From positions 448,001 through 512,000 of the forward strand of contig CM000430.1 of the NCBI GenBank assembly GCA_000165345.1: a stretch of DNA of 64,000 nucleotides. Direction: 5' to 3'. Both the position numbers and the translations under genes were made by a program. The notes below the pieces were generated by a model. It was not told the DNA's origin, did not search any database, and saw only the letters and a list, made by a program, of their open reading frames with translations. Below are positions 1-64,000 of the stretch, one piece after another. Each line of letters opens with the position of its first letter. Within the stretch, counting starts at the first letter, position 1.

Positions 1-1
1 T

Positions 2-190
2 CTAACGGATGAACAGTTTGACGAAACATCACTGGAATACCTTGCCAAATATCCTAAAGTTTTTGAATCACTTAAGACGTTGACCAAAATCAATGGGTTA
101 AATGATACGGTACCCAGCGAAATAAGTAATCATATTCAAAAGTTAAACTCGCAGATTGACAAGATTTACAATTTGCTATTAAATAGGTAA
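2..190 (+). CDS. 3' terminal fragment of a gene that begins upstream of the window (hypothetical protein)
   Basis: Frame 2 is open from position 2 to TAA at 188-190 (62 codons: LTDEQFDETSLEYLAKYPKVFESLKTLTKINGLNDTVPSEISNHIQKLNSQIDKIYNLLLNR*). No recognisable domain. It lies convergent to the Sestrin-like gene, which ends at 227. Confidence 0.3.
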   Translation, partial: LTDEQFDETSLEYLAKYPKVFESLKTLTKINGLNDTVPSEISNHIQKLNSQIDKIYNLLLNR

Positions 191-226
191 ATTAAAATAA
201 TTTTCGTGCTCAATTAGCTTGTAATC

Positions 227-2728
227 TCACTTAACACCCTTTAAAATATTTGATAATGATTGTATTGAACAGATTATAGTTACAGCTTGTTTTGCCTTGC
301 ATACGACTATTAGGTAATATATTAATTCTGTATATGAAAAAACTATTCTACACCTTTCAAAGTCTGAGCGTAGGATTCTCTGAGGAGATCGAATTGTTTT
401 TTTGAGCAAAACTTTTAATTCAAGGGGAAGGAAGCTGTTGTGAACCAATTCTGTCATTTCAAATTTGACAATTCCACATAGTTTAAATACGTAGCTCCAG
501 ATTGAAGACCTTATGGGATTAGTTGTGGGAACCTTATAAATATCACAAATTGTTGTAATGTTCTTATTGCAGTTATATAAAAGAATGTCTAATTCGTCCT
601 TAATACACTTTGAGCATTCTCCTGAGTAAATCGATAAAATAGACCATGCAGTTTCAGAATAGAATTCATATTCTAGCATTTGAATTGAAAAACTATTAAG
701 CATGCTCATGAAGTGTGCATTTTTATTTGTAAGGCATCCATTCTTCAATTCTTTTTTGTTTTTTCTAAACTCAAAGGTCTTTTCATTGTCTTTAAAACTA
801 AATTTTTTGTTGGATTCCAGCTTATTTAGAACTAAATTAGGGCTTTCTATCCCAATAAAGTTGCTTATATGTTTGAATCTTCCGGATAAAGAATTAAACT
901 GCAATTTTGGTTTAGAATTCATCACAGAGGAAAGAAGAACTCGATCAGCCTTATGCTTGTCAGAGTTTGATCTGAATAGAGGAATTTCGTCTTTGCTAAT
1001 ACCTAAAATATCGCCTTGGGGCGGAAAGTGATTAAGCAGATCCTTTATTCTAATCAAAGTTGAAACCTCTCCTTCATATTTTTGTTTTGAATGATACTCA
1101 CTCTCAAGATTTTTTTCATTATCATTAAAATTCTTAGTGTTGATTTGAGTGTATTCTTGCAGATATTCATTGGATCTAATTTGACTATCTGAAAATAAGG
1201 GCGTTCTATCTGAATTAGAGTAGTCTTTCCCCTCGTTAATTTGTTTCCTTTTTAACTTTACACTAATTGAGCTATCTAATATCCACTTTAAATCTATAAA
1301 GGAATTTATTTGAGAAAATAATCTAAGGTTGTAAATCTTGTTTAAACTGAAAATTGGAAGCTTTAAAAAACTTAATTTTGGCATTGACATATTTTTGTTT
1401 GTATTTGAAGTTGAATGATTGTTTTTTATACGATGGGTATAATTTTTTTCTTCCTTTTCTACATCTATATATTCTGATAAAATTTCTTTATAGTATGATG
1501 TTGTTAAGCTATCGGGATTTGAATTTTCATGAAAGAAATTCGATGAGATTACCTTTCGATATTCAAAGCAATCTTTCATAGTGGCTGGGTTTGGTTTGTA
1601 GCATGTATTCCCATCGCAATTCGGTCCTTCCAATGGATCTGGGCCAAGCTCCCAATGATCCATAGATGTTATTCCAAATGAACATGACAATTGCGATATT
1701 GATTGTATTGTTGTAACAATACATAAAATATGGCATAGTTCTGTTATTGTCCAAACTTGAGTATCTGAAACTTCTCCTATCAAATGGTTCATAAGTTCAT
1801 TAGAAATGTAGGCAGGTTCAAATGTAATACATTTTAGAAATTCAAAAAGCGCAAAGAATTTAACTGGTAGAGAATCTGAAGGATTTTCCAACCATTCAAT
1901 TGGACCATTGTTAAATATATACATTTGCATTTCTAATTTGATCATGTAATCGTTGTCGTATAAAGATGAACATAAAATCCCAATAAAGTGACGGTAGTGT
2001 AGTGGTAAAGCACCAAAGTTTTGATCTTCCATATTTATTTTGTAAGATTTGAGTAGCGCTTTTGCATATTCTGGAAGTATGTAAACAATTCTAAATACAG
2101 ACGGAATTCTCCCATAAAATGTATTGAAAACATCTTTCCAAAAAGTTTCGTTCTCATCTAAATAAAACTTGTTAGGAAAAAACCCAGGGGTACCAGGAAC
2201 TAAATACTCTGGAGAAATGAATCTTCCACAAGGAAGACAATGTTGATTATTTTCGCTATTTTCTGATGTAAATATTTTGATTGCTTCTCTAATTGAAATG
2301 CTACTTCCTCCCAGGGTGATGTTGAATAATAAATCCGGGTGTATATCTTTGATTTTCGTATAAAATAATGTGCTACTATACTCTGTTAATAACTTCTTTG
2401 GGTCCTCGTCTCTTCTTGAACCAATTGACCACGTTTCATTCAAACTGTTGATAATTGATTGCCAACTATTGGAAATAGACTCTCGAATATCTGAGTAGGG
2501 ATTTAGGCAAGTTGATAAGCGAAGAAGAATGCATAAAGATTGTTCAAATTTCCAGTAACTTGTTTCTCCATTTAACAATATTTGTTTCTGTATTACGTTG
2601 ACTCTATTTTCTATGTATCTTCCAATACTATTTGATTTTAGTCTTCCCCAGTTTGGAATATCCAAAAAAATACTAACAAATTCCTTATAGTTAACTAAAA
2701 GAAGAGATATTGGAAAACCATTATCCAT
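227..2728 (-). CDS. SESN: Sestrin (PA26) homolog with both Sesn-A and Sesn-C regions and a long low-complexity linker
   Basis: 833-aa ORF. The N-terminal part has HYRHFIGILCSS...NNGPIEWLEN...FEFLKCITFEPAYISNELMNHL...VWTITELCHILCIVTTIQSISQLSCSFGI, which parallels the sestrin block ...LVTHHL..GGDPAWL...INKLLAHRPWLITKEHI...[28 protein letters not shown]. The C-terminus has RSSIWSYVFKLCGIVKFE...LKVLLKKTI...YTELIYYLIVVCKAKQAVTIICSIQSL, which parallels [21 protein letters not shown]...LKVYIKTV...NLLLLEARMQAALLYALRAIT. Confidence 0.6.
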   Translation of the reverse strand: MDNGFPISLLLVNYKEFVSIFLDIPNWGRLKSNSIGRYIENRVNVIQKQILLNGETSYWKFEQSLCILLRLSTCLNPYSDIRESISNSWQSIINSLNETWSIGSRRDEDPKKLLTEYSSTLFYTKIKDIHPDLLFNITLGGSSISIREAIKIFTSENSENNQHCLPCGRFISPEYLVPGTPGFFPNKFYLDENETFWKDVFNTFYGRIPSVFRIVYILPEYAKALLKSYKINMEDQNFGALPLHYRHFIGILCSSLYDNDYMIKLEMQMYIFNNGPIEWLENPSDSLPVKFFALFEFLKCITFEPAYISNELMNHLIGEVSDTQVWTITELCHILCIVTTIQSISQLSCSFGITSMDHWELGPDPLEGPNCDGNTCYKPNPATMKDCFEYRKVISSNFFHENSNPDSLTTSYYKEILSEYIDVEKEEKNYTHRIKNNHSTSNTNKNMSMPKLSFLKLPIFSLNKIYNLRLFSQINSFIDLKWILDSSISVKLKRKQINEGKDYSNSDRTPLFSDSQIRSNEYLQEYTQINTKNFNDNEKNLESEYHSKQKYEGEVSTLIRIKDLLNHFPPQGDILGISKDEIPLFRSNSDKHKADRVLLSSVMNSKPKLQFNSLSGRFKHISNFIGIESPNLVLNKLESNKKFSFKDNEKTFEFRKNKKELKNGCLTNKNAHFMSMLNSFSIQMLEYEFYSETAWSILSIYSGECSKCIKDELDILLYNCNKNITTICDIYKVPTTNPIRSSIWSYVFKLCGIVKFEMTELVHNSFLPLELKVLLKKTIRSPQRILRSDFERCRIVFSYTELIYYLIVVCKAKQAVTIICSIQSLSNILKGVK

Positions 2729-2890
2729 AGTTTGACACTAGTTTTTGTAGATAACATATTCAATAATTATACGCTTACGAATAAATAGATAGTAGCTTAC
2801 CGCCAATAAGGCAAATTTTTTTGGTACTTAAAAACTGTTAAAACAATATTCATTAAAAGCCTAAACACTTATAATGAAACTATTAAAGAT

Positions 2891-4276
2891 TCAACAGTAA
2901 AATCTAGAATCTAATGTATTACTATGAATATTAGTACAATGAAAATTATGGAATGAGCCAATACCTCCAGTTCCATTTATATTTTTATTAGCTTCTGCAT
3001 TACTCATTAAAATATTTCCCAGTCCTGATTCAACTTGGGAGTTACATAGTGTATTGCCAGATACCAGGTTTTGATGATTTTGCCTTCCTAATTGTCTCTG
3101 AAGGAGCTGCTCATTGCATTTATCAACAATAAAGGATAAAACTACGGATGGTAGGGTCTCTAATCCATTCATGGACCCATCGGAAGCAAATTTTGCACTA
3201 ACTGGCAGTGTTGTCAGGCCACTAAATGATGATGGAAAGTATGAAATTGTAATGTAAGAAAGATTTTGCGAAATTTCTGCGCATGGATGAATATTCCTGT
3301 TTTCTCTAAATGAAATAGACTGTTGTTGTTCACGCCATTGATCTGTTTTAAACGGATAGCCTACTGAAAATCCTGTAACTTGTGCCGAGCTGTTTGCATT
3401 AGAAATTCCGGTATTAAAAGCTCTGTAATGCTCGTTTGTATTGGATATATATTGATTATCGCACTTTAACTGTGTGCTGTTTTGGATATAACCACCATTA
3501 AAAGTATCAATTTTTGGATTGTCTGAACATAGAGAAATAGATGAATCATCTTTTAACTGGTTATTAAAATGGTTAACACTGTGCTCGGAATTAGTATTAT
3601 TTACATTTTTACCTGAAATAATTTTTGACAAGTTTCTCCTTCTTGACCATCTCTGTCTATCTGCAACTCTACAGGGCTCACATGATCTCATATGGGGTGT
3701 TGCATCACGCTTGTGACATCTCCAGCAAAGTTTTGGGTCGTCTCTACGTCTCCTTACCATGTTATTTTCTTTATTAATTGATTTAAATTTGTCTGAATTT
3801 ACCTTTTCTGTCAGATTATTCTCCAAATACGAAAACAAATTAAGGTTTTGGCTGGACTCCACATATTGATTTTCAGTTTTAAATTGGTTTTGATCTTTTA
3901 ATAAACAGTCTATTATTATTGATTTTGGAGTTTCTTCTTGAGAAAATGAGATAGACTCTGAAATCTTTTTATGATTTGTATTACCTCTGTGTATTTCCAG
4001 AAATTTTGGATTGCATTCAGAAGCGTTCACTTCTTCTGAAATATTGTTCGTACTGAAGCTACATTTGGAATTACTATGATTGTAATTTACATTTCCGTTT
4101 ACGTTTACGTTAACATTTACATTTAACTTATTACTGGTATTTTGAATACTTGTATTCAAGATTTTAGGAGAGTTGCTTAAATTGCTTGATGTCTCGTTCC
4201 AATTGCAAGCCTCTTCATCAAAAGATAAGATCATATCAGAGTTGATATATATTTCAGGAATTTGTATCCCTTCCAT
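2891..4276 (-). CDS. Hypothetical low-complexity protein with a basic Cys cluster (CWRCHKRDATPHMRSCEPCR)
   Basis: 461-aa ORF with ATG at 4276-4274. It has N/S-rich low complexity including an NVNVNVNGNVNYN tract, and a C-x2-C-x11-C-x2-C motif flanked by RRRR. No confident family assignment. Confidence 0.4.
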   Translation of the reverse strand: MEGIQIPEIYINSDMILSFDEEACNWNETSSNLSNSPKILNTSIQNTSNKLNVNVNVNVNGNVNYNHSNSKCSFSTNNISEEVNASECNPKFLEIHRGNTNHKKISESISFSQEETPKSIIIDCLLKDQNQFKTENQYVESSQNLNLFSYLENNLTEKVNSDKFKSINKENNMVRRRRDDPKLCWRCHKRDATPHMRSCEPCRVADRQRWSRRRNLSKIISGKNVNNTNSEHSVNHFNNQLKDDSSISLCSDNPKIDTFNGGYIQNSTQLKCDNQYISNTNEHYRAFNTGISNANSSAQVTGFSVGYPFKTDQWREQQQSISFRENRNIHPCAEISQNLSYITISYFPSSFSGLTTLPVSAKFASDGSMNGLETLPSVVLSFIVDKCNEQLLQRQLGRQNHQNLVSGNTLCNSQVESGLGNILMSNAEANKNINGTGGIGSFHNFHCTNIHSNTLDSRFYC

Positions 4277-4606
4277 ATGACTGTCTTTATGAGACCTTAT
4301 TAATAACTTTCAATTAGTAAATATATATCAAAGTTCAAGTACATAGGATATCTAAACTCGTATTAAATCAAAACAGCTTAAATCTTCAGAAGTTCGGTTG
4401 CTTACATTTAGCATCTCTAATTATTTTGAAATATTCTGAATTTTCAAAAAAGGAATTTTTTCTCGTAAAAATTTCCCTCGTAAAAAAATTGGCTCCAAAA
4501 ATTGTCCCTCGCAACTATATTGAACTGTTCTAAAAAAAAACACATGGAAGATTACTTGAATTTAAAAAAGCAATATACTTGAGGTAAACTTCTCTAATTT
4601 ATCAAG

Positions 4607-5419
4607 ATGATGCAGAGTGAAGGTAGGTTTAACTCATCTTGGTCATTCTGTCCAAGCTAATTATCTTTAGACTGTAGTGATACTACCTTTACTACAACAA
4701 ATAATCCCTACTTAAGACTCTTAAATGCGTATATTGAAAAGACAACTGTTTACCCCAAATCCAGATGGTGTTTTTTATTCATTTTGATTTCAATTTTTGC
4801 ATTTAGAGTATATCATTGTCAAGGTATGTTACATTGTCATTAAAGTAGAATAATAACGTTTCGATTTATTATAAAATATATTTAACTTATTCTATATTTA
4901 TTTGGTATATTTTCTTAAATGCACTAATTATAGGTTTTTTTATAGTTACATATGGCCTTTCAATTTATTTATTAAATTTATTCATTGGGTTTTTGTCTCC
5001 GCAAATTGATCCAGAAGAAGAAGGTATGGTTCTTCCCATGCATGACACTCAAGAGTTCAGACCATTTGAAAGGAGGCTTCCAGAATTTAAATTTTGGATA
5101 TCTGCAACAAAAGCGACTATTGCTTCAATATTTCTAACATTCTTTGAAGTGTTTGACCTGCCTGTTTTCTGGCCGATACTTCTAATTTACTTTATTTTTT
5201 TGTTCATTTTGACAATGAGACAGCAAATTCAGGTAAGTGTATAAAATTATTATTGCATTTTAAAATAGTGACTAATATCCTTAGCATATGATAAAATACC
5301 GTTATGTTCCTTTTTCATGGGGGAAGCAAACGTATGGAGATATTACAAAGGGAAAACCAACAATAAATAAGAAAACAAGCCTGGGGGGAATAGGCTTGAC
5401 TTTGATAGGCGATAAGTAA
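4607..5419 (+). CDS. RER1: RER1 (retrieval receptor for ER membrane proteins), 4 exons
   Basis: Exons are 4607-4622, 4671-4823, 4934-5232 and 5285-5419. Introns are 4623-4670 (48 nt, GTAGGT..TTTAG), 4824-4933 (110 nt, GTATGT..TATAG) and 5233-5284 (52 nt, GTAAGT..CTTAG). The spliced protein is MMQSED...[54 protein letters not shown]...[22 protein letters not shown]...[38 protein letters not shown]. It matches the RER1 signature blocks RW....[58 protein letters not shown] and RQIKHMIKYRYIPF. Only exon 3 appears in the ORF track, at 4993-5244 with a TTG 'start'. Confidence 0.75.
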
Positions 5420-5592
5420 CATTTCAATTAATACTATTTTTACTTGTTTTTTTTTCAAATTTTCAACAAGTTTACTTAAGGAGAATATGCGCCAATTGTA
5501 AATTTTATAGTCATTAGAACAATAAACTTCTAGATGAATAGATCTATAAGATTTTTCATAAATAATATTTATTTGAATTATTATTTTATTTA

Positions 5593-7626
5593 ATGGTCAG
5601 GTCAATATTATTTGCTCTTCCTCCTATTCCTGTTGGGCTACATGGGGAATTAGCTTCTGGACCAGTGATTCAAAGTAGTGTTGCAGAGTTTGCTTTTAAA
5701 AAAAAGATAGAACCGGTTGGTGAAGCATTTTTTTACAGGTATGAAGTGAAATACTCAAATAAAATTAACTTTTTAAAAGAAAAAATTAAAATTGAGAGTT
5801 CGATTCCTATCAATAATATCTATTCTCAAGAAGAGTGTAAAAAAAAATCTAAGAAGATATCTGGAAATAAGTCAGGAAACAAACTTGCCAAGGGCGTTTT
5901 ATCGTTGGCACGCCTGAAAGAGCTAGTTGAAGAAAAGGAAACTCTCTATGAAAAATTAGGGTTGGATGAAAATGTATGTGTTAAGGAAATTAAACAGGCA
6001 TACAGAAGACTAGTGCTTTCACACCATCCTGATAAAAATAAGGAAAATAGTTCAGACGCAAGGTCCGAAGAATTTCTTAAAATTCAGGAAGCATATGAAA
6101 TTTTGAGCGATAAGAATCTGAGGCACGCATACGATTCTGCATTGCCATTTGACGATTCTATACCAAGTGTTTACGTTAGCGAAAATAATGATTTTTACGA
6201 ATTTAAAGACTTTTTTTCACCTATTTTTCGCAGAAATTCACGATGGTCAATAGTAAAACCAGTCCCTGAAATAGGAAACATTGATGACAATATTGAAGTT
6301 ATTGAAAGCTTTTATGAATTTTGGAGAGGATTCCAATCGAATAGAGACTTTAGTATCCATGAAGAGCATGAGCTGAACCATGCGGAATGTAGAGAAGAAA
6401 AAAGGTGGATGGAACGACAAAATTTTAAAATTCGCTCAAAATATATTAGAAATGAAATTTCTAGAATTAACAGGCTTGTCGATCTCGCATATAAAAATGA
6501 TCCAAGGATTAAACAACACTTTGAAAATCTTAACAAGAGAAAAGAAGAGGAAAAGCGTAAGAAACTAGAACAGAAGAAAATTGAGGAAGAGAAAAAGCGT
6601 CTAATGGATGAACAACAGAAAAAAAAAGCAATTGAGCTAAAATCAGCGATTAAATCATTGCGAGTTTCAATAAGGAACAAAATGAAAAATATTTCTGATG
6701 TAAATATTTTTTTTGATAAATTTCAAAAGGAAGATTTTTCAGTATGTTTAAAAACTATTGAGGATTTTGATTGGATTCATATTTTTTTAAAAAATATGCA
6801 TTTAACTGAAGCAGCCCAAATCAATTCCATTGAAAAAATTAATTTAAAGCTATGGGAAGAATGGCTCCTTAAATTAGATCGCTTTCAACTTGAGCAATTA
6901 GACAATTTTTTGAATAAATGGATTGAAGTGTTTGGCGAGAATTGCAGTGATGATTATTTGAAAAAATTATACTTGATTTTTACTATTAAAATCCTTAACA
7001 TAAACAATTTTGATGCAAACAAGTCTTTGCAACCTACGAAAAAAATCAATGAAAGCAATATGTCTAATCTTTCGAACGATTACGTAACTGTAAATACCGA
7101 AAATTTATCTTCTGATTGGACAGTTTCAGAAATGAGTCTGCTCGCAAAAGCTCTCCAAAAATATCCCGGTGGTTACAAAAATAGATGGGATATGATTTCC
7201 GAATACCTTAAAAATACGAAAACAAAGGAGCAGATATTAACAAAAGTTAAAGAGCTATCCGAGTCTGAGAAATTGGCGAAGCTTTCCAATGAAGTCAAAG
7301 AAGATTCAGCCTTTGACACATTTATTCAGTCTAACAAAGGCGTTTTAAAAAAATTTGACAATATTCCCGATGTTAGAGATTATTCAGGTACTTCAATAAT
7401 AAACAATAGCGCAAAAAATGATGCTACACAGCAGAAGAAAGAAATTGATCTTTGGACTAGAGACCAGCAATGTTCATTAGAGAGAGCATTGAAACAATAT
7501 CCTTCTTCTTTACCTTCAAATGAAAGGTGGGAGTTAATCTCTTCTTGTATTCCAGGAAAAGATTCATCGCAATGTCTTGCTAGATACAAATTAATAAGAG
7601 AACGGTTATTAAAGAAACAAAAGTAA
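5593..7626 (+). CDS. DNAJC2: Zuotin / DNAJC2 (ribosome-associated J-protein with two C-terminal SANT/Myb-like domains)
   Basis: 677 aa. It has a J-domain (LYEKLGLDENVCVKEIKQAYRRLVLSHHPDKN...EEFLKIQEAYEILSD), a charged K/E-rich middle region, and two SANT-like repeats (WTVSEMSLLAKALQKYPGGYKNRWDMISEYL and WTRDQQCSLERALKQYPSS..ERWELISSCIPGKDSSQCLARYK). Confidence 0.8.
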   Translation: MVRSILFALPPIPVGLHGELASGPVIQSSVAEFAFKKKIEPVGEAFFYRYEVKYSNKINFLKEKIKIESSIPINNIYSQEECKKKSKKISGNKSGNKLAKGVLSLARLKELVEEKETLYEKLGLDENVCVKEIKQAYRRLVLSHHPDKNKENSSDARSEEFLKIQEAYEILSDKNLRHAYDSALPFDDSIPSVYVSENNDFYEFKDFFSPIFRRNSRWSIVKPVPEIGNIDDNIEVIESFYEFWRGFQSNRDFSIHEEHELNHAECREEKRWMERQNFKIRSKYIRNEISRINRLVDLAYKNDPRIKQHFENLNKRKEEEKRKKLEQKKIEEEKKRLMDEQQKKKAIELKSAIKSLRVSIRNKMKNISDVNIFFDKFQKEDFSVCLKTIEDFDWIHIFLKNMHLTEAAQINSIEKINLKLWEEWLLKLDRFQLEQLDNFLNKWIEVFGENCSDDYLKKLYLIFTIKILNINNFDANKSLQPTKKINESNMSNLSNDYVTVNTENLSSDWTVSEMSLLAKALQKYPGGYKNRWDMISEYLKNTKTKEQILTKVKELSESEKLAKLSNEVKEDSAFDTFIQSNKGVLKKFDNIPDVRDYSGTSIINNSAKNDATQQKKEIDLWTRDQQCSLERALKQYPSSLPSNERWELISSCIPGKDSSQCLARYKLIRERLLKKQK

Positions 7627-7660
7627 TATTTGTAAAAATTTAAAAGCAAATACCTCATCG

Positions 7661-8698
7661 TTAATTCTTATTGTCTGTAAATAATAAGATTGGAGATGGT
7701 TTTGATGTTGGCAATGGAGACAAGAAGCTATTATATATCTTTCTTGTTGGAGTAGAACTATTGGCTTTAGCTTTAGTAGATTTATCATCAACTGATTCAA
7801 TTAAAATACTAGGAATTGAAGATTTTCTGTGTTTGCTTATTGCGTTTTTCTTAACACCGCTTTCTGAATTTGATACGCTGGAAAGGAGCCTTCCAGGCAA
7901 TGAGTTCCTTACTCTTTTGTTTGTAATTCTGAATTGTAGCGAGGAAATGTAGTCTTCGAATCTGCTTCTAGCAAATTCTATATTTGAGTGAAAAGAATAT
8001 CCAACAGATCTAAATAATCGCGAATTAGAGTTTTTTGTTTCTGCAGCCTTAGCCAATGTATTTGTATTGCTGCCTATCAAAATATTCGAATTTTGTAATT
8101 GGCTATTGTTATGTATTCCACGGTAGTGCTCACTTTGATAGTTTCTTGCGATGTCTGCCGCTTGAATAAAGGTATCTGCCAGTAGTGAAGGGCTGCAAAT
8201 CTTATGTGAGGAATTATAACAGTTATTATGTTGATATAATTTTTTGCTAGTATTAGGTGAATTCATGCTTAAACCAAAAAACGATAGCTTAGAGTCATGA
8301 AATAATATATCAGTATCTTTCATTTCGCTTGAATGCGTTTCACTTTGAGATACAAATTTTTTATTTTTAATCTCACTAGGATCGTCTTCTCCTTGTTTAA
8401 CAGTAACCAAGCCACCACTCAAATAGTTTTCTCTTTCCCTGTTATACCTTTCGAAAACGCTAAGCATCAAATTACTGTTAAATTCAGCGAAATCCTCTTT
8501 TTTGTTGGCAAACTTTCCAAAATCAATTTCAATGTAGAGCGATTTTTTAAAATAAATATATGCACCATAAAAAGTAATTATTACAATTGAAATAGAAAGG
8601 AGTGATGTAATGATTCCAAACTCCTTCTCAAAATATTTCCATAAATAGTGCAAGCAAAAACATGATAAAATCGAAAGAAGTGGAGTTAAAAAAATCAT
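7661..8698 (-). CDS. Hypothetical protein with N-terminal transmembrane segments and an S/N-rich tail
   Basis: 345-aa ORF with ATG at 8698-8696. The N-terminus is hydrophobic (MIFLTPLLSILSCFCLHYLW...ITSLLSISIVIITFYGAYIYF). It lies convergent to Zuotin with only about 34 bp between the two stop codons. Confidence 0.45.
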   Translation of the reverse strand: MIFLTPLLSILSCFCLHYLWKYFEKEFGIITSLLSISIVIITFYGAYIYFKKSLYIEIDFGKFANKKEDFAEFNSNLMLSVFERYNRERENYLSGGLVTVKQGEDDPSEIKNKKFVSQSETHSSEMKDTDILFHDSKLSFFGLSMNSPNTSKKLYQHNNCYNSSHKICSPSLLADTFIQAADIARNYQSEHYRGIHNNSQLQNSNILIGSNTNTLAKAAETKNSNSRLFRSVGYSFHSNIEFARSRFEDYISSLQFRITNKRVRNSLPGRLLSSVSNSESGVKKNAISKHRKSSIPSILIESVDDKSTKAKANSSTPTRKIYNSFLSPLPTSKPSPILLFTDNKN

Positions 8699-8917
8699 AT
8701 TTACATATTAGTATTTTGCATCACTCAATTTATGGTGAAGTATTCTTGTATTCTTCTACAAAATTTCAGAAATTGAGAGTATTTTAAATTTAAAACGCGA
8801 ATTTTCTGAAATGTATTGTTCCATCTCATAATTTAACCCTATCATTAGGCGCAAGACATGAAAAAATAAATCGAGAAAAAAAATTTAGTATTTGTACACA
8901 AGTTTTTACCTATTTAA

Positions 8918-10597
8918 TTAATTTGAAATATTACACGAAATAACAGTAATATCATCAACAGACGTATTATTTGTCGAATTTAACCAAAAGCCTTGACATT
9001 TTTTTACTGCTGAATCAAGCTCTTTTTGTATGCAGAGCTTGTTATAATCTATTCTTGCCTCATCTGAAAATTTAAGGAACCCGTCTGTCGCCAGAATAAC
9101 TTTCATTGAACTCCCTTTTTCTATTTTCATTTCCCATATCTCAGGCTTATTTGAAATCCCAACTACTCTTCCATCAGAGTCTCCTAGACTTCTTGTAATA
9201 GAGAAAAGTTGTGGCTTTTTTTCTTCAATACGATTTAAAGAAAATCTGTTATTTTCATTTATAGTGGCTCCATTACCTATTATTCTCTCTTTCTCAACAA
9301 TATTGCTTAAATCGTGCCTTGGGGTTGAATAAATCGTGTCACCTGTATTTGAATCTACAATAATTCCCCCTGAGCTCCCTAACTGTACCATAATTAACCT
9401 TTCGAAGCCAATTATTGCAAAAGTAACGCTTGTGCCAGAAGTTCCGAAAGAACCTTCTCTTTCTAAATAGCCTTGAATTCCCTCGAATATTTTCAAAATC
9501 GAAATAATAATTCTTTTTTGGTTAAGTTCTTCTAGTGAACCTAAATAATGATTATAAGTGATATCTGAAATTTGGCTATTTTCCTCAAATTTGAAAGGCC
9601 CACCCAAAAAGATACTTTGTATTCCCTTAATGATCTTTTGCCTTACAATTGCAGCAACTTTATGTCCATAACGCCCGTGCCCATCAAAAACTCCAATAAT
9701 TAAGGTATTATTAGCTAGCTTTACAATGCAAAAATCGTCTTGATTCACCATACTTTTATTTATTCTTTTGCCCTTAACACACGCAAAGCTAATTCCCATT
9801 TCTGTAAGATTATTCTTGGCCAATTCTTCGCACGGCCTCCAAATGCATTTCTTTCTAGAGAACACTTCATTATCGTCATTTGAGTAGTCTCCACAAACAT
9901 AAAGTTTGAATGAATCTTCATCTAGTTCTTTATTAGCGTGTTTATTATTTCTAGCTTTAACTTTCAAGGGTGGAAGAGACTCTCTACCTTGTAGTGAAAT
10001 ACCGGAAAATTTAATCATTTCTTTGTGAAATAATTCTAATTTTAATTTTAACATTTGGTTTTCTCCCTCTTTACATATAATTATTTCCTTCAATTCAGAT
10101 ATTTGTTTTTTTAATTCCCTGTTTTCTTCGTATATGCTTTTTTCGTTGCAAATTGCAGATTCTCCTATTTGTTTTGCTGAGTTTATTTCTTTGGAAATAG
10201 TTCCAAAGGAAAGTCCGAGATTTGAATTTCCATTTCTCTTTTCAATGCTTAAAAGTGAGTTAAGTTTTTGCCTTGAAAGCTCTTCTAGTGATCTTTCAGT
10301 GCTTAATTCAAGCCTTGAGCTTCGAATTTCCTTTAAATTTATATTCCCTCTTACAGGGCTAGGAGATCTGGAAATTCTCCCTGCTCTTCTATGGATAAAG
10401 CTTGCAAAATTAGTTATTTGAGATCCTGAACTGGAGTTTAATCTATTCCATCCGCTTATTGTTGCAGACTGTTTGCTTGGACCAATTATGTAGCTTGGAG
10501 ATGGAGCAGAATTTTTTGTAGACAAAGTCGATAGGTGGCCTCCTGATAATGCTAGCTTTCCTTTACAGGAAATATTCTGATTTGAAGAATTGTACAT
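8918..10597 (-). CDS. Protein phosphatase 2C (PPM family) with an N-terminal coiled-coil extension
   Basis: It carries PP2C motifs: GVFDGHGRYGHKVAAIV, the catalytic-core SITRSLGD, LILATDGFLKF and VDDITVI. The track start at 10603 is a GTG codon. The first ATG in frame is at 10597-10595 (MYNSSNQ...). Confidence 0.8.
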   Translation of the reverse strand: MYNSSNQNISCKGKLALSGGHLSTLSTKNSAPSPSYIIGPSKQSATISGWNRLNSSSGSQITNFASFIHRRAGRISRSPSPVRGNINLKEIRSSRLELSTERSLEELSRQKLNSLLSIEKRNGNSNLGLSFGTISKEINSAKQIGESAICNEKSIYEENRELKKQISELKEIIICKEGENQMLKLKLELFHKEMIKFSGISLQGRESLPPLKVKARNNKHANKELDEDSFKLYVCGDYSNDDNEVFSRKKCIWRPCEELAKNNLTEMGISFACVKGKRINKSMVNQDDFCIVKLANNTLIIGVFDGHGRYGHKVAAIVRQKIIKGIQSIFLGGPFKFEENSQISDITYNHYLGSLEELNQKRIIISILKIFEGIQGYLEREGSFGTSGTSVTFAIIGFERLIMVQLGSSGGIIVDSNTGDTIYSTPRHDLSNIVEKERIIGNGATINENNRFSLNRIEEKKPQLFSITRSLGDSDGRVVGISNKPEIWEMKIEKGSSMKVILATDGFLKFSDEARIDYNKLCIQKELDSAVKKCQGFWLNSTNNTSVDDITVISCNISN

Positions 10598-10796
10598 ATG
10601 CACTATTCAATTATTTGAGTAACTTAAAATAACATATTTCCCTTTTATAGTTGTCCTCATTGACTGAAATGACTTTTCACACAAGACAAAACGTTGGCCA
10701 GGCTAGTTATTAGACTAAAGAGGGGGGAGCTAAATTTAAACAATTAATAGATTTAAATATGATTAAATATTCTAAATTAATTATGATTAGTGCCAT

Positions 10797-11720
10797 TCAT
10801 ATTACATTTGAATCTCCGAAAGCTATGCCATATTTCTTTATTACTTCTCCTAAAAACCTTAATGAATAAGAAAATTTGACAAACTCCTCTATTGTTACCT
10901 TCAATCTAAAATCCATGAGTAGTAGCGCGTCTACCTCCAATCTAGATAATTCAGTCTCTGAAACACCTCCAACGTGTGCGTAATGAGTATTTGGTAAAAA
11001 CTTGTCGTCGTACAGCTTAACTGAAATGACTAAAGTTGCCAGCATAAGGCGATGCGCGCTTTTCGTGTCGAAAATATATGATGGATTATTGTCAATAATT
11101 CTTTTAATATAAATGAACATTAACACAAATAAAGATGGGCTACATAAGAAGTACTCAGAAAGCCTTGCAAAATAATCTTTAATAGAAATGGGAGGGTTAA
11201 TCTCTGAGTCAAACAAAGTACAAAATTCGCTATTGGCTTTTCTTGTAGGCAAGCACTGCAAAATAAGCATAATATCACTCATTGCCCTACCAAAGGAATA
11301 TCTGTCCATTAAAACTGAATCATGGATATTAATTGCTTTATTTTCAGAAGTATAGTTTTTGGGGAAAAGGTGTAATACATCCAAGAGATTAGATTCTTCG
11401 TTAACTTCTTTATCTTCAAAAACTTTATAATTTTCAACTATTTCGCTCAACCTTATCCTTTTTAGAATAGTGTAAGCATTATATTTAGCATCTATAATTC
11501 TTAGTAAAAAGTTTAAATCTCCAATTATTAAATCATCCAAAACACTGCATTTAGACTTTTTAAAACCATTCTCATCATTAACAATTATCCTTCTGCGCAT
11601 TAATTGATTGGGATATAAATTGGCTTCACCGGGAAAATGCAGGTAGTTTTTTATTTCAGGGACTGATTCTCCTAGAATTTTACTATTGGGGTTAGTACTA
11701 ACTTCAGAGTCGCCTTTCAT
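10797..11720 (-). CDS. PHO80-like / U-type cyclin (cyclin-domain protein)
   Basis: 307 aa. The cyclin-N fold segment is FVLMFIYIKRIIDNNPSYIFDTKSAHRLMLATLVISVKLYDDKFLPNTHYAHVGGVSETELSRLEVDALLLMDFRL, which is typical of the Pho80/PCL cyclin family. Confidence 0.65.
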   Translation of the reverse strand: MKGDSEVSTNPNSKILGESVPEIKNYLHFPGEANLYPNQLMRRRIIVNDENGFKKSKCSVLDDLIIGDLNFLLRIIDAKYNAYTILKRIRLSEIVENYKVFEDKEVNEESNLLDVLHLFPKNYTSENKAINIHDSVLMDRYSFGRAMSDIMLILQCLPTRKANSEFCTLFDSEINPPISIKDYFARLSEYFLCSPSLFVLMFIYIKRIIDNNPSYIFDTKSAHRLMLATLVISVKLYDDKFLPNTHYAHVGGVSETELSRLEVDALLLMDFRLKVTIEEFVKFSYSLRFLGEVIKKYGIAFGDSNVI

Positions 11721-11859
11721 ATTTCCGATAAATATTATTCATTCAATTAAAAAATATTTCTCGAATAAATAGCTTAGATCATATCCACAAAAATCTCAGC
11801 TAATCTAATCATTCCAATTAATCAGCAAGCTTTGATTAAATGTTAGAAAAATTAAGACT

Positions 11860-11874
11860 GCTCGCGCGAAAATT
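11860..11874. promoter_or_regulatory. E2F-like GCTCGCGCGAAAATT element in a divergent promoter
   Basis: It has a TTTCGCGCGAGC/GCGCGAAA core (E2F consensus TTTSSCGC). It sits in the 496-bp spacer between the divergent cyclin gene (start 11720, minus strand) and the glutamate 5-kinase gene (start 12217, plus strand). Confidence 0.3.
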
Positions 11875-12216
11875 CGGCATATAAAAATCTAGCGTACTTG
11901 TTTTAGAAAAAAGAAATTAGCAGTTCATACAACAATTTTTACTGCCTTAAGTTCCCCCCTATGCATTTTTGTTAGATCTCAGCTTAATTTAACATTAGTA
12001 TCAAATAGCTAAATTCCACATAGTAGCATTGAACACCTTTGCGGCGATATTATCGAAATTAAATTGTTGATTATTTAACTTTTAATCGTGGTAATTAATT
12101 AATAAAATCCCTATGTGGAAGATGGGTGCATTTTTTTTTTTTTTTTTGCGAATGTGGAAATAAATATTTTCTCAATTTTCAATAAACTAACTTTAATATA
12201 AACTAAGCTCAAATCC

Positions 12217-13680
12217 ATGGTTAAATTTGGTGCATACATTATAGAGAACAATGATAATGGACCACAATTAATAAGAAGAGAAAAGTCTGGGCCATTGATT
12301 GTCTTAAAGGTTGGAACATCAACTTTAACAAATAGCAGGACAGGCAAACTTTCGGTTTCAAATATCGGTGCGTTGGTGGAAACAGTATGTGATTTAATGG
12401 ATAAGGGATGCAGAGTTGTATTAGTGTCTTCCGGAGCTGTTGGAGCTGGATTGCTTCACATGAATATCAGAGAAAAACCAAATAAGCTTCACCTGAAACA
12501 TGCAATAGCTGCTATTGGCCAGCCACTACTAATGAGAGTTTATGAAGACTTTTTTTCTATGAGAGGCGCTAAGGTTGCTCAATTACTAATGACTAGATCA
12601 GACTTTGTCAACAAAGATAGATTTATTGACTTTAAGAACACACTATTGGATTTGATACATTGGAACGTTGTCCCAATAATAAATGAAAATGACTCTGTAA
12701 CAACTATTGATCTTCATTTCGGCGATAATGATACACTAGCAGCTTACTGTGCAATTGCAATATCAGCAGATTGGTTAATATTGGCTACTGATGTTGATGC
12801 GCTTTTTACAAAAAATCCTCGACTTCATAGAGATGCTGTTCCAATACTAAAAGTAAACAATATTGATTCAATTATTCATATGGAAAATGACGTTTCAGAT
12901 GAAAATTGTGGCACTAATTTTGGAACTGGAGGCATGAGAACTAAGATTTTTGCTGCGAGGATTGCGGCTGCAGCCGGAATTTCAACATTTTTAGTGAATG
13001 GGTCGCACCCCAACAGACTATTGCAACTAGTAGACTCAATAGATTTTAAACTGAATAAGGCTCATAATAACAATGCAATAAGTTCGTATTATAGTTCTAC
13101 TAGTGAAGCCAATGATTTAGAAAATGTTAGTCTGTGTGAAAGCTTGGATATGAATTCTAGTAGCATGGAAAGCCTTGCTGATACAAAAACATGTTTCGAG
13201 CATTCCTACTCCTCTATAGTTGGTAACTTTATCGAGGAAACCCCAGAATCAACACAAGTAGATAATGGCATAATTACATGTGCTTTGGAAGAACTATATC
13301 AAGGAGAATACATTGGTACTATTTTTGCTAGGCAGGCTCTAACTCAATCTATGAAAAATCATAAAAGGTGGATAATGAGCCTACCTATTTCTGGGAAAAT
13401 ATTTCTTGATAAAGGAGCTATCAAATCTGTTACTGCCGACTCAAAATCCCTTTTTTCTGTGGGAATTGTCAACGTGAAGGGTAAATTTGAAACAGGAGAT
13501 GTTGTTTCCATTATTTGCGACGGAGACAATGATGAAAGAGAAATTGCAAGATGTGTTTCCAATTTTAATTCTGAACTACTTAAGAAAATAATGGGTAAAA
13601 AGTCTTGTGAATTAAATGAGTTGTTAGGATTAAATTCTCAAGGAATTGTTTCCGATAGGGCAAATATAATAAAACTATAA
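12217..13680 (+). CDS. proB: Glutamate 5-kinase (ProB-type, monofunctional) with a C-terminal PUA domain
   Basis: The N-terminus has the amino-acid-kinase fold (LIVLKVGTSTLT..., VVLVSSGAVGAG, NENDSVTTIDLHFGDNDTLAAYCAIAISADWLILATDVDALFTKNP, GTNFGTGGMRTKIFAARIAAAAGISTFLVNGSHP). The C-terminus has a PUA domain (GKIFLDKGAIKSVTADSKSLFSVGIVNVKGKFETGDVVSIICDGDNDEREIARC). About 95 aa of low-complexity insert separates the two domains. Confidence 0.8.
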   Translation: MVKFGAYIIENNDNGPQLIRREKSGPLIVLKVGTSTLTNSRTGKLSVSNIGALVETVCDLMDKGCRVVLVSSGAVGAGLLHMNIREKPNKLHLKHAIAAIGQPLLMRVYEDFFSMRGAKVAQLLMTRSDFVNKDRFIDFKNTLLDLIHWNVVPIINENDSVTTIDLHFGDNDTLAAYCAIAISADWLILATDVDALFTKNPRLHRDAVPILKVNNIDSIIHMENDVSDENCGTNFGTGGMRTKIFAARIAAAAGISTFLVNGSHPNRLLQLVDSIDFKLNKAHNNNAISSYYSSTSEANDLENVSLCESLDMNSSSMESLADTKTCFEHSYSSIVGNFIEETPESTQVDNGIITCALEELYQGEYIGTIFARQALTQSMKNHKRWIMSLPISGKIFLDKGAIKSVTADSKSLFSVGIVNVKGKFETGDVVSIICDGDNDEREIARCVSNFNSELLKKIMGKKSCELNELLGLNSQGIVSDRANIIKL

Positions 13681-13789
13681 CCAATTTAATAAAACTTTCC
13701 AGTTGCTATAAGCATTATTTAGGTGCGTATAGGGGTGTGTGTATGTGTGCTGAAATAAATTTATAATTGTATCATTTAAAAGCTAAAAA

Positions 13790-15424
13790 ATGGACTTTTT
13801 AAATTTTCCAAAATTCTTGTTTGGAAACATATATGAAAGTATATATGAATGTTGTGTAGTGAATGAGCGTAAACAAGAAAAAAAAGTTCAGCAGCAAAAA
13901 AAGCTAAAATTTAATAACTTAAATATATTATTTTACAATCAAAAAGACTTTCATGCAAACAAATATTCTTTAAGAGGATGCATGACTTCCAGAAACAACT
14001 ATAATTTTCAAAAAAGTGAAGAGTTTTTTACGTATAGAAAACCATACAATGAATCAAAGCTAGCTGCTTTTGAATATACAATTCCTATTGAAAAAACCCA
14101 CAGACAGCCCGTTGAAGATTATAATTCAAATTGTTGGTTAAGTCAGAAAAAAAAATCTGGATTCAAAATTAATATAATTCCATCTAGTAAAACGCAAATA
14201 ACTCCTTCTATTAATGTCCAAAAGGTAGTAAAGAATGAAAATGAATCTGAAAAAAAAAACTCTAAAAGTCAAATTAATGGAGCGAAATACATCATTCCCA
14301 TGCTTGATCTCAATTTTACTGAAAAAAGAAATAGCGAGTTAATGACATATAGAGAACATTTTTCTGCATCGAATAATAAACAGATTTCACCGATTCTAAG
14401 TAACTTTAAAGATAAAACACTTGAAGGTGGTAGAAAGTTGCAAAATGAATGGATCAATGTAAATATGCTTCTTTTATCTGCATACCATGATCGTACTATA
14501 CAAAGCACTAAAGCAAAAATCGAGATGTTAACATTTTATGCAATTGAAATTTGTTTTAAAAAAATAGATTCCAAGCTCCACATAATCGAAGAAGGCAGTT
14601 TTGGAAGGGTTTACAAGGGTAGGTATAATAACTGTGATGTCGCAGTTAAGGTACCAAATCTGGATACAATGAAATCAGACCCATTTGGAGTTACTGAAAG
14701 AATCTTAAGAGAATGGAAACTACTAGCAAAAATTAACCATCCTAATATTATTGGTTTCAAAGGTGGTATAATATTGCCTAACAAGCATATTTGGTTAATA
14801 ACAGAATTTATACAAGGCTGCGACCTACATTCACTAAAGTATAAGTTTAAGTATGAGATTCCAAAAGAAAAGGCCATAAAAATGATTAAGCAACTAATTA
14901 AAGCCTTAGACTTCCTACACACACCAACAAGGGAAAAGGGAATAATCATCCACAGGGATATTAAACCAGAAAATATTATTATTGATAATAATAATTGGAA
15001 TATTTATTTGTGCGATTTTGGAGATGCAGAAGAATTTGGCTCAGGAAACAAAAGGAGACTATCAGGTGCAACATGGCTTTATTCTCCAATAGAATTATTA
15101 AATGCAGATCCAATAGGAAATCATATATCAATACAAAGCGTTTCTCAATATAACGAGAAGTGGGATATTTGGTCGCTGGGATGTGTAATACAGGAATTTT
15201 TTGGAAATTCAAATCCTTTTGAGTATATTGTAGATTTTGCAGATAATTCTAACCAGATTTACTCAAAACTAGTGAAAGCTGTGAGAGAAAATAAGTACAT
15301 CCCCAATATACCCACAAATATCCACCCTCGAATCAGAAAGGTGATAGAGATGTGTCTTCAGCCAGATCCTCGTCTTAGACCTAGCGCAAAAGTTATATTA
15401 AAAATAATAGATAACGTTTTTTAA
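13790..15424 (+). CDS. Ser/Thr protein kinase with a long N-terminal low-complexity region
   Basis: The kinase subdomains are present: GSFGRVYKG...VAVKV, HPNIIGF, HRDIKPENIII, DFGDAEEF and DIWSLGCVIQEFFG. Confidence 0.8.
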   Translation: MDFLNFPKFLFGNIYESIYECCVVNERKQEKKVQQQKKLKFNNLNILFYNQKDFHANKYSLRGCMTSRNNYNFQKSEEFFTYRKPYNESKLAAFEYTIPIEKTHRQPVEDYNSNCWLSQKKKSGFKINIIPSSKTQITPSINVQKVVKNENESEKKNSKSQINGAKYIIPMLDLNFTEKRNSELMTYREHFSASNNKQISPILSNFKDKTLEGGRKLQNEWINVNMLLLSAYHDRTIQSTKAKIEMLTFYAIEICFKKIDSKLHIIEEGSFGRVYKGRYNNCDVAVKVPNLDTMKSDPFGVTERILREWKLLAKINHPNIIGFKGGIILPNKHIWLITEFIQGCDLHSLKYKFKYEIPKEKAIKMIKQLIKALDFLHTPTREKGIIIHRDIKPENIIIDNNNWNIYLCDFGDAEEFGSGNKRRLSGATWLYSPIELLNADPIGNHISIQSVSQYNEKWDIWSLGCVIQEFFGNSNPFEYIVDFADNSNQIYSKLVKAVRENKYIPNIPTNIHPRIRKVIEMCLQPDPRLRPSAKVILKIIDNVF

Positions 15425-15493
15425 ATTTTTTTTTTTTCATTAGCTATTTACAATTATGAAACCCTTGCGTTTATATTTTAATTTGAAATAGAT

Positions 15494-15540
15494 TTGTTGG
15501 CGGCTTAGATCAAAGTACCGTAATGCGCATGCATCACGTG
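15494..15540. promoter_or_regulatory. Candidate upstream promoter motifs: an E2F-like TTGGCGGC element and a GCGCATGCATCACGTG (GCATGC core plus CACGTG E-box/G-box) element
   Basis: The TTGGCGGC element is at about 15494-15504 (ttgttggcggc). The GCATGC/CACGTG element is at 15525-15540 (gcgcatgcatcacgtg). Both lie about 50-90 bp upstream of the ferlin ATG (15587). GCATGC-type and E2F-type motifs are over-represented upstream of apicomplexan genes. Confidence 0.3.
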
Positions 15541-15586
15541 GATGAATTATTTAAAAAAATATTATAATTAAATTTTTCTAATATAA

Positions 15587-18500
15587 ATGGTTAGAAACGT
15601 GAGATCGAAATATGTTGTTGGATTTACTATTCATGCTGGGAAGGGGTTTATTACTCCGAATCAAAGCCCAATAAACCCATTAGTTGTAGTAAGATGTTGC
15701 GGAAGAGAATACAGGAGCAAAATTAAGTACAATAAGTTAATTGCGACTCAATGGGATGAATCCCATTCATGGAACGATATATTTTTGACTGATTCTGAAT
15801 GGGAAATGTCATTTATTACTTTTGAGGTACAATCTGCCAATTCATTTTGGAAAAATGATGTAATTGGACAATGTTCAATACAATTAAAAACACTTAAACA
15901 GAGAAAAAATCACTTTTTAAAAAGGCATTTCAACATTACTGAGCTTAATGATACTTTTCCAAAAGGATTGCTTTATTTAACAGTATATGCATGCGGTCCG
16001 AATGATACTCCCCCGACAAGCGATATACTGGAATTAATGAATGCAGAAGAAGATAACTTTCAGAATAATCAAGTTGATTTCCTAAATCAAATTGTAGGAG
16101 CTCACGAAATGAAAAAAGAGTTCTCAACTTTAGAAAGAGAAAAGCAGATGTATAATTTATATGTAACAATTTATAGGGTTGAAGATTTATTATTCAAAAA
16201 AGGGCTAAGAGACCCTTTTATAACAGTAGAGTTTAGTGGTTGTAGTATGCAATCATCAATTGCTCGCGGTGTACTAGATCATAATTTTAATGAGTGCTTT
16301 AGATTTCCTGTTGTTGTACCAATCGTTGAGGACATAATAATATTAAAATTATGGGATAATTCAACAAAACCCCCAGCAATCATTACGCAAGGAAAGTTTT
16401 CATTTGCGAGAGTTAGATCTACAACAATCCCTGTAAGATGGTATAACTTTTATGGAAATTCTGCACTAAATATAGAACTTGGGAATAAATATTCGAACGA
16501 TATTTTCTTTACAGAAAATGTTTCTTCCCAAAGCGATATTTATTTAGGGAGAATACTTATTTCCATAAAAACAGAGCTATTAAGAAATAAAGATCAATTA
16601 ATGCCGGCTCAAGTGATAGCTGCTCAGCCGCTTGATGAGCTTTTTACTCAGCCATGCAATATAATCGCAGATGTATACTCAATTAAAGGCATTTTTGGAA
16701 GAAATGCATGCGTAGAGGTTTCGGTTGGGCCAAATAAACAGAGAACTGAATTTGTTTCGCGTGAGGTCGAAGGACAAAATTATGATAACTGTAAAAACAA
16801 TATAGTTAACAAATCAAAAAAACAACAAAGTATGGATAATTTTGTCTATGGGTCAACACAAGGTAGGGTTCCAAATATTGAAATTGAGTCTCAATCAAAG
16901 GAAGAATTTACTTGGGATATAATCATATCAGTTTATACTCACACTAATTCAAATGTTAATAAGGTGGATGCTCAAGGAATATTGAGTAGTAGTGAGCTGG
17001 CTCATGGTTCCAAAAGAGTTGCATATTGTCGATTAAAAATAATCGACATACCGCATTACATCGAAAATAAGCCACTACCACCTATTTGGATTCCATTAAA
17101 ACAAACAAGAGATGGTTGGATAGATATGATAGATAACAAGGAAAGAAGTTACAATAATAGATTTGAACCTTTATCAGAGACCGAAAACGAAAAAAATATT
17201 GAAACTAATAATATACAAGAAATTGACTTGTATAGTATTGGCTCAAGCGCTATCTTGATCTCAATTTCTAAGCAATTTGCTTCATCAGTAAAGCGTACAA
17301 AGAGGCACACAATAAAGTGTATAGATTATGAGTTAAGATGTTATTTGTATGCTTGCAGAAATCTTAATGAAACAGGAAAAGATAGGACAAATCCCTATAT
17401 AGTAGTTTCATGCAATGGAGTCTATACAACATCTTCTGTTAAAGTTAATACAAATAATCCAACATTTTTAGAATGCTTATTTTTGAGAGTGAAAATAGAA
17501 TCTGATCCTTTAACATCTTTTCCAACTGTTGCGCCCATCACAATAAGTGTATTTTCAAGACATAGTTGGGGAAAAAGATTTATCGGATTATGTACCTGTA
17601 TATATGACAGAATTAATGGAAGGAATAAAAATAATGAGCCTATTAGTACCTTAGAGCCATTTTGGATTAAATTAAAAGGTGGTGCAAGGTTGAACAATCA
17701 TGTCGGCGATATTTTACTTTGTATTGATATTGTTAAACTGTGCGATTCAAAAATGGTGCCACCACAACCTTTATTTCCAGAATTAAAAAGGGTACAAATG
17801 ATAGTTACTACTACTCTTCTTCAAGATTTATTTATGATGACTGAAGAAGATATTCAATATAATATTAAGTCAAAGCTTTCTCAGGATGAAGATTTATCAC
17901 TCTTAAACCAAGGAATAATAGGTTCAAAGATTGAAAGATATAGAATTTTAAAGGAGATGAATGGTAATTTTTTTCTTGAAAATCATGAAAGGGGAAATGT
18001 ATATTCAACAGAAATAAAAAACCCAGTTATTGAGTTCACTGTAAGCGCTTTTGGAAGAGTTGATGCTACCACAGAAGGATCTGAAAATGTTGGTGATAAG
18101 CTACTAAAAAATTCAGAGGGTAGAACAAAATCATCTAGTAGTATTCCAACATATAGGCAGATTGTACAGTGGAAGTCTATAACATCCGCTGGGGCAAAGG
18201 AATTTTTCAATAAATCTTGGAAAACTTTAAGAGGGTACAACTTCGAATTCTTCAAGACAATCTCTCTAGATATTTTTTTACCGTTATCACCATTATTTGA
18301 TCCAAGACTCACAATAAGAATCTTTGAAGGGTTAGTAGATGATTCTAAACTAGTTGGCGAGTTTGTTATATCTTTAGTTTCGTTTCTACCTTGGATACCT
18401 GATGTTGATTCTGCTCACGAGTGGATTTCTTCAAAGCATGATTTTTCTAATAACATAGATATTGCAAAAATAACAAATGTATTATCAAAAGGATCTAAAA

Positions 18501-20647
18501 AAAAAAACTTAATTAAACATTCTGGCTTAGCAAGTATTGCTCTTGCAGATATGGAAGAAGATAAAGAAAAAAAGATGAATTCAACAGCGCACCCTTTCCC
18601 TGCTGTTTCACAACAAGAAGAAATGGAAGAACTTAAAAAAAAAAGTTTAATGAACCACGGGTTAAACCAAGCTGGAGTTCCAATTACTTTAATAAAGTCG
18701 TATACTGTTTCCAATGTATATTACCCTAGGATATCGCAGAATATGTTCACGATTAATTTACATATCCCGTTTCACTTTATTATTGTTGCAGAAGGAAAGA
18801 CTACTGATAAAAGAAATAATTTGAAAATCATGATATCAAATTCAGGGATGGATACAGGAGGAGTGATTACTACAAGCACATCTGGAAAGACAGTTTCACT
18901 CCGCCCATCAATTGACTCAACTATGGAAGAATTTCTGTCAGATATTCTTATTCCAATAATTCCTGTGAGAAAAAAAGGGTTTGATGGAAAGATGAAGACA
19001 TTTGGGTACTTAAGGGGATATATTCTCTTAGCATTGCCTGGGGTACTAGATGAAATTAATTCTAAGAAGAGCAATGAGAATATTACAAACGATAATATAG
19101 ATGAAGACGAAATCATATCTCAAGAAATAAAACAAGCAGTTGAGAATAACAAAATTTCTAGATGTTACAGCCATGAGATGATCAGATACATAATAAATAT
19201 AAATAGTTTATATAAGAGGATCAAAGGTGATAATGTGTACCCAAATCCTGTAAGAGTACGTCTATATATATTGTCCGCATTGGCACTAGTAGTCCCAATT
19301 GACTATAGTGAAAATATTTATCAGCAATCACTTGAAAAAAAAACGTTCTTTGAAAAAATTAAAGATAAACTATCAATAATAAATATGTTTGAACAAAACA
19401 TAAGGATAAAATCATTTTATATTTCAATTGTTTACGGTTCAAAGGAAGAAAATTTTAGGTCGACTGCAAAGGGGACATTAAACCCTTTATTTTATGTATG
19501 CCAGGAGTATAACGTAAACTTTCCAGTTGAATCTAGGTTTGAGATTAGGGTTTGGGGAATACAAGAAAAAGTTTATCCATATCTAGCATGTAAAGTACTT
19601 GGGCTACTGAATCAGGAAAAGAAAGAAGATGGCGAAAATACCGATCTGAATGGAAATTCGAATAATGATTTGGTTATTAATGAAATTAATAATGAAGTTT
19701 GCCAGGAGTTGGGACCTGAATATGATGTTTTTATTGGGAGTACAGCCATGGACTTAACTGATAGATGGCATAGCAAAGAATGGCGTCAGATGATGAGAGA
19801 AGATCATATACCCATTGAATATCGTCCACTATACAGGGACTGCACAAGTAATGTCAACTATGGTTTGCTACAAATGTGGGTTGAAATTATGAGTTCAAAT
19901 AAAGCAGCAGTTACAAAAAGGTACGAGCTTTCAGAACCTGTACCAACAGAAGTGGAAGTTAGGGTCATTATCTGGGCAGGAAGAGATATAAAGACTGCAA
20001 ATAATTTAGATTATGGAGATTATTTATTTAAATCTACCCTGGATTGCAAACAGTATCCAGAATTTAGGCCAGATTTTGGTAATAATAACCCAAGGGTACA
20101 ACAGACTGATGTTCATTATAATTGTAGAACTGGGGAACCTGTTTTTAATTGGAGGCTTGTTTATCCGCACCTGGTAACACCAATAAGTGGTTGTTTACTT
20201 CAAATTTCAATTTACCATTATAGCTCATTTGGAAATCACGAATTTATCGGCGAAGTTAATTTGGACTTAAGGAAATACATAATGAATGTTGCAAATTCGT
20301 TAGAGGCAATTGATGAAGATGTCGAATTGCCACTTGTGAACTCACAAAGCGTAGATTCGTCATTTGATGCCGGTTTTGTGCAAGTGACAATTCAAATAAT
20401 TCCTCAGTCAGAAGCAAATAGTAAAAAGGTTGGAATGGGGAGAGATATACCAAATAGATTTCCGAAACTAGTAACTCCTTCAGTTGGAAGAAACTGGGAG
20501 GATTTCTTACAACTGAAGGAAAGGCAGGATGCACTTAGACCTATTTGGCTGAAAATAAGAATCGTTTATGTAATTTTTGCGATATTATTATTTTTTATCA
20601 TAGGTGCAGTATATCCTGCATTGTTTTACCAGTCAATTTATTCCTAA
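15587..20647 (+). CDS. Ferlin-like multi-C2-domain, tail-anchored membrane protein
   Basis: 1686 aa. It has several C2-like beta-sandwich segments and a single C-terminal transmembrane anchor (IVYVIFAILLFFIIGAVYPALF) directly before the stop. Size and architecture are typical of ferlins. Confidence 0.7.
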   Translation: MVRNVRSKYVVGFTIHAGKGFITPNQSPINPLVVVRCCGREYRSKIKYNKLIATQWDESHSWNDIFLTDSEWEMSFITFEVQSANSFWKNDVIGQCSIQLKTLKQRKNHFLKRHFNITELNDTFPKGLLYLTVYACGPNDTPPTSDILELMNAEEDNFQNNQVDFLNQIVGAHEMKKEFSTLEREKQMYNLYVTIYRVEDLLFKKGLRDPFITVEFSGCSMQSSIARGVLDHNFNECFRFPVVVPIVEDIIILKLWDNSTKPPAIITQGKFSFARVRSTTIPVRWYNFYGNSALNIELGNKYSNDIFFTENVSSQSDIYLGRILISIKTELLRNKDQLMPAQVIAAQPLDELFTQPCNIIADVYSIKGIFGRNACVEVSVGPNKQRTEFVSREVEGQNYDNCKNNIVNKSKKQQSMDNFVYGSTQGRVPNIEIESQSKEEFTWDIIISVYTHTNSNVNKVDAQGILSSSELAHGSKRVAYCRLKIIDIPHYIENKPLPPIWIPLKQTRDGWIDMIDNKERSYNNRFEPLSETENEKNIETNNIQEIDLYSIGSSAILISISKQFASSVKRTKRHTIKCIDYELRCYLYACRNLNETGKDRTNPYIVVSCNGVYTTSSVKVNTNNPTFLECLFLRVKIESDPLTSFPTVAPITISVFSRHSWGKRFIGLCTCIYDRINGRNKNNEPISTLEPFWIKLKGGARLNNHVGDILLCIDIVKLCDSKMVPPQPLFPELKRVQMIVTTTLLQDLFMMTEEDIQYNIKSKLSQDEDLSLLNQGIIGSKIERYRILKEMNGNFFLENHERGNVYSTEIKNPVIEFTVSAFGRVDATTEGSENVGDKLLKNSEGRTKSSSSIPTYRQIVQWKSITSAGAKEFFNKSWKTLRGYNFEFFKTISLDIFLPLSPLFDPRLTIRIFEGLVDDSKLVGEFVISLVSFLPWIPDVDSAHEWISSKHDFSNNIDIAKITNVLSKGSKKKNLIKHSGLASIALADMEEDKEKKMNSTAHPFPAVSQQEEMEELKKKSLMNHGLNQAGVPITLIKSYTVSNVYYPRISQNMFTINLHIPFHFIIVAEGKTTDKRNNLKIMISNSGMDTGGVITTSTSGKTVSLRPSIDSTMEEFLSDILIPIIPVRKKGFDGKMKTFGYLRGYILLALPGVLDEINSKKSNENITNDNIDEDEIISQEIKQAVENNKISRCYSHEMIRYIININSLYKRIKGDNVYPNPVRVRLYILSALALVVPIDYSENIYQQSLEKKTFFEKIKDKLSIINMFEQNIRIKSFYISIVYGSKEENFRSTAKGTLNPLFYVCQEYNVNFPVESRFEIRVWGIQEKVYPYLACKVLGLLNQEKKEDGENTDLNGNSNNDLVINEINNEVCQELGPEYDVFIGSTAMDLTDRWHSKEWRQMMREDHIPIEYRPLYRDCTSNVNYGLLQMWVEIMSSNKAAVTKRYELSEPVPTEVEVRVIIWAGRDIKTANNLDYGDYLFKSTLDCKQYPEFRPDFGNNNPRVQQTDVHYNCRTGEPVFNWRLVYPHLVTPISGCLLQISIYHYSSFGNHEFIGEVNLDLRKYIMNVANSLEAIDEDVELPLVNSQSVDSSFDAGFVQVTIQIIPQSEANSKKVGMGRDIPNRFPKLVTPSVGRNWEDFLQLKERQDALRPIWLKIRIVYVIFAILLFFIIGAVYPALFYQSIYS

Positions 20648-20838
20648 AGACATACCAAATTGATTTTTAAATTATTTATATTCGGCAGAATATTCAAGTT
20701 TGCGGTAAAAAAAAAAATACATAATTACATGGATTTGTGAAGAAAGGGTTTGGTTAAATGAATAATTCCAACTAAACTTATTCCTACGCAAATTTTATTT
20801 AAGTTATCAAATTAATATACATTATCTGTGTTTTTATA

Positions 20839-21345
20839 ATGAGTGATCATTCTTCACTCTTTTCTCTATCAAAAATTTCAATTAGCGACTTATTAATGTT
20901 AAAAGAGAAAAAATGTGAAAATAAAATTGAAAATGCAAAATTTATCACAAAGCCATCGAATCTTGAAGACATTTTTACAGAAGATTTTAAGCAAAAAATG
21001 GAGAGAAACAAGATTTGTTTGAGTGTGAACGCGCAAGGTGATGTTCTAACTCATTTTCCTCTTTTCTTAAATGAACCATTTACTTCTAATGAAAACAATA
21101 AATCTTTATCTGCAAGAATTGATACAAAAAAAGAAAATCTTCATTTAAATCAAACGAACAATAGCGCTATTTCAAAAAAAAGAAGTAAAATTAATGAAAT
21201 AATTGAAACTAACATTGGAGATCATTTGATTTATGAAATGAAGATTAACAAAAATCGATTCGCAAGAAAAGAGTTGACTAGCACAAAATTAATTTGGAAT
21301 TCAATTCAAGAAAATATTAAAAGTATTATTTCTTCTACTGAATAG
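20839..21345 (+). CDS. Hypothetical small protein (168 aa)
   Basis: ORF with ATG at 20839 in the roughly 720-bp gap between the convergent ferlin and glucan-water-dikinase genes. It has a K/N-rich composition and no recognisable domain. It could be a genuine lineage-specific gene or just an ORF in the 3' UTR. Confidence 0.3.
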   Translation: MSDHSSLFSLSKISISDLLMLKEKKCENKIENAKFITKPSNLEDIFTEDFKQKMERNKICLSVNAQGDVLTHFPLFLNEPFTSNENNKSLSARIDTKKENLHLNQTNNSAISKKRSKINEIIETNIGDHLIYEMKINKNRFARKELTSTKLIWNSIQENIKSIISSTE

Positions 21346-21370
21346 ATAAAATTGATTCATTGATTTTTGT

Positions 21371-24300
21371 CTAAACCTGGGGTCTTGACTGTACAATAGC
21401 TATACTAAATGATTTTATGCTTGATCCTTGGCAATCTTCAATTATACAGCCCTCAATATCCTGTGGTATTTCGTCAAACTCATCTTGAACATAAAACGCT
21501 ATTGTTGCCAATTGTTTCAGTGCTTCATTTCTGTAATCTTGATCTTTTATTATTGGCTGACTCAGATACTTAACATATTTACTAATAGGATCGAATAGCG
21601 GAACTGACTGAAATACTCCTGCTCCTGCAAACCCTTCAATATCTTCTGCATTTGAGTCTGACCTAAAAATGAAGTTGCAAGGTATGTTACAATGATCAAT
21701 TAAGCTTCTATTATTTTGAGAAATTGGATTAAACATTGCAGTTGATTTTGAGGGAAACGAAACGACATTGATATTTTGAATAAAACTTTTATCTTTGTAA
21801 TTTTTACAGTTCCTTTTTCTTAATGCAGTAAATCCCATAGATTTCCCAAGTGTATTCGAAACTAATGTTTCCCCTAATCCAATAACCAATTCTCCATACA
21901 TCTCTTCGTATTCTGCTAAGTTAATATTCTTATTCTGAATTGGGTTTTTGCTGTGTAGTACAAAAGCGTATTTGGCATTCATTAACCTTTGAATTGCAAT
22001 CGACATGTATACATTTGACAGTGGTAATCCAATTTTTTTCATGTTCAAGAATGAAATTGGCTGATATACAGACATCCAAACCTTTATAATTTTCTCCCAA
22101 ATTAATTTCATCGAGTTGGAATGTTTTTGAATCCTTTCTTTATTAATTGCTTTTATAGTATCAACATTTATATTTTCTAAATCTAGCTGTACAAGTATTT
22201 TCATCGCATTTATTAATTCCTCAATTAGCTGAGTGCATGGTTCGACTTCATATTCAATGATATTGCAAACATTTTTAAGTATTTCAGATGCCTCTGGATT
22301 TTCTATTTTACATTGTTCTTCAAGAATATTTAGTTGGGAGGTTATTTTTTCAAATGTGCTGCTGTTCAATAATTTGTTCAATGTACCAAATGGTAAAGAA
22401 ACACAACTTGGTACAAAAAAAGGTAGTTCAATACTTTTTGATGTAAATAATCGTCTTAGCTTGACGAGGTTTAATGCCTTTTGCCCGACATTATTATTAT
22501 CCATTTCGCTTGGTAGTAAAACCCATTTGTTTAAGCCTTTAATTTTGTTTTTAAATTCGAAAAATCTTGATTTATACTTTACCTTTACTTGACTCAAAGA
22601 TTTGGTTGCAATCAATTCATTTTTATCTAAAATCTCATTGTTTTTACTGATATCTAGCCTCAAATCGCTTCTAATTTGTAAATTAATTATTTCATTTTCC
22701 TCTATAGAATTAATGAATTCTGAAATTTGAGGGTTTTGGCAAACAACTAGTAAAACATTCATATTCCTTGCTCTAACCGATAAATGAGAAAGTAAATCTG
22801 GTGAGTTTTCAGGGTTTGTCAAAATTATCCCAATTACATTCATTGGAATATCTTCCTCTCCAGAAATATTCGAGCAAGAAATTATTTTCTTATACGGATC
22901 TTCAGCAAGTTCTGTTATTTTGTTCAATTTCTTAAAAATTCCAGTGAAAATTTGGTCATCTCTCCATGAGGGGTGATAACTAATAAATTGCCAATCACTC
23001 AATTCATTAGGATCAGTTTTATTTAATAAATATTTATTTACTCGTTTAATTTGAAGTGAAATTGTGGAATATAGTGTAGAACGCAAAATTTCATCCATAA
23101 AATTTTTTATTATTGGATCGTCTTTAGATAGACCAATGCTTCTTCCGAAGAAAGTAACTTTTGGGTTCCATATTGAAAAAATATTATCCATCATTGATCC
23201 AATAAAAAGCTGTAGCCTATCTACTAAACTCTTCAAAATAAGAATATAGTTTTCTGTTGATTTATTCAATATTTTGAATTCTTTCCAATCAAAAATAATT
23301 GCTTCTAATTCTTTATTACACGGGTCATGCCCAAATAATATCCAGATGAAAGAATTCATTTCATCAATGAGATGTATAATATTATCATAGTTGTTATTTA
23401 TAGTGCAGATTGTTTGTATAAACATGCACTGCAAGTTTTCCAGGCCTAAATCCAAGTACATTATTTCTTTAATTGCATGAAAATTGCAAGTATCTGTATC
23501 CAATTGTTTCCCTCCGTATAAATTATAAATCAAATTTAAAATTTCTTCTCTTGCCCTATTAACATGCATTAATCGACCATGTAAAACATTTAAGTCTTTG
23601 GTGTTATCAAACCGTTTATTTTCCCCAAATATCACAGATGCGCAGATATTTTGTGATCTTTCATCCAAGTACTCTCTTGAATAATGAAATGATCTTTGAA
23701 GGTTTGATGCTTCGTGAACATCCACCAGCACCTCTAAATATTGTTCAAAATCAGATGCAAGAGTATTAACATCTAAGAAAGGAGGAATATATGGCTTTGA
23801 AGTAATTGGACGGTCATAAGATCTAATTTTTTCCCAAGATAATCCTTCTTCATGAAGTATCTTTGAAAAAATTTCTTCATTACCATTGTTTCTAAGGTAT
23901 CCAATAATTGAACGACATATTCCAACATCATCCGGAGTTGTATTATTATGTAACTTTTGATGCCATTGCTCGTAAAAGGTTCCATGATCTTCTGGAATAC
24001 GATTCTTATGCATAATATGTAGTATCCTATCTCTTACTTCCTGCCCACGAGATCCGCCTCTAATAATTGACTGGGCAATTAATCTAATTTGGTATCTGTA
24101 TTGAGGCATCTCCAGCCACTTTGATATTAGCGTTAATGAAGCTGTTTCTGCTGATTGAGCTAATAACCTCGGAGCAGTGTTATAATTTCTTTGCCAATCT
24201 AATACTCCAAGAGAATTAAATCTCATCCAAATCATAATCCATGCCCAGAATTCTTCACCACAAAGTATTGCGTCTCTAATATTCTCGGAGTTTATTGCTA

Positions 24301-26329
24301 TCAAATTATGATCAGTAGACTCTCGTTTGTTATTGGTTTCAAAGTCATACCATAATATTACATTTGAATTAGATATAAATTTGTAAGTACCATTTATAAA
24401 TTCATTTGACCATTTTTTAATAATCTGATCCATTAAATTATATCTGTGCATCAAAGTTATACTTCCCCATTCAACTTCTGCATTAATGATATCAAATACT
24501 ATATCTGACCAAATTCCTTTCCATCTGTCATTTTTTTTTTCTTGGAAGGAGATTACAATTTCTATATCTTTATCTCCTTCCTTGTGCCAACAAACATGAC
24601 CATTCTCGTCTAATGTCTTAAAAACACAAACGAACCGATCAAATGGCATTGAATCTATTAATTTGATTTTTATTTCAACTTCTTGTTCAAATATGTAATC
24701 ATCTACTTTATTTATTTCAGGCATATCGATTTCAGTTGAATCTTCACTTATTTCGTTGTATTCTGAAGATGAACAAAAATTTGAAAGATTTCTCCAGCTC
24801 TTTTTCCCTCTTATTGTTCGATCCAACATTCCACAGTGCAATACAAGTTTTCTTTTTGAAATCGTTTTTAATCTGATTATGCTATTTCCATTTTGAAGAG
24901 CAGATAGAATATGTAATTTTCCAATACCTTCGGAAATATCTACAATTTTATTTGTAATAATAAATTCAGATGAAATTAAATTAACCTTTAAAAATTCTTC
25001 GATTGATTTGTCTATTTCGGATAGAAATCTTTTTAGATTAAATTCCCAAGTTTGATTAGTTTTTTTCTTATTTATATCAAAGATAGAATTTAGAGACTTT
25101 TCTTCTTCATGATGGATAGAATATGGTAATTTAAAAATAAAGTCTTTATTGTTCTCTGACTTCACCCACTTAATTGGATATTTTGAAGTTTGTTTTGGCT
25201 TAAGCTTGATTACATAAACAAAACCTTTAAATAGCTGTAAAATTTCAATTGGAAATATTAATTTACATATAGAGTAATACTTTGTGATAATAAAATTTGT
25301 TTCGACAGACATTTCATCTATCCTAGTAAAATTTGAAATTAGATTGTGCCTTCTCAAATATTCGTATGGAGATAACCAATTTATCTTCTGCGTACATTTT
25401 GTAAAGCCAAAGTGAAGAGCCAATTCATATTCTTCGAGGTTAAATTTATTTTGATAATTATAGCTTGAGTTACCAATATCCGTATAAACTATTAATTCAA
25501 AAAAATCGTTGTTTTGAAATTTTTCATATGTTTTACAGGATACGACCCAAACACAATTATTCTCTGTGGTAAATTCATTGTATGAATATATAAATGAATC
25601 ATTAAGGATGAAGTGGGCATTTTTGTCTGTTGTATTTAATGATTTGGATTTTAAAGTATCTTCTGAATCCAATCCAATTTCAGAGAATTTTTGGAATAAA
25701 TGTTGATTTTGTTGGTCTTCGGAAATAATTAGTTCTATCCACTCTAAAAGGAATAACACTCTTCCAATTGGAATAAAAAAGTCAGAATTGTGTCTATCCA
25801 AATCTTTAATCCATATTTTCTCAGTTAAAAATAGTTCATTATTGGTAGAGTGAGGTGAAATTGAATACAGTACAAATGATATTCCCCACTCTTTGTTTAT
25901 TCCGTTAAGCCAATCCGGAGAATTTTTACAATTTTCTGTTTCATTAAATTCAACTTCATTAATAGAGATATATTTATGGGAAGATTTTAGATGAAGAATA
26001 TCAAGCATAATTTTGCAAGAATAAAATGAAAAATCGTCCGATATTTTAAGGCCAGTTTTACACGAGATTCCATCGTCATTTTTCTCTATTGTAGAACCAT
26101 TGGATAAAAAAAGACAATTTAAAGGCTGCATCCATTTAGATTTACTTTTTGGAACAATTCCCCAATGAAGTGTTATCAATTGATTTAAAAAATTATTATT
26201 TCGATATAAAAAGTTAATTTTTAAAGCTCTATTTTTATTTTCAAGTTCAACTTTGACTTGAATTTTTCCTCCGTTTGAGCAGTTAAAGTTATAAAGTTGA
26301 AACAATTGTATACCATTACCTTCATTCAT
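21371..26329 (-). CDS. GWD: Alpha-glucan, water dikinase (GWD/R1-type starch/amylopectin phosphorylating enzyme)
   Basis: 1652 aa. The C-terminal PEP-utilising/PPDK-like nucleotide-binding region carries the diagnostic motif IFRSDSNAEDIEGFAGAGVFQSVP (compare plant RSDSNGEDLEGYAGAGLYDSVP) and ELVIGLGETLVSN. The N-terminus has starch-binding-like repeats. Confidence 0.85.
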   Translation of the reverse strand: MNEGNGIQLFQLYNFNCSNGGKIQVKVELENKNRALKINFLYRNNNFLNQLITLHWGIVPKSKSKWMQPLNCLFLSNGSTIEKNDDGISCKTGLKISDDFSFYSCKIMLDILHLKSSHKYISINEVEFNETENCKNSPDWLNGINKEWGISFVLYSISPHSTNNELFLTEKIWIKDLDRHNSDFFIPIGRVLFLLEWIELIISEDQQNQHLFQKFSEIGLDSEDTLKSKSLNTTDKNAHFILNDSFIYSYNEFTTENNCVWVVSCKTYEKFQNNDFFELIVYTDIGNSSYNYQNKFNLEEYELALHFGFTKCTQKINWLSPYEYLRRHNLISNFTRIDEMSVETNFIITKYYSICKLIFPIEILQLFKGFVYVIKLKPKQTSKYPIKWVKSENNKDFIFKLPYSIHHEEEKSLNSIFDINKKKTNQTWEFNLKRFLSEIDKSIEEFLKVNLISSEFIITNKIVDISEGIGKLHILSALQNGNSIIRLKTISKRKLVLHCGMLDRTIRGKKSWRNLSNFCSSSEYNEISEDSTEIDMPEINKVDDYIFEQEVEIKIKLIDSMPFDRFVCVFKTLDENGHVCWHKEGDKDIEIVISFQEKKNDRWKGIWSDIVFDIINAEVEWGSITLMHRYNLMDQIIKKWSNEFINGTYKFISNSNVILWYDFETNNKRESTDHNLIAINSENIRDAILCGEEFWAWIMIWMRFNSLGVLDWQRNYNTAPRLLAQSAETASLTLISKWLEMPQYRYQIRLIAQSIIRGGSRGQEVRDRILHIMHKNRIPEDHGTFYEQWHQKLHNNTTPDDVGICRSIIGYLRNNGNEEIFSKILHEEGLSWEKIRSYDRPITSKPYIPPFLDVNTLASDFEQYLEVLVDVHEASNLQRSFHYSREYLDERSQNICASVIFGENKRFDNTKDLNVLHGRLMHVNRAREEILNLIYNLYGGKQLDTDTCNFHAIKEIMYLDLGLENLQCMFIQTICTINNNYDNIIHLIDEMNSFIWILFGHDPCNKELEAIIFDWKEFKILNKSTENYILILKSLVDRLQLFIGSMMDNIFSIWNPKVTFFGRSIGLSKDDPIIKNFMDEILRSTLYSTISLQIKRVNKYLLNKTDPNELSDWQFISYHPSWRDDQIFTGIFKKLNKITELAEDPYKKIISCSNISGEEDIPMNVIGIILTNPENSPDLLSHLSVRARNMNVLLVVCQNPQISEFINSIEENEIINLQIRSDLRLDISKNNEILDKNELIATKSLSQVKVKYKSRFFEFKNKIKGLNKWVLLPSEMDNNNVGQKALNLVKLRRLFTSKSIELPFFVPSCVSLPFGTLNKLLNSSTFEKITSQLNILEEQCKIENPEASEILKNVCNIIEYEVEPCTQLIEELINAMKILVQLDLENINVDTIKAINKERIQKHSNSMKLIWEKIIKVWMSVYQPISFLNMKKIGLPLSNVYMSIAIQRLMNAKYAFVLHSKNPIQNKNINLAEYEEMYGELVIGLGETLVSNTLGKSMGFTALRKRNCKNYKDKSFIQNINVVSFPSKSTAMFNPISQNNRSLIDHCNIPCNFIFRSDSNAEDIEGFAGAGVFQSVPLFDPISKYVKYLSQPIIKDQDYRNEALKQLATIAFYVQDEFDEIPQDIEGCIIEDCQGSSIKSFSIAIVQSRPQV

Positions 26330-26415
26330 CTCTTTAGTACATCTAAGATATAATTCTGTGCTTGAAATAATGCATGTTTAATAATTGTATTTCAATTTAG
26401 CTTAGGCTGCAGCTT

Positions 26416-26455
26416 GCGCATGTATTTAAATTGACTATTTTTTACATGCATGTAA
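26416..26455. promoter_or_regulatory. Bidirectional promoter region with two GCATG-core motifs (gcgcatgta; acatgcatgta)
   Basis: The motifs are at 26416-26424 and 26445-26455, inside the 353-bp divergent spacer between GWD (start at 26329, minus strand) and the MA3-domain gene (start at 26683, plus strand). Confidence 0.3.
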
Positions 26456-26682
26456 ATTCAAAAAGCCGGTTTAACCAACAATTATCAGGCGGTCCATTCT
26501 TATTTGAGAGGATATTTAATTTAATTAATAATAAATTATAACTATTGAAATTATTTGTACACAATTGTTTAATTTATTTAGCAAATTTACACAAAGTACC
26601 ACACTCGTCTTTGAAAAGTGAACATCTTTAATAATTTAATATACTGGAGTTTGCCTTTGTACTGATTTAAACATTCTTTACT

Positions 26683-28398
26683 ATGGAGGAAGAATCACCA
26701 GTTGGCTCTCCAATTCTAATATTAGATAAAAGCGATCCTGTATTTAATAGTGAATCCGAAGATGAAAATGTTTCTTATTCTGTGATTGATGTGGAAAGGA
26801 GAGAGAGGGTGGTGGAGACGTTTTCTTGGAGTCCTCAAGGAAGAGGGGCAGAAGCTGAGTGTAGGATTTCTATTGAGGAGTTTAGAATTCGAATAAAAAA
26901 TCTTTGCCAAGACTATTTTTTAGATTTTAAAACCCAAGACTTTATCAATGGACTAAAATGTATTTCTTGCCCTTCTTTACATAATTTAGTGATAGTAATT
27001 ACTATCAGAATGGCATTAGATTATAGTTTGAGCGTGCAACAACAGGTATCAGCACTGCTAACGATATTGAAAGACTCTCACTTGATTACTCAACAACAAA
27101 TTGAAGATGGCTTAGAAAAGCTTATCCAGTCTATAGACGATATATGTTTGGATGCGCCCTATTCTCCGGAGAGACTGGAATGCCTTGTAGATTGCGCAAT
27201 AGTTGACGGCATTATTCCATCTAATTTCAGATGTAGGTATCCTGAAGCTTTCCTAAACAAGCTGATTGAACTTCGTAGAATATCAGAAAATAATCCAAAA
27301 GAAATTTTTAATGTAAGTGAAATAGAGGGGCTGAATCTTCATCTAAAAACTCTTAGAACATTCAAGTCATTTATACTTGAAAATGAGGAGGACTTCTTTT
27401 CTTCAGGTTTTAACATTACCGAAGTTGAAAAAATAATATCAGATGCCCATTTGGCAGCTTATAAAACTGCATTTTGGAATGGAATTGACTGGACGGCTAG
27501 TTCTTTCGCGGAAAAGTCTTCTAGCGAAGCCAATTCAGTTCCTTCAACACTGTGTTTCAATCACGAGTTTGTAAAGAATATTGTAATTTCATCAATGAGC
27601 CGGAACAATTTACAAAGAGAGCTAGTTTCTAATGGGTTGAATTTATTATCGCCTTCGATAATCAATTCAGTTGACATCTCACTTGGATTTATGAGGATTC
27701 TTGGAAACTTGGATGATTTATCTCTAGACGTGCTTAATGCATGCGACCTTACAACTAAATTTATCGCAAGATGTATTGTGGACGAACTACTTCCACCTTC
27801 ATTTATAACGGTGAATTCAATTCTTCATATGGGAGGTCCTGGCGGAACTCAAGCTTTGAATATGTCCGAGCAGTTTTTACGCAACAAGCCGAGAAATTTG
27901 TTGAGACATCAGACACAAAATATCTGGTTGCAAAGTGAAGATGTGAAGGAGGATATTTTAATTAAGATGGAAGTTACAAAAGCACTAGATAAATATTCAA
28001 TTTCTCTTGACAAAAGAGAATGCATAAAAACACTTCACTCACTACCATTAACACAAACAAATAAAAAATACTTAGTTAAGTATATTATTCTTCACTTTAT
28101 TGAAAAAGTATCGCTAGGTTCAGATGATCAGTTATCAAATTATACTGGCGGCGATCAGTTTAAAAATAATTTCGTAGAGTTTTGTGACCGTGAGATGAGA
28201 GCAGGTATATCTTTACTAGAGTACTTATTGAGCCAAGGGTTCCTTGACGAGGATACAATTATGGAAGGATTTCATATATATCCAGATACTACACGTGACT
28301 TTGCATCAGTAGACCAACAAACACAAGAGGTTTTTTCAGTTTTTGTTTCAAAAGCAATAGAGCGCGCCCTGCTTCCATATAATTGGAAAACAAACTAG
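26683..28398 (+). CDS. MA3-domain protein (PDCD4-like, tandem MA3/MIF4G-type helical repeats)
   Basis: 571 aa. There are two MA3-like blocks. One is ...ICLDAPYSPERLECLVDCAIVDGIIPSNF..., which matches the PDCD4 'D.P.a.e.la.fvaRavvD.ilp' pattern. A second is near SLDVLNACDLTTKFIARCIVDELLPPSF. Confidence 0.6.
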   Translation: MEEESPVGSPILILDKSDPVFNSESEDENVSYSVIDVERRERVVETFSWSPQGRGAEAECRISIEEFRIRIKNLCQDYFLDFKTQDFINGLKCISCPSLHNLVIVITIRMALDYSLSVQQQVSALLTILKDSHLITQQQIEDGLEKLIQSIDDICLDAPYSPERLECLVDCAIVDGIIPSNFRCRYPEAFLNKLIELRRISENNPKEIFNVSEIEGLNLHLKTLRTFKSFILENEEDFFSSGFNITEVEKIISDAHLAAYKTAFWNGIDWTASSFAEKSSSEANSVPSTLCFNHEFVKNIVISSMSRNNLQRELVSNGLNLLSPSIINSVDISLGFMRILGNLDDLSLDVLNACDLTTKFIARCIVDELLPPSFITVNSILHMGGPGGTQALNMSEQFLRNKPRNLLRHQTQNIWLQSEDVKEDILIKMEVTKALDKYSISLDKRECIKTLHSLPLTQTNKKYLVKYIILHFIEKVSLGSDDQLSNYTGGDQFKNNFVEFCDREMRAGISLLEYLLSQGFLDEDTIMEGFHIYPDTTRDFASVDQQTQEVFSVFVSKAIERALLPYNWKTN

Positions 28399-28466
28399 TT
28401 CAATTCACTTTCTGCGATTAATATTCTACTCATAATGATATTTGCTAGGTAAATGTAGATATAATA

Positions 28467-31400
28467 TTAAATTTTTGAGAATTTATTGCAGTTATGTTTT
28501 AATATGGATTTTTGGTTCAAAATCATATTGTATAAGGAATATAGATCGCAGCTGTAACTCCAATCTAATAAATTATCAGGAAAGTCAAGAAAGTCATTTT
28601 CTATTGATTTCAACAACTTCTCGTAATCAATTTTAGAACTTTTTATAGAATTCAACAGACAGTTGTTATTTAGTTGTAATGCCATTTCAACAAAATTATC
28701 GTTATATTCTGTTTTATTTCGCTGATAGATCAGAGGAAACTTCGGTATTTCCGTATTAAAAGAGTGATCCAAAGCTTTCATATCTATTCCGAGAACTAGC
28801 TTGTCAGCATCTTCATTTGCATCCGAAATATTGCAAAATGGAGAAAACAAGATGCTTTCTGGACTTGGAATATTTTCGTTATATTTTTGATCGTCAGTTT
28901 CTGTAGTATCTTTTGTATTAAAAAAATCAATGACAAAAATCCATTGATAGAGGTGGAATTCAGGAATATCCAATAAAGATGCCAGGTCAACGAATTTCAT
29001 TGCTGAAATTTTGAGCCTCTTGTGATTTTTTAATCTAAAAATTTTAATTAATTCTGCTAAAACTATTGGCCAAAGTGGCATTAAAGATTGATAGTGTACC
29101 TTCAGTAAAAGTACTCTGAGGCATAGTATAACTTGCTCTGCTAAATAAACGAAATGGAGGCTAATATTTGAGTCAGAATCAATTAAATATTCTGGAGCCA
29201 GTTTTAAATTTTCAACCAGTTTTTCTAAAATGAGTGAAAGTTGTAATTGAAACGTATTCTCTGGGCAGCAAAAAATTAAAAAAGCAAGTCTTTTTATGTG
29301 GTTGCACCTATTTTGAAGTTCTGCAGCTTTTGTACTAAAAATTCCCATACTTTGTAAAGAAACATAAGTCTCGAGGATATTAACTCTTCCAACAGCAGAT
29401 AATGAAGTTGAATCGTATGAGACTAACTTTGAAATAATATTTGTCCAACATCTAAATGTTCTTCTGTCAATACAGAAAAAATTAGGTGAGTTCAAAGCTT
29501 CAATTACTGGCTTTCTGATACCTGAAAGGTAGTCTGGGAAAATCCTAAAAGGAAATGTGTCAATGTGAAGTAGCAGAAAGTATTTATGAATCATATTTGC
29601 GACATTATTATTCCTTTTTAGCAAGGGTTGGAACATCCAATCTAATGATTTAACTATACATGAGCCCCAAATATTTCTAAGAAACAGTCTTTTGTTACTT
29701 ACATGGAACGCAACCTCAGTATTATACATAATTAGGAACCCCAGAGAATAATATGAAAAAAGTAAACTGGGGTCATCACTAACAATTGATTTCGGACTAT
29801 TTCCTTGAATATTCGAGATTTCACGGGGAAGCTGTGATTCATGAGAAAAATCAAATTCTATTGATTGGAGAATTGCCTCAATATTTGGAGGAAGGGGCGG
29901 AAATTTATCAAATTGTTGAGGAAGAGCAGCCCCTGAAACTTTTGACGAGAAATTTTCTTGTAATAAAAATAGTACCATATAAATCAAATTATTTAAATTT
30001 CTAATCATTTTTTTATCTTCAAAAATACATAAAAGTCTTTTATCAAGGAAAAAAGATGAAGGCACATCTTTTGAGGAGGACATAGAACTATCAAGTGTTG
30101 AAAGTATTGTTGCAAACCATAATATACTTTTTGGTTGTTTAACATTTTGAAGGAATAAATTAAGTAATGTTGAAATAATTTCCCAAAGATTAAGAAATTC
30201 ATCTTGACCATTTGAAAATGGAGACGTTACGAGAACAGTGTATAAAAAGTGGTAAACCATTGTTTCTTTCCAAAATTTATGACAATAGATCCAACCTTTA
30301 TCTATGGTAATTTTTGAAAAGAATAATACATAACTTGGAACCTTTGCATCTTGAGTTTCATTATTATGGTTAAACTTCGTATTGTTTGGAGTACTGACAA
30401 CATTTGAATTGAGCCAAAAATATGAAAGAAAGTCACCAACTACAGAAAAAATGGTTGCAGGGCCAATCAATTCTTTGATTGAATTTAACTGAAATATTGA
30501 AATAATTGAAATATTTCTTAAGTCATTCGTATTTTCTTGATTTGATGAATTTCTTGATTTTGTTTTTATTATTTGATTATTTACATGAGACCAACAGGTA
30601 ATTCCTGAAAAAACAAATGCATCTGAAGCATTCCAAGCAATAATAAATGCAATTGAATCTACATAACGTAAAATTTGAGAACATACCATATCAAGATTTG
30701 CGGTTTCTTTTGACAATCTAATTTCATGTACAAAGTTGACTGATTCAATTAAAGCACTAAACAAAATTAAAATTGTATTCTTCAAAATTAAAGTTTTTGA
30801 AATTTTTGTTATAGAGCTAATTGTTTCAGGTGGATTATTAAGTAGTTGGGGAATGTGAACTAGGGAGTTGAGTTCAATATTAATGTTTTTATTTGGATAG
30901 GACTTTTGCGAACTAAAAAGCGAATAAATAAATCCTGAATTATTCTGAAAATTATTAGGTTTAGATTCACTGAGAGTATTTGAAGTAGGTAAAATTCCAA
31001 TAATATTCAATATAACTTTTAAAATTGAATCCAAGTATTGTAAAATTGCTGAATAGTTTTTATTAGAAATAGATACAACAAGTTCCATACACAAACATAA
31101 AATTATGGATTTAGCATTTTGAATAAGGGTTTCTTGATCAAGGTCTTCAAAAATTGATAGTGAAAGATCTAAATATGGTTTTATTAGTGACGAACACGAT
31201 GAAATAGATGAGTAATTTGTTGAAAAAATATAATGGTCATTTTTATTAATTTCAATTAGATTGTTGGATAAATTTGGGGTTTGCTGTATTCCACTGATCA
31301 AAATCGTAAAAAGCTTGGTATTTGCCGAAATAAGGCAGGATGGTTCAAGTTTATTACTAATACTTTTATATTGCCTTTGAATAAGTAGTATTGTATTCAG

Positions 31401-34373
31401 AAGTTGAATAGTCGGTGCTTGTAATGGGTATTTCCTTGTTGTTATTGATTCCTGCAAAGCCTCCAATACTAAGTTAATAATATTATACAAAATAGTCATT
31501 AATTTGTCTTCATAGTTGAATTTCTTTGAAACTACATAGTTATTACATATTTTATTTAAAATAAAATTCAAAGAATTAATTGCTGTACAATTCACCCTTA
31601 AATCACTAGAATTTGGAATATCAGCAATAAATAATGCAAGACAAATAAAAGAGAATGCTTCGAAATAATTCAATATTTCATATTGAAAAATATTAAGCGA
31701 GATTGGTAATTTATCAATTTTTGTATCAAAAAACACTTGAATAATATTAATATTTTCCATTGATATTAAGGCAACTAATCGCTCCAAAGAATAGATTATT
31801 CTTGCAAAATCTAAGCCATCTTTATATTGTAACCTTTTACTCGTTAAAAGGACGAATTCAAATCCTGATAAGTCAGCAAGAAGATGGTCCAAAATTAATT
31901 TTGGCGTTTCCATAGCTTGTATAATCCAAATTGAACAAGATGATTTAAGTTGAATGGAGTTTGAATCTAGACCTTCTAGAATTAGAAACGTCACCTCTGG
32001 TGGAATTTTGTAAATAGAATTTACTGAATATTTCATAAAAATAGATAATTTTTTGATATTTTTAATTCTAAGGTCAATCTCCAATACACTCAACTGGCTT
32101 ATAAATAATTGATTCAAAATAGAACTTCCCCTAATAACTGAAGCTTGACTATGGATATTGATTTGATTTGATATACGACTAAAATTTGCCTGAGCCCAGT
32201 TTTCTAAGTCAATCAATAGGTTAGTTGTAGGTTCATGAAATCTGAAAAGGTCTGAATTGAGAAAACCCCAAAGCATCTTCACTATTTTGAGAGTACATTC
32301 TGCCCAACAAGATGGTATAAATTCTTCTTTAGAAAACAAATTCGAATTAAATAATAAATCAATTATAATTTTAAGGCATTTGAAAAAGTCTTCAATATGA
32401 TAGTTTTCTAATTTTAGAAGTGAGTATTCTGTGAAATCCACTTCAACTAATCGACTGAATAATTTATAGAGCCAAGACGGAATTGGAAACTTTTCAAAAG
32501 GGGATAAGTTAGACATGTCCATTTGGGTTAGTAATATTTCATTGAATATTTTAATATTAAATAGTTTAGTTAGAGCTTCATAAAGTAGGTTTCTGAGAGT
32601 AATTTTATCTTCAGTAAACACATTTTCATATAAGAAAGTTGAAATGAATCCAATAAATTGTTTAAGTGTTTCAATTGAAGATTCAAGTGTGTCGTTATTA
32701 TTAATCTCCTTGAAAGCTCCTAGATTATTTAAAGAAAATATACATAGTTCGGTAAAAATGATCATTTCTTTGTCCTCAGCCTTAAATTCAACCATAATTT
32801 TAATTAAAATTATAAACAAATCCATAAAGAAAGATTCTAATGAATTATATTCAGCTTCTTGGTTCAGTAAGAAGTTATCAACGTAAAATAAAATAATTTC
32901 TTTCAAGAGTAAGGATGTAGGGCTTGTAATTAAAGATTCATTTGGATCAATAATCACTTTTTCTGTCTTTTTTTTTAAAAGATTAAAAAAAGTTGAATTA
33001 ATTGTGTCTAAAAAAATATTTGGGTTTAAATTAGTTGAATTTATAAGAGATCTGCATTCTTCGATTATAGAATCCTTTAACTCTGGAACCTTTATCGTCA
33101 ATTCTCTAGAATACATAAATATTGGAATCAATATTTTAGGAGCAATAAAATTTACACATTGAACAAATTCTTCAAATAATGCATTAATCATCTTAATAGG
33201 CTCAAGAATAATTGTTTGATTTGCTAAATTATTTGTTTGCTGTAAGCTATGGAGGTTTTTTGAAACCCTAATTGATTGATATTTTGCAAAGCTTGAGCTA
33301 TTTTCAGAAACCGAGAAATAATTGTCTAAGAGTGAAAATGAGAAAATTAACTCCTCAATAATAGCAGCAATTAATGTTTCCACTATTTCATCATCCATTT
33401 TATATTCATTTTTTTTTTCTGGAGAAAAGTATTTATCATTCATAATCCATTGTATCAACCTCCTTGTTAATGACCATTCTCTTATCAAAAAAAGTTTCAG
33501 TGCTTTCCTAAGTAAGTTAACTTTTGATTTATGAGGCAATATTTCTTCAATATGGCTATTATAAAGTTTTAAACTAGTTTGTTGATTAATAGGAACATGA
33601 GAAATTAGGAAATCCAAAAGATATCTTTTAACCAAAATATTTTCATCATCAATACAAGATTCAAGAGCTTTCAAAAAGAGAATACTACAAGGGATAAGAC
33701 TCTGAACTTTCTTCATAGAAATGATTTTATTAGATGTAGAGATAGCTGAGAACCTTGCTAATATCACTTCTAAAGCAGGATACCTAACTTGTGTTGTTCT
33801 CAAAATAACTAGCCATAGGGTGCACATAAAATTTTTTTCTCCAACGCAATTTTTGCTTGATATTGATTGGAATGTCTTCATTATTCTGTCATAGCATTCG
33901 CTTTTCGAATCCTCTAGCCCTGGGAGTAGCCCTACTATTAACCCGGATAAACATGGGAGTAAACCTGGACCTAAAGGCAAAAAATACTGGTCAATTAAGT
34001 CAAGAAAGATGGGCTTAACTTGTGTTGACGAGTGAACAAAAAATGGGAAAAGCCCGGATCCATACAGTGCAAGATCAGAGCTTAATTCATTCTTGCCTAT
34101 TTTCCCAAATATTCCTCCATAAGTCTCTAAAGCTTTAGTATGAACACCGCTAGGTAAAGACGGATTCAAACATTGAGCAAGTCTCTTTGAAATAGTTTCT
34201 TTGAGAGGAACTCCTGGAATATCGCAGAACTCTTTGCTAATACATCTGTTTAATCTTTGTAGGCAATTGCTAAGATCAGCCCATTCCTGTGCTTTTTCAA
34301 AACTTTGAAGGATACTATGAATTTCATTTTCATATTTTTTAAAATCGCTTTTTGGCCAAGAAAAATCGCTCAT
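28467..34373 (-). CDS. DOP1: Dopey/DOP1 family protein (large Golgi/endosome trafficking leucine-zipper protein)
   Basis: 1968 aa. The N-terminal Dopey_N block is recognisable: KKYENEIHSILQSFEKAQEWADLSNCLQRLNRCI...LAQCLNPSLPSGVHTKALETYGGIF...LALYGSGLFPFFVHSSTQVKPIFLDLIDQYFLPLGPGLLPCLSGLIVGLLPGLED. Confidence 0.8.
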   Translation of the reverse strand: MSDFSWPKSDFKKYENEIHSILQSFEKAQEWADLSNCLQRLNRCISKEFCDIPGVPLKETISKRLAQCLNPSLPSGVHTKALETYGGIFGKIGKNELSSDLALYGSGLFPFFVHSSTQVKPIFLDLIDQYFLPLGPGLLPCLSGLIVGLLPGLEDSKSECYDRIMKTFQSISSKNCVGEKNFMCTLWLVILRTTQVRYPALEVILARFSAISTSNKIISMKKVQSLIPCSILFLKALESCIDDENILVKRYLLDFLISHVPINQQTSLKLYNSHIEEILPHKSKVNLLRKALKLFLIREWSLTRRLIQWIMNDKYFSPEKKNEYKMDDEIVETLIAAIIEELIFSFSLLDNYFSVSENSSSFAKYQSIRVSKNLHSLQQTNNLANQTIILEPIKMINALFEEFVQCVNFIAPKILIPIFMYSRELTIKVPELKDSIIEECRSLINSTNLNPNIFLDTINSTFFNLLKKKTEKVIIDPNESLITSPTSLLLKEIILFYVDNFLLNQEAEYNSLESFFMDLFIILIKIMVEFKAEDKEMIIFTELCIFSLNNLGAFKEINNNDTLESSIETLKQFIGFISTFLYENVFTEDKITLRNLLYEALTKLFNIKIFNEILLTQMDMSNLSPFEKFPIPSWLYKLFSRLVEVDFTEYSLLKLENYHIEDFFKCLKIIIDLLFNSNLFSKEEFIPSCWAECTLKIVKMLWGFLNSDLFRFHEPTTNLLIDLENWAQANFSRISNQINIHSQASVIRGSSILNQLFISQLSVLEIDLRIKNIKKLSIFMKYSVNSIYKIPPEVTFLILEGLDSNSIQLKSSCSIWIIQAMETPKLILDHLLADLSGFEFVLLTSKRLQYKDGLDFARIIYSLERLVALISMENINIIQVFFDTKIDKLPISLNIFQYEILNYFEAFSFICLALFIADIPNSSDLRVNCTAINSLNFILNKICNNYVVSKKFNYEDKLMTILYNIINLVLEALQESITTRKYPLQAPTIQLLNTILLIQRQYKSISNKLEPSCLISANTKLFTILISGIQQTPNLSNNLIEINKNDHYIFSTNYSSISSCSSLIKPYLDLSLSIFEDLDQETLIQNAKSIILCLCMELVVSISNKNYSAILQYLDSILKVILNIIGILPTSNTLSESKPNNFQNNSGFIYSLFSSQKSYPNKNINIELNSLVHIPQLLNNPPETISSITKISKTLILKNTILILFSALIESVNFVHEIRLSKETANLDMVCSQILRYVDSIAFIIAWNASDAFVFSGITCWSHVNNQIIKTKSRNSSNQENTNDLRNISIISIFQLNSIKELIGPATIFSVVGDFLSYFWLNSNVVSTPNNTKFNHNNETQDAKVPSYVLFFSKITIDKGWIYCHKFWKETMVYHFLYTVLVTSPFSNGQDEFLNLWEIISTLLNLFLQNVKQPKSILWFATILSTLDSSMSSSKDVPSSFFLDKRLLCIFEDKKMIRNLNNLIYMVLFLLQENFSSKVSGAALPQQFDKFPPLPPNIEAILQSIEFDFSHESQLPREISNIQGNSPKSIVSDDPSLLFSYYSLGFLIMYNTEVAFHVSNKRLFLRNIWGSCIVKSLDWMFQPLLKRNNNVANMIHKYFLLLHIDTFPFRIFPDYLSGIRKPVIEALNSPNFFCIDRRTFRCWTNIISKLVSYDSTSLSAVGRVNILETYVSLQSMGIFSTKAAELQNRCNHIKRLAFLIFCCPENTFQLQLSLILEKLVENLKLAPEYLIDSDSNISLHFVYLAEQVILCLRVLLLKVHYQSLMPLWPIVLAELIKIFRLKNHKRLKISAMKFVDLASLLDIPEFHLYQWIFVIDFFNTKDTTETDDQKYNENIPSPESILFSPFCNISDANEDADKLVLGIDMKALDHSFNTEIPKFPLIYQRNKTEYNDNFVEMALQLNNNCLLNSIKSSKIDYEKLLKSIENDFLDFPDNLLDWSYSCDLYSLYNMILNQKSILKHNCNKFSKI

Positions 34374-34641
34374 GTTTAATTATATAGTCATGAAGCCATT
34401 CCAATCGTTCTTCATGAAGGCCTGTCTCAGATAAATTCTCTTCTTAGAATTAATTTTACCTTGAATAAAATGCCGCAATTAACTTGAGCCTCAGTAAATT
34501 GTAAAAACAATTTCCAACAAAATAATTTTGGTTTTAACAAATGAATACAGCTTATCAATAAGAAATATGTAAACCTTAACAAGAAAATTATTTATATTTC
34601 TTGAGTTATCGAAAATATTAAATCGTGTTTAAATATCAGTT

Positions 34642-35535
34642 ATGAGAATTACACACACAATTCATGATCAAAAAAAATACTTGAATTCATTGTGCATTAA
34701 TAATTTTGTTGACTTCGAGCCTTGCTTCATTAGAGAAATAACTTCTAAGTTGATAAATCAAAAAAAATATGTCAAGGTTTTGGGAATAATAGTCAACATA
34801 AGAAAAAGACCAAAATTTTTAGAGTTGACAAGTGGGTTTAAATAATATTTTCTGATCATAGTTATTTTTTTAATATAGTCGATGATTCTTCAGATATATT
34901 GAGGGCTGTCTTCTGGGGAAGTAGGCCAGAATTCCAAAAGTTAAAGCTTATAAGAAATTTCTACACCAACTCTCTTGTAAGTTTATTGAACGATAGCAAA
35001 ATAGTTAATAGAAATTTTCGCCAAAAAGAACCTTGGAGCTCTTGTAGAAGCACGAGGAATTGTTGAATCTTATAATAATACAGCCCAATTAAAATTGTTT
35101 TGCATAAATAACGTTTATAATTTCAATATGGAATCACTTTGGTGGTTAAACATTTTTGAAAAATTTATTAAAGAAAAAATGAGCATTTCAATTCCTTCAG
35201 ATAATATATTAAATGGAGAGTTAATAAAATCCAGTTCTTTTAATAAAATTGGTCGCTTTGAACTCATTAGTCAATTAAATAATCAATACTTCTCTTGCTT
35301 CTGCAGAAGGTGTCACAAAATAATTAATAATGCAAAGTTGATTCCGAATAATTCTAGATATGAAATTATAAGTAGGATGATTGTATCAGCTTTAAATAGA
35401 TTTAGAGGTTTATTTCGTTGTTCTGAAACTAACAAATTAAACAAGGAAGATATTCAATTTATAATCAATAGAATTTTAATCACCAATTGCGAAATTAATA
35501 ACGTTCTAAGAGAAGTACCTGTAAGTTATTAATAT
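34642..35535 (+). CDS. STN1: STN1/RPA32-family OB-fold protein (probable CST-complex STN1 homolog), 3 exons
   Basis: Exons are 34642-34831, 34879-34976 and 35005-35535. Introns are 34832-34878 (47 nt, GTGGGT..ATATAG) and 34977-35004 (28 nt, GTAAGT..AAATAG, unusually short). The spliced N-terminus is ...FEPCFIREITSKLINQKKYVKVLGIIVNIRKRPKFLELTIDDSSDILRAVFWGS..., which parallels human STN1 FAKLYIRDILD...[34 protein letters not shown]. The track shows only fragments, at 34642-34845 and 35095-35532 (TTG 'start'). Confidence 0.5.
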
Positions 35536-35860
35536 AGTTTACGACATTCAATGGACAAATTTCATAAATTAAAACACAATAAATAGATGAGTTGTATTTC
35601 CTGTATATTGAACTCTGTTAAAGAAATTTATATTAAAGAATTTGGATATGAGGTAAGATCTAAGTGAGTTTATTTTTCATTAACATAAAAATTTTAGGAT
35701 TTTAAAATCCCTTCATTTTACTTATGTAATTAAATCAAGTGTGCACGCTTTGCTATAAGTCGAAAGTAAGCGCACCCTGCTCACACAACTCTAATTAAGC
35801 TATTCTGAAATCTTAATAAATAGCTGGTTTTTATCGTTAAAATTTGGATAAAATGCCGAA

Positions 35861-36826
35861 ATGAATACTGAATCTAGCAGCTTTGAATGGCTCGATGTAA
35901 TAAGTAGGCAAGGTAGTAAACTTTCAAGAACTAGTTTTAATACTGCAAAAACGGACTTATCAATATACTATGAATGCGATGAACTAGAAGAATATATTGA
36001 AGATAAAATAGAGTTACCTCGTGATAAAAGTGAAGACTATTTCGATTTTAAAAAGTCTGTTACTACGAAGTTTACTGAAGTTGTTCCACGTTCTAAGACA
36101 AGAAGTACATATATTTCAGACGCCTACTATGGGTTTTCGAATAATCGTGATAAAAACAAGGAGCACGAAAGAATTCGATCAAAAACAATACCTTACAAGA
36201 ATAATATTTCAGGCATTATTAGTAGTGCTTTATTCAGCGATGTTTTTTTAATCGAGAATTCTGAGGATGTATTTATAGATAATAGCAACTTAGCTTCAAA
36301 AAAGTTTAATACAAAAATTAAAATTATTAAAGAAGGAAATAGCTTTCAAAGTATCAACTCTCAAGACAGTTTCGTAAATTACTTAAATGATAATACACCA
36401 TCTACGCATTGTACTGAATCCCAAGTAAAAGAAAACCTTATTAGAAGGAGCGAAGATACTAATAAGAATCATGAGAAAAAGCAAGATTCTTTCCAGAAGT
36501 CATGTAACTTAGAAAACAATCAATTATTTGAATCCTTTGAAGTTAAATTAAATAGCAAAAGATCTATTTTTGAAACAAGACAGTCTTATAACGCTACAAA
36601 CCGAAACTTATTTAACAGTAATCCTCAATTAATTGAAGGTAAATCTAGAACCGTTGAGTCTAAAACAAGTATTGAAAAAAATAAAGATTTTAATAATAAA
36701 TTATACATTGACCTTCCCACTATTTTTGTAGAGGGAGAAACAGATATTAATAGAAAAGTTAGTCAGTTTGACTGTATCTTATCCACTTTTTTTAAATGTA
36801 AAAATATTTGCTGCTTAGTTGATTGA
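35861..36826 (+). CDS. Hypothetical protein (321 aa, S/N/K-rich)
   Basis: ORF with ATG at 35861. It has low-complexity composition and no recognisable domain. Confidence 0.35.
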   Translation: MNTESSSFEWLDVISRQGSKLSRTSFNTAKTDLSIYYECDELEEYIEDKIELPRDKSEDYFDFKKSVTTKFTEVVPRSKTRSTYISDAYYGFSNNRDKNKEHERIRSKTIPYKNNISGIISSALFSDVFLIENSEDVFIDNSNLASKKFNTKIKIIKEGNSFQSINSQDSFVNYLNDNTPSTHCTESQVKENLIRRSEDTNKNHEKKQDSFQKSCNLENNQLFESFEVKLNSKRSIFETRQSYNATNRNLFNSNPQLIEGKSRTVESKTSIEKNKDFNNKLYIDLPTIFVEGETDINRKVSQFDCILSTFFKCKNICCLVD

Positions 36827-36893
36827 AACTAAGCACTCTATTTTGCATTGAAATGTAATTATACCCTATAATTTTCTATTTAACTGGCTCCAA

Positions 36894-37904
36894 TTACATA
36901 CTATCCTTTTCAGAAACCTTATCATCTCCGCTTTTATTTAATATTATAAAAATTGTTACGGATATAAATCCAATTGTAATATAATCGTGGGAGAATAAAA
37001 TACTGGGGAATATGGAATATAGGGCATACTCAAAAAATGAAATATTAGGAATAGTTATGATTTGCAAAGGAAAAATTATTCCAAATGAAATGAATGAAGA
37101 TATAATTACTTTAAGAGCCGAAACGCGGCCACACCTTGCCAAGTCAAATAAAAACAACTTGTACTCACGTCTAGGTAGTAATTTGTTCATTCTCCAAGTA
37201 TGAACAAGAACTCCAATTGGGATACCTATCTTCGAAACATTTAATAGACTGGTTGCAGAGATTTCCAATGGTCTTATTTTATTTTTATTTATTTTAATTA
37301 CTGTTAAGTAAAATATTATTTTGCAAATTAAGAAAATCGACGTAAAAAATATTAAGTAAATAAAAAAAGCCCAGCTATTCTTAATTTGAATGAAATTAAT
37401 AATAGATCGAGTTGAAGCGATTACTGACCAAAAAATTATAAATAAATAAATAAATCTTTTCAATAGACTATTTTTCTTATTCAAATATATATTTTTATCA
37501 TAAAAAATTCCAAAAATAACTAGAGCTGGTGCTAGTAATATAAAATTATCATTGAATCTATCATCAGTTGAACCAAATAAAAGGTATATTCCCATAACCG
37601 AAATTTGCCCAATAGAAAAACAATATGATAAAACTTTCGTGTTGAAATCAGTTGGTAAAGGCTCTCTAATTAAAGAGAATATGGAAATAGTCGAAAGAAA
37701 TACCAACCCCCCAATACATCTTAAAGCTAATAAAATCCAAGGTTCCAACCCAATATTTCCTATTAAAGTTAAATTTAACGCTTGTACAATTGATTGAGCA
37801 ATCATCAAAGTATGGCTGAAAATAGTATTATTGGCTAGAACTCTCTCTTTAAATGTTGTTAATGCATTAGAAGGTGTTAGTTTGCTTGCTTTACTTTTTT
37901 CCAT
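36894..37904 (-). CDS. Multi-pass integral membrane protein (about 8-10 TM helices; possible small-solute transporter)
   Basis: 336 aa dominated by hydrophobic about 20-residue stretches separated by short polar loops. No soluble domain is present. Confidence 0.45.
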   Translation of the reverse strand: MEKSKASKLTPSNALTTFKERVLANNTIFSHTLMIAQSIVQALNLTLIGNIGLEPWILLALRCIGGLVFLSTISIFSLIREPLPTDFNTKVLSYCFSIGQISVMGIYLLFGSTDDRFNDNFILLAPALVIFGIFYDKNIYLNKKNSLLKRFIYLFIIFWSVIASTRSIINFIQIKNSWAFFIYLIFFTSIFLICKIIFYLTVIKINKNKIRPLEISATSLLNVSKIGIPIGVLVHTWRMNKLLPRREYKLFLFDLARCGRVSALKVIISSFISFGIIFPLQIITIPNISFFEYALYSIFPSILFSHDYITIGFISVTIFIILNKSGDDKVSEKDSM

Positions 37905-38137
37905 GTTTGTTCTCTACATTTTCAAAATGCAGAAAATTATTTATTAAATTGCACATAATGGCGGGAAGATTTGGCTATTAAGATTCCTCATTGCGTACTA
38001 ATTTTATTCAATACCCACCAAAATAAAATTATTCTAATTAGCTATTTAATCACTTAAAAGCAAATAATTCGTCTCTCACATTAGAAATAATCGCAGATGT
38101 TGTTTCATGTTCATCAAGTAGAAGAAATTAACTAGAG

Positions 38138-41100
38138 ATGCAAAAATATGAAGAAAAATCGCCGTTAATAAGAACAAATAAAAGCAGTTTCTCAATCTTT
38201 TCTTTTTTTAACTCTCTACTTTTTAAACCTAGCTTGAGCTATTCTGAAAGGAGTATTCATTTAAGCGGAAGAACATTGCCTTCAAAATTTGTGCCAAATG
38301 TAGTTTGTAATCAAAAGTACTCACTCATAACCTTTATTCCAAAAGTATTATTTGACCAATTTAGTAATTTCTTCAATTTCTTCTATCTAATTGTGGCACT
38401 ATTTCAACTTATTCCCGAACTCAGAACTGGCCCTCTATTTACATATATCGCTCCGCTATTACTAGTACTATCAATTACAATCGGAAAAGAAGCAATTGAC
38501 GATTTTAAGAGATATAAGAGAGACAAAGAGTTCAATAACAAGAAATATCGTAAAATTACTAGGAATGGAATTCAAGAAATACGTTCATCTGATATTAAGG
38601 TTGGAGACTTGATAGAAATTAATACAAATGACAGAATACCTGCAGATATACTCTTTCTAAGAACCAACGATCCAACTGGTACGGTATTTGTCAGAACAGA
38701 TCAATTGGATGGTGAAACTGACTGGAAAGTTAAACGTGCACTAGGAATTACTCAGCACTTGGAAACTTTGGATGATATTTTTAGTTTAGAAATTATTGCA
38801 AACATTGAAGGACCAAAAAAGGATATATATGTTTTTAATGGAACTATTCAATATTACGAGCAGAATATTACTAGCTCATTTAATCCTGATGATAGCGGCT
38901 CCTTTTTCAATTCACAAATATCTGTTGGAAACTTAAGCGCTGCAAATCTAGAAAAGAATATCTCTGAATATGGAGCCGGCACAGCAATACAGCCAGTAGT
39001 AGAACCCCTTATGCTTGATAATACTATCTGGGCAAATAGTGTTTTAACGTGTGGAAAGATATATGGATTAGTTATTTACACTGGTATTGAAAGTAGGTCT
39101 CTGATGAATACATGCACAAAGAGTTTACGTACAAAAGTTGGATTACTTGACAACCAAGTAAATACATTGTCAAAGATTTTATTTTTATTGCTTATAATCA
39201 CATCTTTTGTTCTTGTATTTTGCAAAGGTTTTGATACACTATGGTATGTTTCATTTGCTAGATTTATGTTATTATTATCTTCCATAATCCCAATATCACT
39301 AAGAGTTAACCTAGAAATGGCTAAAATTGTATTTTCATCCCAGATAAATAATGACAAAAATATGAAGAGTGTAACAGTAAGGTCGAGCATTCCAGAAGAG
39401 CTTGGAAGGATTGATTATTTATTAACAGACAAAACTGGAACTTTAACACAAAATTATATGATAGTCCAGACATTACACATTGGTCATGCAATCTTTCACC
39501 AAGAAAATTTTTCTGAAATTGTGGATGCGCTGCAATATGTGCAAAAGGGACGAGTAAACATTGAGAAAGAAGAAAGAATCATTATAGACACTATGGATAA
39601 TATTCCAACTTTTCCCATTATTAGCAGTAATCCAACCATTTGGAATAACTCCAATAATACTCTTCATCTACAAAACTTTATGTTAGGGATAGCTTTATGC
39701 CATAATATCTTCCCTAGATCTTCTATTGATGCTAACTTAAGTAATGAAAACAGAAATAACTCAGCAGAAGACATTTTAGATAATAACTTGGGATCTGATG
39801 AGTGTATGGTTGATTTGAATCAAAAACATATAGTATATCAATCTTCTTCTCCTGATGAAATTGCACTAATTAATTTCGCAGCAAGCTTGGGGCTCAGACT
39901 AGTTAGTAGATCAAATGAAAATATGGACTTAGACTTGGAAAAACTTTATTTAGGTGACCACTTAAGAAATTCTATGGAAAGTGGTCTGTATAAAAATGAA
40001 AAAAATTTTCCAGTTAGGCTTTCTTTCAAAATCCTAGCATGCTTCCCTTTTTGTAGCTCCTCAAAGCGTATGGGAATTTTATTAGAGTTTAAGGGTAGAT
40101 ATATATATTTTTGCAAAGGCGCAGAAAGCGTAATGATTGAATTGCTCCGTCAAAAAGGGTCTGGATGGCTTATGGAAGAATGTACAAACTTGGCTAGGCT
40201 TGGGCTAAGGACTCTAGTATTTTCTTACAAGATTATTTCAAAAGAAGAATATGAGGTTTTTAACAGTGTGTATTCTTTTCCATGCACTAGCTTATTACAA
40301 AGAGACAAAAATCTTAATAGCTCCAGAAAAATATTAGAGAGCAACATGGAATTATTGGGTTTAACTGGAGTAGAAGATAAACTTCAGATCGATGTGCCGC
40401 TTACGCTTGAAGCATTTAGGTACGCAGGTATTAAAATTTGGCTTCTTACGGGCGATAAGCTTGAGACTGCTCTTTGTATTGCAATTTCTGCTGGGCTAAA
40501 ACCAAAGTATTTAAACTTTTATATTTTAGAGTCTAAATATTTAAAACATAATGTTAATTTTACCGAAAAGCTACTCCAAGTAGAAGAATTAAAGTATCAG
40601 CTCCAAAGGTACATAAATGAATCTGCAAATAGCAATGTTCTGGTTGTAGAAGGTTCAATTTTAAGCCTATGCATAAAATATTGCCCATTTTTGCTTATAC
40701 ATGCAGCATCCCTATCTCCTGCAGTTGTATGGTGTAGATGCTCTCCATCTCAAAAAAAAGATCTTGTTCTTCTTCTAAAAGAATATCATCTAAAATATTT
40801 AAAACTATGCGAGTCAAATGCTCTAATTTCTTTAGATGATTTAGATTCTTTAAGTAATAAAGATCTAACATATGGCCAAAATGATGGTGAGTCAGCAAAA
40901 AATAGGGAGAACTCAAAAACTTGTTCTGTCAAGAGGCGTATTAATGAAGCCAAAAGTGGTTACAATAGAAACAATAACAAAAACTTAAATATGTTCAGCT
41001 TTGATGAACTAAACTCTAAATCCTTTGGGATAAATAATTTCCCAAAACTAGCAGAATCTGTAGGAAATATTGATGAATGGGGCAACGATTCAGGTCCAAT

Positions 41101-42013
41101 GAGTAATTACAGTAAGCAAAACACATTATCTTTTGTACAAACAGAATCCAAGAGGATATATAATTTAGCAAATGTTTCAGAAAATGCTAGAACATGTAGG
41201 ATATGTGCTGTTGGAGATGGGGGGAATGATGTGGGAATGATTCAGGCAGCTGATATTGGAATTGGGATAGTTGGGAAGGAGGGGCAACAAGCAGCAAATG
41301 CAGCAGATATTAGTATACATGAATTTGCTGATTTAAGACCACTCTTTCTTTGGCATGGGCGTCATGCATATCAGAATAGTGCAAAGCTGGCGCACTTCGT
41401 GATTCATAGAGGATTAATTATTGCTTTCATGCAGTGCGTGTTTTCTGCACTTTTTTATTTTATTCCAGTAGCGCTTTTCCAAGGGTGGCTAGCGGTTGGT
41501 TACGCAACATATTATACAATGGCACCTGTATTCTCATTGGTTTTTGATGTTGATGTTAATAGGTCAACTGCTCTATTATACCCCGAGCTATATCGGCATT
41601 TGAAGGCTGGTCGAGTTATGTCAACAAAAACTTTTTTCTGTTGGGTCTGGAAATCATTATATCAAGGAACCGTAATTATGTTGGGAGCATTTGTACTTTT
41701 CAAAGATAATATCCTTATGAATCTTGTTGCAATTACATTCACGTCTTTGATACTATCAGAAATTTTAAATGTTGTTACCGAAATTCATTATTGGAATGAA
41801 GTCATAATATCATCTTGTATAATTTCAATATTAATTTATTTTGCATCATTTTTCCTCTTAGAGAGTCACTTCGATCTTCAGTTCATTTTTACCTTTATAT
41901 TTTGGGGTAAAATTTGTGTTCTCACCTCTATTTCATGGGGTCCAATACTTCTATACAAATTAATCAAGAAAACGATTCATCCCCCCAGATATTATAAGTT
42001 GATGCAACATTAG
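38138..42013 (+). CDS. P4-type ATPase (phospholipid flippase), Neo1/ATP9-like
   Basis: It has the P-type ATPase motifs: DKTGTLTQN (phosphorylation site), TGDKLETA, and the GDGGNDVGMIQAADIGIGI hinge. The N-terminal ...NVVCNQKYSLITFIPKVLFDQFSNFFNFFYLIVALFQLIP matches the P4/Neo1 pattern xNQKYxxxTFxPxxLFEQF. There are 10 predicted TM helices. Confidence 0.85.
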   Translation: MQKYEEKSPLIRTNKSSFSIFSFFNSLLFKPSLSYSERSIHLSGRTLPSKFVPNVVCNQKYSLITFIPKVLFDQFSNFFNFFYLIVALFQLIPELRTGPLFTYIAPLLLVLSITIGKEAIDDFKRYKRDKEFNNKKYRKITRNGIQEIRSSDIKVGDLIEINTNDRIPADILFLRTNDPTGTVFVRTDQLDGETDWKVKRALGITQHLETLDDIFSLEIIANIEGPKKDIYVFNGTIQYYEQNITSSFNPDDSGSFFNSQISVGNLSAANLEKNISEYGAGTAIQPVVEPLMLDNTIWANSVLTCGKIYGLVIYTGIESRSLMNTCTKSLRTKVGLLDNQVNTLSKILFLLLIITSFVLVFCKGFDTLWYVSFARFMLLLSSIIPISLRVNLEMAKIVFSSQINNDKNMKSVTVRSSIPEELGRIDYLLTDKTGTLTQNYMIVQTLHIGHAIFHQENFSEIVDALQYVQKGRVNIEKEERIIIDTMDNIPTFPIISSNPTIWNNSNNTLHLQNFMLGIALCHNIFPRSSIDANLSNENRNNSAEDILDNNLGSDECMVDLNQKHIVYQSSSPDEIALINFAASLGLRLVSRSNENMDLDLEKLYLGDHLRNSMESGLYKNEKNFPVRLSFKILACFPFCSSSKRMGILLEFKGRYIYFCKGAESVMIELLRQKGSGWLMEECTNLARLGLRTLVFSYKIISKEEYEVFNSVYSFPCTSLLQRDKNLNSSRKILESNMELLGLTGVEDKLQIDVPLTLEAFRYAGIKIWLLTGDKLETALCIAISAGLKPKYLNFYILESKYLKHNVNFTEKLLQVEELKYQLQRYINESANSNVLVVEGSILSLCIKYCPFLLIHAASLSPAVVWCRCSPSQKKDLVLLLKEYHLKYLKLCESNALISLDDLDSLSNKDLTYGQNDGESAKNRENSKTCSVKRRINEAKSGYNRNNNKNLNMFSFDELNSKSFGINNFPKLAESVGNIDEWGNDSGPMSNYSKQNTLSFVQTESKRIYNLANVSENARTCRICAVGDGGNDVGMIQAADIGIGIVGKEGQQAANAADISIHEFADLRPLFLWHGRHAYQNSAKLAHFVIHRGLIIAFMQCVFSALFYFIPVALFQGWLAVGYATYYTMAPVFSLVFDVDVNRSTALLYPELYRHLKAGRVMSTKTFFCWVWKSLYQGTVIMLGAFVLFKDNILMNLVAITFTSLILSEILNVVTEIHYWNEVIISSCIISILIYFASFFLLESHFDLQFIFTFIFWGKICVLTSISWGPILLYKLIKKTIHPPRYYKLMQH

Positions 42014-42094
42014 TTTCTTTTTAATTGGCTTATTTAATTACAGTTGTAGAATACAAGATAGTAATTGTTAATTTACTTTATTGACGATTAAAGT

Positions 42095-42562
42095 TCAACT
42101 TGAATCGGCTTGTAAGTTATTTATGAATATTCTCTTCCTCGAATTATAATACAAAAAGAATGAGAAAATAAATCCCAATATAGAAAAAAAAGATAAGTTA
42201 CCTAAATGAGGAGATAAATCACTAAATACCTGCAAATTGGCTATGGCAAAAACCGCAAAAAATAATTTAATGTAAGTTGAAAATATTCCGCAATAAAAGA
42301 GTTTGATTCTAGAACCTTGAAAAAAAACAAAATGCGTGTTTCTTGGTATTGAATATGGATGAAGGCAAACGCTACAAAATCTGCTTGACCATGGTCTGTT
42401 GATTTGCAGCCTTTGCCATTTATATAAACAGTTTAAATGGATATATGCTTGAGTTCCCTTGCATTCACAAGGAGTTATCAATGGAGAGTGATCTGTTTCT
42501 ACTCCAAAGCAAAATCTACATTCTTTGTTGTATATATTTAAAAAACCCTCTTCCATATACAT
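42095..42562 (-). CDS. RING-CH (MARCH-type) zinc-finger membrane E3 ubiquitin ligase
   Basis: 155 aa. The N-terminus is CRFCFG...PLITPCECKGTQAYIHLNCLYKWQ (C4HC3 RING-CH), followed by two hydrophobic TM segments. Confidence 0.6.
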   Translation of the reverse strand: MYMEEGFLNIYNKECRFCFGVETDHSPLITPCECKGTQAYIHLNCLYKWQRLQINRPWSSRFCSVCLHPYSIPRNTHFVFFQGSRIKLFYCGIFSTYIKLFFAVFAIANLQVFSDLSPHLGNLSFFSILGFIFSFFLYYNSRKRIFINNLQADSS

Positions 42563-42789
42563 TTTTTTCTGGCCAAATTATAGCTATTTGAATTAAGAAC
42601 CTGCACTTTTTAAATACTAGATATTTGAATAATTACGGAAATATCCCAATTAAGTAATTTATGATGTTTATAATATAATAATTGTTTTCGTATCGTGTAC
42701 AATTCATGTTGATTAAAAATGACCAGCTTGCATCTATGTGGATAAAATATGGACAGCTTTTAAACAGAAAAATGGAACTAAATTAACGT

Positions 42790-44235
42790 CTATAACAATC
42801 CTAATTTATTATTTTTTAATTCACTTAGTATCGACTTGTTCCAGTAAGGCCAATCTTCCAGGACTCTTGCAATATTTAAGTTTGTATTCTTAGCTATCCA
42901 ATCGGGCAAAACTTCGCATTTAAAAATCAAATATTTTTCGGTGGGTACACTAGGCGGTAAAATATATAATAATGAGTGAAGGCATATTCCTATTGGAGGT
43001 TCTACAAAATATTCGACATGTGCAAGTCCATCAGAGGAATCTAATGACATAGAACCACCTCCACCAAAGTACTTTTTTTGTAAAGGGAATTCTAATAGCT
43101 CTTCAACTTCTAGATCTTTTATGTTATATATACATCTAGCTGACAAATTTGAGTCCGTGAACTTAAAACTTGAGGTATTTAATTTAGTTCCTGGTAAAAC
43201 TTTATCACTATAAAGAATATCTCGAACGATAGGAAATCCAATATACTTCAAATGAGCCCTTATTTGATGTGTTCTTCCAGTAATTGGTTTACAAAGCAAA
43301 ATAGAATACTTATCTGTTTCATTTATTTTTTGTTTTTTTGCCTCGTTTATGTCCAAACATGAAATTAGAGGGAAAAAATATGTCAGAGAGTACTTACTAT
43401 TTTCTGAACTGTCGATTCTTGTTATTAATGATTCGCCTTCTCTGTCTTTTAACGTTTTAAGTCCAATCTCGCATTTGATTACATGGCTTGTGATTCCGTG
43501 TGATTCATCCAGAGATAGCTCCCTAATGCTCACGCCTTCAATGCTACTCTGGGAAATATGAGAAATAAAGTTTGAAGTGCTCTCATTTATCATAGCTAAA
43601 TAATATTTATGTGCAAACTGGACTTTTGATGATAAATTTTTAGTTGTTGAAGAATCTTTACTAAGCAATACAAGGCCAGATGTAACTCTATCAAGTCTAT
43701 TTATCGGATGAATATAAGTACTGTTAGTGTTCAATTTTGAAAGATATTCTGATTGAATTAATTTTGTAAGTGAAAGTTTATTGAACCTTCCTTGAGGATG
43801 GCATGGAATGCCACAAGGCTTAAAAACTGCCAATAAGGTAGAAGAATCATACAATATTTTAACTTTATCTATCGCAACAGGAAGTTCTATAAATAGCGAT
43901 CTGTGTTTAATTTTGTCACCATTGCGAACAATATAGTCTAATGAATTAACAGGTGTATCATTAACACTTAGTCTTCTTTGGTCGATTAATCTCAGGTATT
44001 CTTCTATAGGTCTGGTTCTAAACTCGTTCAGAAACAAGTCTCTTAAGGTTCTGTCTCTCCATCTTAATTTACAAAACGATTCGTATTCAAACATATATGG
44101 AGGAACAACAACGACGTAGTCTTCAACTTCTTTATCATTATAATTTTTTTTTATAATTTTTAGTGTTTTTGCATCACTGGACGAGATTTCAACATTCAAT
44201 TCACTATATATTGTAAAGGTGTTATTTGAATTCAT
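42790..44235 (-). CDS. RluA-family pseudouridine synthase (RPUSD-like)
   Basis: It has the catalytic motifs NRLDRVTSGLVLLSKD (HRLDxxTSG) and GRTHQIRAHLKYIGFPIVRD. An N-terminal S4-like extension is present. Confidence 0.8.
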   Translation of the reverse strand: MNSNNTFTIYSELNVEISSSDAKTLKIIKKNYNDKEVEDYVVVVPPYMFEYESFCKLRWRDRTLRDLFLNEFRTRPIEEYLRLIDQRRLSVNDTPVNSLDYIVRNGDKIKHRSLFIELPVAIDKVKILYDSSTLLAVFKPCGIPCHPQGRFNKLSLTKLIQSEYLSKLNTNSTYIHPINRLDRVTSGLVLLSKDSSTTKNLSSKVQFAHKYYLAMINESTSNFISHISQSSIEGVSIRELSLDESHGITSHVIKCEIGLKTLKDREGESLITRIDSSENSKYSLTYFFPLISCLDINEAKKQKINETDKYSILLCKPITGRTHQIRAHLKYIGFPIVRDILYSDKVLPGTKLNTSSFKFTDSNLSARCIYNIKDLEVEELLEFPLQKKYFGGGGSMSLDSSDGLAHVEYFVEPPIGICLHSLLYILPPSVPTEKYLIFKCEVLPDWIAKNTNLNIARVLEDWPYWNKSILSELKNNKLGLL

Positions 44236-44299
44236 AATTTAGAATTAACACTACTGTTAAATTTTTATTAGGCGGCGTTAGTTATTCAATTATTTTGAA

Positions 44300-45303
44300 A
44301 TGGATTCTACAGCTTTAAAAGAAGAGATAATCGCACTCGAAAGTATATTTGGAGAAAGCCTTTACAACTTAGATAAGAGTGGACTCCCTTCCCCCGGTGT
44401 AAATTTTAATGATAAAGAAAGATCCCTTAAGTATTTTGTAAGTTTAAACTCGTAACTTTTTTCAATTTTTTAATATTTCTTCAGTCGGAATATCTTGATG
44501 GGATCTTGGAAATTAAAATTAGCATTCCATTTGGATACCCCTTAGAAGCGTCTTCTTTTTGTATATCTTCATGGTATTTTGACGTTCATTATTTAACAAA
44601 TTCAGAAGAATTACCGCAATCAAAAAATATCTCTCTAACTTCCAATACATTCAAGCAGTTAAAGGAACTAATTGAAACAAGAGTAGAAAGCAAAACCCCA
44701 ATTTTATTTGAGATAATTGACATTTTGATTTCCTGTAATATTGATCACGAGAAATATAAAACAAAATCAAGTATTAAAGAACAAAGAATTGAAACTAACC
44801 ACTTTGATCAATTTGATGGAGATAAAATTTTTGGTGTAACGCATGGCGAACCTATAATTGATCGAAAAAGTGTTTTCCAAGCTCATGCGTGTAAGGTAGA
44901 AACAGTTGAACAAGTTAAAAAAGTTATCAAATGGTTGCTTTCGAACCCAAAGATTGCTAAAGCAACGCACAATATTTGGTCATATAGAATATTCAAGGAG
45001 AAAAATTTCGCAGAAGTAACTGAAGGATCTTTCCCCATTGGGTACGATATCATATCACAAGATCACGACTCGGATGGCGAGAATGCAGCAGGAGGCAGAC
45101 TTCAACATCTTCTTGAAATTACTAATGCAAAGAATGTATTCGTTATGGTGTCTAGATGGTACGGGGGTATTCAACTAGGGCCAGACAGGTTTAAACATAT
45201 TAATAATGCTGCAAGGCTGATCTTAGAAAAATCGGGCTTAATAACTAGATCGGGGACTTTTTATAAACCGCAATCGAATAAAAACAAAAAGAATCAAATT
45301 TAA
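44300..45303 (+). CDS. IMPACT: IMPACT/YIH1 homolog (RWD domain plus UPF0029/YigZ domain), 2 exons
   Basis: Exon 1 is 44300-44398 (MDSTALKEEIIALESIFGESLYNLDKSGLPSPG). The intron is 44399-44484 (86 nt, GTAATT..TTCAG). Exon 2 is 44485-45303 (SEYLDGILEIKISIPFGYP... then ...RKSVFQAHACKV...IAKATHNIWSYRI...DGENAAGGRLQHLLEI...VFVMVSRWYGGIQLGPDRFKHINNAARLIL). The RWD block matches EEIEALAAIYGE...LPNEYP and the C-terminus matches the IMPACT family. An alternative donor at 44437 (GTAAGT) breaks the frame. The track shows only 44506-45303 with a TTG 'start'. Confidence 0.7.
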
Positions 45304-45321
45304 TCGTTCTAAAAATGTTTT

Positions 45322-45803
45322 TCAATCTTTGGAAACTAAACTGCTGAATATCATATCTGGTACTCCTTTGGAAACAATATATCGATGGTTACATATTGGG
45401 CAGATCAACTCCGCCTCCATAATTTGAAACTATAAAAGTTAAATTGAAAAAAAAAAAATGATTATTAACTTACTCTTAAAATCGCGTCATGTACTGCGCA
45501 TAAAAAAACTTCATCATCAAAATCTTGCTCGGAATAACTCAACGGCAAGCTTAATCCAAATTGAGAAGCACTTTTTACTAGAACACCCCAATCTACCTTT
45601 TTTATTATTTGCTTAATTTGTTCTATATTAAATTCAACATCCAGCATTTTTGTCGATTCCTCAACGCTTCCATTCAAAGAAATTTCCAACGGAAAACCAT
45701 TCCTACATTCAGATCTATTACTTAAGTTATTAAAGATGGATATTTTATATTCATGTAATTATTTGACTTACCAAATTAAAATGTTATGAGTCAACAAACG
45801 CAT
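45322..45803 (-). CDS. TRM112: TRM112 (methyltransferase activator subunit), 3 exons
   Basis: Exons on the minus strand are 45803-45772, 45702-45474 and 45429-45322. Introns are 45771-45703 (69 nt, GTAAGT..TGTAG) and 45473-45430 (44 nt, GTAAGT..TATAG). The spliced protein is MRLLTHNILIWNGFPLEISL...DVEFNIEQIKQIIKKVDWGVLVKSA...DEVFLCAVHDAILRFQIMEAELICPICNHRYIVSKGVPDMIFS, which parallels human TRMT112 MKLLTHNLL..GFPL...EFNP.F...IPKVEW...NEEFLR..HHLLLEV.V.EG.L.CPESGR.FPI..GIPNML. The track shows only the middle exon, at 45465-45689 with a TTG 'start'. Confidence 0.7.
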
Positions 45804-46011
45804 TTTACTTTTGATAATCCTGATTTGACTAATCACATCATAGACATATCGACAAAATTTACGTTTTATCACCGCTTCATGGCGGCTTTCTCTTGCATGA
45901 CTTCTCAACTATTCTCTAAATTAGTAGTCATATACCTAAGGAATAATTTTTATAATAATTTATTAAAGAAATATTTTATGACCTGATTGTTGGAATCAAA
46001 TTTTTGCTCTC

Positions 46012-46515
46012 ATGATGGGAAGATTAACTATCGAAATATTTTTATCTATCATAATATTGTTCATTTCTTGCTCCACACAGTTAGAACTTGATATCATGAA
46101 GGATATTGGAACTAATAATAAAGATTTTTTCCAAAAAGAAATATCTCCAGTTGCCATTTCAAGAATTATTGCAATTAAAGATCAATTAAGAATATTTAGT
46201 GGGTCAAATGCTGATACTTCTATAAGAGAGGGTAATTTTATTTCGACTATAATGGCAAACAATTTGAAAGAGTACATAGGATTAGACCACAAGGTAATGT
46301 CAGGGAGTAATAGAGGCGCATTCGTAATATATGATACAAACGACTATCCTTTTGCGTGTAACTGCAACTCGGCGCAATATCAAAACTGGAAAAACGCCAG
46401 TGAAAACCAAAATATAAAAGTAGAATGTACTAACACAATAAATACGGGAATTTTCAATAGCAACGATATTGATTATTGTGATCCTACAAATATTGCAGCA
46501 TCACAAAGTGTCTGA
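46012..46515 (+). CDS. Hypothetical secreted Cys-containing protein (signal peptide)
   Basis: 167 aa. The N-terminus has a hydrophobic signal-like segment (MMGRLTIEIFLSIIILFISCS). The C-terminal half has about 6 Cys residues. Confidence 0.4.
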   Translation: MMGRLTIEIFLSIIILFISCSTQLELDIMKDIGTNNKDFFQKEISPVAISRIIAIKDQLRIFSGSNADTSIREGNFISTIMANNLKEYIGLDHKVMSGSNRGAFVIYDTNDYPFACNCNSAQYQNWKNASENQNIKVECTNTINTGIFNSNDIDYCDPTNIAASQSV

Positions 46516-46608
46516 ATTGAAGAATAATGAAGCGAAAAAAAATTCTCTATTTTGACTATTTGCAATCATAAATTTAATAATTTAAACTTAGTAGTTATTA
46601 CATTAATA

Positions 46609-47236
46609 TTACATTATATCGTTATCATTAGTATTGTCTTCCAGTTCATCATAATCTTCATTAGCTCCAGAATTCATATATTCATAATCGATGTCAGACT
46701 CTTGATCATCTTCTAAAATTTCAATGTCTTCATTATAGGTATCTTTATTCTCTTGTACTGTTGTATCTTCGTCATCACCTAAATTCTTATTCTTCAAATT
46801 ACCAAAATTTGCCATACATATGGCTCTCTTCGAAATCCCTAGCCTTCTTTTATTCATATTCAATGAATTGGAAAGGAGATCATGCGCAAAAAATGGGTTT
46901 TCTTTTTGTAAATTCTCAGGTAAATTCAAAAGGGAAAATAAATATTCCTTTAAAATATTCTGATTTTCGTTTGAATGTTCATCCAAATTCTCATTTACTA
47001 TACTGTTTGTGCTCCCAATATTAAACTGCCAAAACTGCATTATGTGTAAATATTCATCTACGCAAAATTTGACCTCGCGTGCCAAATTAATTTCTTTGTC
47101 AACTTCAGATTGATCAGGAAAATATGGATGAATTGGAAACACTCCTTAAAACAAATGCGTAAATTTCTAAAAGCATAGCAAGATTGCTTAACAACTTACC
47201 TTGGGTGTTATTTTGATTAGTAGTTTGTCCACTCAT
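46609..47236 (-). CDS. Hypothetical protein with an acidic D/E-rich C-terminal tail, 2 exons
   Basis: Exon 1 is 47236-47200 (MSGQTTNQNNTQ plus 1 nt). The intron is 47199-47145 (55 nt, GTAAGT..TTTAAG). Exon 2 is 47144-46609, which the track shows as 46609-47142 with a GTG 'start'. The phase is consistent (G+GA=Gly). The C-terminus is DDEDTTVQEN...EDIEILEDDQESDIDYEY...EDYDELEDNTNDNDIM. Confidence 0.4.
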
Positions 47237-47316
47237 TAAAAGTAAACCAGGTAACGAGCATCTCTGTTAATTTGCAATTGGCGCCTGTCAATTTATTTAT
47301 CCCGCTATTTTTAATT

Positions 47317-48021
47317 TTAAGATAAAAAAATTGCCACTTCTATTGCAAATTTGATCTTTTTCGCAACTCTTAATATATTCAACTTAATATTTTGTAGCAC
47401 TACATCCCTTTCAATGTTCATTATTATTTGCAACCTTTCTTTTTCATGCATGAAGTGATTCTTTTCTTCCTTTGATAATATTGAATCATCCAATTTAATT
47501 ATTTCGGAGTAGCACATAACTAATGTATGTTTTGGAATTTTTAACCTATGTAACATAACTTCAGAGAAATCTTGTAGGTGAGATATGACTAAATATTTTG
47601 TTTTCGAAATAAGTATTTTTCTGTAAATTAAGAATAAGAATTGATAGCTGATATCAATTGAATTTGACGGAAACGATTCGGAAAGCAGTTTTAACAATCT
47701 TTCATTGAATTTTTGAGAAGAACTCAACTCATTAGCGTCGTAAACAATTTTATTAAAGCTACTAATAAACTTGCAAACAAGTCTCTGTGCTGAAATATTG
47801 TTTAAAGAATTAATATTGTTAATTGACTCTCTATTATGAATTTCTGTTGCCTCATCTATAACATTTTGTAAAATTTCTGCATCATATAATACTGAGATTA
47901 TACCAAAATAAACCAAAACTGTTGTGATTAAAATGATAAATAAAATTTCTTGGTAACCAATAATAGAACCATTAAATATAAAAGTTTCGTTTTTGAGGAA
48001 TATATTAATTTTTTTAAACAT
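47317..48021 (-). CDS. Hypothetical protein with an N-terminal signal-anchor/TM segment
   Basis: 234 aa with ATG at 48021-48019. A hydrophobic stretch (ILFIILITTVLVYFGIISVL) lies near the N-terminus. It is divergent from MetAP2 across a roughly 420-bp spacer. Confidence 0.4.
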   Translation of the reverse strand: MFKKINIFLKNETFIFNGSIIGYQEILFIILITTVLVYFGIISVLYDAEILQNVIDEATEIHNRESINNINSLNNISAQRLVCKFISSFNKIVYDANELSSSQKFNERLLKLLSESFPSNSIDISYQFLFLIYRKILISKTKYLVISHLQDFSEVMLHRLKIPKHTLVMCYSEIIKLDDSILSKEEKNHFMHEKERLQIIMNIERDVVLQNIKLNILRVAKKIKFAIEVAIFLS

Positions 48022-48204
48022 TAATTTTGTTCGCTTTGAGATAACTATTTGACCCTATTCAAAAGTGAAAATTTGATATAGCCAAAGCAATAAGGAATAG
48101 CATGGAGTAGGCAGTAGCTATAAGGAGGAAAATATTTTTAGCAATCAAGAAAGTCATCAAATTTGAAAAATTTTTTATAGCATGACTTTTCTATAAATAA
48201 ATAA

Positions 48205-48214
48205 GGCATGCATT
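48205..48214. promoter_or_regulatory. GGCATGCATT motif in the divergent promoter upstream of MetAP2
   Basis: The motif aaggcatgcattcatacgcgc lies about 230 bp upstream of the MetAP2 ATG (48443), in the spacer shared with the divergent gene at 48021 (minus strand). Confidence 0.25.
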
Positions 48215-48442
48215 CATACGCGCTTTTACGTACGTTTTTCATAACAATGTAATTTATGTTCTTTTCGAACAACCTAACTCAAATTTGAATTAACTTATTC
48301 ATTTCTAATATGTGAATTGAAATTAAAAACCTGAAATTTAATTTCTGCTTTGGAGCAGTTGTCAATTACTAGAGTAAAAAAAAATTAAAATCAGAATTTT
48401 TTGCCGCAATTAAAGTATAGAAGTCAATCAGAATTAACAAAA

Positions 48443-49861
48443 ATGAGTGAAAATGAATATAATGAAAAAGATAATCAGAATAATGGAAAAGAATTGGGAA
48501 CTAAAACTGAACAAAAAACTCAGCTTCTACTCGAAGAATCAGGTGTTTTAAATCTTGATAAACCTCTAAATGAGATAGAATCTATTGACAATAAACAAAA
48601 TAATAAAAAGAAAAAAAAGAAAAAGAAAAAAAAAGGAAAGGAAAACCTATACGAAGATAAAGATGATACTTATGATCCAGATCTTCCTACTTATTCAATT
48701 CCTATACAAGATAACACCCATCTGAGAAAAGTTTGCAACTGGCCAGCTATTGAATTTAGCAAACAAACATCTCCTCCAACTGTGCCTATAAATAAAATTT
48801 ACTCAAGACATGAATTTCCAGAGGGCGAAATAATTGAATATAATGGGCCTAACTCATATAGAATATCGTCTGAAGAATTAAAAGATAAAGAAAAACTCCA
48901 TATTTTGGACTACGCCTCTTTAAGAAGAGCAGCAGAGGTACATAGACAAGTTCGAAAATATATGCAGAGTATCATTCGACCAGAGATGAAACTTATAGAT
49001 ATGTGTAATATTTTAGAGAGTAAAGTGAAAGAATTAGTTGCTGCAGAAGGGCTCAAGTGTGGATGGGGATTTCCAACAGGATGTTCGCTTAATCATTGTG
49101 CGGCACACTACACTCCAAACCCCCATGACTTTACAAAATTAACCCAAGATGACATTTGTAAATTAGACTTTGGTGTACAGGTTAATGGAATGATAATTGA
49201 CTGTGCTTTTACCGTTGCATTCAATGATGTTTTTGACCCTTTAATTCAATCTACATTAGATGCAACAAATACAGGATTAAAAGTTGCCGGAATTGATGTT
49301 ATGTTTTCTGAAATAGGCTCAGCTATAGAAGAAGTCATTAAATCTTATGAATTTGAGTACAAAAGTAAGGTTTATAATATTAAACCTATTAAAAATCTAA
49401 ATGGTCATTCAATTCTACCATATCATATCCATGGAGGGAAATCAGTACCAATTATTGCAACAAATGATGACACAAGAATGGAGGAAAATGAAATATATGC
49501 CATCGAAACATTTGCAACCACTGGAAGAGGCTACGTTACAGAAGGGCTAGATTGTAGCCACTATATGAAATACTATGACAATCCCTTCCTAAACGAAAAT
49601 TCAACCAGACTTAATTCTGCTAAAATTCTTCTTGGTGGAATTAATACCCATTTCGGTACACTTGCGTTCTGTAGAAGATGGTTGGACCAATTAGGATTTA
49701 ATAAGCATGCACTAGCTCTTAAATCATTGGTAGACTCGGAAATCATTCGGCCGTATCCTCCATTAAACGACATTCCGGGTTCATTCTCCTCTCAAATGGA
49801 ACACACCATTTTATTAAGGCCTTCTTGTAAAGAGGTTGTATCTAGAGGTGATGACTTTTAA
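48443..49861 (+). CDS. METAP2: Methionine aminopeptidase 2 (MetAP2, M24A)
   Basis: It has the N-terminal poly-Lys block (KKKKKKKKKKG) typical of MetAP2. It also has the pita-bread catalytic region: HCAAHYTPN, DFGVQVNGMIIDCAFTVAF, LNGHSILPYHIHGGKSVP and YAIETFATTGRGYV. The track start at 48401 is TTG. The first ATG is at 48443 (MSENEYNEK...). Confidence 0.85.
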   Translation: MSENEYNEKDNQNNGKELGTKTEQKTQLLLEESGVLNLDKPLNEIESIDNKQNNKKKKKKKKKKGKENLYEDKDDTYDPDLPTYSIPIQDNTHLRKVCNWPAIEFSKQTSPPTVPINKIYSRHEFPEGEIIEYNGPNSYRISSEELKDKEKLHILDYASLRRAAEVHRQVRKYMQSIIRPEMKLIDMCNILESKVKELVAAEGLKCGWGFPTGCSLNHCAAHYTPNPHDFTKLTQDDICKLDFGVQVNGMIIDCAFTVAFNDVFDPLIQSTLDATNTGLKVAGIDVMFSEIGSAIEEVIKSYEFEYKSKVYNIKPIKNLNGHSILPYHIHGGKSVPIIATNDDTRMEENEIYAIETFATTGRGYVTEGLDCSHYMKYYDNPFLNENSTRLNSAKILLGGINTHFGTLAFCRRWLDQLGFNKHALALKSLVDSEIIRPYPPLNDIPGSFSSQMEHTILLRPSCKEVVSRGDDF

Positions 49862-51104
49862 GTAGTTGGTTCTCTTTTACTAGGTTTAGCTTTTTAATAT
49901 CATTCACAATAATGAATTTCAACGTCTAAGTTTTTGAAAGCTAACCCAAATTGACTATTTAGAATTGAAATGAATAACTATTTGCTTTATTGCGTTCTAT
50001 TGACTATTATACGTATTATATTTGAACCGAGTGTTCGAAATGTCGAGCAAATAAAAATTTGCAACTTGCTTCCTCTCACTATAACTGTCTCAATTACCAT
50101 TTTTTTATATTTAATATTCTGTTTCTTATAGAAAGGCCCTTTAATATGAGCAATTAATTACCACTTCAAATAGAAATTTTTTTCAATTAAAATTCTGAAA
50201 AAATACAAAGAATACAAAACTTTCAAATGTGAAGTTATTTAGAAATGTTAAATGATGAAGTATTCTTAATTATTGTTTTATATCTTAGTATAGGAAATAA
50301 TTTTAGAAATAAGAATTAGTATGGAAAATATTTAATCACTTGTGAGAGTGGTTTTAGGGAATTATTAGTTCATTAAAGATTAAAAAATAATAATTGTTCA
50401 ATTTAAAAACTAGAAGTGTTTATCTAATAATTCAAAATTGGGATTATACTTTTGGTTCCAGGAATAATAAAAATTTGGTGTTGAAACGGTCATATCTTTG
50501 ATATTAATCATTTTAATATAATTTGGAGAATGCTACGAAATATTAATATAGATTTTGTCCTGCAATAAAAAGTTATTAACTCTAAGCAATATAAGCCATG
50601 AATGTCAATAATGAAAAAAAAAATTATCAAAAAAACTCGATATTTGACTCTACGAAATCAAACTGTATAAAGACTGTTCAATAAAATTCTTTTCAAATAT
50701 TTCTTTCAAGCTATTTTCTTTCAATTTAAATATTTTAGAAATACATGAGATTTGGTATTAATAAATTATAAAAAGGTATTCGGACCAAAATTATCTAAAA
50801 AAGTATTGAAAAACAACACCGTTACTTCTAACCCAATATTGTACGGCACAAATTTAGAAATGAAAGGTTTTTAATGTGTAATAAAGAATTTTATAATTTA
50901 CAAAAGTCCTAAATAAGTTTAGTTTGATTTTGAAAGAAGTATTTTTAAAAAATTAGATAAAAAATAAAGAAACTCATACCAGATATAACAAATTAACTTT
51001 TGGTTCAAGTTGAATATTATATGAATAGCATAAACCGTTTTAATGAAATGTTTAAAATTCAAATAATTAACTAAATGTTTGAACTTAAATTTTTTTTTTA
51101 TTTA

Positions 51105-51989
51105 TTATTTCCAAAAAAATGTTATGAAACATAATATTGGGGAAAGAAGCATGATAATAAAAGTTGCAATTAAAAAAACAATTCCTTTGTTTATTTTCCC
51201 ATAATCCGCAAATACAAGTGGGTCTTTTGGGTCAAGCTCCCAAAGTAAATCTATAATTCCGACCCCAATCCCCTGAATTTGGAACTTTGTGATGAGATAA
51301 ATGTATTTAAGCGCAATTTTTCTGACTAAGGATTCAAAGACGCTTAGTCTTTGTTTAGACGATAAATTTAAGTTTTCTTCTATATAAACTTCGGGTAATC
51401 TGTAAAACTTTGCAACTTTTGTTATCAGGTTTATGTAATTTTCACTAGGAAGTGCTGGACTAATTTTTTTAGATGATTTACTTAATTCTGTTAAATATGT
51501 ATAATTTGAAAAATCATCTTGTTTTTCCAACAAAAAATCAGTAAATGTACTATCAAATATCATATTTGAAGTTTCTGTGAAAAATGTCATAACTTTTAAA
51601 TCAAATGAACTCTGATTTTTTGATTCACGAATTCCTGAATTAGAAAATAGCATGTTTTTCTGTGAATTTTTTCCAGAATTCTCAAAGTTTAACTTAATTA
51701 TTACGGCATTTGTTTCAATTAAAAGGTTATTTGGTAAATACTTGACGTATTTCCTGATCATTTTTTTTTCGTAACTATTTATTTCAATAATTACTCCATA
51801 AGTTGCCGTATTTAACGAAGGCGTCAACGTTGGTCTCGTTCTACAACAAAATGGTAAACCTTTTGCAATCCAATTAATTTTGAAATTATCAAGTCTTCCT
51901 ATTCCAAAAAGCCTAAACTCAACGTTTGGAAAACATTGCTTGAATTCGAATGGGTCCATTAAGTGGTCATAAATGAATAAAAATGTCAT
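51105..51989 (-). CDS. AIG2/gamma-glutamyl-cyclotransferase-like fold protein with a C-terminal TM anchor (tentative)
   Basis: The N-terminus, MTFLFIYDHLMDPFEF, resembles the GGCT/AIG2 'lFvYGtLm' beta-strand start. The C-terminus has a hydrophobic anchor (VFLIATFIIMLLSPILCFITFFW). The track start at 52010 is a GTG codon. The first ATG is at 51989-51987. Confidence 0.35.
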   Translation of the reverse strand: MTFLFIYDHLMDPFEFKQCFPNVEFRLFGIGRLDNFKINWIAKGLPFCCRTRPTLTPSLNTATYGVIIEINSYEKKMIRKYVKYLPNNLLIETNAVIIKLNFENSGKNSQKNMLFSNSGIRESKNQSSFDLKVMTFFTETSNMIFDSTFTDFLLEKQDDFSNYTYLTELSKSSKKISPALPSENYINLITKVAKFYRLPEVYIEENLNLSSKQRLSVFESLVRKIALKYIYLITKFQIQGIGVGIIDLLWELDPKDPLVFADYGKINKGIVFLIATFIIMLLSPILCFITFFWK

Positions 51990-52155
51990 ACCTAAATCAA
52001 TTAATTTCACACATTAAATTGCATTTTGTCCAAAAAAATTTGTTAAAGTTATACCGCCAAAAATGTGGGTAAAATGTAACTAATCTGTTGAAATTATAGG
52101 AAAAATAATTTATTTTTGAAAGTTTTGATCATATGATTATAACTATTTGCTTCAC

Positions 52156-53904
52156 ATGAAGGATATATATTTGTCATCTGTCTCAAACTCCAAAAAAAAT
52201 GTTGAATATTCAATAGGGAGATCTCAATTAAAGGTAAGACTAAATATTTAGAGTCTATTAATTATCAAAATAACCTTAACTTAATCACGTATCCTCATTC
52301 ATACTTATTAGGACGAAAAAATTGTTAAATGTTGTGAGGTTAATCAAATTCATGAAAGGTCAAATATCTACTCTAACGTCAATTATTTTAGAAATAGACA
52401 TTTACAACGATATCAAGTAATAGAATATTTATTAATTAAGCACAAATCATTTACATTCTATGTCAAAAATAAAGTGAAAACTAATGAAATATTGTTAGAT
52501 AAAATTGGAAATGAGTTCATTGGAGAAATCGGCATAGATTTGGATATTGAAAAGTCTAAATTCGTTGTTTATCCATTAAAGCATGTAATCTCTCTTAGCG
52601 AACAGGTAACCACTTTAGGGATGCTAATAAGTAACGGAGAGGGTCAAATATTAATAGAAGATCCAACTCATAGAGTTAAAATTGTTACTTCAAGCAAGAC
52701 CTTATTTGGCAAAGGTATTTATTGTTTTAACCATTTCGTTATTGCAAGAGGCAAAATGAATAAAATAACTCAGAGTTTTCATGTGGACCTGATGTTCCAT
52801 CCTCCAATCCAAAATATTGATAAAAATGTAGCAAATGAAATTCTATCCAATTTATTTTCAGGCATAAATTATACTTTATTAAAATCTGAAGATAGAGAAA
52901 AAAATATCAAAAATCAAAGCTTAAACAAAACAAAATTTTTTAGAACTACAAAATATTTGGAAGATTTAAAGATTAAAGTTCAGGTATCGAAAAATGATTA
53001 TTGGGTAATTTTTTCAGATATTATGTTAACAAGCATGAGGGTAATTGAAAATTTACGTAAAGTGTTTTCTGGTTATGAAAAAATGATTAAAGACTCAAAC
53101 ATTAATATAGGATTTATTTTATTAGGCAATTTTATTAATATCGACTTTGATAAGAATGGAGAAGATTGGATGGAAGATAAAACTTGTGTTGAAAATGATC
53201 ATAATTTTAGCAACGTAAATGAAAAAGGAAGATCTAAGAGTCTATCTATTTTTAACTCAAACTCACGTGAAAATCATTTTAAAAATTCTCAAAACAATTT
53301 CAATACAACGAGAAAAGGTTTTGAAGGATTCAAAAATGTTCTGAAAGAATTTCCAGTGTTGCTTTCAAACTGCAATTTCTTCATTATTTCTGGTCCAAAT
53401 GATATTGGGCCCGATTTACTTCCTAAACCCCCCCTTTCTAATTACTATGCATCATACTTATCTAAAGTATTTCCAGATTCGAAAATTCATTTTCTTTCGA
53501 ATCCATCTGTTATCGATGATAGTGATATTAAGATGTTTTGTTCAAGGTATTCTCTAACTAAAGAACTTAAGGAAAAGACTTTATTTTCTTACTGTGGTAC
53601 AAAAGATATGGGTTTCACAACCCAATGGAATATTGAACCTGAAACTTTAGAAAACATTATACCACAAACTGTGTTAGGCCAACAACACTTAACTCCAACA
53701 AGTTCCAATGTCATGCCAAATCTAGATTATTTCTTATTTTTACTACCAACCCCAAAAATATTAATTATTGGCGATTCCAGTCCAAGCTACTCAGTCAAAT
53801 CAATAAACCAAACTTGGATAGTGAATCCAGGGTCTTTTAATAACACATGTTCATGGGTCCAGTATAATGTTTTAACTGATTCAATTGACCATGTATGGTT
53901 GTAA
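52156..53904 (+). CDS. POLE2: DNA polymerase epsilon subunit B (POLE2/Dpb2), 2 exons
   Basis: The core ORF has the OB-fold block VVYPLKHVISLSEQVTTLGMLISNGEGQILIEDPTHRVKIV (compare human ...[28 protein letters not shown]), followed by a C-terminal calcineurin-like phosphoesterase-like region. The track starts at a GTG (52474), but the same frame is open upstream to 52312 (DEKIVKCCEVNQIHERSNIYSNVNYFRNRHLQRYQV...). An upstream exon, 52156-52233 (MKDIYLSSVSNSKKNVEYSIGRSQLK), joins in phase through intron 52234-52311 (78 nt, GTAAGA..TTATTAG). Confidence 0.55.
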
Positions 53905-53968
53905 TCAATATAATGATTATTGATCTTCAATATTTAAATTATTGAAATTAGTATACTAATCAAGGTAC

Positions 53969-56263
53969 TTATGAATATATTCTTTCATTATTTTCTTGAT
54001 TTTTTTTACGCAAATTAATAATTGAAATTCCTGCATATCTTCCTAAACTCATGATTGTATAGACAGGATTAATTCTTGGCAATATTTTTAAAAGAGACGC
54101 ATCAACAATACCTAAGTTTCTTGTGCCTGATAATAAAAACGATTCATTTTCCACAAGCTCTCCCAATGGAACAGATCCTGACCAATGCCAAATACTTGTT
54201 CCTATATTGTAAGCTAATCTTAAAATTTCGTCTTTATTCGAAAGATCTGGAAGTATTGGAGGGAATGTTGCAATTTTCTCAAATATTATGTTTTTGCTTT
54301 CAAGACAATCCCTTGGGTCAGAAACTCCGTTACATTCATCTGGAAATATTGAATTTTTATAATTGAGTATGATGTTATAAACATTTTCAAGCTCATCCAT
54401 AAAATCTGGAGATAGTGGCTTGTTTATAAATAATCTCTCAGTTCTTGCAGATGCAAGCACGCCAATTATGCCATTCAATACTGTCATAGGGCATGAAGAG
54501 TATCCTCCTTGTTCTGCAATATTTTGAAATCTTCCTGACCTTAGCATCTTTATCACAGAACTAAGTCCAATTATTACGTTTTCTCTATCTTCTTCTTCCG
54601 ATAAATATTTCCCATCTAATTCAAATTTTCCATCACTTTTTACACTTATTCCCCCCCTGCTTTTAGGTTCAGATGTAAAATAAAAAACAGCAGCAGATCT
54701 CCTTAGACATTCTAAAGGATACTGTAAAATCAGACAAATTGGTATTCCTCCACTTAATGGGTAATTTTCTGCGCATTTTTTGAATATTTCAATCACAAAA
54801 TCCGTAACAATATTATTCCTAAGTCTTGGAGGGAAAATAAGTCTTGTAGCATATAATGTGCCTTCCACAGTTCTTCCTCCTCCCAAAGACTCGATATTAA
54901 TAGTACTGCAGCTATATCCGCAATTTCCAGAAGTTTTTGAAAAACTTGACATGATTGGGTTTACGAAAGGGTTAGTAAAAACATCACTTTTGAAAAAAAA
55001 TGGAATTGCAAATAACAATCTATCGACGATATTTGTTCCCAAATTTGGAACTTCTAGCAATGGCATTATATTCATATTTTGTAGAGATTCAAGAGGTCCT
55101 ATCCCGGACTTATAAAGTAATACAGGGGTATGGATTGCCCCTGATGATAGTATTATCATTCCATTGTCATTTAAACAAATTCTTTTGGCAAAGATACTTC
55201 GAATTAAGTCTTTAGAAGGTTTTATACCGTCCTCAATACCAAATTCATTGGCCAGTTTTCCTGCAGTTATATTAAAAAATGGGTATTCAAAGTCAGAATA
55301 TTGATTTTTTAACATAACTCTTTCTAAAATAATACATTTTGCATTTAAAACACTTTTACTAGAAAGTGCCGATTGAAAACCCATTTTATTATAATTAAAT
55401 TTTCCTCCTAAATTTGCATTCCTTAAAAATGGAAAACCTGTGCTTTGAGTTTTGTTTCCTCTAATCTCTCTCTGTCCTTCGATTTGTTCAAACTCTACTT
55501 TTGTTACAAGATGGTTTGTTAAAATATCAACAGGACTTGTTTCAATGACCGTATTATTTTTGGCATTTTGATAATCAGAAAGTAAGATATCTGATGACAT
55601 TCTGAAACCGTGGTCACTTACATTAAATAGATTGTATACTCTCCAAGTTCCGTTTATTCTATTTAAGCTGAATTCTGAGTTCGGGTTTTTTTCTGTCACA
55701 AATCCAATATCTTTAAATGCATTCTCCATAGGTTCAACAATTGGGAGATCCTGATCGCCTTTATTACTAACTCTATTTACAATCCAATCATAACTCTCTT
55801 TCAAAATGGTTTTGTTAAAACTAGCTCCTGAATTTTCTTCTAAAAGTTTGAAATATTCTGGATTTTCTTCCATGATCATTCCCATATTTATTGCTGTCCC
55901 ACCTCCTAATACATTTCCAATATGAGTTCTTATTCCCTGTTTAGTAATAACAAGTTCGCTAACTTTTTTGTCATCCACAACACTTCCCATTCCTTTTATA
56001 TCACGAGTAAGTATTGATTCATCTAGCCTAGCACCTCCTCTTTCTACAAGCAAAACAGAGTATTTCGAGTCAGCAAGAGTTCTAGCTAATGCGCATCCTG
56101 CAGCCCCACCCCCAACTACTATATAATCATAGCTAGATTTAATATTCCTCGATCCAGTTATGATTCTTTTAGGTAAAACGAAAGCTCTCGCACTTATTTT
56201 TTCAAAAATACGAAGCGCATTTAGTGAAAATAATAATAAAGTGAAATATAAAATATTTTTCAT
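53969..56263 (-). CDS. Secreted GMC-family FAD oxidoreductase (choline dehydrogenase / glucose oxidase-like)
   Basis: 764 aa. It has an N-terminal signal peptide (MKNILYFTLLLFSLNA) and the GMC N-terminal FAD-binding fingerprint YDYIVVGGGAAGCALARTLADS..YSVLLVERGG. The GMC C-terminal substrate-domain region is recognisable, and several insertions are present relative to a typical 550-600-aa GMC enzyme. Confidence 0.75.
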   Translation of the reverse strand: MKNILYFTLLLFSLNALRIFEKISARAFVLPKRIITGSRNIKSSYDYIVVGGGAAGCALARTLADSKYSVLLVERGGARLDESILTRDIKGMGSVVDDKKVSELVITKQGIRTHIGNVLGGGTAINMGMIMEENPEYFKLLEENSGASFNKTILKESYDWIVNRVSNKGDQDLPIVEPMENAFKDIGFVTEKNPNSEFSLNRINGTWRVYNLFNVSDHGFRMSSDILLSDYQNAKNNTVIETSPVDILTNHLVTKVEFEQIEGQREIRGNKTQSTGFPFLRNANLGGKFNYNKMGFQSALSSKSVLNAKCIILERVMLKNQYSDFEYPFFNITAGKLANEFGIEDGIKPSKDLIRSIFAKRICLNDNGMIILSSGAIHTPVLLYKSGIGPLESLQNMNIMPLLEVPNLGTNIVDRLLFAIPFFFKSDVFTNPFVNPIMSSFSKTSGNCGYSCSTINIESLGGGRTVEGTLYATRLIFPPRLRNNIVTDFVIEIFKKCAENYPLSGGIPICLILQYPLECLRRSAAVFYFTSEPKSRGGISVKSDGKFELDGKYLSEEEDRENVIIGLSSVIKMLRSGRFQNIAEQGGYSSCPMTVLNGIIGVLASARTERLFINKPLSPDFMDELENVYNIILNYKNSIFPDECNGVSDPRDCLESKNIIFEKIATFPPILPDLSNKDEILRLAYNIGTSIWHWSGSVPLGELVENESFLLSGTRNLGIVDASLLKILPRINPVYTIMSLGRYAGISIINLRKKNQENNERIYS

Positions 56264-56608
56264 AACTTCGTAAATATTAAAAAATAAATATGCAACGGGG
56301 AAATTAAAAATTTAAATTAATATTAAACAATAATTACTTATACGTATTCATGATTTAGTTATATTCTGAAACGCTAATTTGCGACTATTTTTTTTTTCTT
56401 AAACTATGTTATTGAAATAATAATAAAAGTTAAAGAAAAAAATATGATACTCATTAAAAATAGTATTGTTGTATGAAAAAATGATATATTTGAATTTTTT
56501 ATAAATTTTTTCATATCTTGGATTGATTTTTGCGTTTTTTCTGAATTTACAGCTTGCTCTTTCTCTAAAATAAATAAGACCTAAAAACTATTATTTTTCT
56601 TTTCAAAT

Positions 56609-57184
56609 TTAAGGAGAAAAACTTACTTTTTTTTCACTTCTAAGTAATTCTTGAAATCTGAATGCAGAGCACTTCATTTCTTCAGCTAGTTCAACCAATT
56701 CATCTTTGAATCGCTCATTTATAACTTTTATATCAAGCCTATTATCAATATTTTCTGGTTTCAAATTATTTTTCGAAGTAGGTGGCAATTCTAAACTATG
56801 CTCTGCAAATTTAGTTGAATTACTTTCAAGATATTCATAAATATTTTTGTTTGGCTTCAAATGTGAATATAAATTTTTGATATTTTGGGGTTGATTTTCA
56901 TCTCCTAATAATTCTAGATTTAGCTTATCTTCCAATTTCAATTTTAATATCTCTATTCTTCCAAGGTAATCATCTTGCAGTTCTTTATTGCCGCTAATTT
57001 GGAGCTTGACAGACTCAAGAGAGTGTAATATCTTTTTGTATGCAATAATATTAATTATGCTTTTGTCAAATGTTACAAGCATTTCTGAACAGTTAGTTCC
57101 GAATGCATATTCTAAAAATTTATCTTCTTCAAGTACACATTCAATATTGTATAATAGTACATTAGACCGGTGCATAATATTCAT
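56609..57184 (-). CDS. Hypothetical protein (191 aa, predicted coiled-coil)
   Basis: ORF with ATG at 57184-57182. The segment EILKLKLEDKLNLELL has heptad-like character. No family assignment. Confidence 0.35.
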   Translation of the reverse strand: MNIMHRSNVLLYNIECVLEEDKFLEYAFGTNCSEMLVTFDKSIINIIAYKKILHSLESVKLQISGNKELQDDYLGRIEILKLKLEDKLNLELLGDENQPQNIKNLYSHLKPNKNIYEYLESNSTKFAEHSLELPPTSKNNLKPENIDNRLDIKVINERFKDELVELAEEMKCSAFRFQELLRSEKKVSFSP

Positions 57185-57417
57185 GATATCTCGGTTACAT
57201 AATAGCCATAGTTTATCAATTTATAGAATATTTAGCAAATATTGTTAATAGGAAACATTTATTCATATATCTAATTTAACCGCCCTAATCAATTTATTTA
57301 AAATAATATTCTAATTTCAAGCAAGAAACTCAATTCCACACCTTTTACATAGTAATGAGGGAAAATTGTGTGTTTTAAGGAAAGAATGCAGGCTCAAGCT
57401 ATTACAAATAGATAGTC

Positions 57418-58313
57418 ATGAAAGTTAAATCAACCTTTATTTTGCTAATTTTTACTCTTAATTATCTCACATCTTATTGTTCATTAAGGAATACTAATGG
57501 TGTAAGTACATAAATAAAAAAATTATTAATTATTTGTAACATTTTATTAGAATGGAAACAAATTAGTTGAAATACTTGAACCAAAGGAAATGAACAACGT
57601 AAGAGATAATTTTCAAAAGTCGAATAATAATTTTGAGCTTTTAGGTAACTTCTGCATTGAGAATCTTTCCTTTTGTTTACTATGGATATATTTCAAGGCT
57701 CAGTTTAAGTAATTTAGATAGCAATATAGTGGAAAGAAGGCTAGAAGAATTATATCCTTTTTTGCAGAAAATAGCCTGCACTGCTTTGAATTGTTTAAGT
57801 ATGTTTAACTAAATTTACACAAATAGTAACACTCAATCTCACAGTGATCTTTAATCCTATTCCCGGCTCAGCTATGACAGTTTCCGCTCTTTCATGTAAG
57901 TGGAATAAATAAAGAAAATAATTTATAATTGCTTTAGGGATTCTTTCATTTTCAACATTGAGCAATAGCGTATTACCTTACTTGTTACAATACGCAACGG
58001 GTCTTCCTCAAGCACTTTACTTTTCTTTGCAAATTTCCGAATTTCAGATAATTACTTCACCTGTCAGCCTAGTTAAAGAGGGAGATGTAAGTCGGAACAC
58101 GTCTTTTTTTTTTCGAATCTAGAACAGAGCTAATAATTGATGCAGATATTTGGAAAACTAATTTCCCATAGGGATGGAGATAATGCTATACATGATCTAC
58201 TAGTTTCTCCATGTGATGGCGTTTTGCAATATGTTTGGCCAAATGTTTCAACACCTACTGTTGCTTTCATGCTAATTGCAAGGATTCAATGTAATTTGAA
58301 AATACAAGGATAG
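57418..58313 (+). CDS. Multi-exon gene encoding a signal-peptide/signal-anchor protein (tentative 6-exon model; not visible in the ORF track)
   Basis: Proposed exons: 57418-57501 (MKVKSTFILLIFTLNYLTSYCSLRNTNG), 57551-57598, 57645-57798, 57845-57895, 57938-58086 and 58146-58313 (ending ...VAFMLIARIQCNLKIQG*, TAG at 58311). Introns are 57502-57550 (GTAAGT), 57599-57644 (GTAAGA), 57799-57844 (GTATGT), 57896-57937 (GTAAGT) and 58087-58145 (GTAAGT). All are 42-59 nt and phase-consistent. There is a weak resemblance to the signal peptidase complex subunit SPCS3 C-terminus (SALSWILSFSTLSNSVLPYLL versus LTLSWNVVPNAGILPLV), which is speculative. Confidence 0.3.
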
Positions 58314-58526
58314 TGAGGCAGATTGAAATATCTTAATACTAAATAAATTATAATAGTTTGATAATTATCAAACACGCTTTTTCTAAATTGTTCATATTAC
58401 AAGAAAATGACGTCATCATATTTGATTATTAGATCAAAAGGCGGCTTGAATGCACGCAAAATCCCCACTGAGCGTTTTGATGTTTTCTAAATCAAATTTG
58501 TAGAAATTGAGAGAATTTATGTAAAT

Positions 58527-59555
58527 ATGCAGATTAATTACCTAATTTTTTCTGTATTTTCTGCGTTACTTCTTGGGTTAAATAGTCCAGTATACGCAAT
58601 AACTACTGAGTCAAATGAATATGTTGCTAACACCAAAAGCAAATCTAGAAATAGACTTAGAAGATTTTTGGATAGTTTAAATAAAGTGGAACTCAAGCTT
58701 CCCAAGATAACCAGAAAAAATGTGATTAGTGAATATACTGTTGAGGATTTAGTCTCAAAGTTGCGAGAAATAGAGAAAACAAGAAGTAACACAAAAAATC
58801 CATTCAAGAAAATAAGATGTCTCATTCAAGAGTCAAATATTAAGAAAAAAATCAGTTCATTACTTAAAGAAAAGAGTGAAGAAGAAAAGTTCGAAAAGTT
58901 TGAAGAAGAATTTCCAATGGATTATTCTCCAAAGGCATTATCTGAAGAGGGGTCTATATCGCCCTATATCCCAGTAGTTGTTGAAGACTACAAGGACGTA
59001 GAAGTTGCGTCAGGAGCATCTATTAGAAATGAGGGAATTCAAGACGAGATTAAATATCTGACATCGGAGGATACTGATCAATCGACTAGTGGAGAGTTGG
59101 ATGATTTGGCACATCCAATTACATCAGAAACTGGCAATGAAAATGAAGGCACTGAAGATTCCGTTACGGAAGACTTTGAAAAAAAGGAAGTTGTAGAAGA
59201 CAATTTGGAAGACTATCAAGCCAAAGATGTGGATGGTGAAAGCCAGTCAAACGAGAATGGGCAGCAAACAGATTCAGATCTGCAAGAAAACGCAGATAGA
59301 GGAGAAAAAGACAACATTCAAAGCAAGGCAAGATTAGCGAACATTTTTAAAAGAAAAAAGTTAACTGCTTCCGAAAAGCTTGAAAGATTAATGTCACTTA
59401 AAAAAGATATTGAAAGCAGGATTTCTAGTTCTAAGAGTAAACTCCTTAGAAGAGTTTTGGAAATGAAACTTAAAAGAGTGAATCACAAGATTTCTAAAAT
59501 AACAGATGCGGCTGTAGATACAGTTACTGAATCAGGCGAGATTGACATCGAATAG
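58527..59555 (+). CDS. Secreted acidic/charged protein (signal peptide, E/K-rich, predicted coiled-coil)
   Basis: 342 aa. The N-terminal signal peptide is MQINYLIFSVFSALLLGLNSPVYA. The remainder is highly charged (about 40% D/E/K) with no Cys residues. Its character is like a lineage-specific secreted antigen. Confidence 0.5.
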   Translation: MQINYLIFSVFSALLLGLNSPVYAITTESNEYVANTKSKSRNRLRRFLDSLNKVELKLPKITRKNVISEYTVEDLVSKLREIEKTRSNTKNPFKKIRCLIQESNIKKKISSLLKEKSEEEKFEKFEEEFPMDYSPKALSEEGSISPYIPVVVEDYKDVEVASGASIRNEGIQDEIKYLTSEDTDQSTSGELDDLAHPITSETGNENEGTEDSVTEDFEKKEVVEDNLEDYQAKDVDGESQSNENGQQTDSDLQENADRGEKDNIQSKARLANIFKRKKLTASEKLERLMSLKKDIESRISSSKSKLLRRVLEMKLKRVNHKISKITDAAVDTVTESGEIDIE

Positions 59556-59908
59556 GTCCTATCATACATATACACCGCTATTAACTAAAACTGCACGAGG
59601 AAAGTATACTTTATTACATAAATCAACAGTTATAAAAAAAATAAAATCGATTTAGATCTGATTTGAAAATAACTGCCGACAAGTTAAAAACAGGCTTTTA
59701 AGACCTAAAGGATTTAAGACTAAATGAGACATTTAAATGGCAAGATATTTAGGTAATATGATAGAGAAATACACTGCATTTATTCTGTTCTATAGTAAGA
59801 TTCTGGTATTATTAGATTTAAATCTTGCACCACGTCTTGTCTAAGAGATACCTCTATTTTTTTTTTGTACACAAAATATTAAGAGAATTATTTCTTGATT
59901 TATTCACA

Positions 59909-60412
59909 ATGTTTAAACTATTTAGTTGTTTGTGCTGTCAAAATGTTGACTTGAATGAAGAAAGGTAAGTCATATTTGACAGTTTAGATGAATTTATATC
60001 TTTTTTTACAGAATGGACACAAGATTATTCACAAGGTTTCCTTCAACGTATCATCTTAGGACTCTTTTTGACGAATATGTAAGTTTTCCTATTCAACATT
60101 ATATAAAGTAAGTCTAATTATTGGTAGAGCTTAAATGGATCAGATATTTCTGAAGGAAGCGAAGTTGGAGATAATCATGAGTGTCAAAATGAAGATCGTC
60201 TAGAAATGATTGTTGAAGAAGATAATGAATTTTTAGAAGATGGACTTTATGATAGAAATTCTCTAAATGCGAGTAGGAAGGTCACTGAAAAAAGTGAAGT
60301 TGATGTAATGAACATAAACAGCAATAGAAGTTCATTGAACACAAACTCTGGATCTAATACGAATCGATCAAAGCAATCGAAGAGGAATAAAAGGAGGAGC
60401 TACAGGAAGTGA
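59909..60412 (+). CDS. Small protein with an N-terminal Cys cluster (putative S-palmitoylation motif), 3 exons
   Basis: Exons are 59909-59964 (MFKLFSCLCCQNVDLNEE plus 2 nt), 60012-60078 (RMDTRLFTRFPSTYHLRTLFDEY) and 60128-60412 (SLNGSDISEG...KRNKRRSYRK*). Introns are 59965-60011 (47 nt, GTAAGT..TTACAG) and 60079-60127 (49 nt, GTAAGT..TGGTAG). The track shows only 60206-60412. Confidence 0.45.
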
Positions 60413-60571
60413 ATATCGCTTATCCAAGAGTATGCTGAAGATTTGCAATAAATAAGCGGTTGGCTAATTGCAATGTAAATTTCTTATTATACAGATTAAC
60501 GCGCTTAGAAAGCTGATAAATGTTGTAAATAGTTAGGTTTGTAAAAATAACTAAAAAATATTGACACTGCA

Positions 60572-60877
60572 ATGAACTCAATAAAGTTATTAGTAGAGTC
60601 ATTCATAAGTTCAGGAGATATCTGTGTTATATCGAAGAGTTATTGCCCATACTGCATAAAAGCAATCAATAGCTTGAAAAGCGCTGGATATTCACCTTTG
60701 GTTATGCAAATCGACGGTAGAGTAGATACTAAAGAAATTCAAGATTACTGTAGGGAGCTAACTGGAAGTGGAACTGTCCCAAGAGTATTTGTTAAGGGAA
60801 GGTTTATAGGAGGATGTGATGATACCCTGAAGCTGTTAGAAGACGGCTCATTGAGTAGTTTTGTTGAAACGATCTAG
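60572..60877 (+). CDS. GRX: Glutaredoxin (dithiol CPYC class)
   Basis: 101 aa. The active site is VISKSYCPYCIKA, followed by the glutathione-binding signature TVPRVFVKGRFIGGCDD. Confidence 0.8.
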   Translation: MNSIKLLVESFISSGDICVISKSYCPYCIKAINSLKSAGYSPLVMQIDGRVDTKEIQDYCRELTGSGTVPRVFVKGRFIGGCDDTLKLLEDGSLSSFVETI

Positions 60878-61270
60878 GCACCTTAATTTGTTTTTTTCTT
60901 CATACTTGTAACAGTATTTTTGCTCAATTGCGAATTGTGCGTTGTATAGCAAAAATGTCTAATTAATACAAATTTAACTTTTGTTTATTTCTATCCATCC
61001 CACTACCAAGATATTTGCAAGATCAAGGAGCCGCGCATTCACTGTGGGGCATGCAATTCGGATATGCTTAATGGCGAATAATTTGAGGATTTCTTTAAGA
61101 CGTATATATTCTTTATTTTTATTACATTGTAAAGGGTGTTATATTTCTCTAAAAACGCACATTAATTACATGCACATTACAAATTAAGTCTGCGAAGCTT
61201 TAATTTTTTGCGATTAAGAAGATCTCCAATTGTGGTCTAACTACAGTAATAAATTTTGCAGATTTAACGA

Positions 61271-64000
61271 ATGAGAAAAATATATTGCAGTTTTATTTTA
61301 ATTCTTTGGATACTACTGCTAACACAGCTAATATCAGAATGTACTTCTTCTAGTTTGGATACTAAATCTGAGGATTTAAAAGAAGTGAACGAAGTTGATG
61401 TCGTACAAGAAGGTAGCAATGCACCGGTTCCTACACATTTAATTAGAGAATATGGTTATTATATATTAAATGATAATGGCTTCAGCCAAAATTCACTAAT
61501 TTGCAAGTTTGAGGATGAAAATCTACAACTTAAATACATAAATTTCGCATCCACATTGGCAAATGTCACTTCAAAGTTGTTATTGAATATAAAGTTGACA
61601 AATTCCGTTCAATATAATATTTACAACAAAATATTTAGTAGCATTTTGCATCTAGATGGTAAAGGCTCGGGATTTCATTATTTCCTAGGATTAAAAGATA
61701 TGTATGAGCAATTGAAATATATCAAATACAAAGAGTTTACATTTAACGAAAAAGAATTAGAATCTGAAATTAAGGGTTCTATGGAAGAATTAGACAAAAT
61801 AATAAATAGTTTATCAGAAAAAATGGATCAAACAAAAAGTGAATTCTGCATGAGCTTATATCTTTTTAGATTTAAAGGTCTAAAGCAAATCATGTTGGCT
61901 ATTCGCGGATTGCTATCACTTATTCTGACAGGAGAAACTTCTGAAATAAATGCCCATTTAGATACTCAGTTTAACAAAGTATTTGATTTGATTACCCTAA
62001 ATATAGAGTATTTAGGCATGTACAAGTCAACTTTACTTGAGATTAATACAAAACTGGAGGAAACGTTATTAGGATGTTTAGATGCAATTGGGAATTTAAA
62101 TATTCCATTATTTGGGGGGAATGGCCAAGATAGTCAACTTTTAGATATTATTTCAAAGTCTTTCAGAATGTCTTTTGGTAATGATAGCTACAAGAGATCT
62201 GCAAGTGATTTTGGATCTGCATTGGATGAACTTGCGGAAAATAAAGTATTTTATCGAATGAATTGCGAATTAAAAGTTTCTAAATTAAAAGAATTCGTAA
62301 AGTCTCAGAAAATTAATGTGGATAACAGCTTCAATATTTCAAAAAAAATTTTACAGGATTTAAGAAACATTCCAATTAATCTTGAAATTGAAATGCTGAG
62401 ATATACAATCTTCAAAGAATATTCAAATAGTAATATGCAAGGTGTTGCATTTGATAAAATAGCTAGTCAAATAAATAATGAATATTTACGTGGACTGATT
62501 ATTTTTATTTCCGAGTTTCAGGTTCAATTGCAAGAAAGATGCTTAAGTTTAATGCAAATACTTAATTTTACAGAATTAAAAGGTTCTTTTCTATGGTGGA
62601 GTAGTTATTTTGATTCCGCCATAAATGAAAATATATTAAAAGAGGATAAATTGACGGAATTATCAAGAATACTGGATATTGCAATTTCATCATTCATTAA
62701 AGTTGATTCTTTTGAAAGTAAAATAGTTAATCTTTTGTCTTTGGAGCCTTTTTCAAAGTTAATTAGAGATTATAAAATAGATGACAAAAATTTCAACGAA
62801 CTTATTAATAAAGTTCAAAAGCATTCAAAATTAATTATGTTAACTAACTCTTATTATTCGAATTATGGCACATTTACGAGTAATGGATATTTAGATACAG
62901 AAAATTCAAAGCCTTTACAAGATTTATTTCAAAATAATAACATGCAACAATTTGAGGATTTATGTAAGATTTTAAGGTCCAATTCTAATCAATTATTTAA
63001 AAATGAACGAATTCGTTCAGCTTTCAATAACGTTGACAGAACTGTTTATTTGGAAGTTCAAAAATATAGGAGAGAATTAGAAAGATTTCGGGCGAATATG
63101 AGTTCTACAAACATTTTATTCACTACGAGTATTGGGTATAACGATCAATACAACTTAATTTTTGAATTAATTGAAAAATTGTTAGTAGGAGAAAGAAATT
63201 TTGAGGCATATATCTCTAACTATTTAGAAATGAGAAATTGTATTGGTAATCTGAATTCTGATTATTCTCAATTAACTGGTATAGCTCATCCAGCTTTAAG
63301 AGAAGACTCAGAGGAAAGAATATTCTTTGATCCAATGAGAAATAGGCTTTTGAGATTCAGAGATGAACTTATGGATAAATTCAATAGTTTATTTGATGAA
63401 CGAATTATTAGTTCTATTGAATCAGTTTTTGATACGTACTTAAACGCTCAAATTTATCTTTCTGGTTCTTTATCTCAAATGATAGGATCTAAGGAAAGCC
63501 CAGAAATGCCTTTTAATAAATATGACTTCAATCTACTATATGGCTCAATTGTGAGAGCTGAAAATTTGTTATTTAAATCTAAAGGTATAAAGCCATCAAT
63601 TTTTCCTGAAAAAAAATTGAAGGAGAGAGTTTCTTTTCTTTATTATATTTATAGATCTTATGTACAACAGATTTCTAATTTAAAAAATTATTTGACTGAA
63701 TGGAATAATAATATGATTAAAGAAAGCACCTTATCTAAAATTAATCCATTAAAATTTATGAATCTTTTAAATTTTAGCTTTGATTCAATTAAAAAACAAT
63801 TAATTCAAATATTTGAACATGGCTCTCTAAATAAAAACATTGAAAGAGAAGTTTTTGGGGAAATTGAAACTTTATTCCTTTGGATAAAGTCTCAGGAATT
63901 TGAAAAGCTTCTAGACAAACTAGATATAATATATAAATCAGAAGGTTTAATTGATTTGATTATGAATGGCAATTCTATTTCCCTATCGCAATCATTTATC
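61271..64000 (+). CDS. Large secreted protein, 5' partial (runs off the window end; at least 910 aa)
   Basis: ATG is at 61271. A signal peptide (MRKIYCSFILILWILLLTQLISEC) is followed by an uninterrupted open frame to position 64000 with no stop. It is absent from the ORF track, presumably because no stop lies within the window. Composition is helical and L/N/K/E-rich, with no recognisable catalytic motif. Confidence 0.6.
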   Translation, partial: MRKIYCSFILILWILLLTQLISECTSSSLDTKSEDLKEVNEVDVVQEGSNAPVPTHLIREYGYYILNDNGFSQNSLICKFEDENLQLKYINFASTLANVTSKLLLNIKLTNSVQYNIYNKIFSSILHLDGKGSGFHYFLGLKDMYEQLKYIKYKEFTFNEKELESEIKGSMEELDKIINSLSEKMDQTKSEFCMSLYLFRFKGLKQIMLAIRGLLSLILTGETSEINAHLDTQFNKVFDLITLNIEYLGMYKSTLLEINTKLEETLLGCLDAIGNLNIPLFGGNGQDSQLLDIISKSFRMSFGNDSYKRSASDFGSALDELAENKVFYRMNCELKVSKLKEFVKSQKINVDNSFNISKKILQDLRNIPINLEIEMLRYTIFKEYSNSNMQGVAFDKIASQINNEYLRGLIIFISEFQVQLQERCLSLMQILNFTELKGSFLWWSSYFDSAINENILKEDKLTELSRILDIAISSFIKVDSFESKIVNLLSLEPFSKLIRDYKIDDKNFNELINKVQKHSKLIMLTNSYYSNYGTFTSNGYLDTENSKPLQDLFQNNNMQQFEDLCKILRSNSNQLFKNERIRSAFNNVDRTVYLEVQKYRRELERFRANMSSTNILFTTSIGYNDQYNLIFELIEKLLVGERNFEAYISNYLEMRNCIGNLNSDYSQLTGIAHPALREDSEERIFFDPMRNRLLRFRDELMDKFNSLFDERIISSIESVFDTYLNAQIYLSGSLSQMIGSKESPEMPFNKYDFNLLYGSIVRAENLLFKSKGIKPSIFPEKKLKERVSFLYYIYRSYVQQISNLKNYLTEWNNNMIKESTLSKINPLKFMNLLNFSFDSIKKQLIQIFEHGSLNKNIEREVFGEIETLFLWIKSQEFEKLLDKLDIIYKSEGLIDLIMNGNSISLSQSFI

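What the first reader, a model, noticed from the sequence alone, without database searches (positions are those of the whole stretch)
227..2728. Full Sestrin homolog (Sesn-A and Sesn-C) split by about 350 aa of low-complexity linker
Both sestrin halves are recognisable: the GGDPxWL-region block with ...ITELCHILCIVTTIQSISQLSCSFGI, and the C-terminal IWSYVFKLCGI...LKVLLKKTI block. They are separated by an unusually long N/S/K-rich insertion. Sestrins are amino-acid/TORC1-pathway regulators (leucine sensing via GATOR2). Apicomplexans have a minimal TOR pathway, so a conserved sestrin there is unexpected and biologically interesting.
Basis: partly seen in the sequence, partly recalled or inferred. 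Interest (0 to 1): 0.6.

Follow-up and report, generated by a model that had tools for sequence, protein, structure and literature searches.

The report
Divergent sestrin in TOR-less Cryptosporidium
This gene of the gut parasite Cryptosporidium parvum encodes a genuine but highly diverged sestrin that keeps the sestrin fold and a conserved ligand pocket but has lost the motifs other sestrins use for GATOR2/TOR control and antioxidant chemistry, in a parasite reported to have no TOR kinase.

Summary

The spacer of about 325 aa is N/S/K-rich and predicted disordered. It is not uniform: it holds an invariant 27-aa motif and a conserved 67-aa island.

The functional reading needs revising. All 10 Cryptosporidium orthologs have replaced the redox Cys125 (N), the LAHRPW core motif (ITFEPA), the DDYDY GATOR2 hinge (FEMTE), D364, lid T374/Y375 and latch H86. 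They keep R390, E451, T386 and W-[S/T]-x-x-E-L. The apicomplexan relative Eleutheroschizon keeps the canonical motifs.

The cores are under strong purifying selection (dN/dS 0.02-0.06). C. parvum has no detectable TOR-complex subunits (van Dam 2011). The likeliest role is therefore a TOR-independent ligand-binding scaffold; its partner is unknown.

Family identity already appears in some GenBank names, but no paper was found. This is a new variant of a known kind, of moderate interest.

The parts
227..2728 (-). Complete intron-less ORF, 833 aa plus stop codon. It is the C. parvum sestrin ortholog, identical to EAK88772.1 / Q5CTP1.
2237..2728 (-). N-terminal domain, aa 1-164. Aa 7-100 are helical at pLDDT about 95. 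Aa 101-164 are a less conserved insert with a small beta element. The segment around aa 60-90 (LRLSTCLNPYSDIRESI) aligns with the N-terminal region of other non-metazoan sestrins.
   Evidence: (weak HMM hits); no Pfam hit
2180..2236 (-). Conserved motif LPCGRFISPEYLVPGTPGF, aa 165-183. It aligns with the human SESN2 segment 'PSAFIPVEEVL' that precedes Sesn-A.
1670..2161 (-). Sesn-A, the first AhpD-like half, aa 190-353, at pLDDT about 92-98.
   Evidence: dN/dS 0.057
1952..1954 (-). N259, the position of the SESN2 catalytic Cys125. It is Asn in all 10 Cryptosporidium proteins and Cys in 105 of 119 other sestrins.
1811..1828 (-). ITFEPA, aa 301-306, in place of the LAHRPW core motif. H168 becomes F and W171 becomes A; only the Pro is kept.
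1736..1753 (-). WTITEL, aa 326-331, the retained WSLAEL motif (W189, S/T190, E193). It is identical in Eleutheroschizon.
1589..1669 (-). Genus-invariant post-Sesn-A motif TSMDHWELGPDPLEGxNCDGNTCYKP, aa 354-380. It is predicted disordered and has no counterpart in other sestrins.
1070..1588 (-). Variable, N/S/K-rich, predicted-disordered spacer 1, aa 381-553. It contains a short conserved SYYKEILSEY segment at aa 411-420.
   Evidence: (dN/dS 0.27)
869..1069 (-). Conserved island within the spacer, aa 554-620 (…LIRIKDLLNHFPPQGDI…FRSNSDKHKADRVLLSSVMNSKP…). It is helical at pLDDT 66-86 and is shared only with Eleutheroschizon.
   Evidence: (dN/dS 0.052)
695..868 (-). Variable N/S/K-rich spacer 2, aa 621-678. 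It includes the only stretch that is truly low-entropy.
230..694 (-). Sesn-C, the second AhpD-like half, aa 679-833. It is the most constrained part of the protein.
   Evidence: dN/dS 0.020
560..571 (-). CNKN, aa 720-723, in place of the TYNT leucine-pocket lid. T374 becomes C, Y375 becomes N and T377 becomes N.
509..526 (-). TTNPIR, aa 735-740. It carries the retained T386 and R390 equivalents (T736, R740), invariant in the genus.
449..463 (-). FEMTE, aa 756-760, in place of the DDYDY GATOR2-binding hinge (SDAFE in C. muris and C. serpentis).
326..328 (-). E801, the retained equivalent of the SESN2 leucine-amine ligand E451.

Best explanation
SHOWN. The gene is the vertically inherited Cryptosporidium ortholog of sestrin. 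It is a fused pair of AhpD-like domains (Sesn-A and Sesn-C) that pack exactly as in human SESN2. A folded helical N-terminal domain precedes them, and a spacer of about 325 aa, mostly disordered, splits them.

The clade is the most divergent two-domain sestrin lineage in the sample. It has specifically replaced the residues behind the two known sestrin activities. These are the redox Cys125, and the GATOR2-binding elements (the DDYDY hinge and D364) together with the LAHRPW core motif and the metazoan leucine lid and latch.

The pocket pair R740/E801 (SESN2 R390/E451), T736 (T386), F797 and the WTITEL motif stay invariant. Purifying selection on both cores is very strong.

INFERRED. C. parvum is reported to lack all TOR-complex subunits, so the protein cannot act as a GATOR2-TORC1 brake. 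It is also not a Cys-based peroxidase.

The most likely mechanism is a TOR-independent scaffold or sensor. The retained Arg/Glu pocket in Sesn-C would bind a small zwitterionic ligand, such as an amino acid or a similar metabolite that this auxotrophic parasite scavenges. Clade-specific conserved surfaces would couple that state to a lineage-specific partner. Those surfaces are the invariant TSMDHWELGPDPLEGxNCDGNTCYKP motif, the island at aa 554-620 and the N-terminal domain.

AMPK or the autophagy machinery are the obvious candidate partners, because both are retained in Cryptosporidium and sestrins touch both elsewhere. Neither the ligand nor the partner is identified.

For: Orthology and vertical descent: there are intact orthologs in 9+ species at 42-98% identity. 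Synteny is conserved from C. ubiquitum to C. muris. The derived signatures WTITELC and TTxPIR and the island are shared with the apicomplexan Eleutheroschizon.

Motif states come from a 130-sequence alignment anchored on a PDB-verified SESN2 sequence. Of the 41 positions conserved at 85% or more in 120 other sestrins, C. parvum keeps 27, against a median of 38 and a 5th percentile of 31 elsewhere. The 14 changes cluster in C125, LAHRPW, DDYDY, T374 and H454.

Constraint: dN/dS is 0.057 for Sesn-A, 0.020 for Sesn-C, 0.052 for the island and 0.16-0.27 for the spacers.

TOR absence: van Dam 2011, PMC3236823. The importance of the motifs and their conservation outside metazoa: Haidurov & Budanov 2024, PMC11429811. 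AMPK-gamma is present in Cryptosporidium according to a 2026 preprint, and Cryptosporidium has a canonical ATG8 (PMC8161075).
Against: No ligand, partner, localisation or expression data were available. R390, E451 and T386 are near-universal in sestrins (114, 106 and 111 of 119), so their retention may reflect fold stability rather than ligand binding.

The hinge still carries two acidic residues (E757/D, E760), and the WSxxEL motif is intact, so residual binding to a SEH1/WDR24-like propeller cannot be excluded. I could not test whether Cryptosporidium retains WDR24, MIOS or WDR59. The absence of TOR rests on a 2011 survey that I could not re-run.
Confidence: 0.6

Rival explanations
1. Canonical sestrin. 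It is a leucine sensor that binds and inhibits GATOR2 when leucine is low, and so controls a minimal TORC1 pathway.
For: It has the PA26 fold. R390, E451, T386, F447 and the W189/T190/E193 motif are retained. Two acidic residues remain in the hinge.
Against: No TOR-complex subunit was detected in C. parvum (PMC3236823). DDYDY becomes FEMTE/SDAFE, including the loss of Y410, which is Tyr in 113 of 119 others. D364 becomes K, T374 becomes C, Y375 becomes N, H86 becomes L and W444 becomes R. Mutation of D406/D407, or of T374, alone abolishes GATOR2 or leucine binding in SESN2, as summarised in PMC11429811.
Confidence: 0.08
2. TOR-independent regulator of AMPK and/or autophagy, through the sestrin functions that do not need GATOR2. 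It would act mainly as an adaptor, with no small-molecule ligand.
For: Sestrins activate AMPK and promote autophagy in animals, and a Dictyostelium sestrin-like protein is implicated in autophagy (reference 60 in PMC11429811). Cryptosporidium keeps AMPK-gamma and a canonical ATG8. Clade-specific conserved linear motifs (aa 354-380 and 554-620) look like docking sites.
Against: There is no direct evidence. The sestrin surfaces that bind AMPK are not defined, so nothing could be checked at residue level.
Confidence: 0.2
3. Antioxidant enzyme: an AhpD-like alkyl-hydroperoxide reductase acting through Sesn-A.
Against: The catalytic Cys125 is Asn in all 10 orthologs and H132 is Glu. The nearby Cys253 is not conserved (Ser in C. 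ryanae and C. muris).
Confidence: 0.04
4. Decaying relic with no function, left over after loss of the TOR pathway.
For: It is the most divergent lineage in the family: core identity to other sestrins has a median of 22%, against 38% among the others. It has lost 14 of 41 family-conserved positions.
Against: The 833-855-aa ORF is intact in every species sampled and synteny is conserved. dN/dS is 0.02-0.06 in the cores and island and 0.13 overall, and core identity between C. parvum and C. muris is 62%.
Confidence: 0.03

Closest known systems
Human Sestrin2 (SESN2; PDB 5dj4 / 5cuf), with animal sestrins generally
   Different: There is no Cys125, no LAHRPW, no DDYDY hinge, no D364, no TYNT lid, no H86 latch and no W444. 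It adds a folded N-terminal domain of about 160 aa. Its spacer is about 325 aa instead of about 118 aa and carries two clade-specific conserved elements. The host organism is reported to lack TOR.
Eleutheroschizon duboscqi sestrin (TSA GHVT01097058; P0012, 949 aa), the nearest non-Cryptosporidium relative found
   Same: It is apicomplexan and has a very long spacer. It shares the island just upstream of Sesn-C (HMM E~5e-5), the WTITELC and TTxPIR signatures and the KKLVCYPER-type helix.
   Different: It keeps the canonical Cys (HRCDYL), GGDPDWL, LAHRPW and HDDYHY hinge, so the motif erosion happened on the Cryptosporidium branch.
Non-metazoan sestrins (Dictyostelium purpureum XP_003291171, Spongospora A0A0H5RIX0, Amoebophrya CAD7929772, Lankesteria metandrocarpae)
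   Same: They share the N-terminal helical region ('…PFxDIRxxF…') and the P-S-x-F-I-P-type motif before Sesn-A. H132 and W444 are not conserved in them either. S190 is often Thr.
   Different: These retain C125 (except Lankesteria, which has Ala), LAHxPW and the acidic/aromatic hinge. Their spacers are short, except in Lankesteria and Amoebophrya.
Bacterial AhpD / carboxymuconolactone decarboxylase (CMD) family
   Different: There is no CxxC or catalytic Cys, and it is a fused heterodimer-like two-domain eukaryotic protein.

Membership tests
Sestrin / PA26 (Pfam PF04636) | Sequence match to the PA26 profile above the curated gathering score | tested here: met
   100.9 bits against 29.4, E 1.1e-28, in two stretches. 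All orthologs carry a precomputed PF04636 assignment.
Sestrin / PA26 (Pfam PF04636) | Two AhpD-like all-helical lobes (Sesn-A and Sesn-C) packed against each other as in SESN2 | tested here: met
Sestrin / PA26 (Pfam PF04636) | Electronegative DDYDY hinge in Sesn-C, the GATOR2-binding element. [quoted passage not shown] | tested here: not met
   It is FEMTE in C. parvum and SDAFE in C. muris. D406, Y408 and Y410 are lost, and only an acidic residue at position 407 plus E760 remain. Among other sestrins, D406 is present in 104/119 and Y410 in 113/119.
Sestrin / PA26 (Pfam PF04636) | LAHRPW core motif (P170 and W171 more than 95% conserved even outside metazoa) | tested here: not met
   It is ITFEPA. 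P305 is kept, H168 becomes F and W171 becomes A.
Sestrin / PA26 (Pfam PF04636) | WSLAEL motif (W189, S/T190, E193), the Sesn-A GATOR2 contact | tested here: met
   WTITEL, invariant in all 10 orthologs.
Sestrin / PA26 (Pfam PF04636) | Catalytic Cys125 in the CxYL motif (about 90% conserved in non-metazoan sestrins) | tested here: not met
   N259 in all 10 orthologs. Y127 is kept and H132 becomes E.
Leucine-sensing sestrins (SESN1/2 type) | Leucine-coordinating pair R390 / E451 plus T386 | tested here: met
   R740, E801 and T736 are invariant.
Leucine-sensing sestrins (SESN1/2 type) | Lid and latch residues T374, Y375, T377 and H86, and pocket floor residue W444 | tested here: not met
   They are C720, N721, N723, L218 and R794. 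T377, W444 and H132 are poorly conserved in non-metazoan sestrins generally, but T374 is Thr in 103/119.
Leucine-sensing sestrins (SESN1/2 type) | Actual binding of leucine or another amino acid | not testable with these tools
   This needs ITC or thermal shift on recombinant protein.
GATOR2-TORC1 nutrient pathway component | Presence of the partners (WDR24, SEH1L, MIOS, WDR59) and of the target (TOR, Raptor, Rag, GATOR1) in the same genome | not testable with these tools
   No tool allowed a Cryptosporidium proteome search. In the literature, no TOR-complex subunit was detected in C. parvum (PMC3236823). Table 1 of PMC5745459 lists C. parvum but its symbols were not held in the text. No paper on GATOR2 in apicomplexans was found.
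AhpD / CMD peroxidase-like family | Catalytic Cys or CxxC in the helix-turn-helix active site | tested here: not met

The most novel reading that the evidence does not exclude
The Cryptosporidium protein is a natural separation-of-function sestrin. After the lineage lost TOR, the GATOR2 hinge, the LAHRPW motif and the redox Cys decayed. The two-lobed fold and the Arg/Glu pocket stayed under very strong selection and acquired new docking motifs. That would mean the sestrin fold has an ancestral, TOR- and GATOR2-independent function, namely small-molecule sensing coupled to another effector such as AMPK or autophagy. Cryptosporidium would isolate that function in pure form.
Probability: 0.35. 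Interest if true: 0.7.

Novelty: new variant of a known kind. Interest (0 to 1): 0.5.

Why it matters
A recent comparative review (PMC11429811) argues that the GATOR2-binding motifs are the most conserved part of sestrins and define the family. Here a whole genus keeps a sestrin under tight purifying selection after losing exactly those motifs, the catalytic cysteine and, reportedly, TOR itself.

If this is confirmed, it makes a long-standing question directly testable: what sestrins do apart from GATOR2-TORC1 control and redox chemistry. C. parvum is genetically tractable, and it is an important human and veterinary pathogen that depends on scavenged amino acids.

It also corrects the reference annotation, since EAK88772.1/Q5CTP1 is still 'hypothetical protein'. 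And it cautions against transferring 'leucine sensor / TORC1 inhibitor' function to this gene by homology.

Tried and rejected
(1) The first AlphaFold run used only the 10 Cryptosporidium sequences and gave an unusable model (pLDDT 46.9). It was replaced by the 96-sequence run.

(2) The search for homologous proteins with a full-length 37-sequence family alignment returned only Cryptosporidium. Low-complexity linker words filled the 8000-candidate filter. A domain-only alignment returned a single environmental protein. The taxonomic distribution therefore rests on the unnamed representative search plus 30 named look-ups.

(3) I tested the idea that the conserved island (aa 554-620) is the stretched equivalent of the SESN-B linker helices (ALMERMQQL…SRFELEK). 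hhalign against 93 canonical linkers gave probability 0.6%, so I dropped the claim. The MAFFT placement of L261 at L470 is unreliable for the same reason.

(4) Pfam on the isolated N-terminal domain, on the spacer and on the upstream 461-aa neighbour gave no hits even at E=10.

(5) Gene neighbourhood (zuotin, Rer1, PP2C, cyclin, glutamate-5-kinase-like, kinase, C2 protein and others) gave no functional clue.

(6) The AFDB Foldseek library was unavailable, so I could not use organism-labelled structural neighbours to check Toxoplasma or Plasmodium.

(8) Literature on TOR/GATOR status: Table 1 of PMC5745459 lost its symbols, the supplements of the 2026 TOR/AMPK survey and of PMC10264103 are not held, and the reviews do not cover apicomplexans.

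(9) I considered contamination or horizontal origin and rejected both. The gene is syntenic across the genus and shares derived signatures with another apicomplexan.
Full report
WHAT IS THERE. Window 227-2728 on the minus strand is a single uninterrupted ORF of 833 codons. The window is about 31% G+C and packed with intron-poor eukaryotic genes. The protein is letter-for-letter identical to Cryptosporidium parvum Iowa II EAK88772.1 / UniProt Q5CTP1, which is named 'hypothetical protein' there. Near-identical members of the same 90% cluster are named 'Sestrin 1-like protein [C. parvum]' (KAL5370016.1), 'sestrin [C. hominis]' (KAL3129480.1) and 'PA26 p53-induced protein (sestrin) family protein [C. 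meleagridis]' (POM85301.1).

FAMILY AND FOLD. Pfam PA26 (PF04636) matches with 100.9 bits against a gathering score of 29.4 (E 1.1e-28), in two stretches. Human Sestrin2 chains in the PDB match at E~1e-9. Residues 206-365 align with SESN2 74-228 (Sesn-A), and residues 732-826 align with SESN2 382-476 (Sesn-C).

A first AlphaFold run with only the ten Cryptosporidium sequences was poor (pLDDT 46.9). A second run with a 96-sequence family alignment (A4) gave pTM 0.74. Per-region pLDDT in that model:
- N-terminal helices, aa 10-100: about 95
- Sesn-A: 92-98
- Sesn-C: about 80-97
- aa 550-620: 66-86
- aa 363-549 and 628-687: below 50

ANATOMY.
- aa 1-164: N-terminal domain. Part of it (…LRLSTCLNPYSDIRESI…) aligns with the N-terminal region of other protist sestrins.
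- aa 165-183: LPCGRFISPEYLVPGTPGF, the counterpart of human 'PSAFIPVEEVL'.
- aa 190-353: Sesn-A.
- aa 354-380: TSMDHWELGPDPLEGxNCDGNTCYKP. It is nearly invariant across the genus, predicted disordered, and has no counterpart elsewhere.
- aa 381-553: variable spacer 1 (N+S+K 36%; identity to the four distant orthologs 21%).
- aa 554-620: a conserved island (73% identity over nine orthologs, helical).
- aa 621-678: variable spacer 2 (N+S+K 43%; the only truly low-entropy stretch).
- aa 679-833: Sesn-C.

The 'about 350 aa low-complexity linker' is thus real in length and composition. It is not featureless, and its last 64 or so residues are already Sesn-C. Testing whether the island is a stretched version of the canonical SESN-B linker helices gave nothing (hhalign probability 0.6%). 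An HMM built from the Cryptosporidium island finds only the Eleutheroschizon proteins, at the equivalent position just before Sesn-C (E~5e-5 among the 170 or so fetched proteins).

RELATIVES. Orthologs exist in C. hominis, chipmunk genotype I, C. ubiquitum, C. canis, C. felis, C. ryanae, C. xiaoi, C. serpentis and C. muris at 98 to 41% identity, and also in C. meleagridis and C. tyzzeri. Synteny (zuotin, Rer1, a 460-aa unknown, sestrin, then RPN7 further on) is conserved in C. ubiquitum and C. muris.

A profile of the ten proteins was searched against 1.84 billion representative proteins. It found 344 family members at E<=1e-3, nearly all matching in two stretches. The nearest outsider is P0012 (949 aa, E 1.6e-39, three stretches), from TSA GHVT01. 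That prefix belongs to the protococcidian apicomplexan Eleutheroschizon duboscqi (PMC10304595). Other named members include the gregarine Lankesteria metandrocarpae, the syndinian Amoebophrya, Dictyostelium, Spongospora, non-Dikarya fungi, Saitoella and insects. No coccidian or haemosporidian sestrin appeared among the 30 hits I could name. That is not proof of absence.

FUNCTIONAL RESIDUES. I then aligned it with 129 family members. Residue roles are those summarised by Haidurov & Budanov 2024 (PMC11429811).

Residues retained and invariant in all ten Cryptosporidium proteins:
- Y127 (Y261)
- P170 (P305)
- W189 / S-or-T190 / E193 (W326 / T327 / E330)
- T386 (T736)
- R390 (R740)
- F447 (F797)
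- E451 (E801)

Residues replaced in all ten:
- C125 to N259 (Cys in 105/119 other sestrins)
- H132 to E
- LAHRPW to ITFEPA (H168 to F, where 103/119 have H; W171 to A, where 115/119 have W)
- H86 to L
- D364 to K (88/119 have D)
- T374 to C (103/119 have T)
- Y375 to N/D/S/G, and T377 to N/S/D/K
- DDYDY to FEMTE, or SDAFE in C. muris and C. serpentis (D406 in 104/119, Y408 as Y/F in 111/119, Y410 in 113/119)
- W444 to R
- H454 to Y

Eleutheroschizon, the environmental P0017 and Amoebophrya keep Cys125, LAHxPW and the DDY.Y hinge. Lankesteria has lost only the Cys. The erosion is therefore specific to the Cryptosporidium branch.

Quantitatively, 41 positions are conserved at 85% or more in 120 other sestrins. 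C. parvum keeps 27 of them, against a median of 38 and a 5th percentile of 31 elsewhere. The lower scorers match only Sesn-A. Core identity to other sestrins has a median of 22%, against 38% among the others.

SELECTION. Nei-Gojobori dN/dS for C. parvum against C. ubiquitum:
- Sesn-A: 0.057
- Sesn-C: 0.020
- island: 0.052
- first 100 residues: 0.12
- spacer 1: 0.27
- spacer 2: 0.16
- whole gene: 0.13

Core identity between C. parvum and C. muris is 62%. This is a working gene, not a relic.

PATHWAY CONTEXT. van Dam et al. [quoted passage not shown] Tatebe & Shiozaki 2017 report loss of Rag and GATOR1 along with TORC1 in P. falciparum. Their table lists C. parvum, but the symbols were not held in the text.

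I could not query a Cryptosporidium proteome for WDR24, MIOS or WDR59, and I found no paper on GATOR2 in apicomplexans. No paper in the searchable library discusses a sestrin of Cryptosporidium or of any apicomplexan. The held supplements of the 2024 sestrin survey do not mention these taxa. Cryptosporidium does retain AMPK-gamma (2026 preprint) and a canonical ATG8 (PMC8161075).

INTERPRETATION. Shown: this is a bona fide, vertically inherited sestrin with the canonical two-lobe packing. It has lost the residues required for the two biochemically defined sestrin activities, Cys-dependent peroxide reduction and hinge-mediated GATOR2 binding, along with the metazoan leucine lid and latch. It conserves the Arg/Glu/Thr pocket residues, the WSxxEL motif and several clade-specific elements.

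Inferred: in a TOR-less cell it cannot be a TORC1 brake. The strongest constraint lies on Sesn-C, which houses the pocket, so the simplest mechanism is a ligand-responsive scaffold whose output goes to a lineage-specific partner through the new conserved motifs. AMPK and autophagy are candidates by analogy only.

Caveats. The R/E/T residues are near-universal in the family and could be structural. Two acidic residues survive in the hinge. The absence of TOR is taken from the literature.

COMPARISON AND NOVELTY. By profile and by fold it is a member of the sestrin/PA26 family. It fails three motif-level features that the comparative literature treats as hallmarks (DDYDY, LAHRPW, Cys125). It should therefore be filed as a divergent sestrin, not as a 'leucine sensor / GATOR2 inhibitor'.

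The family identity is already in some GenBank product names, so the bare finding of a sestrin homolog in Cryptosporidium is known at annotation level. What appears undocumented is the combination of three things: clade-specific loss of the GATOR2 and redox motifs, strong purifying selection, and a TOR-less background. I rate it a new variant of a known kind, with interest 0.5.

Noticed in passing
window 1589-1669 (-), aa 354-380 of the sestrin: The 27-aa motif TSMDHWELGPDPLEGxNCDGNTCYKP is almost invariant from C. parvum to C. muris. It is nevertheless predicted disordered (pLDDT below 50) and is absent from all other sestrins. It contains His358, Cys371, Cys376 and several Asp/Glu, so it could be a docking motif or a small metal-binding knuckle. 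It remains unexplained.
   Followed up: partly
window 44506-45303 (+): A 265-aa ORF matches Pfam UPF0029, the IMPACT/YigZ family (E 1.8e-27). IMPACT-family proteins modulate GCN2-type amino-acid-starvation signalling in other eukaryotes, a TOR-independent nutrient pathway. Its presence in the same window is probably coincidental.
   Followed up: no
window 2891-4276 (-): The 461-aa ORF immediately upstream of the sestrin has no Pfam match even at E=10. It is N/S-rich and carries a Cys/Arg-rich segment (CWRCHKRDATPHMRSCEPCRVADRQRWSRRR). It is a conserved syntenic neighbour in C. ubiquitum (460 aa) and C. muris (441 aa).
   Followed up: partly
window 4993-5244 (+) versus L001 3269-4100 and L002 2995-3866: The window shows only an 83-aa ORF fragment (…[13 protein letters not shown]…). 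At the same position the orthologous loci have a called Rer1 gene (PF03248) of about 200 aa spanning about 830-870 nt. This implies a spliced Rer1 gene here, one of the rare intron-containing Cryptosporidium genes.
   Followed up: no
window 21371-26329 (-): A 1652-aa protein carries alpha-glucan water dikinase domains (GWD1_pHisD, Ig_N_CWD1, PPDK_N). It is a plant/alga-type starch-phosphorylating enzyme, consistent with amylopectin metabolism in Cryptosporidium.
   Followed up: no
P0056 (Lankesteria metandrocarpae, 812 aa) and P0051 (Amoebophrya, 749 aa): Other myzozoan sestrins are also unusually long. The gregarine Lankesteria has independently lost the catalytic Cys (Ala) while keeping LAHAPW and most of the hinge. 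This suggests the redox function is dispensable in more than one parasitic lineage.
   Followed up: partly
P0014 (134 aa, Logan assembly, 49.6-kb contig), P0010 and P0011: Short fragments from public sequencing-run assemblies match the Cryptosporidium-specific island and core at E 1e-27 to 1e-64. They are presumably from further, unnamed Cryptosporidium-like organisms in those samples.
   Followed up: no
family alignment: Non-metazoan sestrins share a conserved N-terminal helical region (consensus …RLxxxxPFxDxRxxF…) that lies outside the Pfam PA26 model and outside the ordered part of the SESN2 crystal structures. AF2 confidence for this region in C. parvum rose from about 70-85 to about 95 once those sequences were added to the alignment.
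   Followed up: partly

Follow-up and report, generated by a model that had tools for sequence, protein, structure and literature searches.

Exon and intron structure of RER1

The plus strand of the window (the whole 64-kb stretch of DNA analysed) carries at 4607–5419 what is, with little doubt, the single-copy Cryptosporidium parvum orthologue of RER1, a gene of four exons and three GT-AG introns whose 200-residue product is predicted by homology to be a retrieval receptor. The exons lie at 4607–4622, 4671–4823, 4934–5232 and 5285–5419 and span 813 nt. When spliced, they give a coding sequence of 603 nt (200 aa) that has no internal stop and closes with the TAA at 5417–5419, whereas the unspliced reading from the ATG at 4607 yields a peptide of 17 aa. 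The earlier note had reconstructed a four-exon RER1 with introns of 48, 110 and 52 nt, the donors GTAGGT, GTATGT and GTAAGT and phase-consistent junctions. All of these signals are present in the sequence, and the junctions, with phases of 1, 1 and 0, join the exons into one 603-nt open reading frame.

Exon 1 (4607–4622, +) comprises only 16 nt, ATG ATG CAG AGT GAA G, which encode MMQSE and the first base of codon 6. Intron 1 (4623–4670, 48 nt, phase 1) extends from the GTAGGT donor to an acceptor ending in CTTTAG and includes a branch-like CTAAT at 4657–4661, the A of which is placed 10 nt before the 3′ end. Exon 2 (4671–4823, +, 153 nt) contributes residues 6–56 and the first base of codon 57, and encodes the cytosolic N-terminal region together with the first hydrophobic helix (about residues 36–56). 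Intron 2 (4824–4933, 110 nt, phase 1, 18% G+C) has the donor GTATGT and an acceptor ending in TTATAG; its branch-like CTAAT is located at 4924–4928, with the A 6 nt before the 3′ end. Exon 3 (4934–5232, +, 299 nt) encodes residues 57–157, which include hydrophobic helices 2–4 and a lumenal loop with a conserved block. An alternative in-frame AG acceptor for intron 2 is found at 4944–4945 (+), and its use would shift the start of exon 3 to 4946 with the loss of GFFI (residues 57–60). Intron 3 (5233–5284, 52 nt, phase 0) runs from the GTAAGT donor to an acceptor ending in CCTTAG, with a branch-like CTAAT at 5272–5276 whose A lies 9 nt before the 3′ end. Exon 4 (5285–5419, +, 135 nt) encodes residues 158–200, which make up the whole cytosolic tail, and the TAA stop.

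Read-through of the introns is interrupted by stop codons. Introns 2 and 3 contain stops in all three frames, the sole stop in frame 2 of intron 3 being the final TAG of the intron. Intron 1 has stops in frames 0 and 1 (that in frame 0 is terminal), and the frame in which exon 1 would read through (frame 2) also stops inside the intron.

Six-frame translation reveals little of this gene. The earlier note had stated that only an 83-aa fragment with a TTG start appears in the track of open reading frames, and at the default 60-aa cut-off this ORF (4993–5244) is indeed the sole one visible across 4607–5419. Lowering the cut-off to 20 aa additionally exposes the last exon as a 43-aa ORF with an ATG start (5288–5419). 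An antisense protein gene was rejected, as the longest ORF on the minus strand of 4607–5419 in the 20-aa listing is 47 aa. A scan of the whole 64-kb window against Rfam returned zero matches at the gathering threshold, so no RNA gene accounts for the ORF-poor stretch. JGI metagenome contigs were also scanned for spliced transcripts with a junction-2 pattern (either acceptor) and a degenerate junction-3 pattern, and each gave 0 matches.

Identity of the encoded protein

Comparison of the 200-aa product with the Pfam Rer1 family (PF03248) gave an E-value of 2.9e-66 and a score of 222.8 bits against a cut-off of 23.9, a match at 4607–5419 that is far beyond chance. The match is continuous, with residues 21–173 aligned to profile positions 8–166 of 167, which shows membership of the family and bears out the proposal that the splice product is a full-length Rer1 protein. 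The conserved blocks quoted in the earlier note are present verbatim and sit in the proposed exons, except that the first reads RW...FRVYHCQG rather than 'IRVY'; the last of them crosses junction 3.

Against 5.8 billion proteins, the product gave 2264 matches at E ≤ 0.001, and the best 120 of the 2264 all carry the Rer1 Pfam domain. The best match was WRK31013.1, annotated as "Retrieval of early ER protein Rer1 [Cryptosporidium parvum]", a protein of 200 aa with 100% identity over 100% of its length. Its gene is located on the 992-kb sequence CP141119.1 (GCA_035232765.1) and spans 813 nt, equivalent to 4607–5419, and the CP141119.1 locus shows 0 mismatches to the window over 6813 nt. Threading WRK31013.1 onto the DNA reproduced the exon coordinates of all four exons exactly. 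The deposited gene and the one described here are therefore the same in protein (200/200 residues), exon coordinates and DNA, with no difference between them, and the gene model had already been deposited in GenBank. The same 200-aa model, with one residue different, is represented by OLQ16133.1, PPA63477.1 and TRY53066.1 (C. hominis and C. tyzzeri). The reconstruction made from the bare sequence is correct and adds nothing new to the gene models already on record.

Deposited models of the locus

The public annotations of this locus disagree. At least five protein models (200, 196, 193, 165 and 113 aa) have been deposited for identical or near-identical RER1 DNA. WRK31013.1 represents the 200-aa model. 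The 196-aa model, deposited for C. hominis UdeA01 (CUV04581.1) and for C. parvum (WKS76521.1), uses the intron 2 acceptor 12 nt downstream and lacks GFFI. A partial model of 193 aa from IOWA-ATCC (QOY43008.1, on CP044421.1) is equivalent to positions 4607–5395 of the window; it has all three junctions described above and keeps GFFI, but it ends 24 nt short of the in-frame TAA at 5417–5419 despite DNA identical to that of the window. The authors of the IOWA-ATCC annotation described its introns as 100% supported by RNA-seq (PMC8744675). In the original Iowa II annotation of 2004, the partial 165-aa model XP_001388219.1 lacks exons 1 and 2, takes its N-terminus from a translation of intron 2 (frame 1 of 4824–4933) and likewise stops after GGIG. 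This model bears out the suggestion in the earlier note that ORF-based annotation misses the gene. The shortest model, PPS95110.1 (113 aa), starts at Met88. The junction between exons 3 and 4 is common to all the deposited models other than WRK31013.1 (165, 193, 196 and 113 aa).

The reconstruction has little biological weight: RER1 does housekeeping work in the early secretory pathway, and its exact model is already in GenBank. Its practical value lies in curation. On the comparative evidence given below, it is the 200-aa model that should be propagated, in place of the 196-, 193-, 165- and 113-aa versions.

Conservation among Cryptosporidium species

To the C. parvum gene we compared the annotated orthologues of five further species or genotypes (C. 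andersoni, C. bovis, C. ryanae, C. canis and chipmunk genotype I). The flanking genes are the same at all five loci: upstream lies a minus-strand gene of 441–469 aa, and downstream a gene of the DnaJ/zuotin type. All five orthologues consist of four exons and share the three intron positions and phases with C. parvum, which shows that the gene structure is conserved across the genus. The annotated acceptor of intron 2, however, lies 12 nt downstream in C. bovis and chipmunk genotype I and 54 nt downstream in C. canis.

Exon and intron sequences have diverged in different ways. Identity to C. parvum ranges from 0.67 to 0.94 in the exons across the five species, whereas in the introns of the four more distant species it is 0.48–0.63, against ~0.52 for shuffled sequence; the introns of chipmunk genotype I are 0.71–0.77 identical to those of C. 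parvum (0.77 for intron 1). Intron lengths vary among the six species over 45–71, 110–132 and 51–75 nt, by differences that are not multiples of 3. Substitutions in exon 3, counted at codon positions 1/2/3, amount to 4/2/24, 10/2/42, 13/3/50, 13/3/46 and 16/3/47 in the five comparisons (the last being C. andersoni). Conserved exons with changes concentrated at third positions, together with diverged introns, form the pattern of translated exons between true introns.

Two observations concern individual annotations around these loci. The annotated Rer1 of C. canis (180 aa; JAPCXB010000008.1) lacks 18 conserved residues, and an upstream TTTTCAG acceptor (1822/1823 of the fetched locus, compared with the annotated 1876/1877) restores these 18 residues to give a protein of 198 aa. 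The upstream neighbour in the C. parvum window (2891–4276, −) lies in divergent orientation and encodes an Asn/Ser-rich protein of 461 aa that has no Pfam match, and its position is kept in the six Cryptosporidium species. Beyond it lies a gene for an 833-aa protein with a PA26 (sestrin-like) domain (227–2728, −).

Choice of the intron 2 acceptor

The two candidate acceptors of intron 2 are arranged in tandem, with TATAG followed by GTTTTTTTATAG and then by TTACA. The same gene could be read with the AG at 4944–4945 as the main acceptor, so that exon 3 starts from 4946 and the protein has 196 aa without GFFI, or, in a weaker form of this reading, with both tandem acceptors in use. Its attractions are that 196-aa models have been deposited for C. 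hominis UdeA01 and C. parvum, that the +12 acceptor is also annotated in C. bovis and the chipmunk genotype, and that the downstream AG is preceded by a T-rich run (GTTTTTTTATAG). The branch-like CTAAT of intron 2 is also 18 nt from the downstream AG but only 6 nt from the upstream AG, compared with distances of 10 and 9 nt in introns 1 and 3. In neither C. canis nor C. andersoni, however, do the introns contain CTAAT-like motifs, and the branch-site distance was therefore treated as weak evidence.

Comparison among species points to the upstream acceptor. The upstream AG is found in all six Cryptosporidium species, whereas the downstream AG is missing in C. canis, which has GG TTT TTT ATT GTT at this place, and in C. 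andersoni, which has GT TTT TAT ATT GTA. The 12 nt that separate the two AGs differ among the species solely at third positions or by an F-to-Y change, as in coding sequence. At the protein level, GF[FY][IV] occurs in 10 of the 12 non-Cryptosporidium Rer1 proteins in a 19-sequence alignment, several of them transcript-derived; the exceptions are AFYI in Chromera and GYYI in one transcript-derived protein. Gly57 is near-invariant across 74 sequences. GFFI is also retained in QOY43008.1, which belongs to the IOWA-ATCC annotation described as RNA-seq-supported (PMC8744675). Because the upstream AG is conserved, the 12 nt behave like coding sequence and GF[FY][IV] is conserved, we favour 4933/4934 as the main intron 2 acceptor and consider its replacement by the downstream AG improbable. 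With the 4933/4934 boundary, the orthologues of C. canis, C. bovis and the chipmunk genotype should likewise use the upstream acceptor. If both acceptors were used, a minor 196-aa isoform would lack GFFI, where membrane helix 2 begins.

Integrity of the 5′ end

Exon 1 consists of 16 nt only and cannot be scored on its own, and a partial model of 165 aa and one of 113 aa are on deposit. One could accordingly propose that exon 1 is not real and that the gene is truncated, starts elsewhere (for example at Met88, as in the 113-aa PPS95110.1) or is a decaying pseudogene. The reading frame of exon 2, however, offers no alternative start, as a TAA lies four codons upstream of 4670 with no in-frame ATG between them. 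Of the five other species, three have an exon 1 with 0.94 identity to that of C. parvum and two have one with 0.69–0.79, whereas for intron 1 the four more distant species show an identity of 0.49–0.58. The annotated first exon ends in GTGAAG, followed by GT, in all six species, and the N-terminal MM.SE recurs in several other alveolate Rer1 proteins, some of which are transcript-derived. A pseudogene or truncated gene was rejected, and we give this proposal next to no credence, because an intact reading frame of 597–612 nt with signatures of purifying selection, including third-position-biased substitutions, is present in all six Cryptosporidium species.

Further features of the window

Several other stretches of the window may hold spliced genes. 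A 265-aa ORF at 44506–45303 (+) contains a full UPF0029 (IMPACT-type) domain at residues 120–239 (E = 1.8e-27). Its first in-frame ATG is codon 214, inside the UPF0029 domain, so translation probably begins on an exon further upstream and this is another likely spliced gene. A 476-aa ORF at 52474–53904 (+) matches DNA polymerase alpha/epsilon subunit B (PF04042, E = 3.7e-19); since its first in-frame ATG is codon 50, the 5′ end may be on a separate exon. Three intervals of the otherwise gene-dense window, 59556–64000, 49862–51104 and 57185–58526, have no ORF of 120 aa or longer. The first includes a 101-aa glutaredoxin ORF at 60572–60877 (PF00462, E = 5e-13), and the other two may hold further multi-exon genes.

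Intron history

The RNA-seq-based reannotation of C. parvum placed introns in about 10.8% of genes and described intron-containing genes with 2–10 exons (mean 2.6) and a mean intron of 99 nt with 22% G+C (PMC4637869). With four exons in 603 nt, RER1 is at the intron-rich end for this genome, yet it is unremarkable. The case confirms that six-frame ORF tracks show too little of the intron-containing genes of C. parvum, which make up roughly 11% of the total (PMC4637869).

The RER1 genes of Toxoplasma gondii and Eimeria tenella are orthologous to that of Cryptosporidium (51–64% protein identity) and have the same conserved blocks, but their coding sequences (669 and 684 nt, respectively) are uninterrupted, in contrast to the three introns of the Cryptosporidium gene. 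Introns are present in RER1 of Vitrella and Physcomitrium, at positions unlike those of the three Cryptosporidium introns. Given the uninterrupted coccidian genes and the other positions in Vitrella and Physcomitrium, the three introns look lineage-specific among the taxa sampled, in which four comparators are too few to separate gain from differential loss. All three are shared by the gastric C. andersoni and the intestinal Cryptosporidium species. If they are lineage-specific, they would reflect either a gain of introns or their selective retention, in a genome that is known otherwise for losing them. Two modest readings, which we regard as rather unlikely, are that the tandem acceptors at 4933 and 4945 are both used in C. 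parvum and that the three introns are confined to the Cryptosporidium lineage. As a separate observation, the closest non-Cryptosporidium Rer1 among the listed matches (61% identity) is encoded by an uninterrupted 271-aa ORF at 1823–2638 of a 10-kb Logan contig (SRR33398671_635).

Predicted architecture and function of Cryptosporidium Rer1

Kyte-Doolittle analysis of the 200-aa protein identified four hydrophobic stretches at about residues 36–56, 57–77, 118–135 and 136–155. An AlphaFold2 model built from 74 sequences (mean pLDDT 73.6) places helices at residues 34–55, 59–77, 106–124 and 136–160, arranged as two hairpins. In blocks of ten residues, the mean pLDDT is 83–97 over residues 31–80, 87–96 over residues 111–160 and 74 over residues 101–110, where the 106–124 helix starts. 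The site of intron 2 corresponds exactly to the gap between helices 1 and 2. No relative with a solved structure turned up in the PDB, either by sequence or in a Foldseek comparison of folds with the AlphaFold2 model (best E = 5.6). The protein would thus be a 200-aa membrane protein with four hydrophobic helices in two hairpins, followed by a tail that includes YVPF (residues 163–166) and GKQTY (residues 169–173). Tyr163, Pro165, Gly169, Lys170 and Tyr173 are invariant in the 74-sequence alignment.

Rer1p of Saccharomyces cerevisiae belongs to the same Pfam family and has four transmembrane domains, and its cytosolic C-terminal tail is the best-conserved part. [quoted passage not shown] Two motifs in this tail, YIPL (residues 173–176) and GKKKY (residues 179–183), are needed for coatomer binding, Golgi localisation and function (PMC2198819). 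A search of the literature for experimental work on Cryptosporidium Rer1 found no such paper. As a homologue of yeast and mammalian Rer1, the Cryptosporidium protein most likely shuttles between the ER and the cis-Golgi. It would bind polar or exposed transmembrane segments of ER-resident proteins that have escaped or of unassembled membrane proteins, and through its cytosolic tail, the product of exon 4, it would attach to COPI coatomer and so carry this cargo back to the ER. We infer by homology with the yeast receptor that Cryptosporidium Rer1 is a COPI-dependent Golgi-to-ER retrieval receptor, and its localisation, cargo binding and dependence on COPI are predicted on the same basis.

The two proteins also differ in the tail. 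YVPF and GKQTY in Cryptosporidium can be read as the counterparts of YIPL and GKKKY in yeast (yeast motifs as quoted in PMC2198819). The second Lys of the dilysine-like yeast motif is replaced by Gln in Cryptosporidium, and coatomer binding may therefore differ between the two. Past the GK...Y motif, the tail continues for 27 residues in Cryptosporidium, compared with 5 (SHSSN) in yeast.

What the first reader, a model, noticed from the sequence alone, without database searches (positions are those of the whole stretch)
21371..26329. Alpha-glucan water dikinase: a plant-type starch-metabolism enzyme that points to an amylopectin-storing apicomplexan
A PPDK-like C-terminus carries the diagnostic phospho-His-region motif RSDSNAEDIEGFAGAGVFQSVP, and the N-terminal architecture is GWD-like. 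The gene is 1652 aa and intronless. GWD is restricted to Archaeplastida and a few alveolates that store amylopectin. It is absent from Plasmodium and the piroplasms. Together with the compactness and AT-richness, this supports a Cryptosporidium-like origin. It is also a non-host enzyme and so potentially druggable.
Basis: partly seen in the sequence, partly recalled or inferred. Interest (0 to 1): 0.5.

Follow-up and report, generated by a model that had tools for sequence, protein, structure and literature searches.

The report
Cryptosporidium parvum starch-phosphorylating enzyme (GWD)

Summary
The ORF is real: 21371-26329, minus strand, 1652 codons, uninterrupted. [quoted passage not shown] Window 11371-36329 matches C. 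parvum chromosome record CP029781.1 with 0 mismatches in 24,959 bp.

All GWD hallmarks are present:
- a GWD-specific central domain (E = 2e-42 to the crystal structure chain named alpha-glucan water dikinase, chloroplastic);
- a GWD phosphohistidine domain with the catalytic His (H1182, LLSHLSVRARN);
- a PPDK_N-type ATP-binding domain;
- N-terminal CBM45-type modules.

PPDK and PEP synthase are excluded, and no CBM20 is found.

- The quoted motif (aa 1556-1577) lies in the ATP-binding domain, not the phospho-His region.
- The N-terminus carries three CBM45-like modules, against two in plant GWD1. Chromera, Cyclospora, Toxoplasma and the red alga Cyanidium also show three.
- GWD is not confined to Archaeplastida and alveolates. 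Desulfobulbaceae-affiliated metagenomic contigs encode homologues inside an alpha-glucan gene cluster.

The enzyme's activity has not been tested in Cryptosporidium; its function is inferred by homology. Verdict: correct identification of a known, annotated gene, of low novelty.

The parts
21371..26329 (-). Complete single-exon CDS of alpha-glucan, water dikinase (1652 aa plus stop)
   Evidence: ORF. [quoted passage not shown]: identical DNA in CP029781.1.
25763..26293 (-). CBM45-like module 1 (aa 13-189). It has the LHWG motif (W56), W66 and W173, plus a Cryptosporidium-specific insertion at about aa 111-148.
   Evidence: Pfam PF23166 Ig_N_CWD1, E = 2.2e-9, 37.9 bits. PF23166 hits both modules of plant GWD1. 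Iterative profile seeded with Gossypium CBM45_1: first-inclusion E = 2e-7. AF2 beta-sandwich at aa 10-187.
25124..25522 (-). CBM45-like module 2 (aa 270-402). LHFG replaces LHWG (F307); W318 and W388 are kept.
24551..24922 (-). CBM45-like module 3 (aa 470-593), directly upstream of the central domain like plant CBM45_2. LHCG (C499); W512 and W581 are kept.
   Evidence: Iterative CBM45 profile, first-inclusion E = 9e-9. Alignment. AF2 beta-sandwich at aa 457-592 with pLDDT 65-87.
23027..24301 (-). GWD-specific central (alpha-helical) domain, aa 677-1101. It includes WHQKLHNNTTPDD (789-801) and FMDEILR (1077-1083), the counterpart of StGWD1 E900/E901/R904.
   Evidence: phmmer E = 2.2e-42 to PDB 9ha9_A/9qvi_A, the crystallised central domain of potato GWD1 (PMC13553574). 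Motif conservation across 10 lineages.
22646..22945 (-). Phosphohistidine (swivelling) domain, aa 1129-1228
   Evidence: Pfam PF22973 GWD1_pHisD, E = 1.2e-15, 57.5 bits.
22784..22786 (-). Codon of the predicted catalytic histidine H1182 (PDLLSH*LSVRARN)
   Evidence: It aligns with the His of SHVSVRARN in Gossypium GWD1, Toxoplasma, Chromera and Cyanidium, which is H992 of mature StGWD1 (PMC13553574). It is invariant in 7 Cryptosporidium orthologues.
21374..22525 (-). ATP-binding (PPDK_N / ATP-grasp) domain, aa ~1269-1652. Motifs: VGQKALN, YAFVLHSKNP, GLGETLVS, PQDIEG, VQSRPQV.
   Evidence: Pfam PF01326 PPDK_N, E = 6.5e-9 over aa 1410-1651. The N-terminal boundary is taken from the alignment with plant and alveolate GWDs.
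21599..21664 (-). It is a conserved loop of the ATP-binding domain, not the phospho-His region.
   Evidence: Coordinates. It lies inside the PPDK_N match. It is conserved as RSDSNGEDLEG[FY]AGAG in all GWDs aligned, including the bacterial one.

Best explanation
The ORF is the C. parvum alpha-glucan, water dikinase (GWD; 'R1-like'; EC 2.7.9.4 type).

Proposed mechanism, by homology with potato and Arabidopsis GWD1. The three N-terminal CBM45-like beta-sandwich modules hold the enzyme on the surface of cytosolic amylopectin granules. The C-terminal ATP-grasp domain binds ATP. The beta-phosphate is transferred to H1182 on the swivelling phosphohistidine domain, and the gamma-phosphate goes to water, releasing AMP and Pi. 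The His domain then pivots back to the central domain, where the phosphate is passed to a glucosyl hydroxyl (most likely C6) of an amylopectin chain. Phosphorylation loosens the crystalline double helices so that glucan phosphorylase, amylases and the debranching enzyme can mobilise glucose. In this parasite that glucose fuels sporozoites in the oocyst and during excystation.

Shown here: gene identity, domain architecture, conservation of the catalytic residues, and absence of a transit peptide and of the plant redox-switch motif. Inferred: the enzymatic activity, the C6 specificity, starch binding by the modules, and the physiological role.
For: Identity: 100 % identity and coverage to EAK88766.1 and three further C. 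parvum depositions, and identical chromosome DNA.

Catalytic residues: SH1182LSVRARN, GEEDIP (the E971 counterpart), FMDEILR (E900/E901/R904 counterparts), GxK, YAFVLHxxNP, GLGETLV, RSDSNxED, PQDIEG and VQxRPQV are all conserved against plant, red-algal, chromerid, coccidian, gregarine and bacterial homologues. They are invariant among 7 Cryptosporidium species down to 51 % overall identity, which argues for purifying selection.

Relatives: the closest named relatives outside the genus are annotated GWDs of Cyclospora, Toxoplasma and Gregarina. Chromera, Effrenium and Gossypium GWD1 also match at 31-36 % over the whole 980-aa catalytic half.

Expression and context: the protein is expressed, being detected and phosphorylated in C. 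parvum sporozoites (PMC13599311). C. parvum stores amylopectin, whose amount correlates with sporozoite viability (PMC5574715). The mechanistic model comes from StGWD1 structure and SAXS work (PMC13553574).
Against: No biochemical or genetic data on the Cryptosporidium enzyme were found in the searchable literature. Regiospecificity (C6 versus C3) cannot be read from sequence.

Modules 2 and 3 have lost the first Trp of the LHWG signature (F307, C499). They are recognised only by an iterated profile, not by Pfam directly. Internal hhalign comparisons are weak, with probability 7-19 %. Their glucan binding is therefore unproven.

A few positions deviate from the family consensus: GQKA instead of G[SA]KS, and R1448 where most members have the Glu equivalent to StGWD1 E1225. 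That Glu is reported to act through its backbone (PMC13553574).

The usual partner phosphatase, laforin, is reported absent from Cryptosporidium (PMC2064834, PMC2714694), so the complete phosphorylation/dephosphorylation cycle is not accounted for.
Confidence: 0.9

Rival explanations
1. It is a phosphoglucan, water dikinase (PWD/GWD3-like, C3-phosphorylating), or a dual-specificity enzyme that covers both roles because the parasite has only one such gene.
For: It has the same pHis and PPDK_N catalytic chemistry. Sequence cannot discriminate C6 from C3 specificity. The rest of the genome was not searched for a second dikinase, so a single enzyme might have to do both jobs.
Against: No CBM20, the N-terminal module of plant PWD (own knowledge), was found at E <= 1. 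The N-terminus is CBM45-type, as in GWD1. The large central domain matches the crystallised GWD1 central domain at E = 2e-42. All named close relatives are annotated as GWD1-type.
Confidence: 0.06
2. It is a pyruvate phosphate dikinase or PEP synthase mis-annotated as GWD. Some database entries for the orthologues in C. muris, C. andersoni and C. meleagridis-like genomes carry 'pyruvate phosphate dikinase, PEP/pyruvate binding domain' names.
For: It shares the PPDK_N domain. Several orthologue records carry PPDK-type names.
Against: No PEP-utilizer mobile domain and no PEP/pyruvate-binding TIM-barrel domain were detected at E <= 1. PEP synthase in the PDB scores only E = 0.14 over 80 residues. 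NCBIfam PEP-synthase and rifampin-phosphotransferase models reach 10-17 bits against cut-offs of 598-999. The domain order is CBM - central - His - ATP, typical of GWD (PMC13553574). The PPDK names come only from the Pfam name of the shared ATP-binding domain.
Confidence: 0.01
3. It is a catalytically dead or regulatory remnant: a starch-granule scaffold retained in a reduced genome.
For: Cryptosporidium has a streamlined metabolism (own knowledge) and reportedly lacks the laforin partner (PMC2064834). Modules 2 and 3 have degenerate Trp signatures. The protein is of low abundance in sporozoites (PMC13599311).
Against: Every catalytic motif checked is intact, and all are invariant across Cryptosporidium species that are only 51 % identical overall. 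The protein is expressed (PMC13599311). A 1652-codon ORF is maintained in all species sampled.
Confidence: 0.03

Closest known systems
Toxoplasma gondii alpha-glucan water dikinase (TgGWD, 1715 aa; EPR60161.1) and other coccidian/gregarine GWDs (Cyclospora XP_026189897.1, Gregarina XP_011130567.1)
   Same: They share the domain order: three CBM45-like modules, central domain, His domain, ATP domain. They are 33-35 % identical over the 980-aa catalytic half, with the same catalytic motifs. They act on cytosolic amylopectin granules, and neither has the plant CFATC redox motif.
   Different: The Cryptosporidium proteins are much more AT-biased and divergent. They have genus-specific insertions in module 1 (about aa 111-148) and in the ATP domain (about aa 1466-1473 and 1500-1551). 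They have GQKA instead of GSKS. The organism reportedly lacks the laforin phosphatase that partners TgGWD (PMC2064834, PMC11963886).
Plant GWD1 (potato R1/StGWD1; Arabidopsis SEX1; Gossypium XP_012467413.1)
   Same: The central domain matches the crystal structure at E = 2e-42. The pHis domain has the His in SH[VL]SVRARN. The ATP-binding domain is the same, with CBM45-type N-terminal modules. Identity is 31 % over the catalytic half. The presumed swivelling-His mechanism is the same (PMC13553574).
   Different: Plants have a plastid transit peptide, two CBM45 modules separated by a long linker containing DUF7067 repeats, and a redox-sensitive CxxxC (CFATC) just after the catalytic His. The C. 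parvum protein starts directly with module 1. It has a third module where plants have the linker, no DUF7067, and only one Cys in that stretch (LLVVCQN).
Pyruvate phosphate dikinase / PEP synthase / rifampin phosphotransferase
   Same: They have a homologous ATP-grasp nucleotide-binding domain and a swivelling phosphohistidine domain (PMC13553574).
   Different: The domain order differs. This protein has no PEP/pyruvate-binding domain. The acceptor is a glucan, bound with the help of the central domain and the CBMs. Sequence similarity is marginal.

Membership tests
Alpha-glucan, water dikinase (GWD1 type, EC 2.7.9.4) | C-terminal PPDK_N-type ATP-binding domain with conserved nucleotide-binding motifs | tested here: met
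   PF01326 at 36 bits against a 27-bit cut-off. GxK, YAFVLHxxNP, GLGETLV, RSDSNxEDxEG, PQDIEG and VQxRPQV are aligned and conserved.
Alpha-glucan, water dikinase (GWD1 type, EC 2.7.9.4) | GWD-type phosphohistidine domain with the catalytic His in the SHVSVRARN helix | tested here: met
   PF22973 at 57.5 bits, E = 1.2e-15. H1182 aligns with the catalytic His of plant GWD1 and is invariant in the genus.
Alpha-glucan, water dikinase (GWD1 type, EC 2.7.9.4) | GWD-specific central domain between the CBMs and the His domain | tested here: met
   aa 677-1101 match chains 9ha9_A/9qvi_A (named alpha-glucan water dikinase, chloroplastic; the StGWD1 central domain per PMC13553574) at E = 2.2e-42. The putative phosphate-transfer residues E900/E901/R904 correspond to D1079/E1080/R1083.
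Alpha-glucan, water dikinase (GWD1 type, EC 2.7.9.4) | N-terminal CBM45 starch-binding modules | tested here: met
Alpha-glucan, water dikinase (GWD1 type, EC 2.7.9.4) | Catalytic activity: ATP + alpha-glucan + H2O -> AMP + phospho-alpha-glucan (C6) + Pi; binding to starch | not testable with these tools
   This needs recombinant enzyme assays. No published assay for the Cryptosporidium enzyme was found.
Alpha-glucan, water dikinase (GWD1 type, EC 2.7.9.4) | The host organism makes semicrystalline alpha-glucan (starch/amylopectin) | not tested
   From the literature only: C. parvum stores amylopectin/floridean starch (PMC2064834, PMC5574715, PMC9729606).
Phosphoglucan, water dikinase (PWD/GWD3) | N-terminal CBM20 starch-binding domain | tested here: not met
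   No CBM_20 hit in the Pfam scan, even at E <= 1.
Pyruvate phosphate dikinase / PEP synthase | PEP-utilizer mobile domain plus a C-terminal PEP/pyruvate-binding TIM barrel; full-length match to PPDK/PEPS models | tested here: not met
   Neither domain appears in the Pfam scan at E <= 1. NCBIfam PEPS models reach 10-17 bits against cut-offs of 598-972. PDB PEPS scores E = 0.14.

The most novel reading that the evidence does not exclude
Cryptosporidium may run glucan phosphorylation without the canonical partner. It keeps an intact, expressed, three-CBM45 GWD, yet it is reported to lack laforin and, not being a green-lineage organism, SEX4. One possibility is that an unrecognised glucan phosphatase exists in this minimal genome. 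The other is that phosphate esters are removed downstream by other means. If so, CpGWD would be the single committed, non-host control point of amylopectin mobilisation in oocysts and sporozoites. My evidence neither supports nor excludes this, because the rest of the genome was not searched.
Probability: 0.2. Interest if true: 0.4.

Novelty: already known. Interest (0 to 1): 0.12.

Why it matters
The gene has been annotated as an R1-like GWD since the first C. parvum genome annotation, and it appears in recent pathway reconstructions and in a sporozoite phosphoproteome (PMC13599311). The finding therefore adds no new biology. Its value is as a correct provenance marker for the window (C. parvum chromosome CP029781.1) and as a reminder that Cryptosporidium retains a red-alga/plant-type starch phosphorylation step that the human host lacks. 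Amylopectin content has been linked to oocyst and sporozoite viability, so the enzyme is a plausible but entirely unvalidated drug or viability-marker target. The small additions made here are the three-module CBM45 architecture shared with red algae and other myzozoans, the loss of the plant redox switch, and the correct placement of the catalytic His.

Tried and rejected
(1) Two word-indexed homologue searches, one with the single sequence and one with the 7-species profile, returned only Cryptosporidium proteins. Distant relatives were reached only with the exhaustive representative search on aa 670-1652.

(2) Direct internal-repeat comparison of the three N-terminal segments by hhalign gave weak, short alignments with probability 7-19 %. 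I did not rely on it. An iterated profile seeded from plant CBM45_1 was used instead.

(3) A Pfam scan of modules 2 and 3 alone gave no hit at E <= 10.

(5) The afdb50 library was unavailable.

(6) No supplementary tables of the phosphoproteome paper are held, so the CryptoDB gene ID and the phosphosites could not be extracted.

(7) A literature search for bacterial GWD in Desulfobulbaceae was uninformative.

(8) PPDK/PEP synthase and PWD assignments were considered and rejected (see the membership tests).
Full report
OBSERVATION. The window contains a single uninterrupted ORF at exactly the stated coordinates: 21371..26329, minus strand, ATG start, 1652 aa. The frame is closed by a stop just upstream of the ATG. 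The window is 30 % GC. With its own base composition a codon is a stop with p = 0.080, so an open run of 1652 codons has probability about 1e-60. Twenty shuffles of the window gave at most 163 stop-free codons. The string RSDSNAEDIEGFAGAGVFQSVP is present at aa 1556-1577, which is window 21599-21664.

IDENTITY AND PROVENANCE. [quoted passage not shown] The accessions are EAK88766.1, QOY42999.1, WKS76530.1 and WRK31023.1.
- The 90 %-identity cluster also holds the C. hominis, C. tyzzeri and C. meleagridis-like orthologues.
- Orthologues of 82-51 % identity exist in chipmunk genotype I, C. ubiquitum, C. canis and C. bovis.
- Orthologues of 58 % identity over the catalytic half exist in C. muris and C. 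andersoni.
- The gene lies on a 992-kb C. parvum chromosome record, CP029781.1 in GCA_031892065.1.
- Window 11371-36329 is identical to positions 466022-490980 of that record, with 0 mismatches in 24,959 bp.
- The called gene there is one 4959-nt exon, so 'intronless' holds.

The neighbours are ordinary eukaryotic genes: AA_kinase+PUA, a protein kinase, a multi-C2 protein, an MA3 protein, Dopey and a P4-ATPase. None is related to starch, and none would be expected to be.

ANATOMY. Pfam finds three families above their 27-bit cut-offs: GWD1_pHisD (aa 1129-1228, 57.5 bits), Ig_N_CWD1 (aa 15-105, 37.9 bits) and PPDK_N (aa 1410-1651, 36 bits). Against all PDB sequences the only significant hits are 9ha9_A and 9qvi_A, 'alpha-glucan water dikinase, chloroplastic', at E = 2e-42 over aa 677-1101. 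These are the crystallised central domain of potato GWD1 (PMC13553574). PEP synthase reaches only E = 0.14 over about 80 residues. NCBIfam PEP-synthase and rifampin-phosphotransferase models score 10-17 bits against cut-offs of 598-999.

The catalytic half (aa 670-1652) has 1136 relatives at E <= 1e-3 among 1.84 billion representatives, and 210 at E <= 1e-30. The named ones, at 29-36 % identity over nearly the whole 980 residues, are:
- GWDs of Cyclospora, Toxoplasma and Gregarina;
- proteins of Chromera velia, the dinoflagellate Effrenium voratum and the red alga Cyanidium caldarium;
- Gossypium GWD1.

In a 10-lineage alignment every catalytic landmark is conserved:
- the catalytic His (PDLLSH1182LSVRARN, equivalent to H992 of mature StGWD1);
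- GEEDIP, the counterpart of E971, which is proposed to polarise the His;
- FMDEILR, in which D1079, E1080 and R1083 correspond to E900, E901 and R904, proposed for transfer to the glucan (PMC13553574);
- WHQKLHNNTTPDD;
- the ATP-domain motifs VGxK, YAFVLHxxNP, GLGETLV, RSDSNxEDxEGxAGAG, PQDIEG and VQxRPQV.

All of these are invariant among seven Cryptosporidium species whose overall identity falls to 51 %.

CORRECTION 1: THE MOTIF. It is conserved there in all GWDs, including a bacterial one. The phospho-His region is about 375 residues upstream, at H1182, whose codon is window 22784-22786.

STARCH-BINDING MODULES. No CBM20 is detected, even at E <= 1. PF23166 (Ig_N_CWD1) hits plant GWD1 in two stretches, at 98-214 and in the CBM45_2 region. 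It hits the Chromera protein in three stretches. Together with the CBM45 coordinates of PMC13553574, this shows that the Pfam family corresponds to CBM45.

In the C. parvum protein only the first module reaches Pfam significance. I noticed three in-register signatures:
- LHWG...W...WIKD..DFFIP at aa 54-187;
- LHFG...W...KWVKS..DFIFKLP at aa 305-402;
- LHCG...W...CWHKE..DIEIV at aa 497-593.

Modules 2 and 3 have replaced the first Trp of LHWG (F307, C499) while keeping the other two aromatic positions. Whether they still bind glucan is unknown. Positionally, module 3 abuts the central domain as plant CBM45_2 does. Module 2 occupies the place of the long plant linker, which carries DUF7067.

OTHER DIFFERENCES FROM PLANT GWD1. 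There is no transit peptide: module 1 starts at aa 13. That fits cytosolic amylopectin in an organism without a plastid (the absence of a plastid is established knowledge). The plant redox motif after the catalytic His, C-x-x-x-C (NCKVCFATCFD in Gossypium), is absent; C. parvum has NMNVLLVVCQN. There are also genus-specific insertions in module 1 (about aa 111-148, low pLDDT) and in the ATP domain.

MECHANISM. The most likely mechanism is the GWD1 one. The CBM45 modules tether the enzyme to the granule. ATP binds the ATP-grasp domain. H1182 takes the beta-phosphate, with the gamma-phosphate going to water. The His domain pivots to the central domain, and the phosphate is transferred to amylopectin, probably at C6. 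This opens the crystalline surface to glucan phosphorylase, amylase and debranching enzyme (mechanism from PMC13553574 and PMC2064834).

Shown here are the architecture and the residue conservation. Shown by others are two facts: the protein is present and phosphorylated in C. parvum sporozoites (PMC13599311), and C. parvum stores amylopectin, whose content has been related to sporozoite viability (PMC5574715). The activity, the regiospecificity, the starch binding and the phenotype are inferred. I put 0.9 on 'functional GWD'.

Rivals:
- PWD-like or dual specificity (0.06);
- inactive scaffold (0.03);
- PPDK or PEP synthase (0.01, effectively refuted).

CORRECTION 2: TAXONOMIC RANGE. 'Restricted to Archaeplastida and a few alveolates' is too narrow. 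Among the relatives are 1166-1182-aa proteins whose clusters include entries labelled as Desulfobulbaceae or Deltaproteobacteria MAGs. They are 31-32 % identical over the catalytic half. One, P0060, sits on a 41.8-kb contig between genes for a Glyco_transf_5 glycogen synthase, a GH57 branching enzyme and an amylase/debranching-like protein on one side, and a second pHis+PPDK_N paralogue on the other. That is a bacterial alpha-glucan cluster, not eukaryotic contamination.

The absence from Plasmodium and the piroplasms was not tested here. The literature says that Plasmodium does not metabolise insoluble glucans (PMC2714694). It also says that the starch-pathway enzyme glycogen phosphorylase is missing from Plasmodium, Babesia and Theileria (PMC5574715).

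OPEN POINT. Gentry et al. report that Cryptosporidium lacks laforin, the glucan phosphatase that partners GWD in Toxoplasma (PMC2064834, PMC2714694, PMC11963886). What removes the phosphate in Cryptosporidium is not addressed by this window and could not be searched here.

VERDICT. The gene is already annotated and already placed in published pathway maps. Novelty: already known. Interest: low (0.12).

Noticed in passing
L003:8001-15064 (ENA contig k141_1736401; the cluster of P0060 includes MDH5524619.1, a Desulfobulbaceae MAG): A bacterial GWD homologue of 1182 aa (Ig_N_CWD1 + GWD1_pHisD + PPDK_N, 31 % identical to the C. parvum catalytic half) lies in an alpha-glucan gene cluster. The cluster holds a Glyco_transf_5 glycogen synthase, a GH57 branching enzyme, DUF4912 and an amylase/debranching-like gene. 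A second dikinase paralogue (AP_endonuc_2 + GWD1_pHisD + PPDK_N) follows immediately. This suggests glucan phosphorylation in sulfate-reducing or cable-type bacteria. No paper on it was found in the held library.
   Followed up: partly
window 25886-25999 (aa 111-148 of the GWD, inside CBM45-like module 1): A Cryptosporidium-specific insertion in module 1 is predicted disordered (pLDDT 31-47). It nevertheless contains residues invariant across 7 species (H113, S117, H118, K119, E132, N133, C134, W140, L141). Invariant C17, C72 and C90 lie elsewhere in the module. It could be a metal, disulfide or interaction site; its function is unknown.
   Followed up: no
window 25124-25522 and 24551-24922: The three-CBM45 architecture (plants have two) is shared by Cryptosporidium, Cyclospora, Toxoplasma, Chromera and the red alga Cyanidium. 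This fits a red-algal-type origin of the myzozoan starch pathway. One Toxoplasma paper states that the GWD binds amylopectin through CBM20 (PMC11414933), but no CBM20 is detectable in the C. parvum orthologue.
   Followed up: partly
window 20839-21345 (+): A 168-aa ORF ends only 25 bp from the GWD stop codon, in convergent orientation. It is called as a gene in the public C. parvum assemblies but has no Pfam family. The function is unknown, and the tight 3'-3' spacing implies overlapping 3' UTRs.
   Followed up: no
window 15587-20647 (+): A 1686-aa protein with four C2-domain matches and a C-terminal hydrophobic tail (a ferlin-like architecture) lies immediately next to the GWD gene.
   Followed up: no
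window 12217-13680 (+) and 53969-56263 (-): Two metabolic genes stand out for a genome this reduced. One is an AA_kinase + PUA protein (glutamate-5-kinase-like architecture). The other is a 764-aa GMC oxidoreductase-like flavoprotein. Possible lateral transfers were not examined.
   Followed up: no
window 227-2728 (-): An 833-aa protein matches PA26/sestrin (E = 1e-28), a stress/TOR-pathway regulator family.
   Followed up: no

What the first reader, a model, noticed from the sequence alone, without database searches (positions are those of the whole stretch)
45322..45803. Hidden three-exon TRM112 gene on the minus strand, tail-to-tail with IMPACT at about 18 bp
The spliced product (MRLLTHNILIW-NGFPL...DVEFN...KVDWGV...DEVFLCAVHDAILR-FQIMEAELICPICNHRYIVSKGVPDMIFS) is a clear match to Trm112 family proteins (MKLLTHNLL, GFPL, EFNP, KVEW, EEFL..HHLLLE, CPxxG..FPI..GIPNML). 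The track shows one internal exon as a 74-aa ORF with a TTG 'start', plus an overlapping plus-strand ORF (45786-45986) that is probably spurious. The stop codons of TRM112 (45322) and IMPACT (45303) are only about 18 bp apart, so the 3' UTRs must overlap.
Basis: partly seen in the sequence, partly recalled or inferred. Interest (0 to 1): 0.6.

Follow-up and report, generated by a model that had tools for sequence, protein, structure and literature searches.

The report
Annotated Cryptosporidium TRM112 gene, splice corrected

Summary
The window is Cryptosporidium parvum chromosome 2; 6,482 of 6,482 bases around the locus match CP044421.1. Positions 45322-45803 on the minus strand encode a three-exon Trm112 gene whose stop codon lies 18 nt from the stop codon of IMPACT. 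Both observations are confirmed.

The gene is not hidden. It is cgd2_2440, annotated as "Trm112p-like protein" (QOY42989.1, 128 aa) with exactly this span.

Intron 1 is 51 nt (45771-45721), not 69 nt.

Support for the 128-aa model:
- All four cysteines are invariant.
- dN/dS is 0.10-0.24.

The close convergent layout is conserved across the genus (7-56 nt). It is also typical of this compact genome, where other convergent ORF pairs in the window lie 25-93 nt apart. The plus-strand ORF 45786-45986 is spurious.

Verdict: already known, low interest.

The parts
45772..45803 (-). TRM112 exon 1 (32 nt; ATG at 45803-45801; encodes MRLLTHNILI plus the first two bases of codon 11)
   Evidence: A 32-nt exon 1 is conserved in 7 Cryptosporidium genomes.
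45721..45771 (-). Intron 1, 51 nt, GTAAGT...TTAAG, phase 2. This is the preferred model and the annotated one.
   Evidence: The model identical to QOY42989.1 (P0007) needs this intron. The same intron position occurs in 7 genomes, with intron lengths of 51-117 nt. Position 51 is the first AG after the 5' splice site region.
45703..45720 (-). They are coding and contribute C11-N-R-S-E-C16-R17.
Evidence: The segment is translated as CN[RK]x[EC]C[RK] in all 7 genomes. Splicing at that position would create TGA in those two species and in the Logan species.
45474..45720 (-). TRM112 exon 2 (247 nt). It contains the 74-aa TTG ORF shown in the ORF track.
45430..45473 (-). Intron 2, 44 nt, GTAAGT...TATAG, phase 0
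   Evidence: The position is conserved in 7 genomes, with lengths of 42-60 nt.
45322..45429 (-). TRM112 exon 3 (108 nt including the TGA stop at 45324-45322). It encodes FQIMEAELICPICNHRYIVSKGVPDMIFSSLVSKD, with the CxxC zinc ligands and the GxPxM strand.
45304..45321 (.). 18-nt spacer between the two stop codons of the convergent genes
   Evidence: Orthologous spacers are 18, 23, 21, 21, 7 and 56 nt in six other genomes.
44300..45303 (+). IMPACT/Yih1-like gene (RWD plus Impact_N/UPF0029 domains). Exon 1 is 44300-44437, the 47-nt intron is 44438-44484, and exon 2 is 44485-45303. The product is 318 aa.
   Evidence: Pfam PF01205 at 95.3 bits and PF05773 at 25.5 bits. The 47-nt intron gives the annotated length of 318 aa.
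45786..45986 (+). Spurious 66-aa ORF, antisense to the TRM112 5' end and promoter
   Evidence: No Pfam hit. It is truncated to 27 aa in C. hominis and C. meleagridis and is absent further out.
45870..45886 (-). Conserved GC-rich element GCCGCCATGAAGCGGTG, preceded by CATGCAAG, in the 208-nt divergent promoter region between TRM112 and the 167-aa gene at 46012-46515 (+)
   Evidence: Alignment of upstream regions. The block is conserved in six intestinal-clade genomes within otherwise AT-rich, divergent sequence. A promoter function is inferred, not tested.

Best explanation
Window 45322-45803 (minus strand) is the Cryptosporidium parvum TRM112 gene, cgd2_2440.

Gene structure: three exons of 32, 247 and 108 nt, with two short GT-AG introns of 51 and 44 nt. 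The product is 128 aa.

Protein: it has the two-domain architecture of eukaryotic Trm112. The N- and C-terminal segments form a zinc-knuckle with four cysteine ligands (C11-x4-C16 and C103-x2-C106). A central helical domain is inserted between them.

Mechanism, inferred by homology with yeast and human Trm112/TRMT112: the protein binds class I SAM-dependent methyltransferases through a beta-zipper made by its C-terminal strand (around G115-V-P-D-M-I). Likely partners are the orthologues of Bud23, Trm9, Trm11 and Mtq2/HemK2, and perhaps METTL5. Binding covers a hydrophobic patch on the enzymes and so stabilises and activates them. These enzymes methylate 18S rRNA, tRNAs and release factor eRF1.

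Genomic context: the gene converges on the two-exon IMPACT gene with 18 nt between the stop codons, so the two mRNAs almost certainly overlap at their 3' ends. This is a usual consequence of the compact Cryptosporidium genome.

Shown here: gene structure, family membership, conservation, purifying selection and the layout. Inferred: zinc binding, the partner set, activation, and the extent of transcript overlap.
For: Identity of the locus:
- The window is 100% identical over 6,482 nt to C. parvum IOWA-ATCC chr2 CP044421.1 and over 3,521 nt to CpBGF CP141119.1.
- Both assemblies annotate a Trm112p gene at this spot next to Impact_N.
- The 51-nt/44-nt intron model translates exactly to QOY42989.1.

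Family membership:
- Pfam PF03966 scores 32.4 bits (cutoff 22) and covers profile positions 2-40 of 40.
- A profile of 8 Cryptosporidium-type sequences hits human TRMT112 at 1.9e-18, yeast Trm112 at 7e-15 and Y. lipolytica Trm112 at 2.2e-12, all end to end.
- There are 345 homologues in the 1.84-billion-protein library, mostly 115-135 aa and aligned over residues 1-121.
- The AlphaFold2 model (pLDDT 67) has strand-helices-strand order, and its top 12 Foldseek PDB hits are all TRMT112 chains.

Zinc ligands:
- C11, C16, C103 and C106 are invariant in the 8-sequence alignment.
- They fit the published CX3-4C / CX2C ligand motifs (PMC5372719).
- Among 83 full-length homologues the two cysteine pairs co-occur: 52 have both, 27 have neither, and only 1 has the C-terminal pair alone.

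Conservation:
- Exon lengths and intron positions are conserved in 7 Cryptosporidium genomes.
- dN/dS against C. parvum is 0.10-0.24.
- Introns diverge faster than exons.

Published transcript support:
- Introns of the IOWA-ATCC annotation are described as 100% supported by RNA-seq (PMC8744675).
- UTR overlaps are described as frequent in C. parvum (PMC12179316).
Against: - I examined no transcript data for this locus. A scan for the spliced junction in metagenome contigs found nothing, and the Logan contigs that carry the gene are genomic.
- The structure model is only moderately confident (pLDDT 67, TM about 0.5), and its N-terminal 7 residues are poorly modelled.
- Partner methyltransferases in C. 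parvum were not searched for.
- Both acceptors are in frame in C. parvum, C. hominis, C. meleagridis and chipmunk genotype I, so minor use of the downstream acceptor cannot be excluded.
- Public gene models disagree at the 5' end, with lengths of 93, 130, 141 and 157 aa.
Confidence: 0.93

Rival explanations
1. Intron 1 would be 69 nt (45771-45703), giving a 122-aa Trm112 that lacks the two N-terminal zinc-ligand cysteines while keeping the C-terminal CxxC.
For: - GT-AG boundaries, in frame and with no stop codon.
- It still passes the Pfam gathering score at 23.3 bits and matches human TRMT112 at 2.3e-11.
- The acceptor AG is present in four closely related species.
Against: - The Pfam score is 9 bits lower and only profile positions 17-40 align.
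- The AG is absent in C. ubiquitum and C. muris. Splicing at that position would give TGA in those two and in the Logan species.
- The skipped 18 nt are kept as CN[RK]x[EC]C[RK] in all 7 genomes.
- Only 1 of 83 full-length homologues has the C-terminal CxxC without the N-terminal pair.
- Every full-length public model uses the 51-nt intron.
Confidence: 0.04
2. The locus is a decaying or non-functional remnant, or a chance match, and not an expressed functional gene.
For: - Early annotations were fragmentary or labelled 'hypothetical protein, partial'.
- I examined no transcripts directly.
Against: - dN/dS is 0.10-0.24 across the genus.
- The reading frame is intact and the intron positions are conserved in 7 genomes, including the distant C. 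muris.
- There are 43 invariant residues, including the four cysteines.
- E-values against solved Trm112 structures reach 1e-18.
Confidence: 0.01
3. The plus-strand ORF 45786-45986 (66 aa) is a real small gene overlapping the TRM112 start.
For: It starts with ATG and is open for 66 codons in C. parvum.
Against: - No Pfam match.
- It is interrupted after 27 codons in C. hominis and C. meleagridis, which are 96-98% identical in the neighbouring coding DNA, and it is unrecognisable in more distant species.
- It lies in the divergent promoter and 5' region.
Confidence: 0.02

Closest known systems
Saccharomyces cerevisiae Trm112 (Ynr046w; PDB 2J6A, 4QTT/4QTU)
   Same: - Length class is similar (128 vs 135 aa).
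- The N-terminal MxxLTxN strand is shared.
- The four zinc ligands have the same spacing and position: C11-x4-C16 plus a C-terminal CxxC (motifs from PMC5372719).
- Both have a central helical insert and a C-terminal G-[IV]-P-x-[ML] strand.
- The profile match is end to end at E = 7e-15.
   Different: - Sequence similarity to yeast Trm112 is weaker than to human TRMT112 (7e-15 against 1.9e-18).
- The link between the N-terminal knuckle and the helical domain is shorter.
- The gene has two introns.
- No biochemical data exist for the Cryptosporidium protein.
Human TRMT112 (PDB 6G4W, 6H2V, 6K0X, 6H1D and others)
   Same: - It is the best sequence and fold match: E = 1.9e-18 over residues 1-123 against 1-120, and the top 12 Foldseek hits.
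- The conserved blocks LTHN, GFPL, EFN, V(D/E)W, FL..(V/M)H and G(I/V)P(N/D)M are shared.
   Different: The metazoan protein has lost all four zinc-ligand cysteines (PMC5372719; alignment). The Cryptosporidium protein keeps them, so it is of the fungal/ancestral zinc-binding type.
Published Cryptosporidium gene models for the same locus (cgd2_2440 and its orthologues)
   Same: QOY42989.1 / KAL5370037.1 (C. parvum), POM85320.1 (C. meleagridis) and XP_067199352.1 (chipmunk genotype I) are 128-aa models with the same exon structure as derived here.
   Different: Other public models are truncated or extended:
- 93 aa starting at Met36: F0X652, C. hominis PPS95135.1 and C. tyzzeri TRY52856.1.
- 88 aa: C. 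ubiquitum cubi_00621.
- 130 aa reading through intron 1: XP_001388221.1.
- 141 and 157 aa 'partial' models that start upstream of the ATG: WRK31033.1 and CUV04600.1.

Membership tests
Eukaryotic Trm112/TRMT112 (Pfam PF03966 Trm112p) | Match to the Trm112p profile above Pfam's gathering score | tested here: met
The 128-aa model scores 32.4 bits against a cutoff of 22 and covers profile positions 2-40 of 40.
Eukaryotic Trm112/TRMT112 (Pfam PF03966 Trm112p) | End-to-end sequence similarity to experimentally characterised Trm112 proteins | tested here: met
   Human TRMT112 at 1.9e-18 (residues 1-123 against 1-120), yeast Trm112 at 7e-15 and Y. lipolytica at 2.2e-12. The single-sequence search gave 2.3e-11.
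Eukaryotic Trm112/TRMT112 (Pfam PF03966 Trm112p) | Zinc-knuckle ligand motifs: CX3-4C near the N-terminus and CX2C near the C-terminus (the non-metazoan type; PMC5372719) | tested here: met
C11-x4-C16 and C103-x2-C106 are invariant in 8 sequences. The C11-x4-C16 geometry is found in 47 of the 55 homologues that have an N-terminal pair. The feature is met only with the 51-nt intron.
Eukaryotic Trm112/TRMT112 (Pfam PF03966 Trm112p) | [quoted passage not shown] | tested here: met
   The AlphaFold2 model has a strand at 23-27, helices at 43-52, 55-64, 75-79 and 81-93, and strands at 97-102 and 109-114. Its top 12 Foldseek PDB hits are all TRMT112 chains, with probability 1.00 and TM about 0.5. Model confidence is moderate (pLDDT 67).
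Eukaryotic Trm112/TRMT112 (Pfam PF03966 Trm112p) | Actual zinc binding | not testable with these tools
   This needs metal analysis of purified protein. It is inferred only from the four conserved cysteines.
Eukaryotic Trm112/TRMT112 (Pfam PF03966 Trm112p) | Binding and activation of class I methyltransferases (Bud23, Trm9, Trm11, Mtq2) through a beta-zipper | not testable with these tools
   The C-terminal strand motif G115-V-P-D-M-I is present. The partners were not searched for. C. parvum is reported to have an ALKBH8 with an RRM/AlkB/ZnF architecture, and such domains act on the Trm9-Trm112 product mcm5U in other organisms (PMC4051686). This is indirect evidence only.
Eukaryotic Trm112/TRMT112 (Pfam PF03966 Trm112p) | Expressed and spliced as modelled | not tested
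   No RNA data were available here. The junction search in metagenome contigs was empty. The only published support is the general statement that introns of the IOWA-ATCC annotation, which holds this model, are 100% supported by RNA-seq (PMC8744675).
IMPACT/Yih1 family (the neighbouring gene) | N-terminal RWD domain plus C-terminal Impact_N/UPF0029 domain | tested here: met
   PF01205 at 95.3 bits (cutoff 27) and PF05773 at 25.5 bits (cutoff 22.8). These scores were obtained on an approximate 316-aa concatenation of the two ORFs, not the final model. The two-exon, 318-aa model matches the annotated length.

The most novel reading that the evidence does not exclude
In the C. parvum / hominis / meleagridis / chipmunk clade, a second in-frame acceptor 18 nt downstream (TGTAG|G) may be used some of the time. 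That would give a minor Trm112 isoform lacking both N-terminal zinc ligands. Separately, the TRM112-IMPACT pair is kept convergent at 56 nt or less across the genus. Both genes concern translation, and they may be coupled through 3' antisense overlap. Neither idea has positive evidence here. They are simply not excluded without transcript data.
Probability: 0.06. Interest if true: 0.3.

Novelty: already known. Interest (0 to 1): 0.08.

Why it matters
It matters little beyond annotation hygiene.

- Trm112 is a universal eukaryotic cofactor, and its presence in Cryptosporidium is expected and already recorded.
- The corrected splice site restores the N-terminal zinc-ligand pair. This shows how an in-frame alternative AG can mislead reading by eye.
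- One uniform three-exon model fits all seven Cryptosporidium genomes examined. Several public models (93, 88, 130, 141 and 157 aa) are truncated or mis-started and could be fixed.
- The 18-nt stop-to-stop spacing is a clean example of the known compaction of this genome, not a new phenomenon.

Tried and rejected
- Literature search for 'cgd2_2440' gave no papers. The search for 'Cryptosporidium' plus 'Trm112' gave only incidental mentions.
- No supplementary files are held for the T2T annotation paper.
- I looked for transcript-derived contigs. Logan contigs L009 and L010, which carry a 60-aa fragment, are genomic because the introns are present.
- A scan of metagenome contigs for either spliced exon1-exon2 junction found nothing.
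- The exact 122-aa reader model is not in the 15-billion-protein collection.
- An Rfam scan of 43500-47500 at E<=1 found nothing, so there is no intronic snoRNA or similar.
- A MAFFT L-INS-i run timed out. I replaced it with motif counting.
- Canonical A[AT]TAAA poly(A) hexamers are not consistently present downstream of either stop codon across species, so no 3' end could be predicted from sequence.
- I considered the pseudogene reading and the reading in which the plus-strand ORF is real, and rejected both (see rivals).
- I did not search for partner methyltransferases in C. parvum. The cost of the large protein search was not justified for this finding.

Full report
**What is in the sequence**

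On the minus strand there is an ATG at 45803-45801 followed by MRLLTHNILI. A GTAAGT donor starts at 45771 and a second GTAAGT donor starts at 45473. The reading frame ends at TGA 45324-45322.

The mechanical ORF list shows only fragments of this gene: a 74-aa TTG ORF at 45465-45689 (-) and a 32-aa ORF at 45322-45420 (-). It also shows a 66-aa plus-strand ORF at 45786-45986. On the plus strand an ORF ends at 45303, so 18 nt (45304-45321) separate the two stop codons.

**Where the window comes from, and whether the gene is hidden**

Cluster members include:
- QOY42989.1 / KAL5370037.1 (C. parvum, 128 aa);
- XP_001388221.1 (C. parvum Iowa II, "hypothetical protein, partial");
- UniRef F0X652, "Cgd2_2440 protein".

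The 6,482 nt around the gene are 100% identical to C. parvum IOWA-ATCC chr2 CP044421.1, positions 489511-495992. There a 482-nt, 128-aa Trm112p gene is annotated 18 nt from a 318-aa Impact_N gene. The CpBGF telomere-to-telomere assembly (CP141119.1) is also identical over 3,521 nt. The gene is thus cgd2_2440 and is already annotated. It is hidden only from a bacterial-style ORF track.

**The splice model needs one correction**

I enumerated all GT-AG introns that keep the frame open. The 51-nt intron gives a product identical to QOY42989.1.

Six lines of evidence favour the 51-nt intron.

1. I rebuilt the gene in seven Cryptosporidium genomes: parvum, hominis, meleagridis, chipmunk genotype I, ubiquitum, an unnamed species in Logan SRR18693150, and muris. 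Exon 1 is always 32 nt and exon 2 always 247 nt. Intron lengths vary (51-117 nt and 42-60 nt).
2. The 18-nt segment is translated as CN[RK]x[EC]C[RK] in all seven genomes. Splicing at that position would create TGA in those two species and in the Logan species.
3. The Pfam Trm112p score rises from 23.3 bits (profile positions 17-40) to 32.4 bits (positions 2-40).
4. C11, C16, C103 and C106 are invariant in the alignment. They fit the published zinc-ligand motifs CX3-4C and CX2C of non-metazoan Trm112 (PMC5372719).
5. Among 83 full-length homologues from the exhaustive search, the two cysteine pairs co-occur. 52 have both pairs, 27 have neither, 3 have the N-terminal pair only, and 1 has the C-terminal pair only.
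6. By general knowledge, the first AG downstream of the branch site is normally used.

Baptista et al. state that introns of the IOWA-ATCC annotation, which holds this model, are 100% supported by RNA-seq (PMC8744675). That is indirect transcript support. I could not examine reads myself.

**Is it a functional Trm112?**

- A profile of the Cryptosporidium-type sequences matches human TRMT112 (1.9e-18), yeast Trm112 (7e-15) and Y. lipolytica Trm112 (2.2e-12), each end to end.
- 345 homologues were found among 1.84 billion representative proteins. Most are 115-135 aa and align over residues 1-121.
- An AlphaFold2 model has moderate confidence (pLDDT 67). It shows the expected order of an N-terminal strand, four helices and two C-terminal strands.
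- The model's 12 best PDB matches are all TRMT112 chains.
- Pairwise dN/dS against C. parvum is 0.10-0.24, and the introns diverge faster than the exons.

This is a conserved gene under purifying selection.

**How it most likely works**

The mechanism is inferred from the family. The small zinc-knuckle protein pairs its C-terminal strand (around GVPDMI, residues 115-120) with strand beta-3 of class I methyltransferases. This buries a hydrophobic surface and stabilises and activates the enzymes: Bud23 (18S rRNA m7G), Trm9 (mcm5U34), Trm11 (m2G10) and Mtq2/HemK2 (eRF1 glutamine methylation) (PMC5372719). I did not search for the C. parvum partners. The one indirect hint is that C. parvum is reported to have an ALKBH8 with an RRM/AlkB/ZnF architecture, and such domains act on the Trm9-Trm112 product in other organisms (PMC4051686).

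**The tail-to-tail arrangement**

The IMPACT neighbour is a two-exon gene: 44300-44437 and 44485-45303, with a 47-nt intron and a 318-aa product. It has RWD and Impact_N domains.

The convergent pairing with TRM112 is conserved in all seven genomes. Stop-to-stop spacers are 18, 18, 23, 21, 21, 7 and 56 nt.

Short spacers are normal for this genome. Other convergent long-ORF pairs in the same window lie 25, 34, 64, 67, 68, 81 and 93 nt apart. The published mean intergenic distance is about 500 bp, and "frequent UTR overlaps" are reported (PMC7840661, PMC12179316).

Overlap of the two 3' ends is therefore very likely, but it is ordinary here. No consistent poly(A) hexamer allowed me to predict the ends from sequence.

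**The plus-strand ORF 45786-45986**

It has no family match. It is cut to 27 codons in C. hominis and C. meleagridis and disappears in more distant species.

**Verdict**

The feature is already known and of low interest.

The only added value is at the level of curation. A uniform three-exon model fits all seven genomes, whereas several public models are truncated or mis-started.

Noticed in passing
window 45870-45886 (-), with CATGCAAG at about 45891-45898 (-): A GC-rich, partly palindromic block (GCCGCCATGAAGCGGTG) preceded by CATGCAAG is conserved in six intestinal-clade Cryptosporidium genomes. It sits inside the otherwise AT-rich, fast-diverging 208-nt divergent promoter region between TRM112 and the 167-aa gene at 46012-46515 (+). 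C. muris has a GGCGGGAA-type motif at the corresponding place. It may be a shared promoter element of E2F-like or AP2-like type; that resemblance is from memory and was not tested.
   Followed up: partly
L004 2838-3324 (C. ubiquitum); L007 3088-3568 (C. hominis UdeA01); L011 1501-2021 (CpBGF); proteins P0002, P0004, P0009, P0011, P0012, P0013: Public gene models for this orthologue are inconsistent.
- 93-aa models start at Met36 (C. hominis 30976, C. tyzzeri, UniRef F0X652).
- An 88-aa C. ubiquitum model misses exon 1 and mis-splices intron 2.
- A 130-aa Iowa II model reads through intron 1.
- The 141-aa and 157-aa 'partial' models start upstream of the ATG.
One three-exon model (128 aa, or 132 and 135 aa in the two outliers) fits all seven genomes.
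   Followed up: yes
window 7626/7661, 21345/21371, 28398/28467, 36826/36894, 42013/42095, 46515/46609, 53904/53969: Seven other convergent long-ORF pairs in the window have stop-to-stop gaps of only 25-93 nt. Divergent pairs are 208-1487 nt apart. Tight tail-to-tail packing is therefore a general property of this chromosome region.
   Followed up: partly
L007 3587-4459 (C. hominis UdeA01 IMPACT model): The C. hominis UdeA01 IMPACT model is 290 aa, against 316-319 aa in the other species. It probably lacks the short first exon and its 47-nt intron, which are present in C. parvum at window 44300-44484.
   Followed up: no
L008 (Logan SRR18693150 contig, 29.4 kb), TRM112 at 2810-3308: This is an unnamed Cryptosporidium-like genome, about 84% identical to C. 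parvum in this CDS and with the same gene order. Here the TRM112 and IMPACT stop codons are only 7 nt apart.
   Followed up: partly
L005 32-409 (ENA ERZ12420515, 595-nt contig), protein P0006: This is an intron-less Trm112 homologue about 42% identical to the C. parvum protein, from an unidentified organism. It begins MRLLTHNLLQCNRKQC, so the CNRxxC segment is contiguous with exon 1 sequence there.
   Followed up: no
window 45452-45454 (-), codon 118 of TRM112: C. parvum has Asp in the highly conserved G-[IV]-P-N-M strand motif (GVPDM). C. hominis, C. meleagridis, chipmunk genotype I, C. ubiquitum and C. muris all have Asn. Asp also occurs in a few distant homologues (for example P0026, P0037, P0062), so it is probably tolerated.
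   Followed up: no
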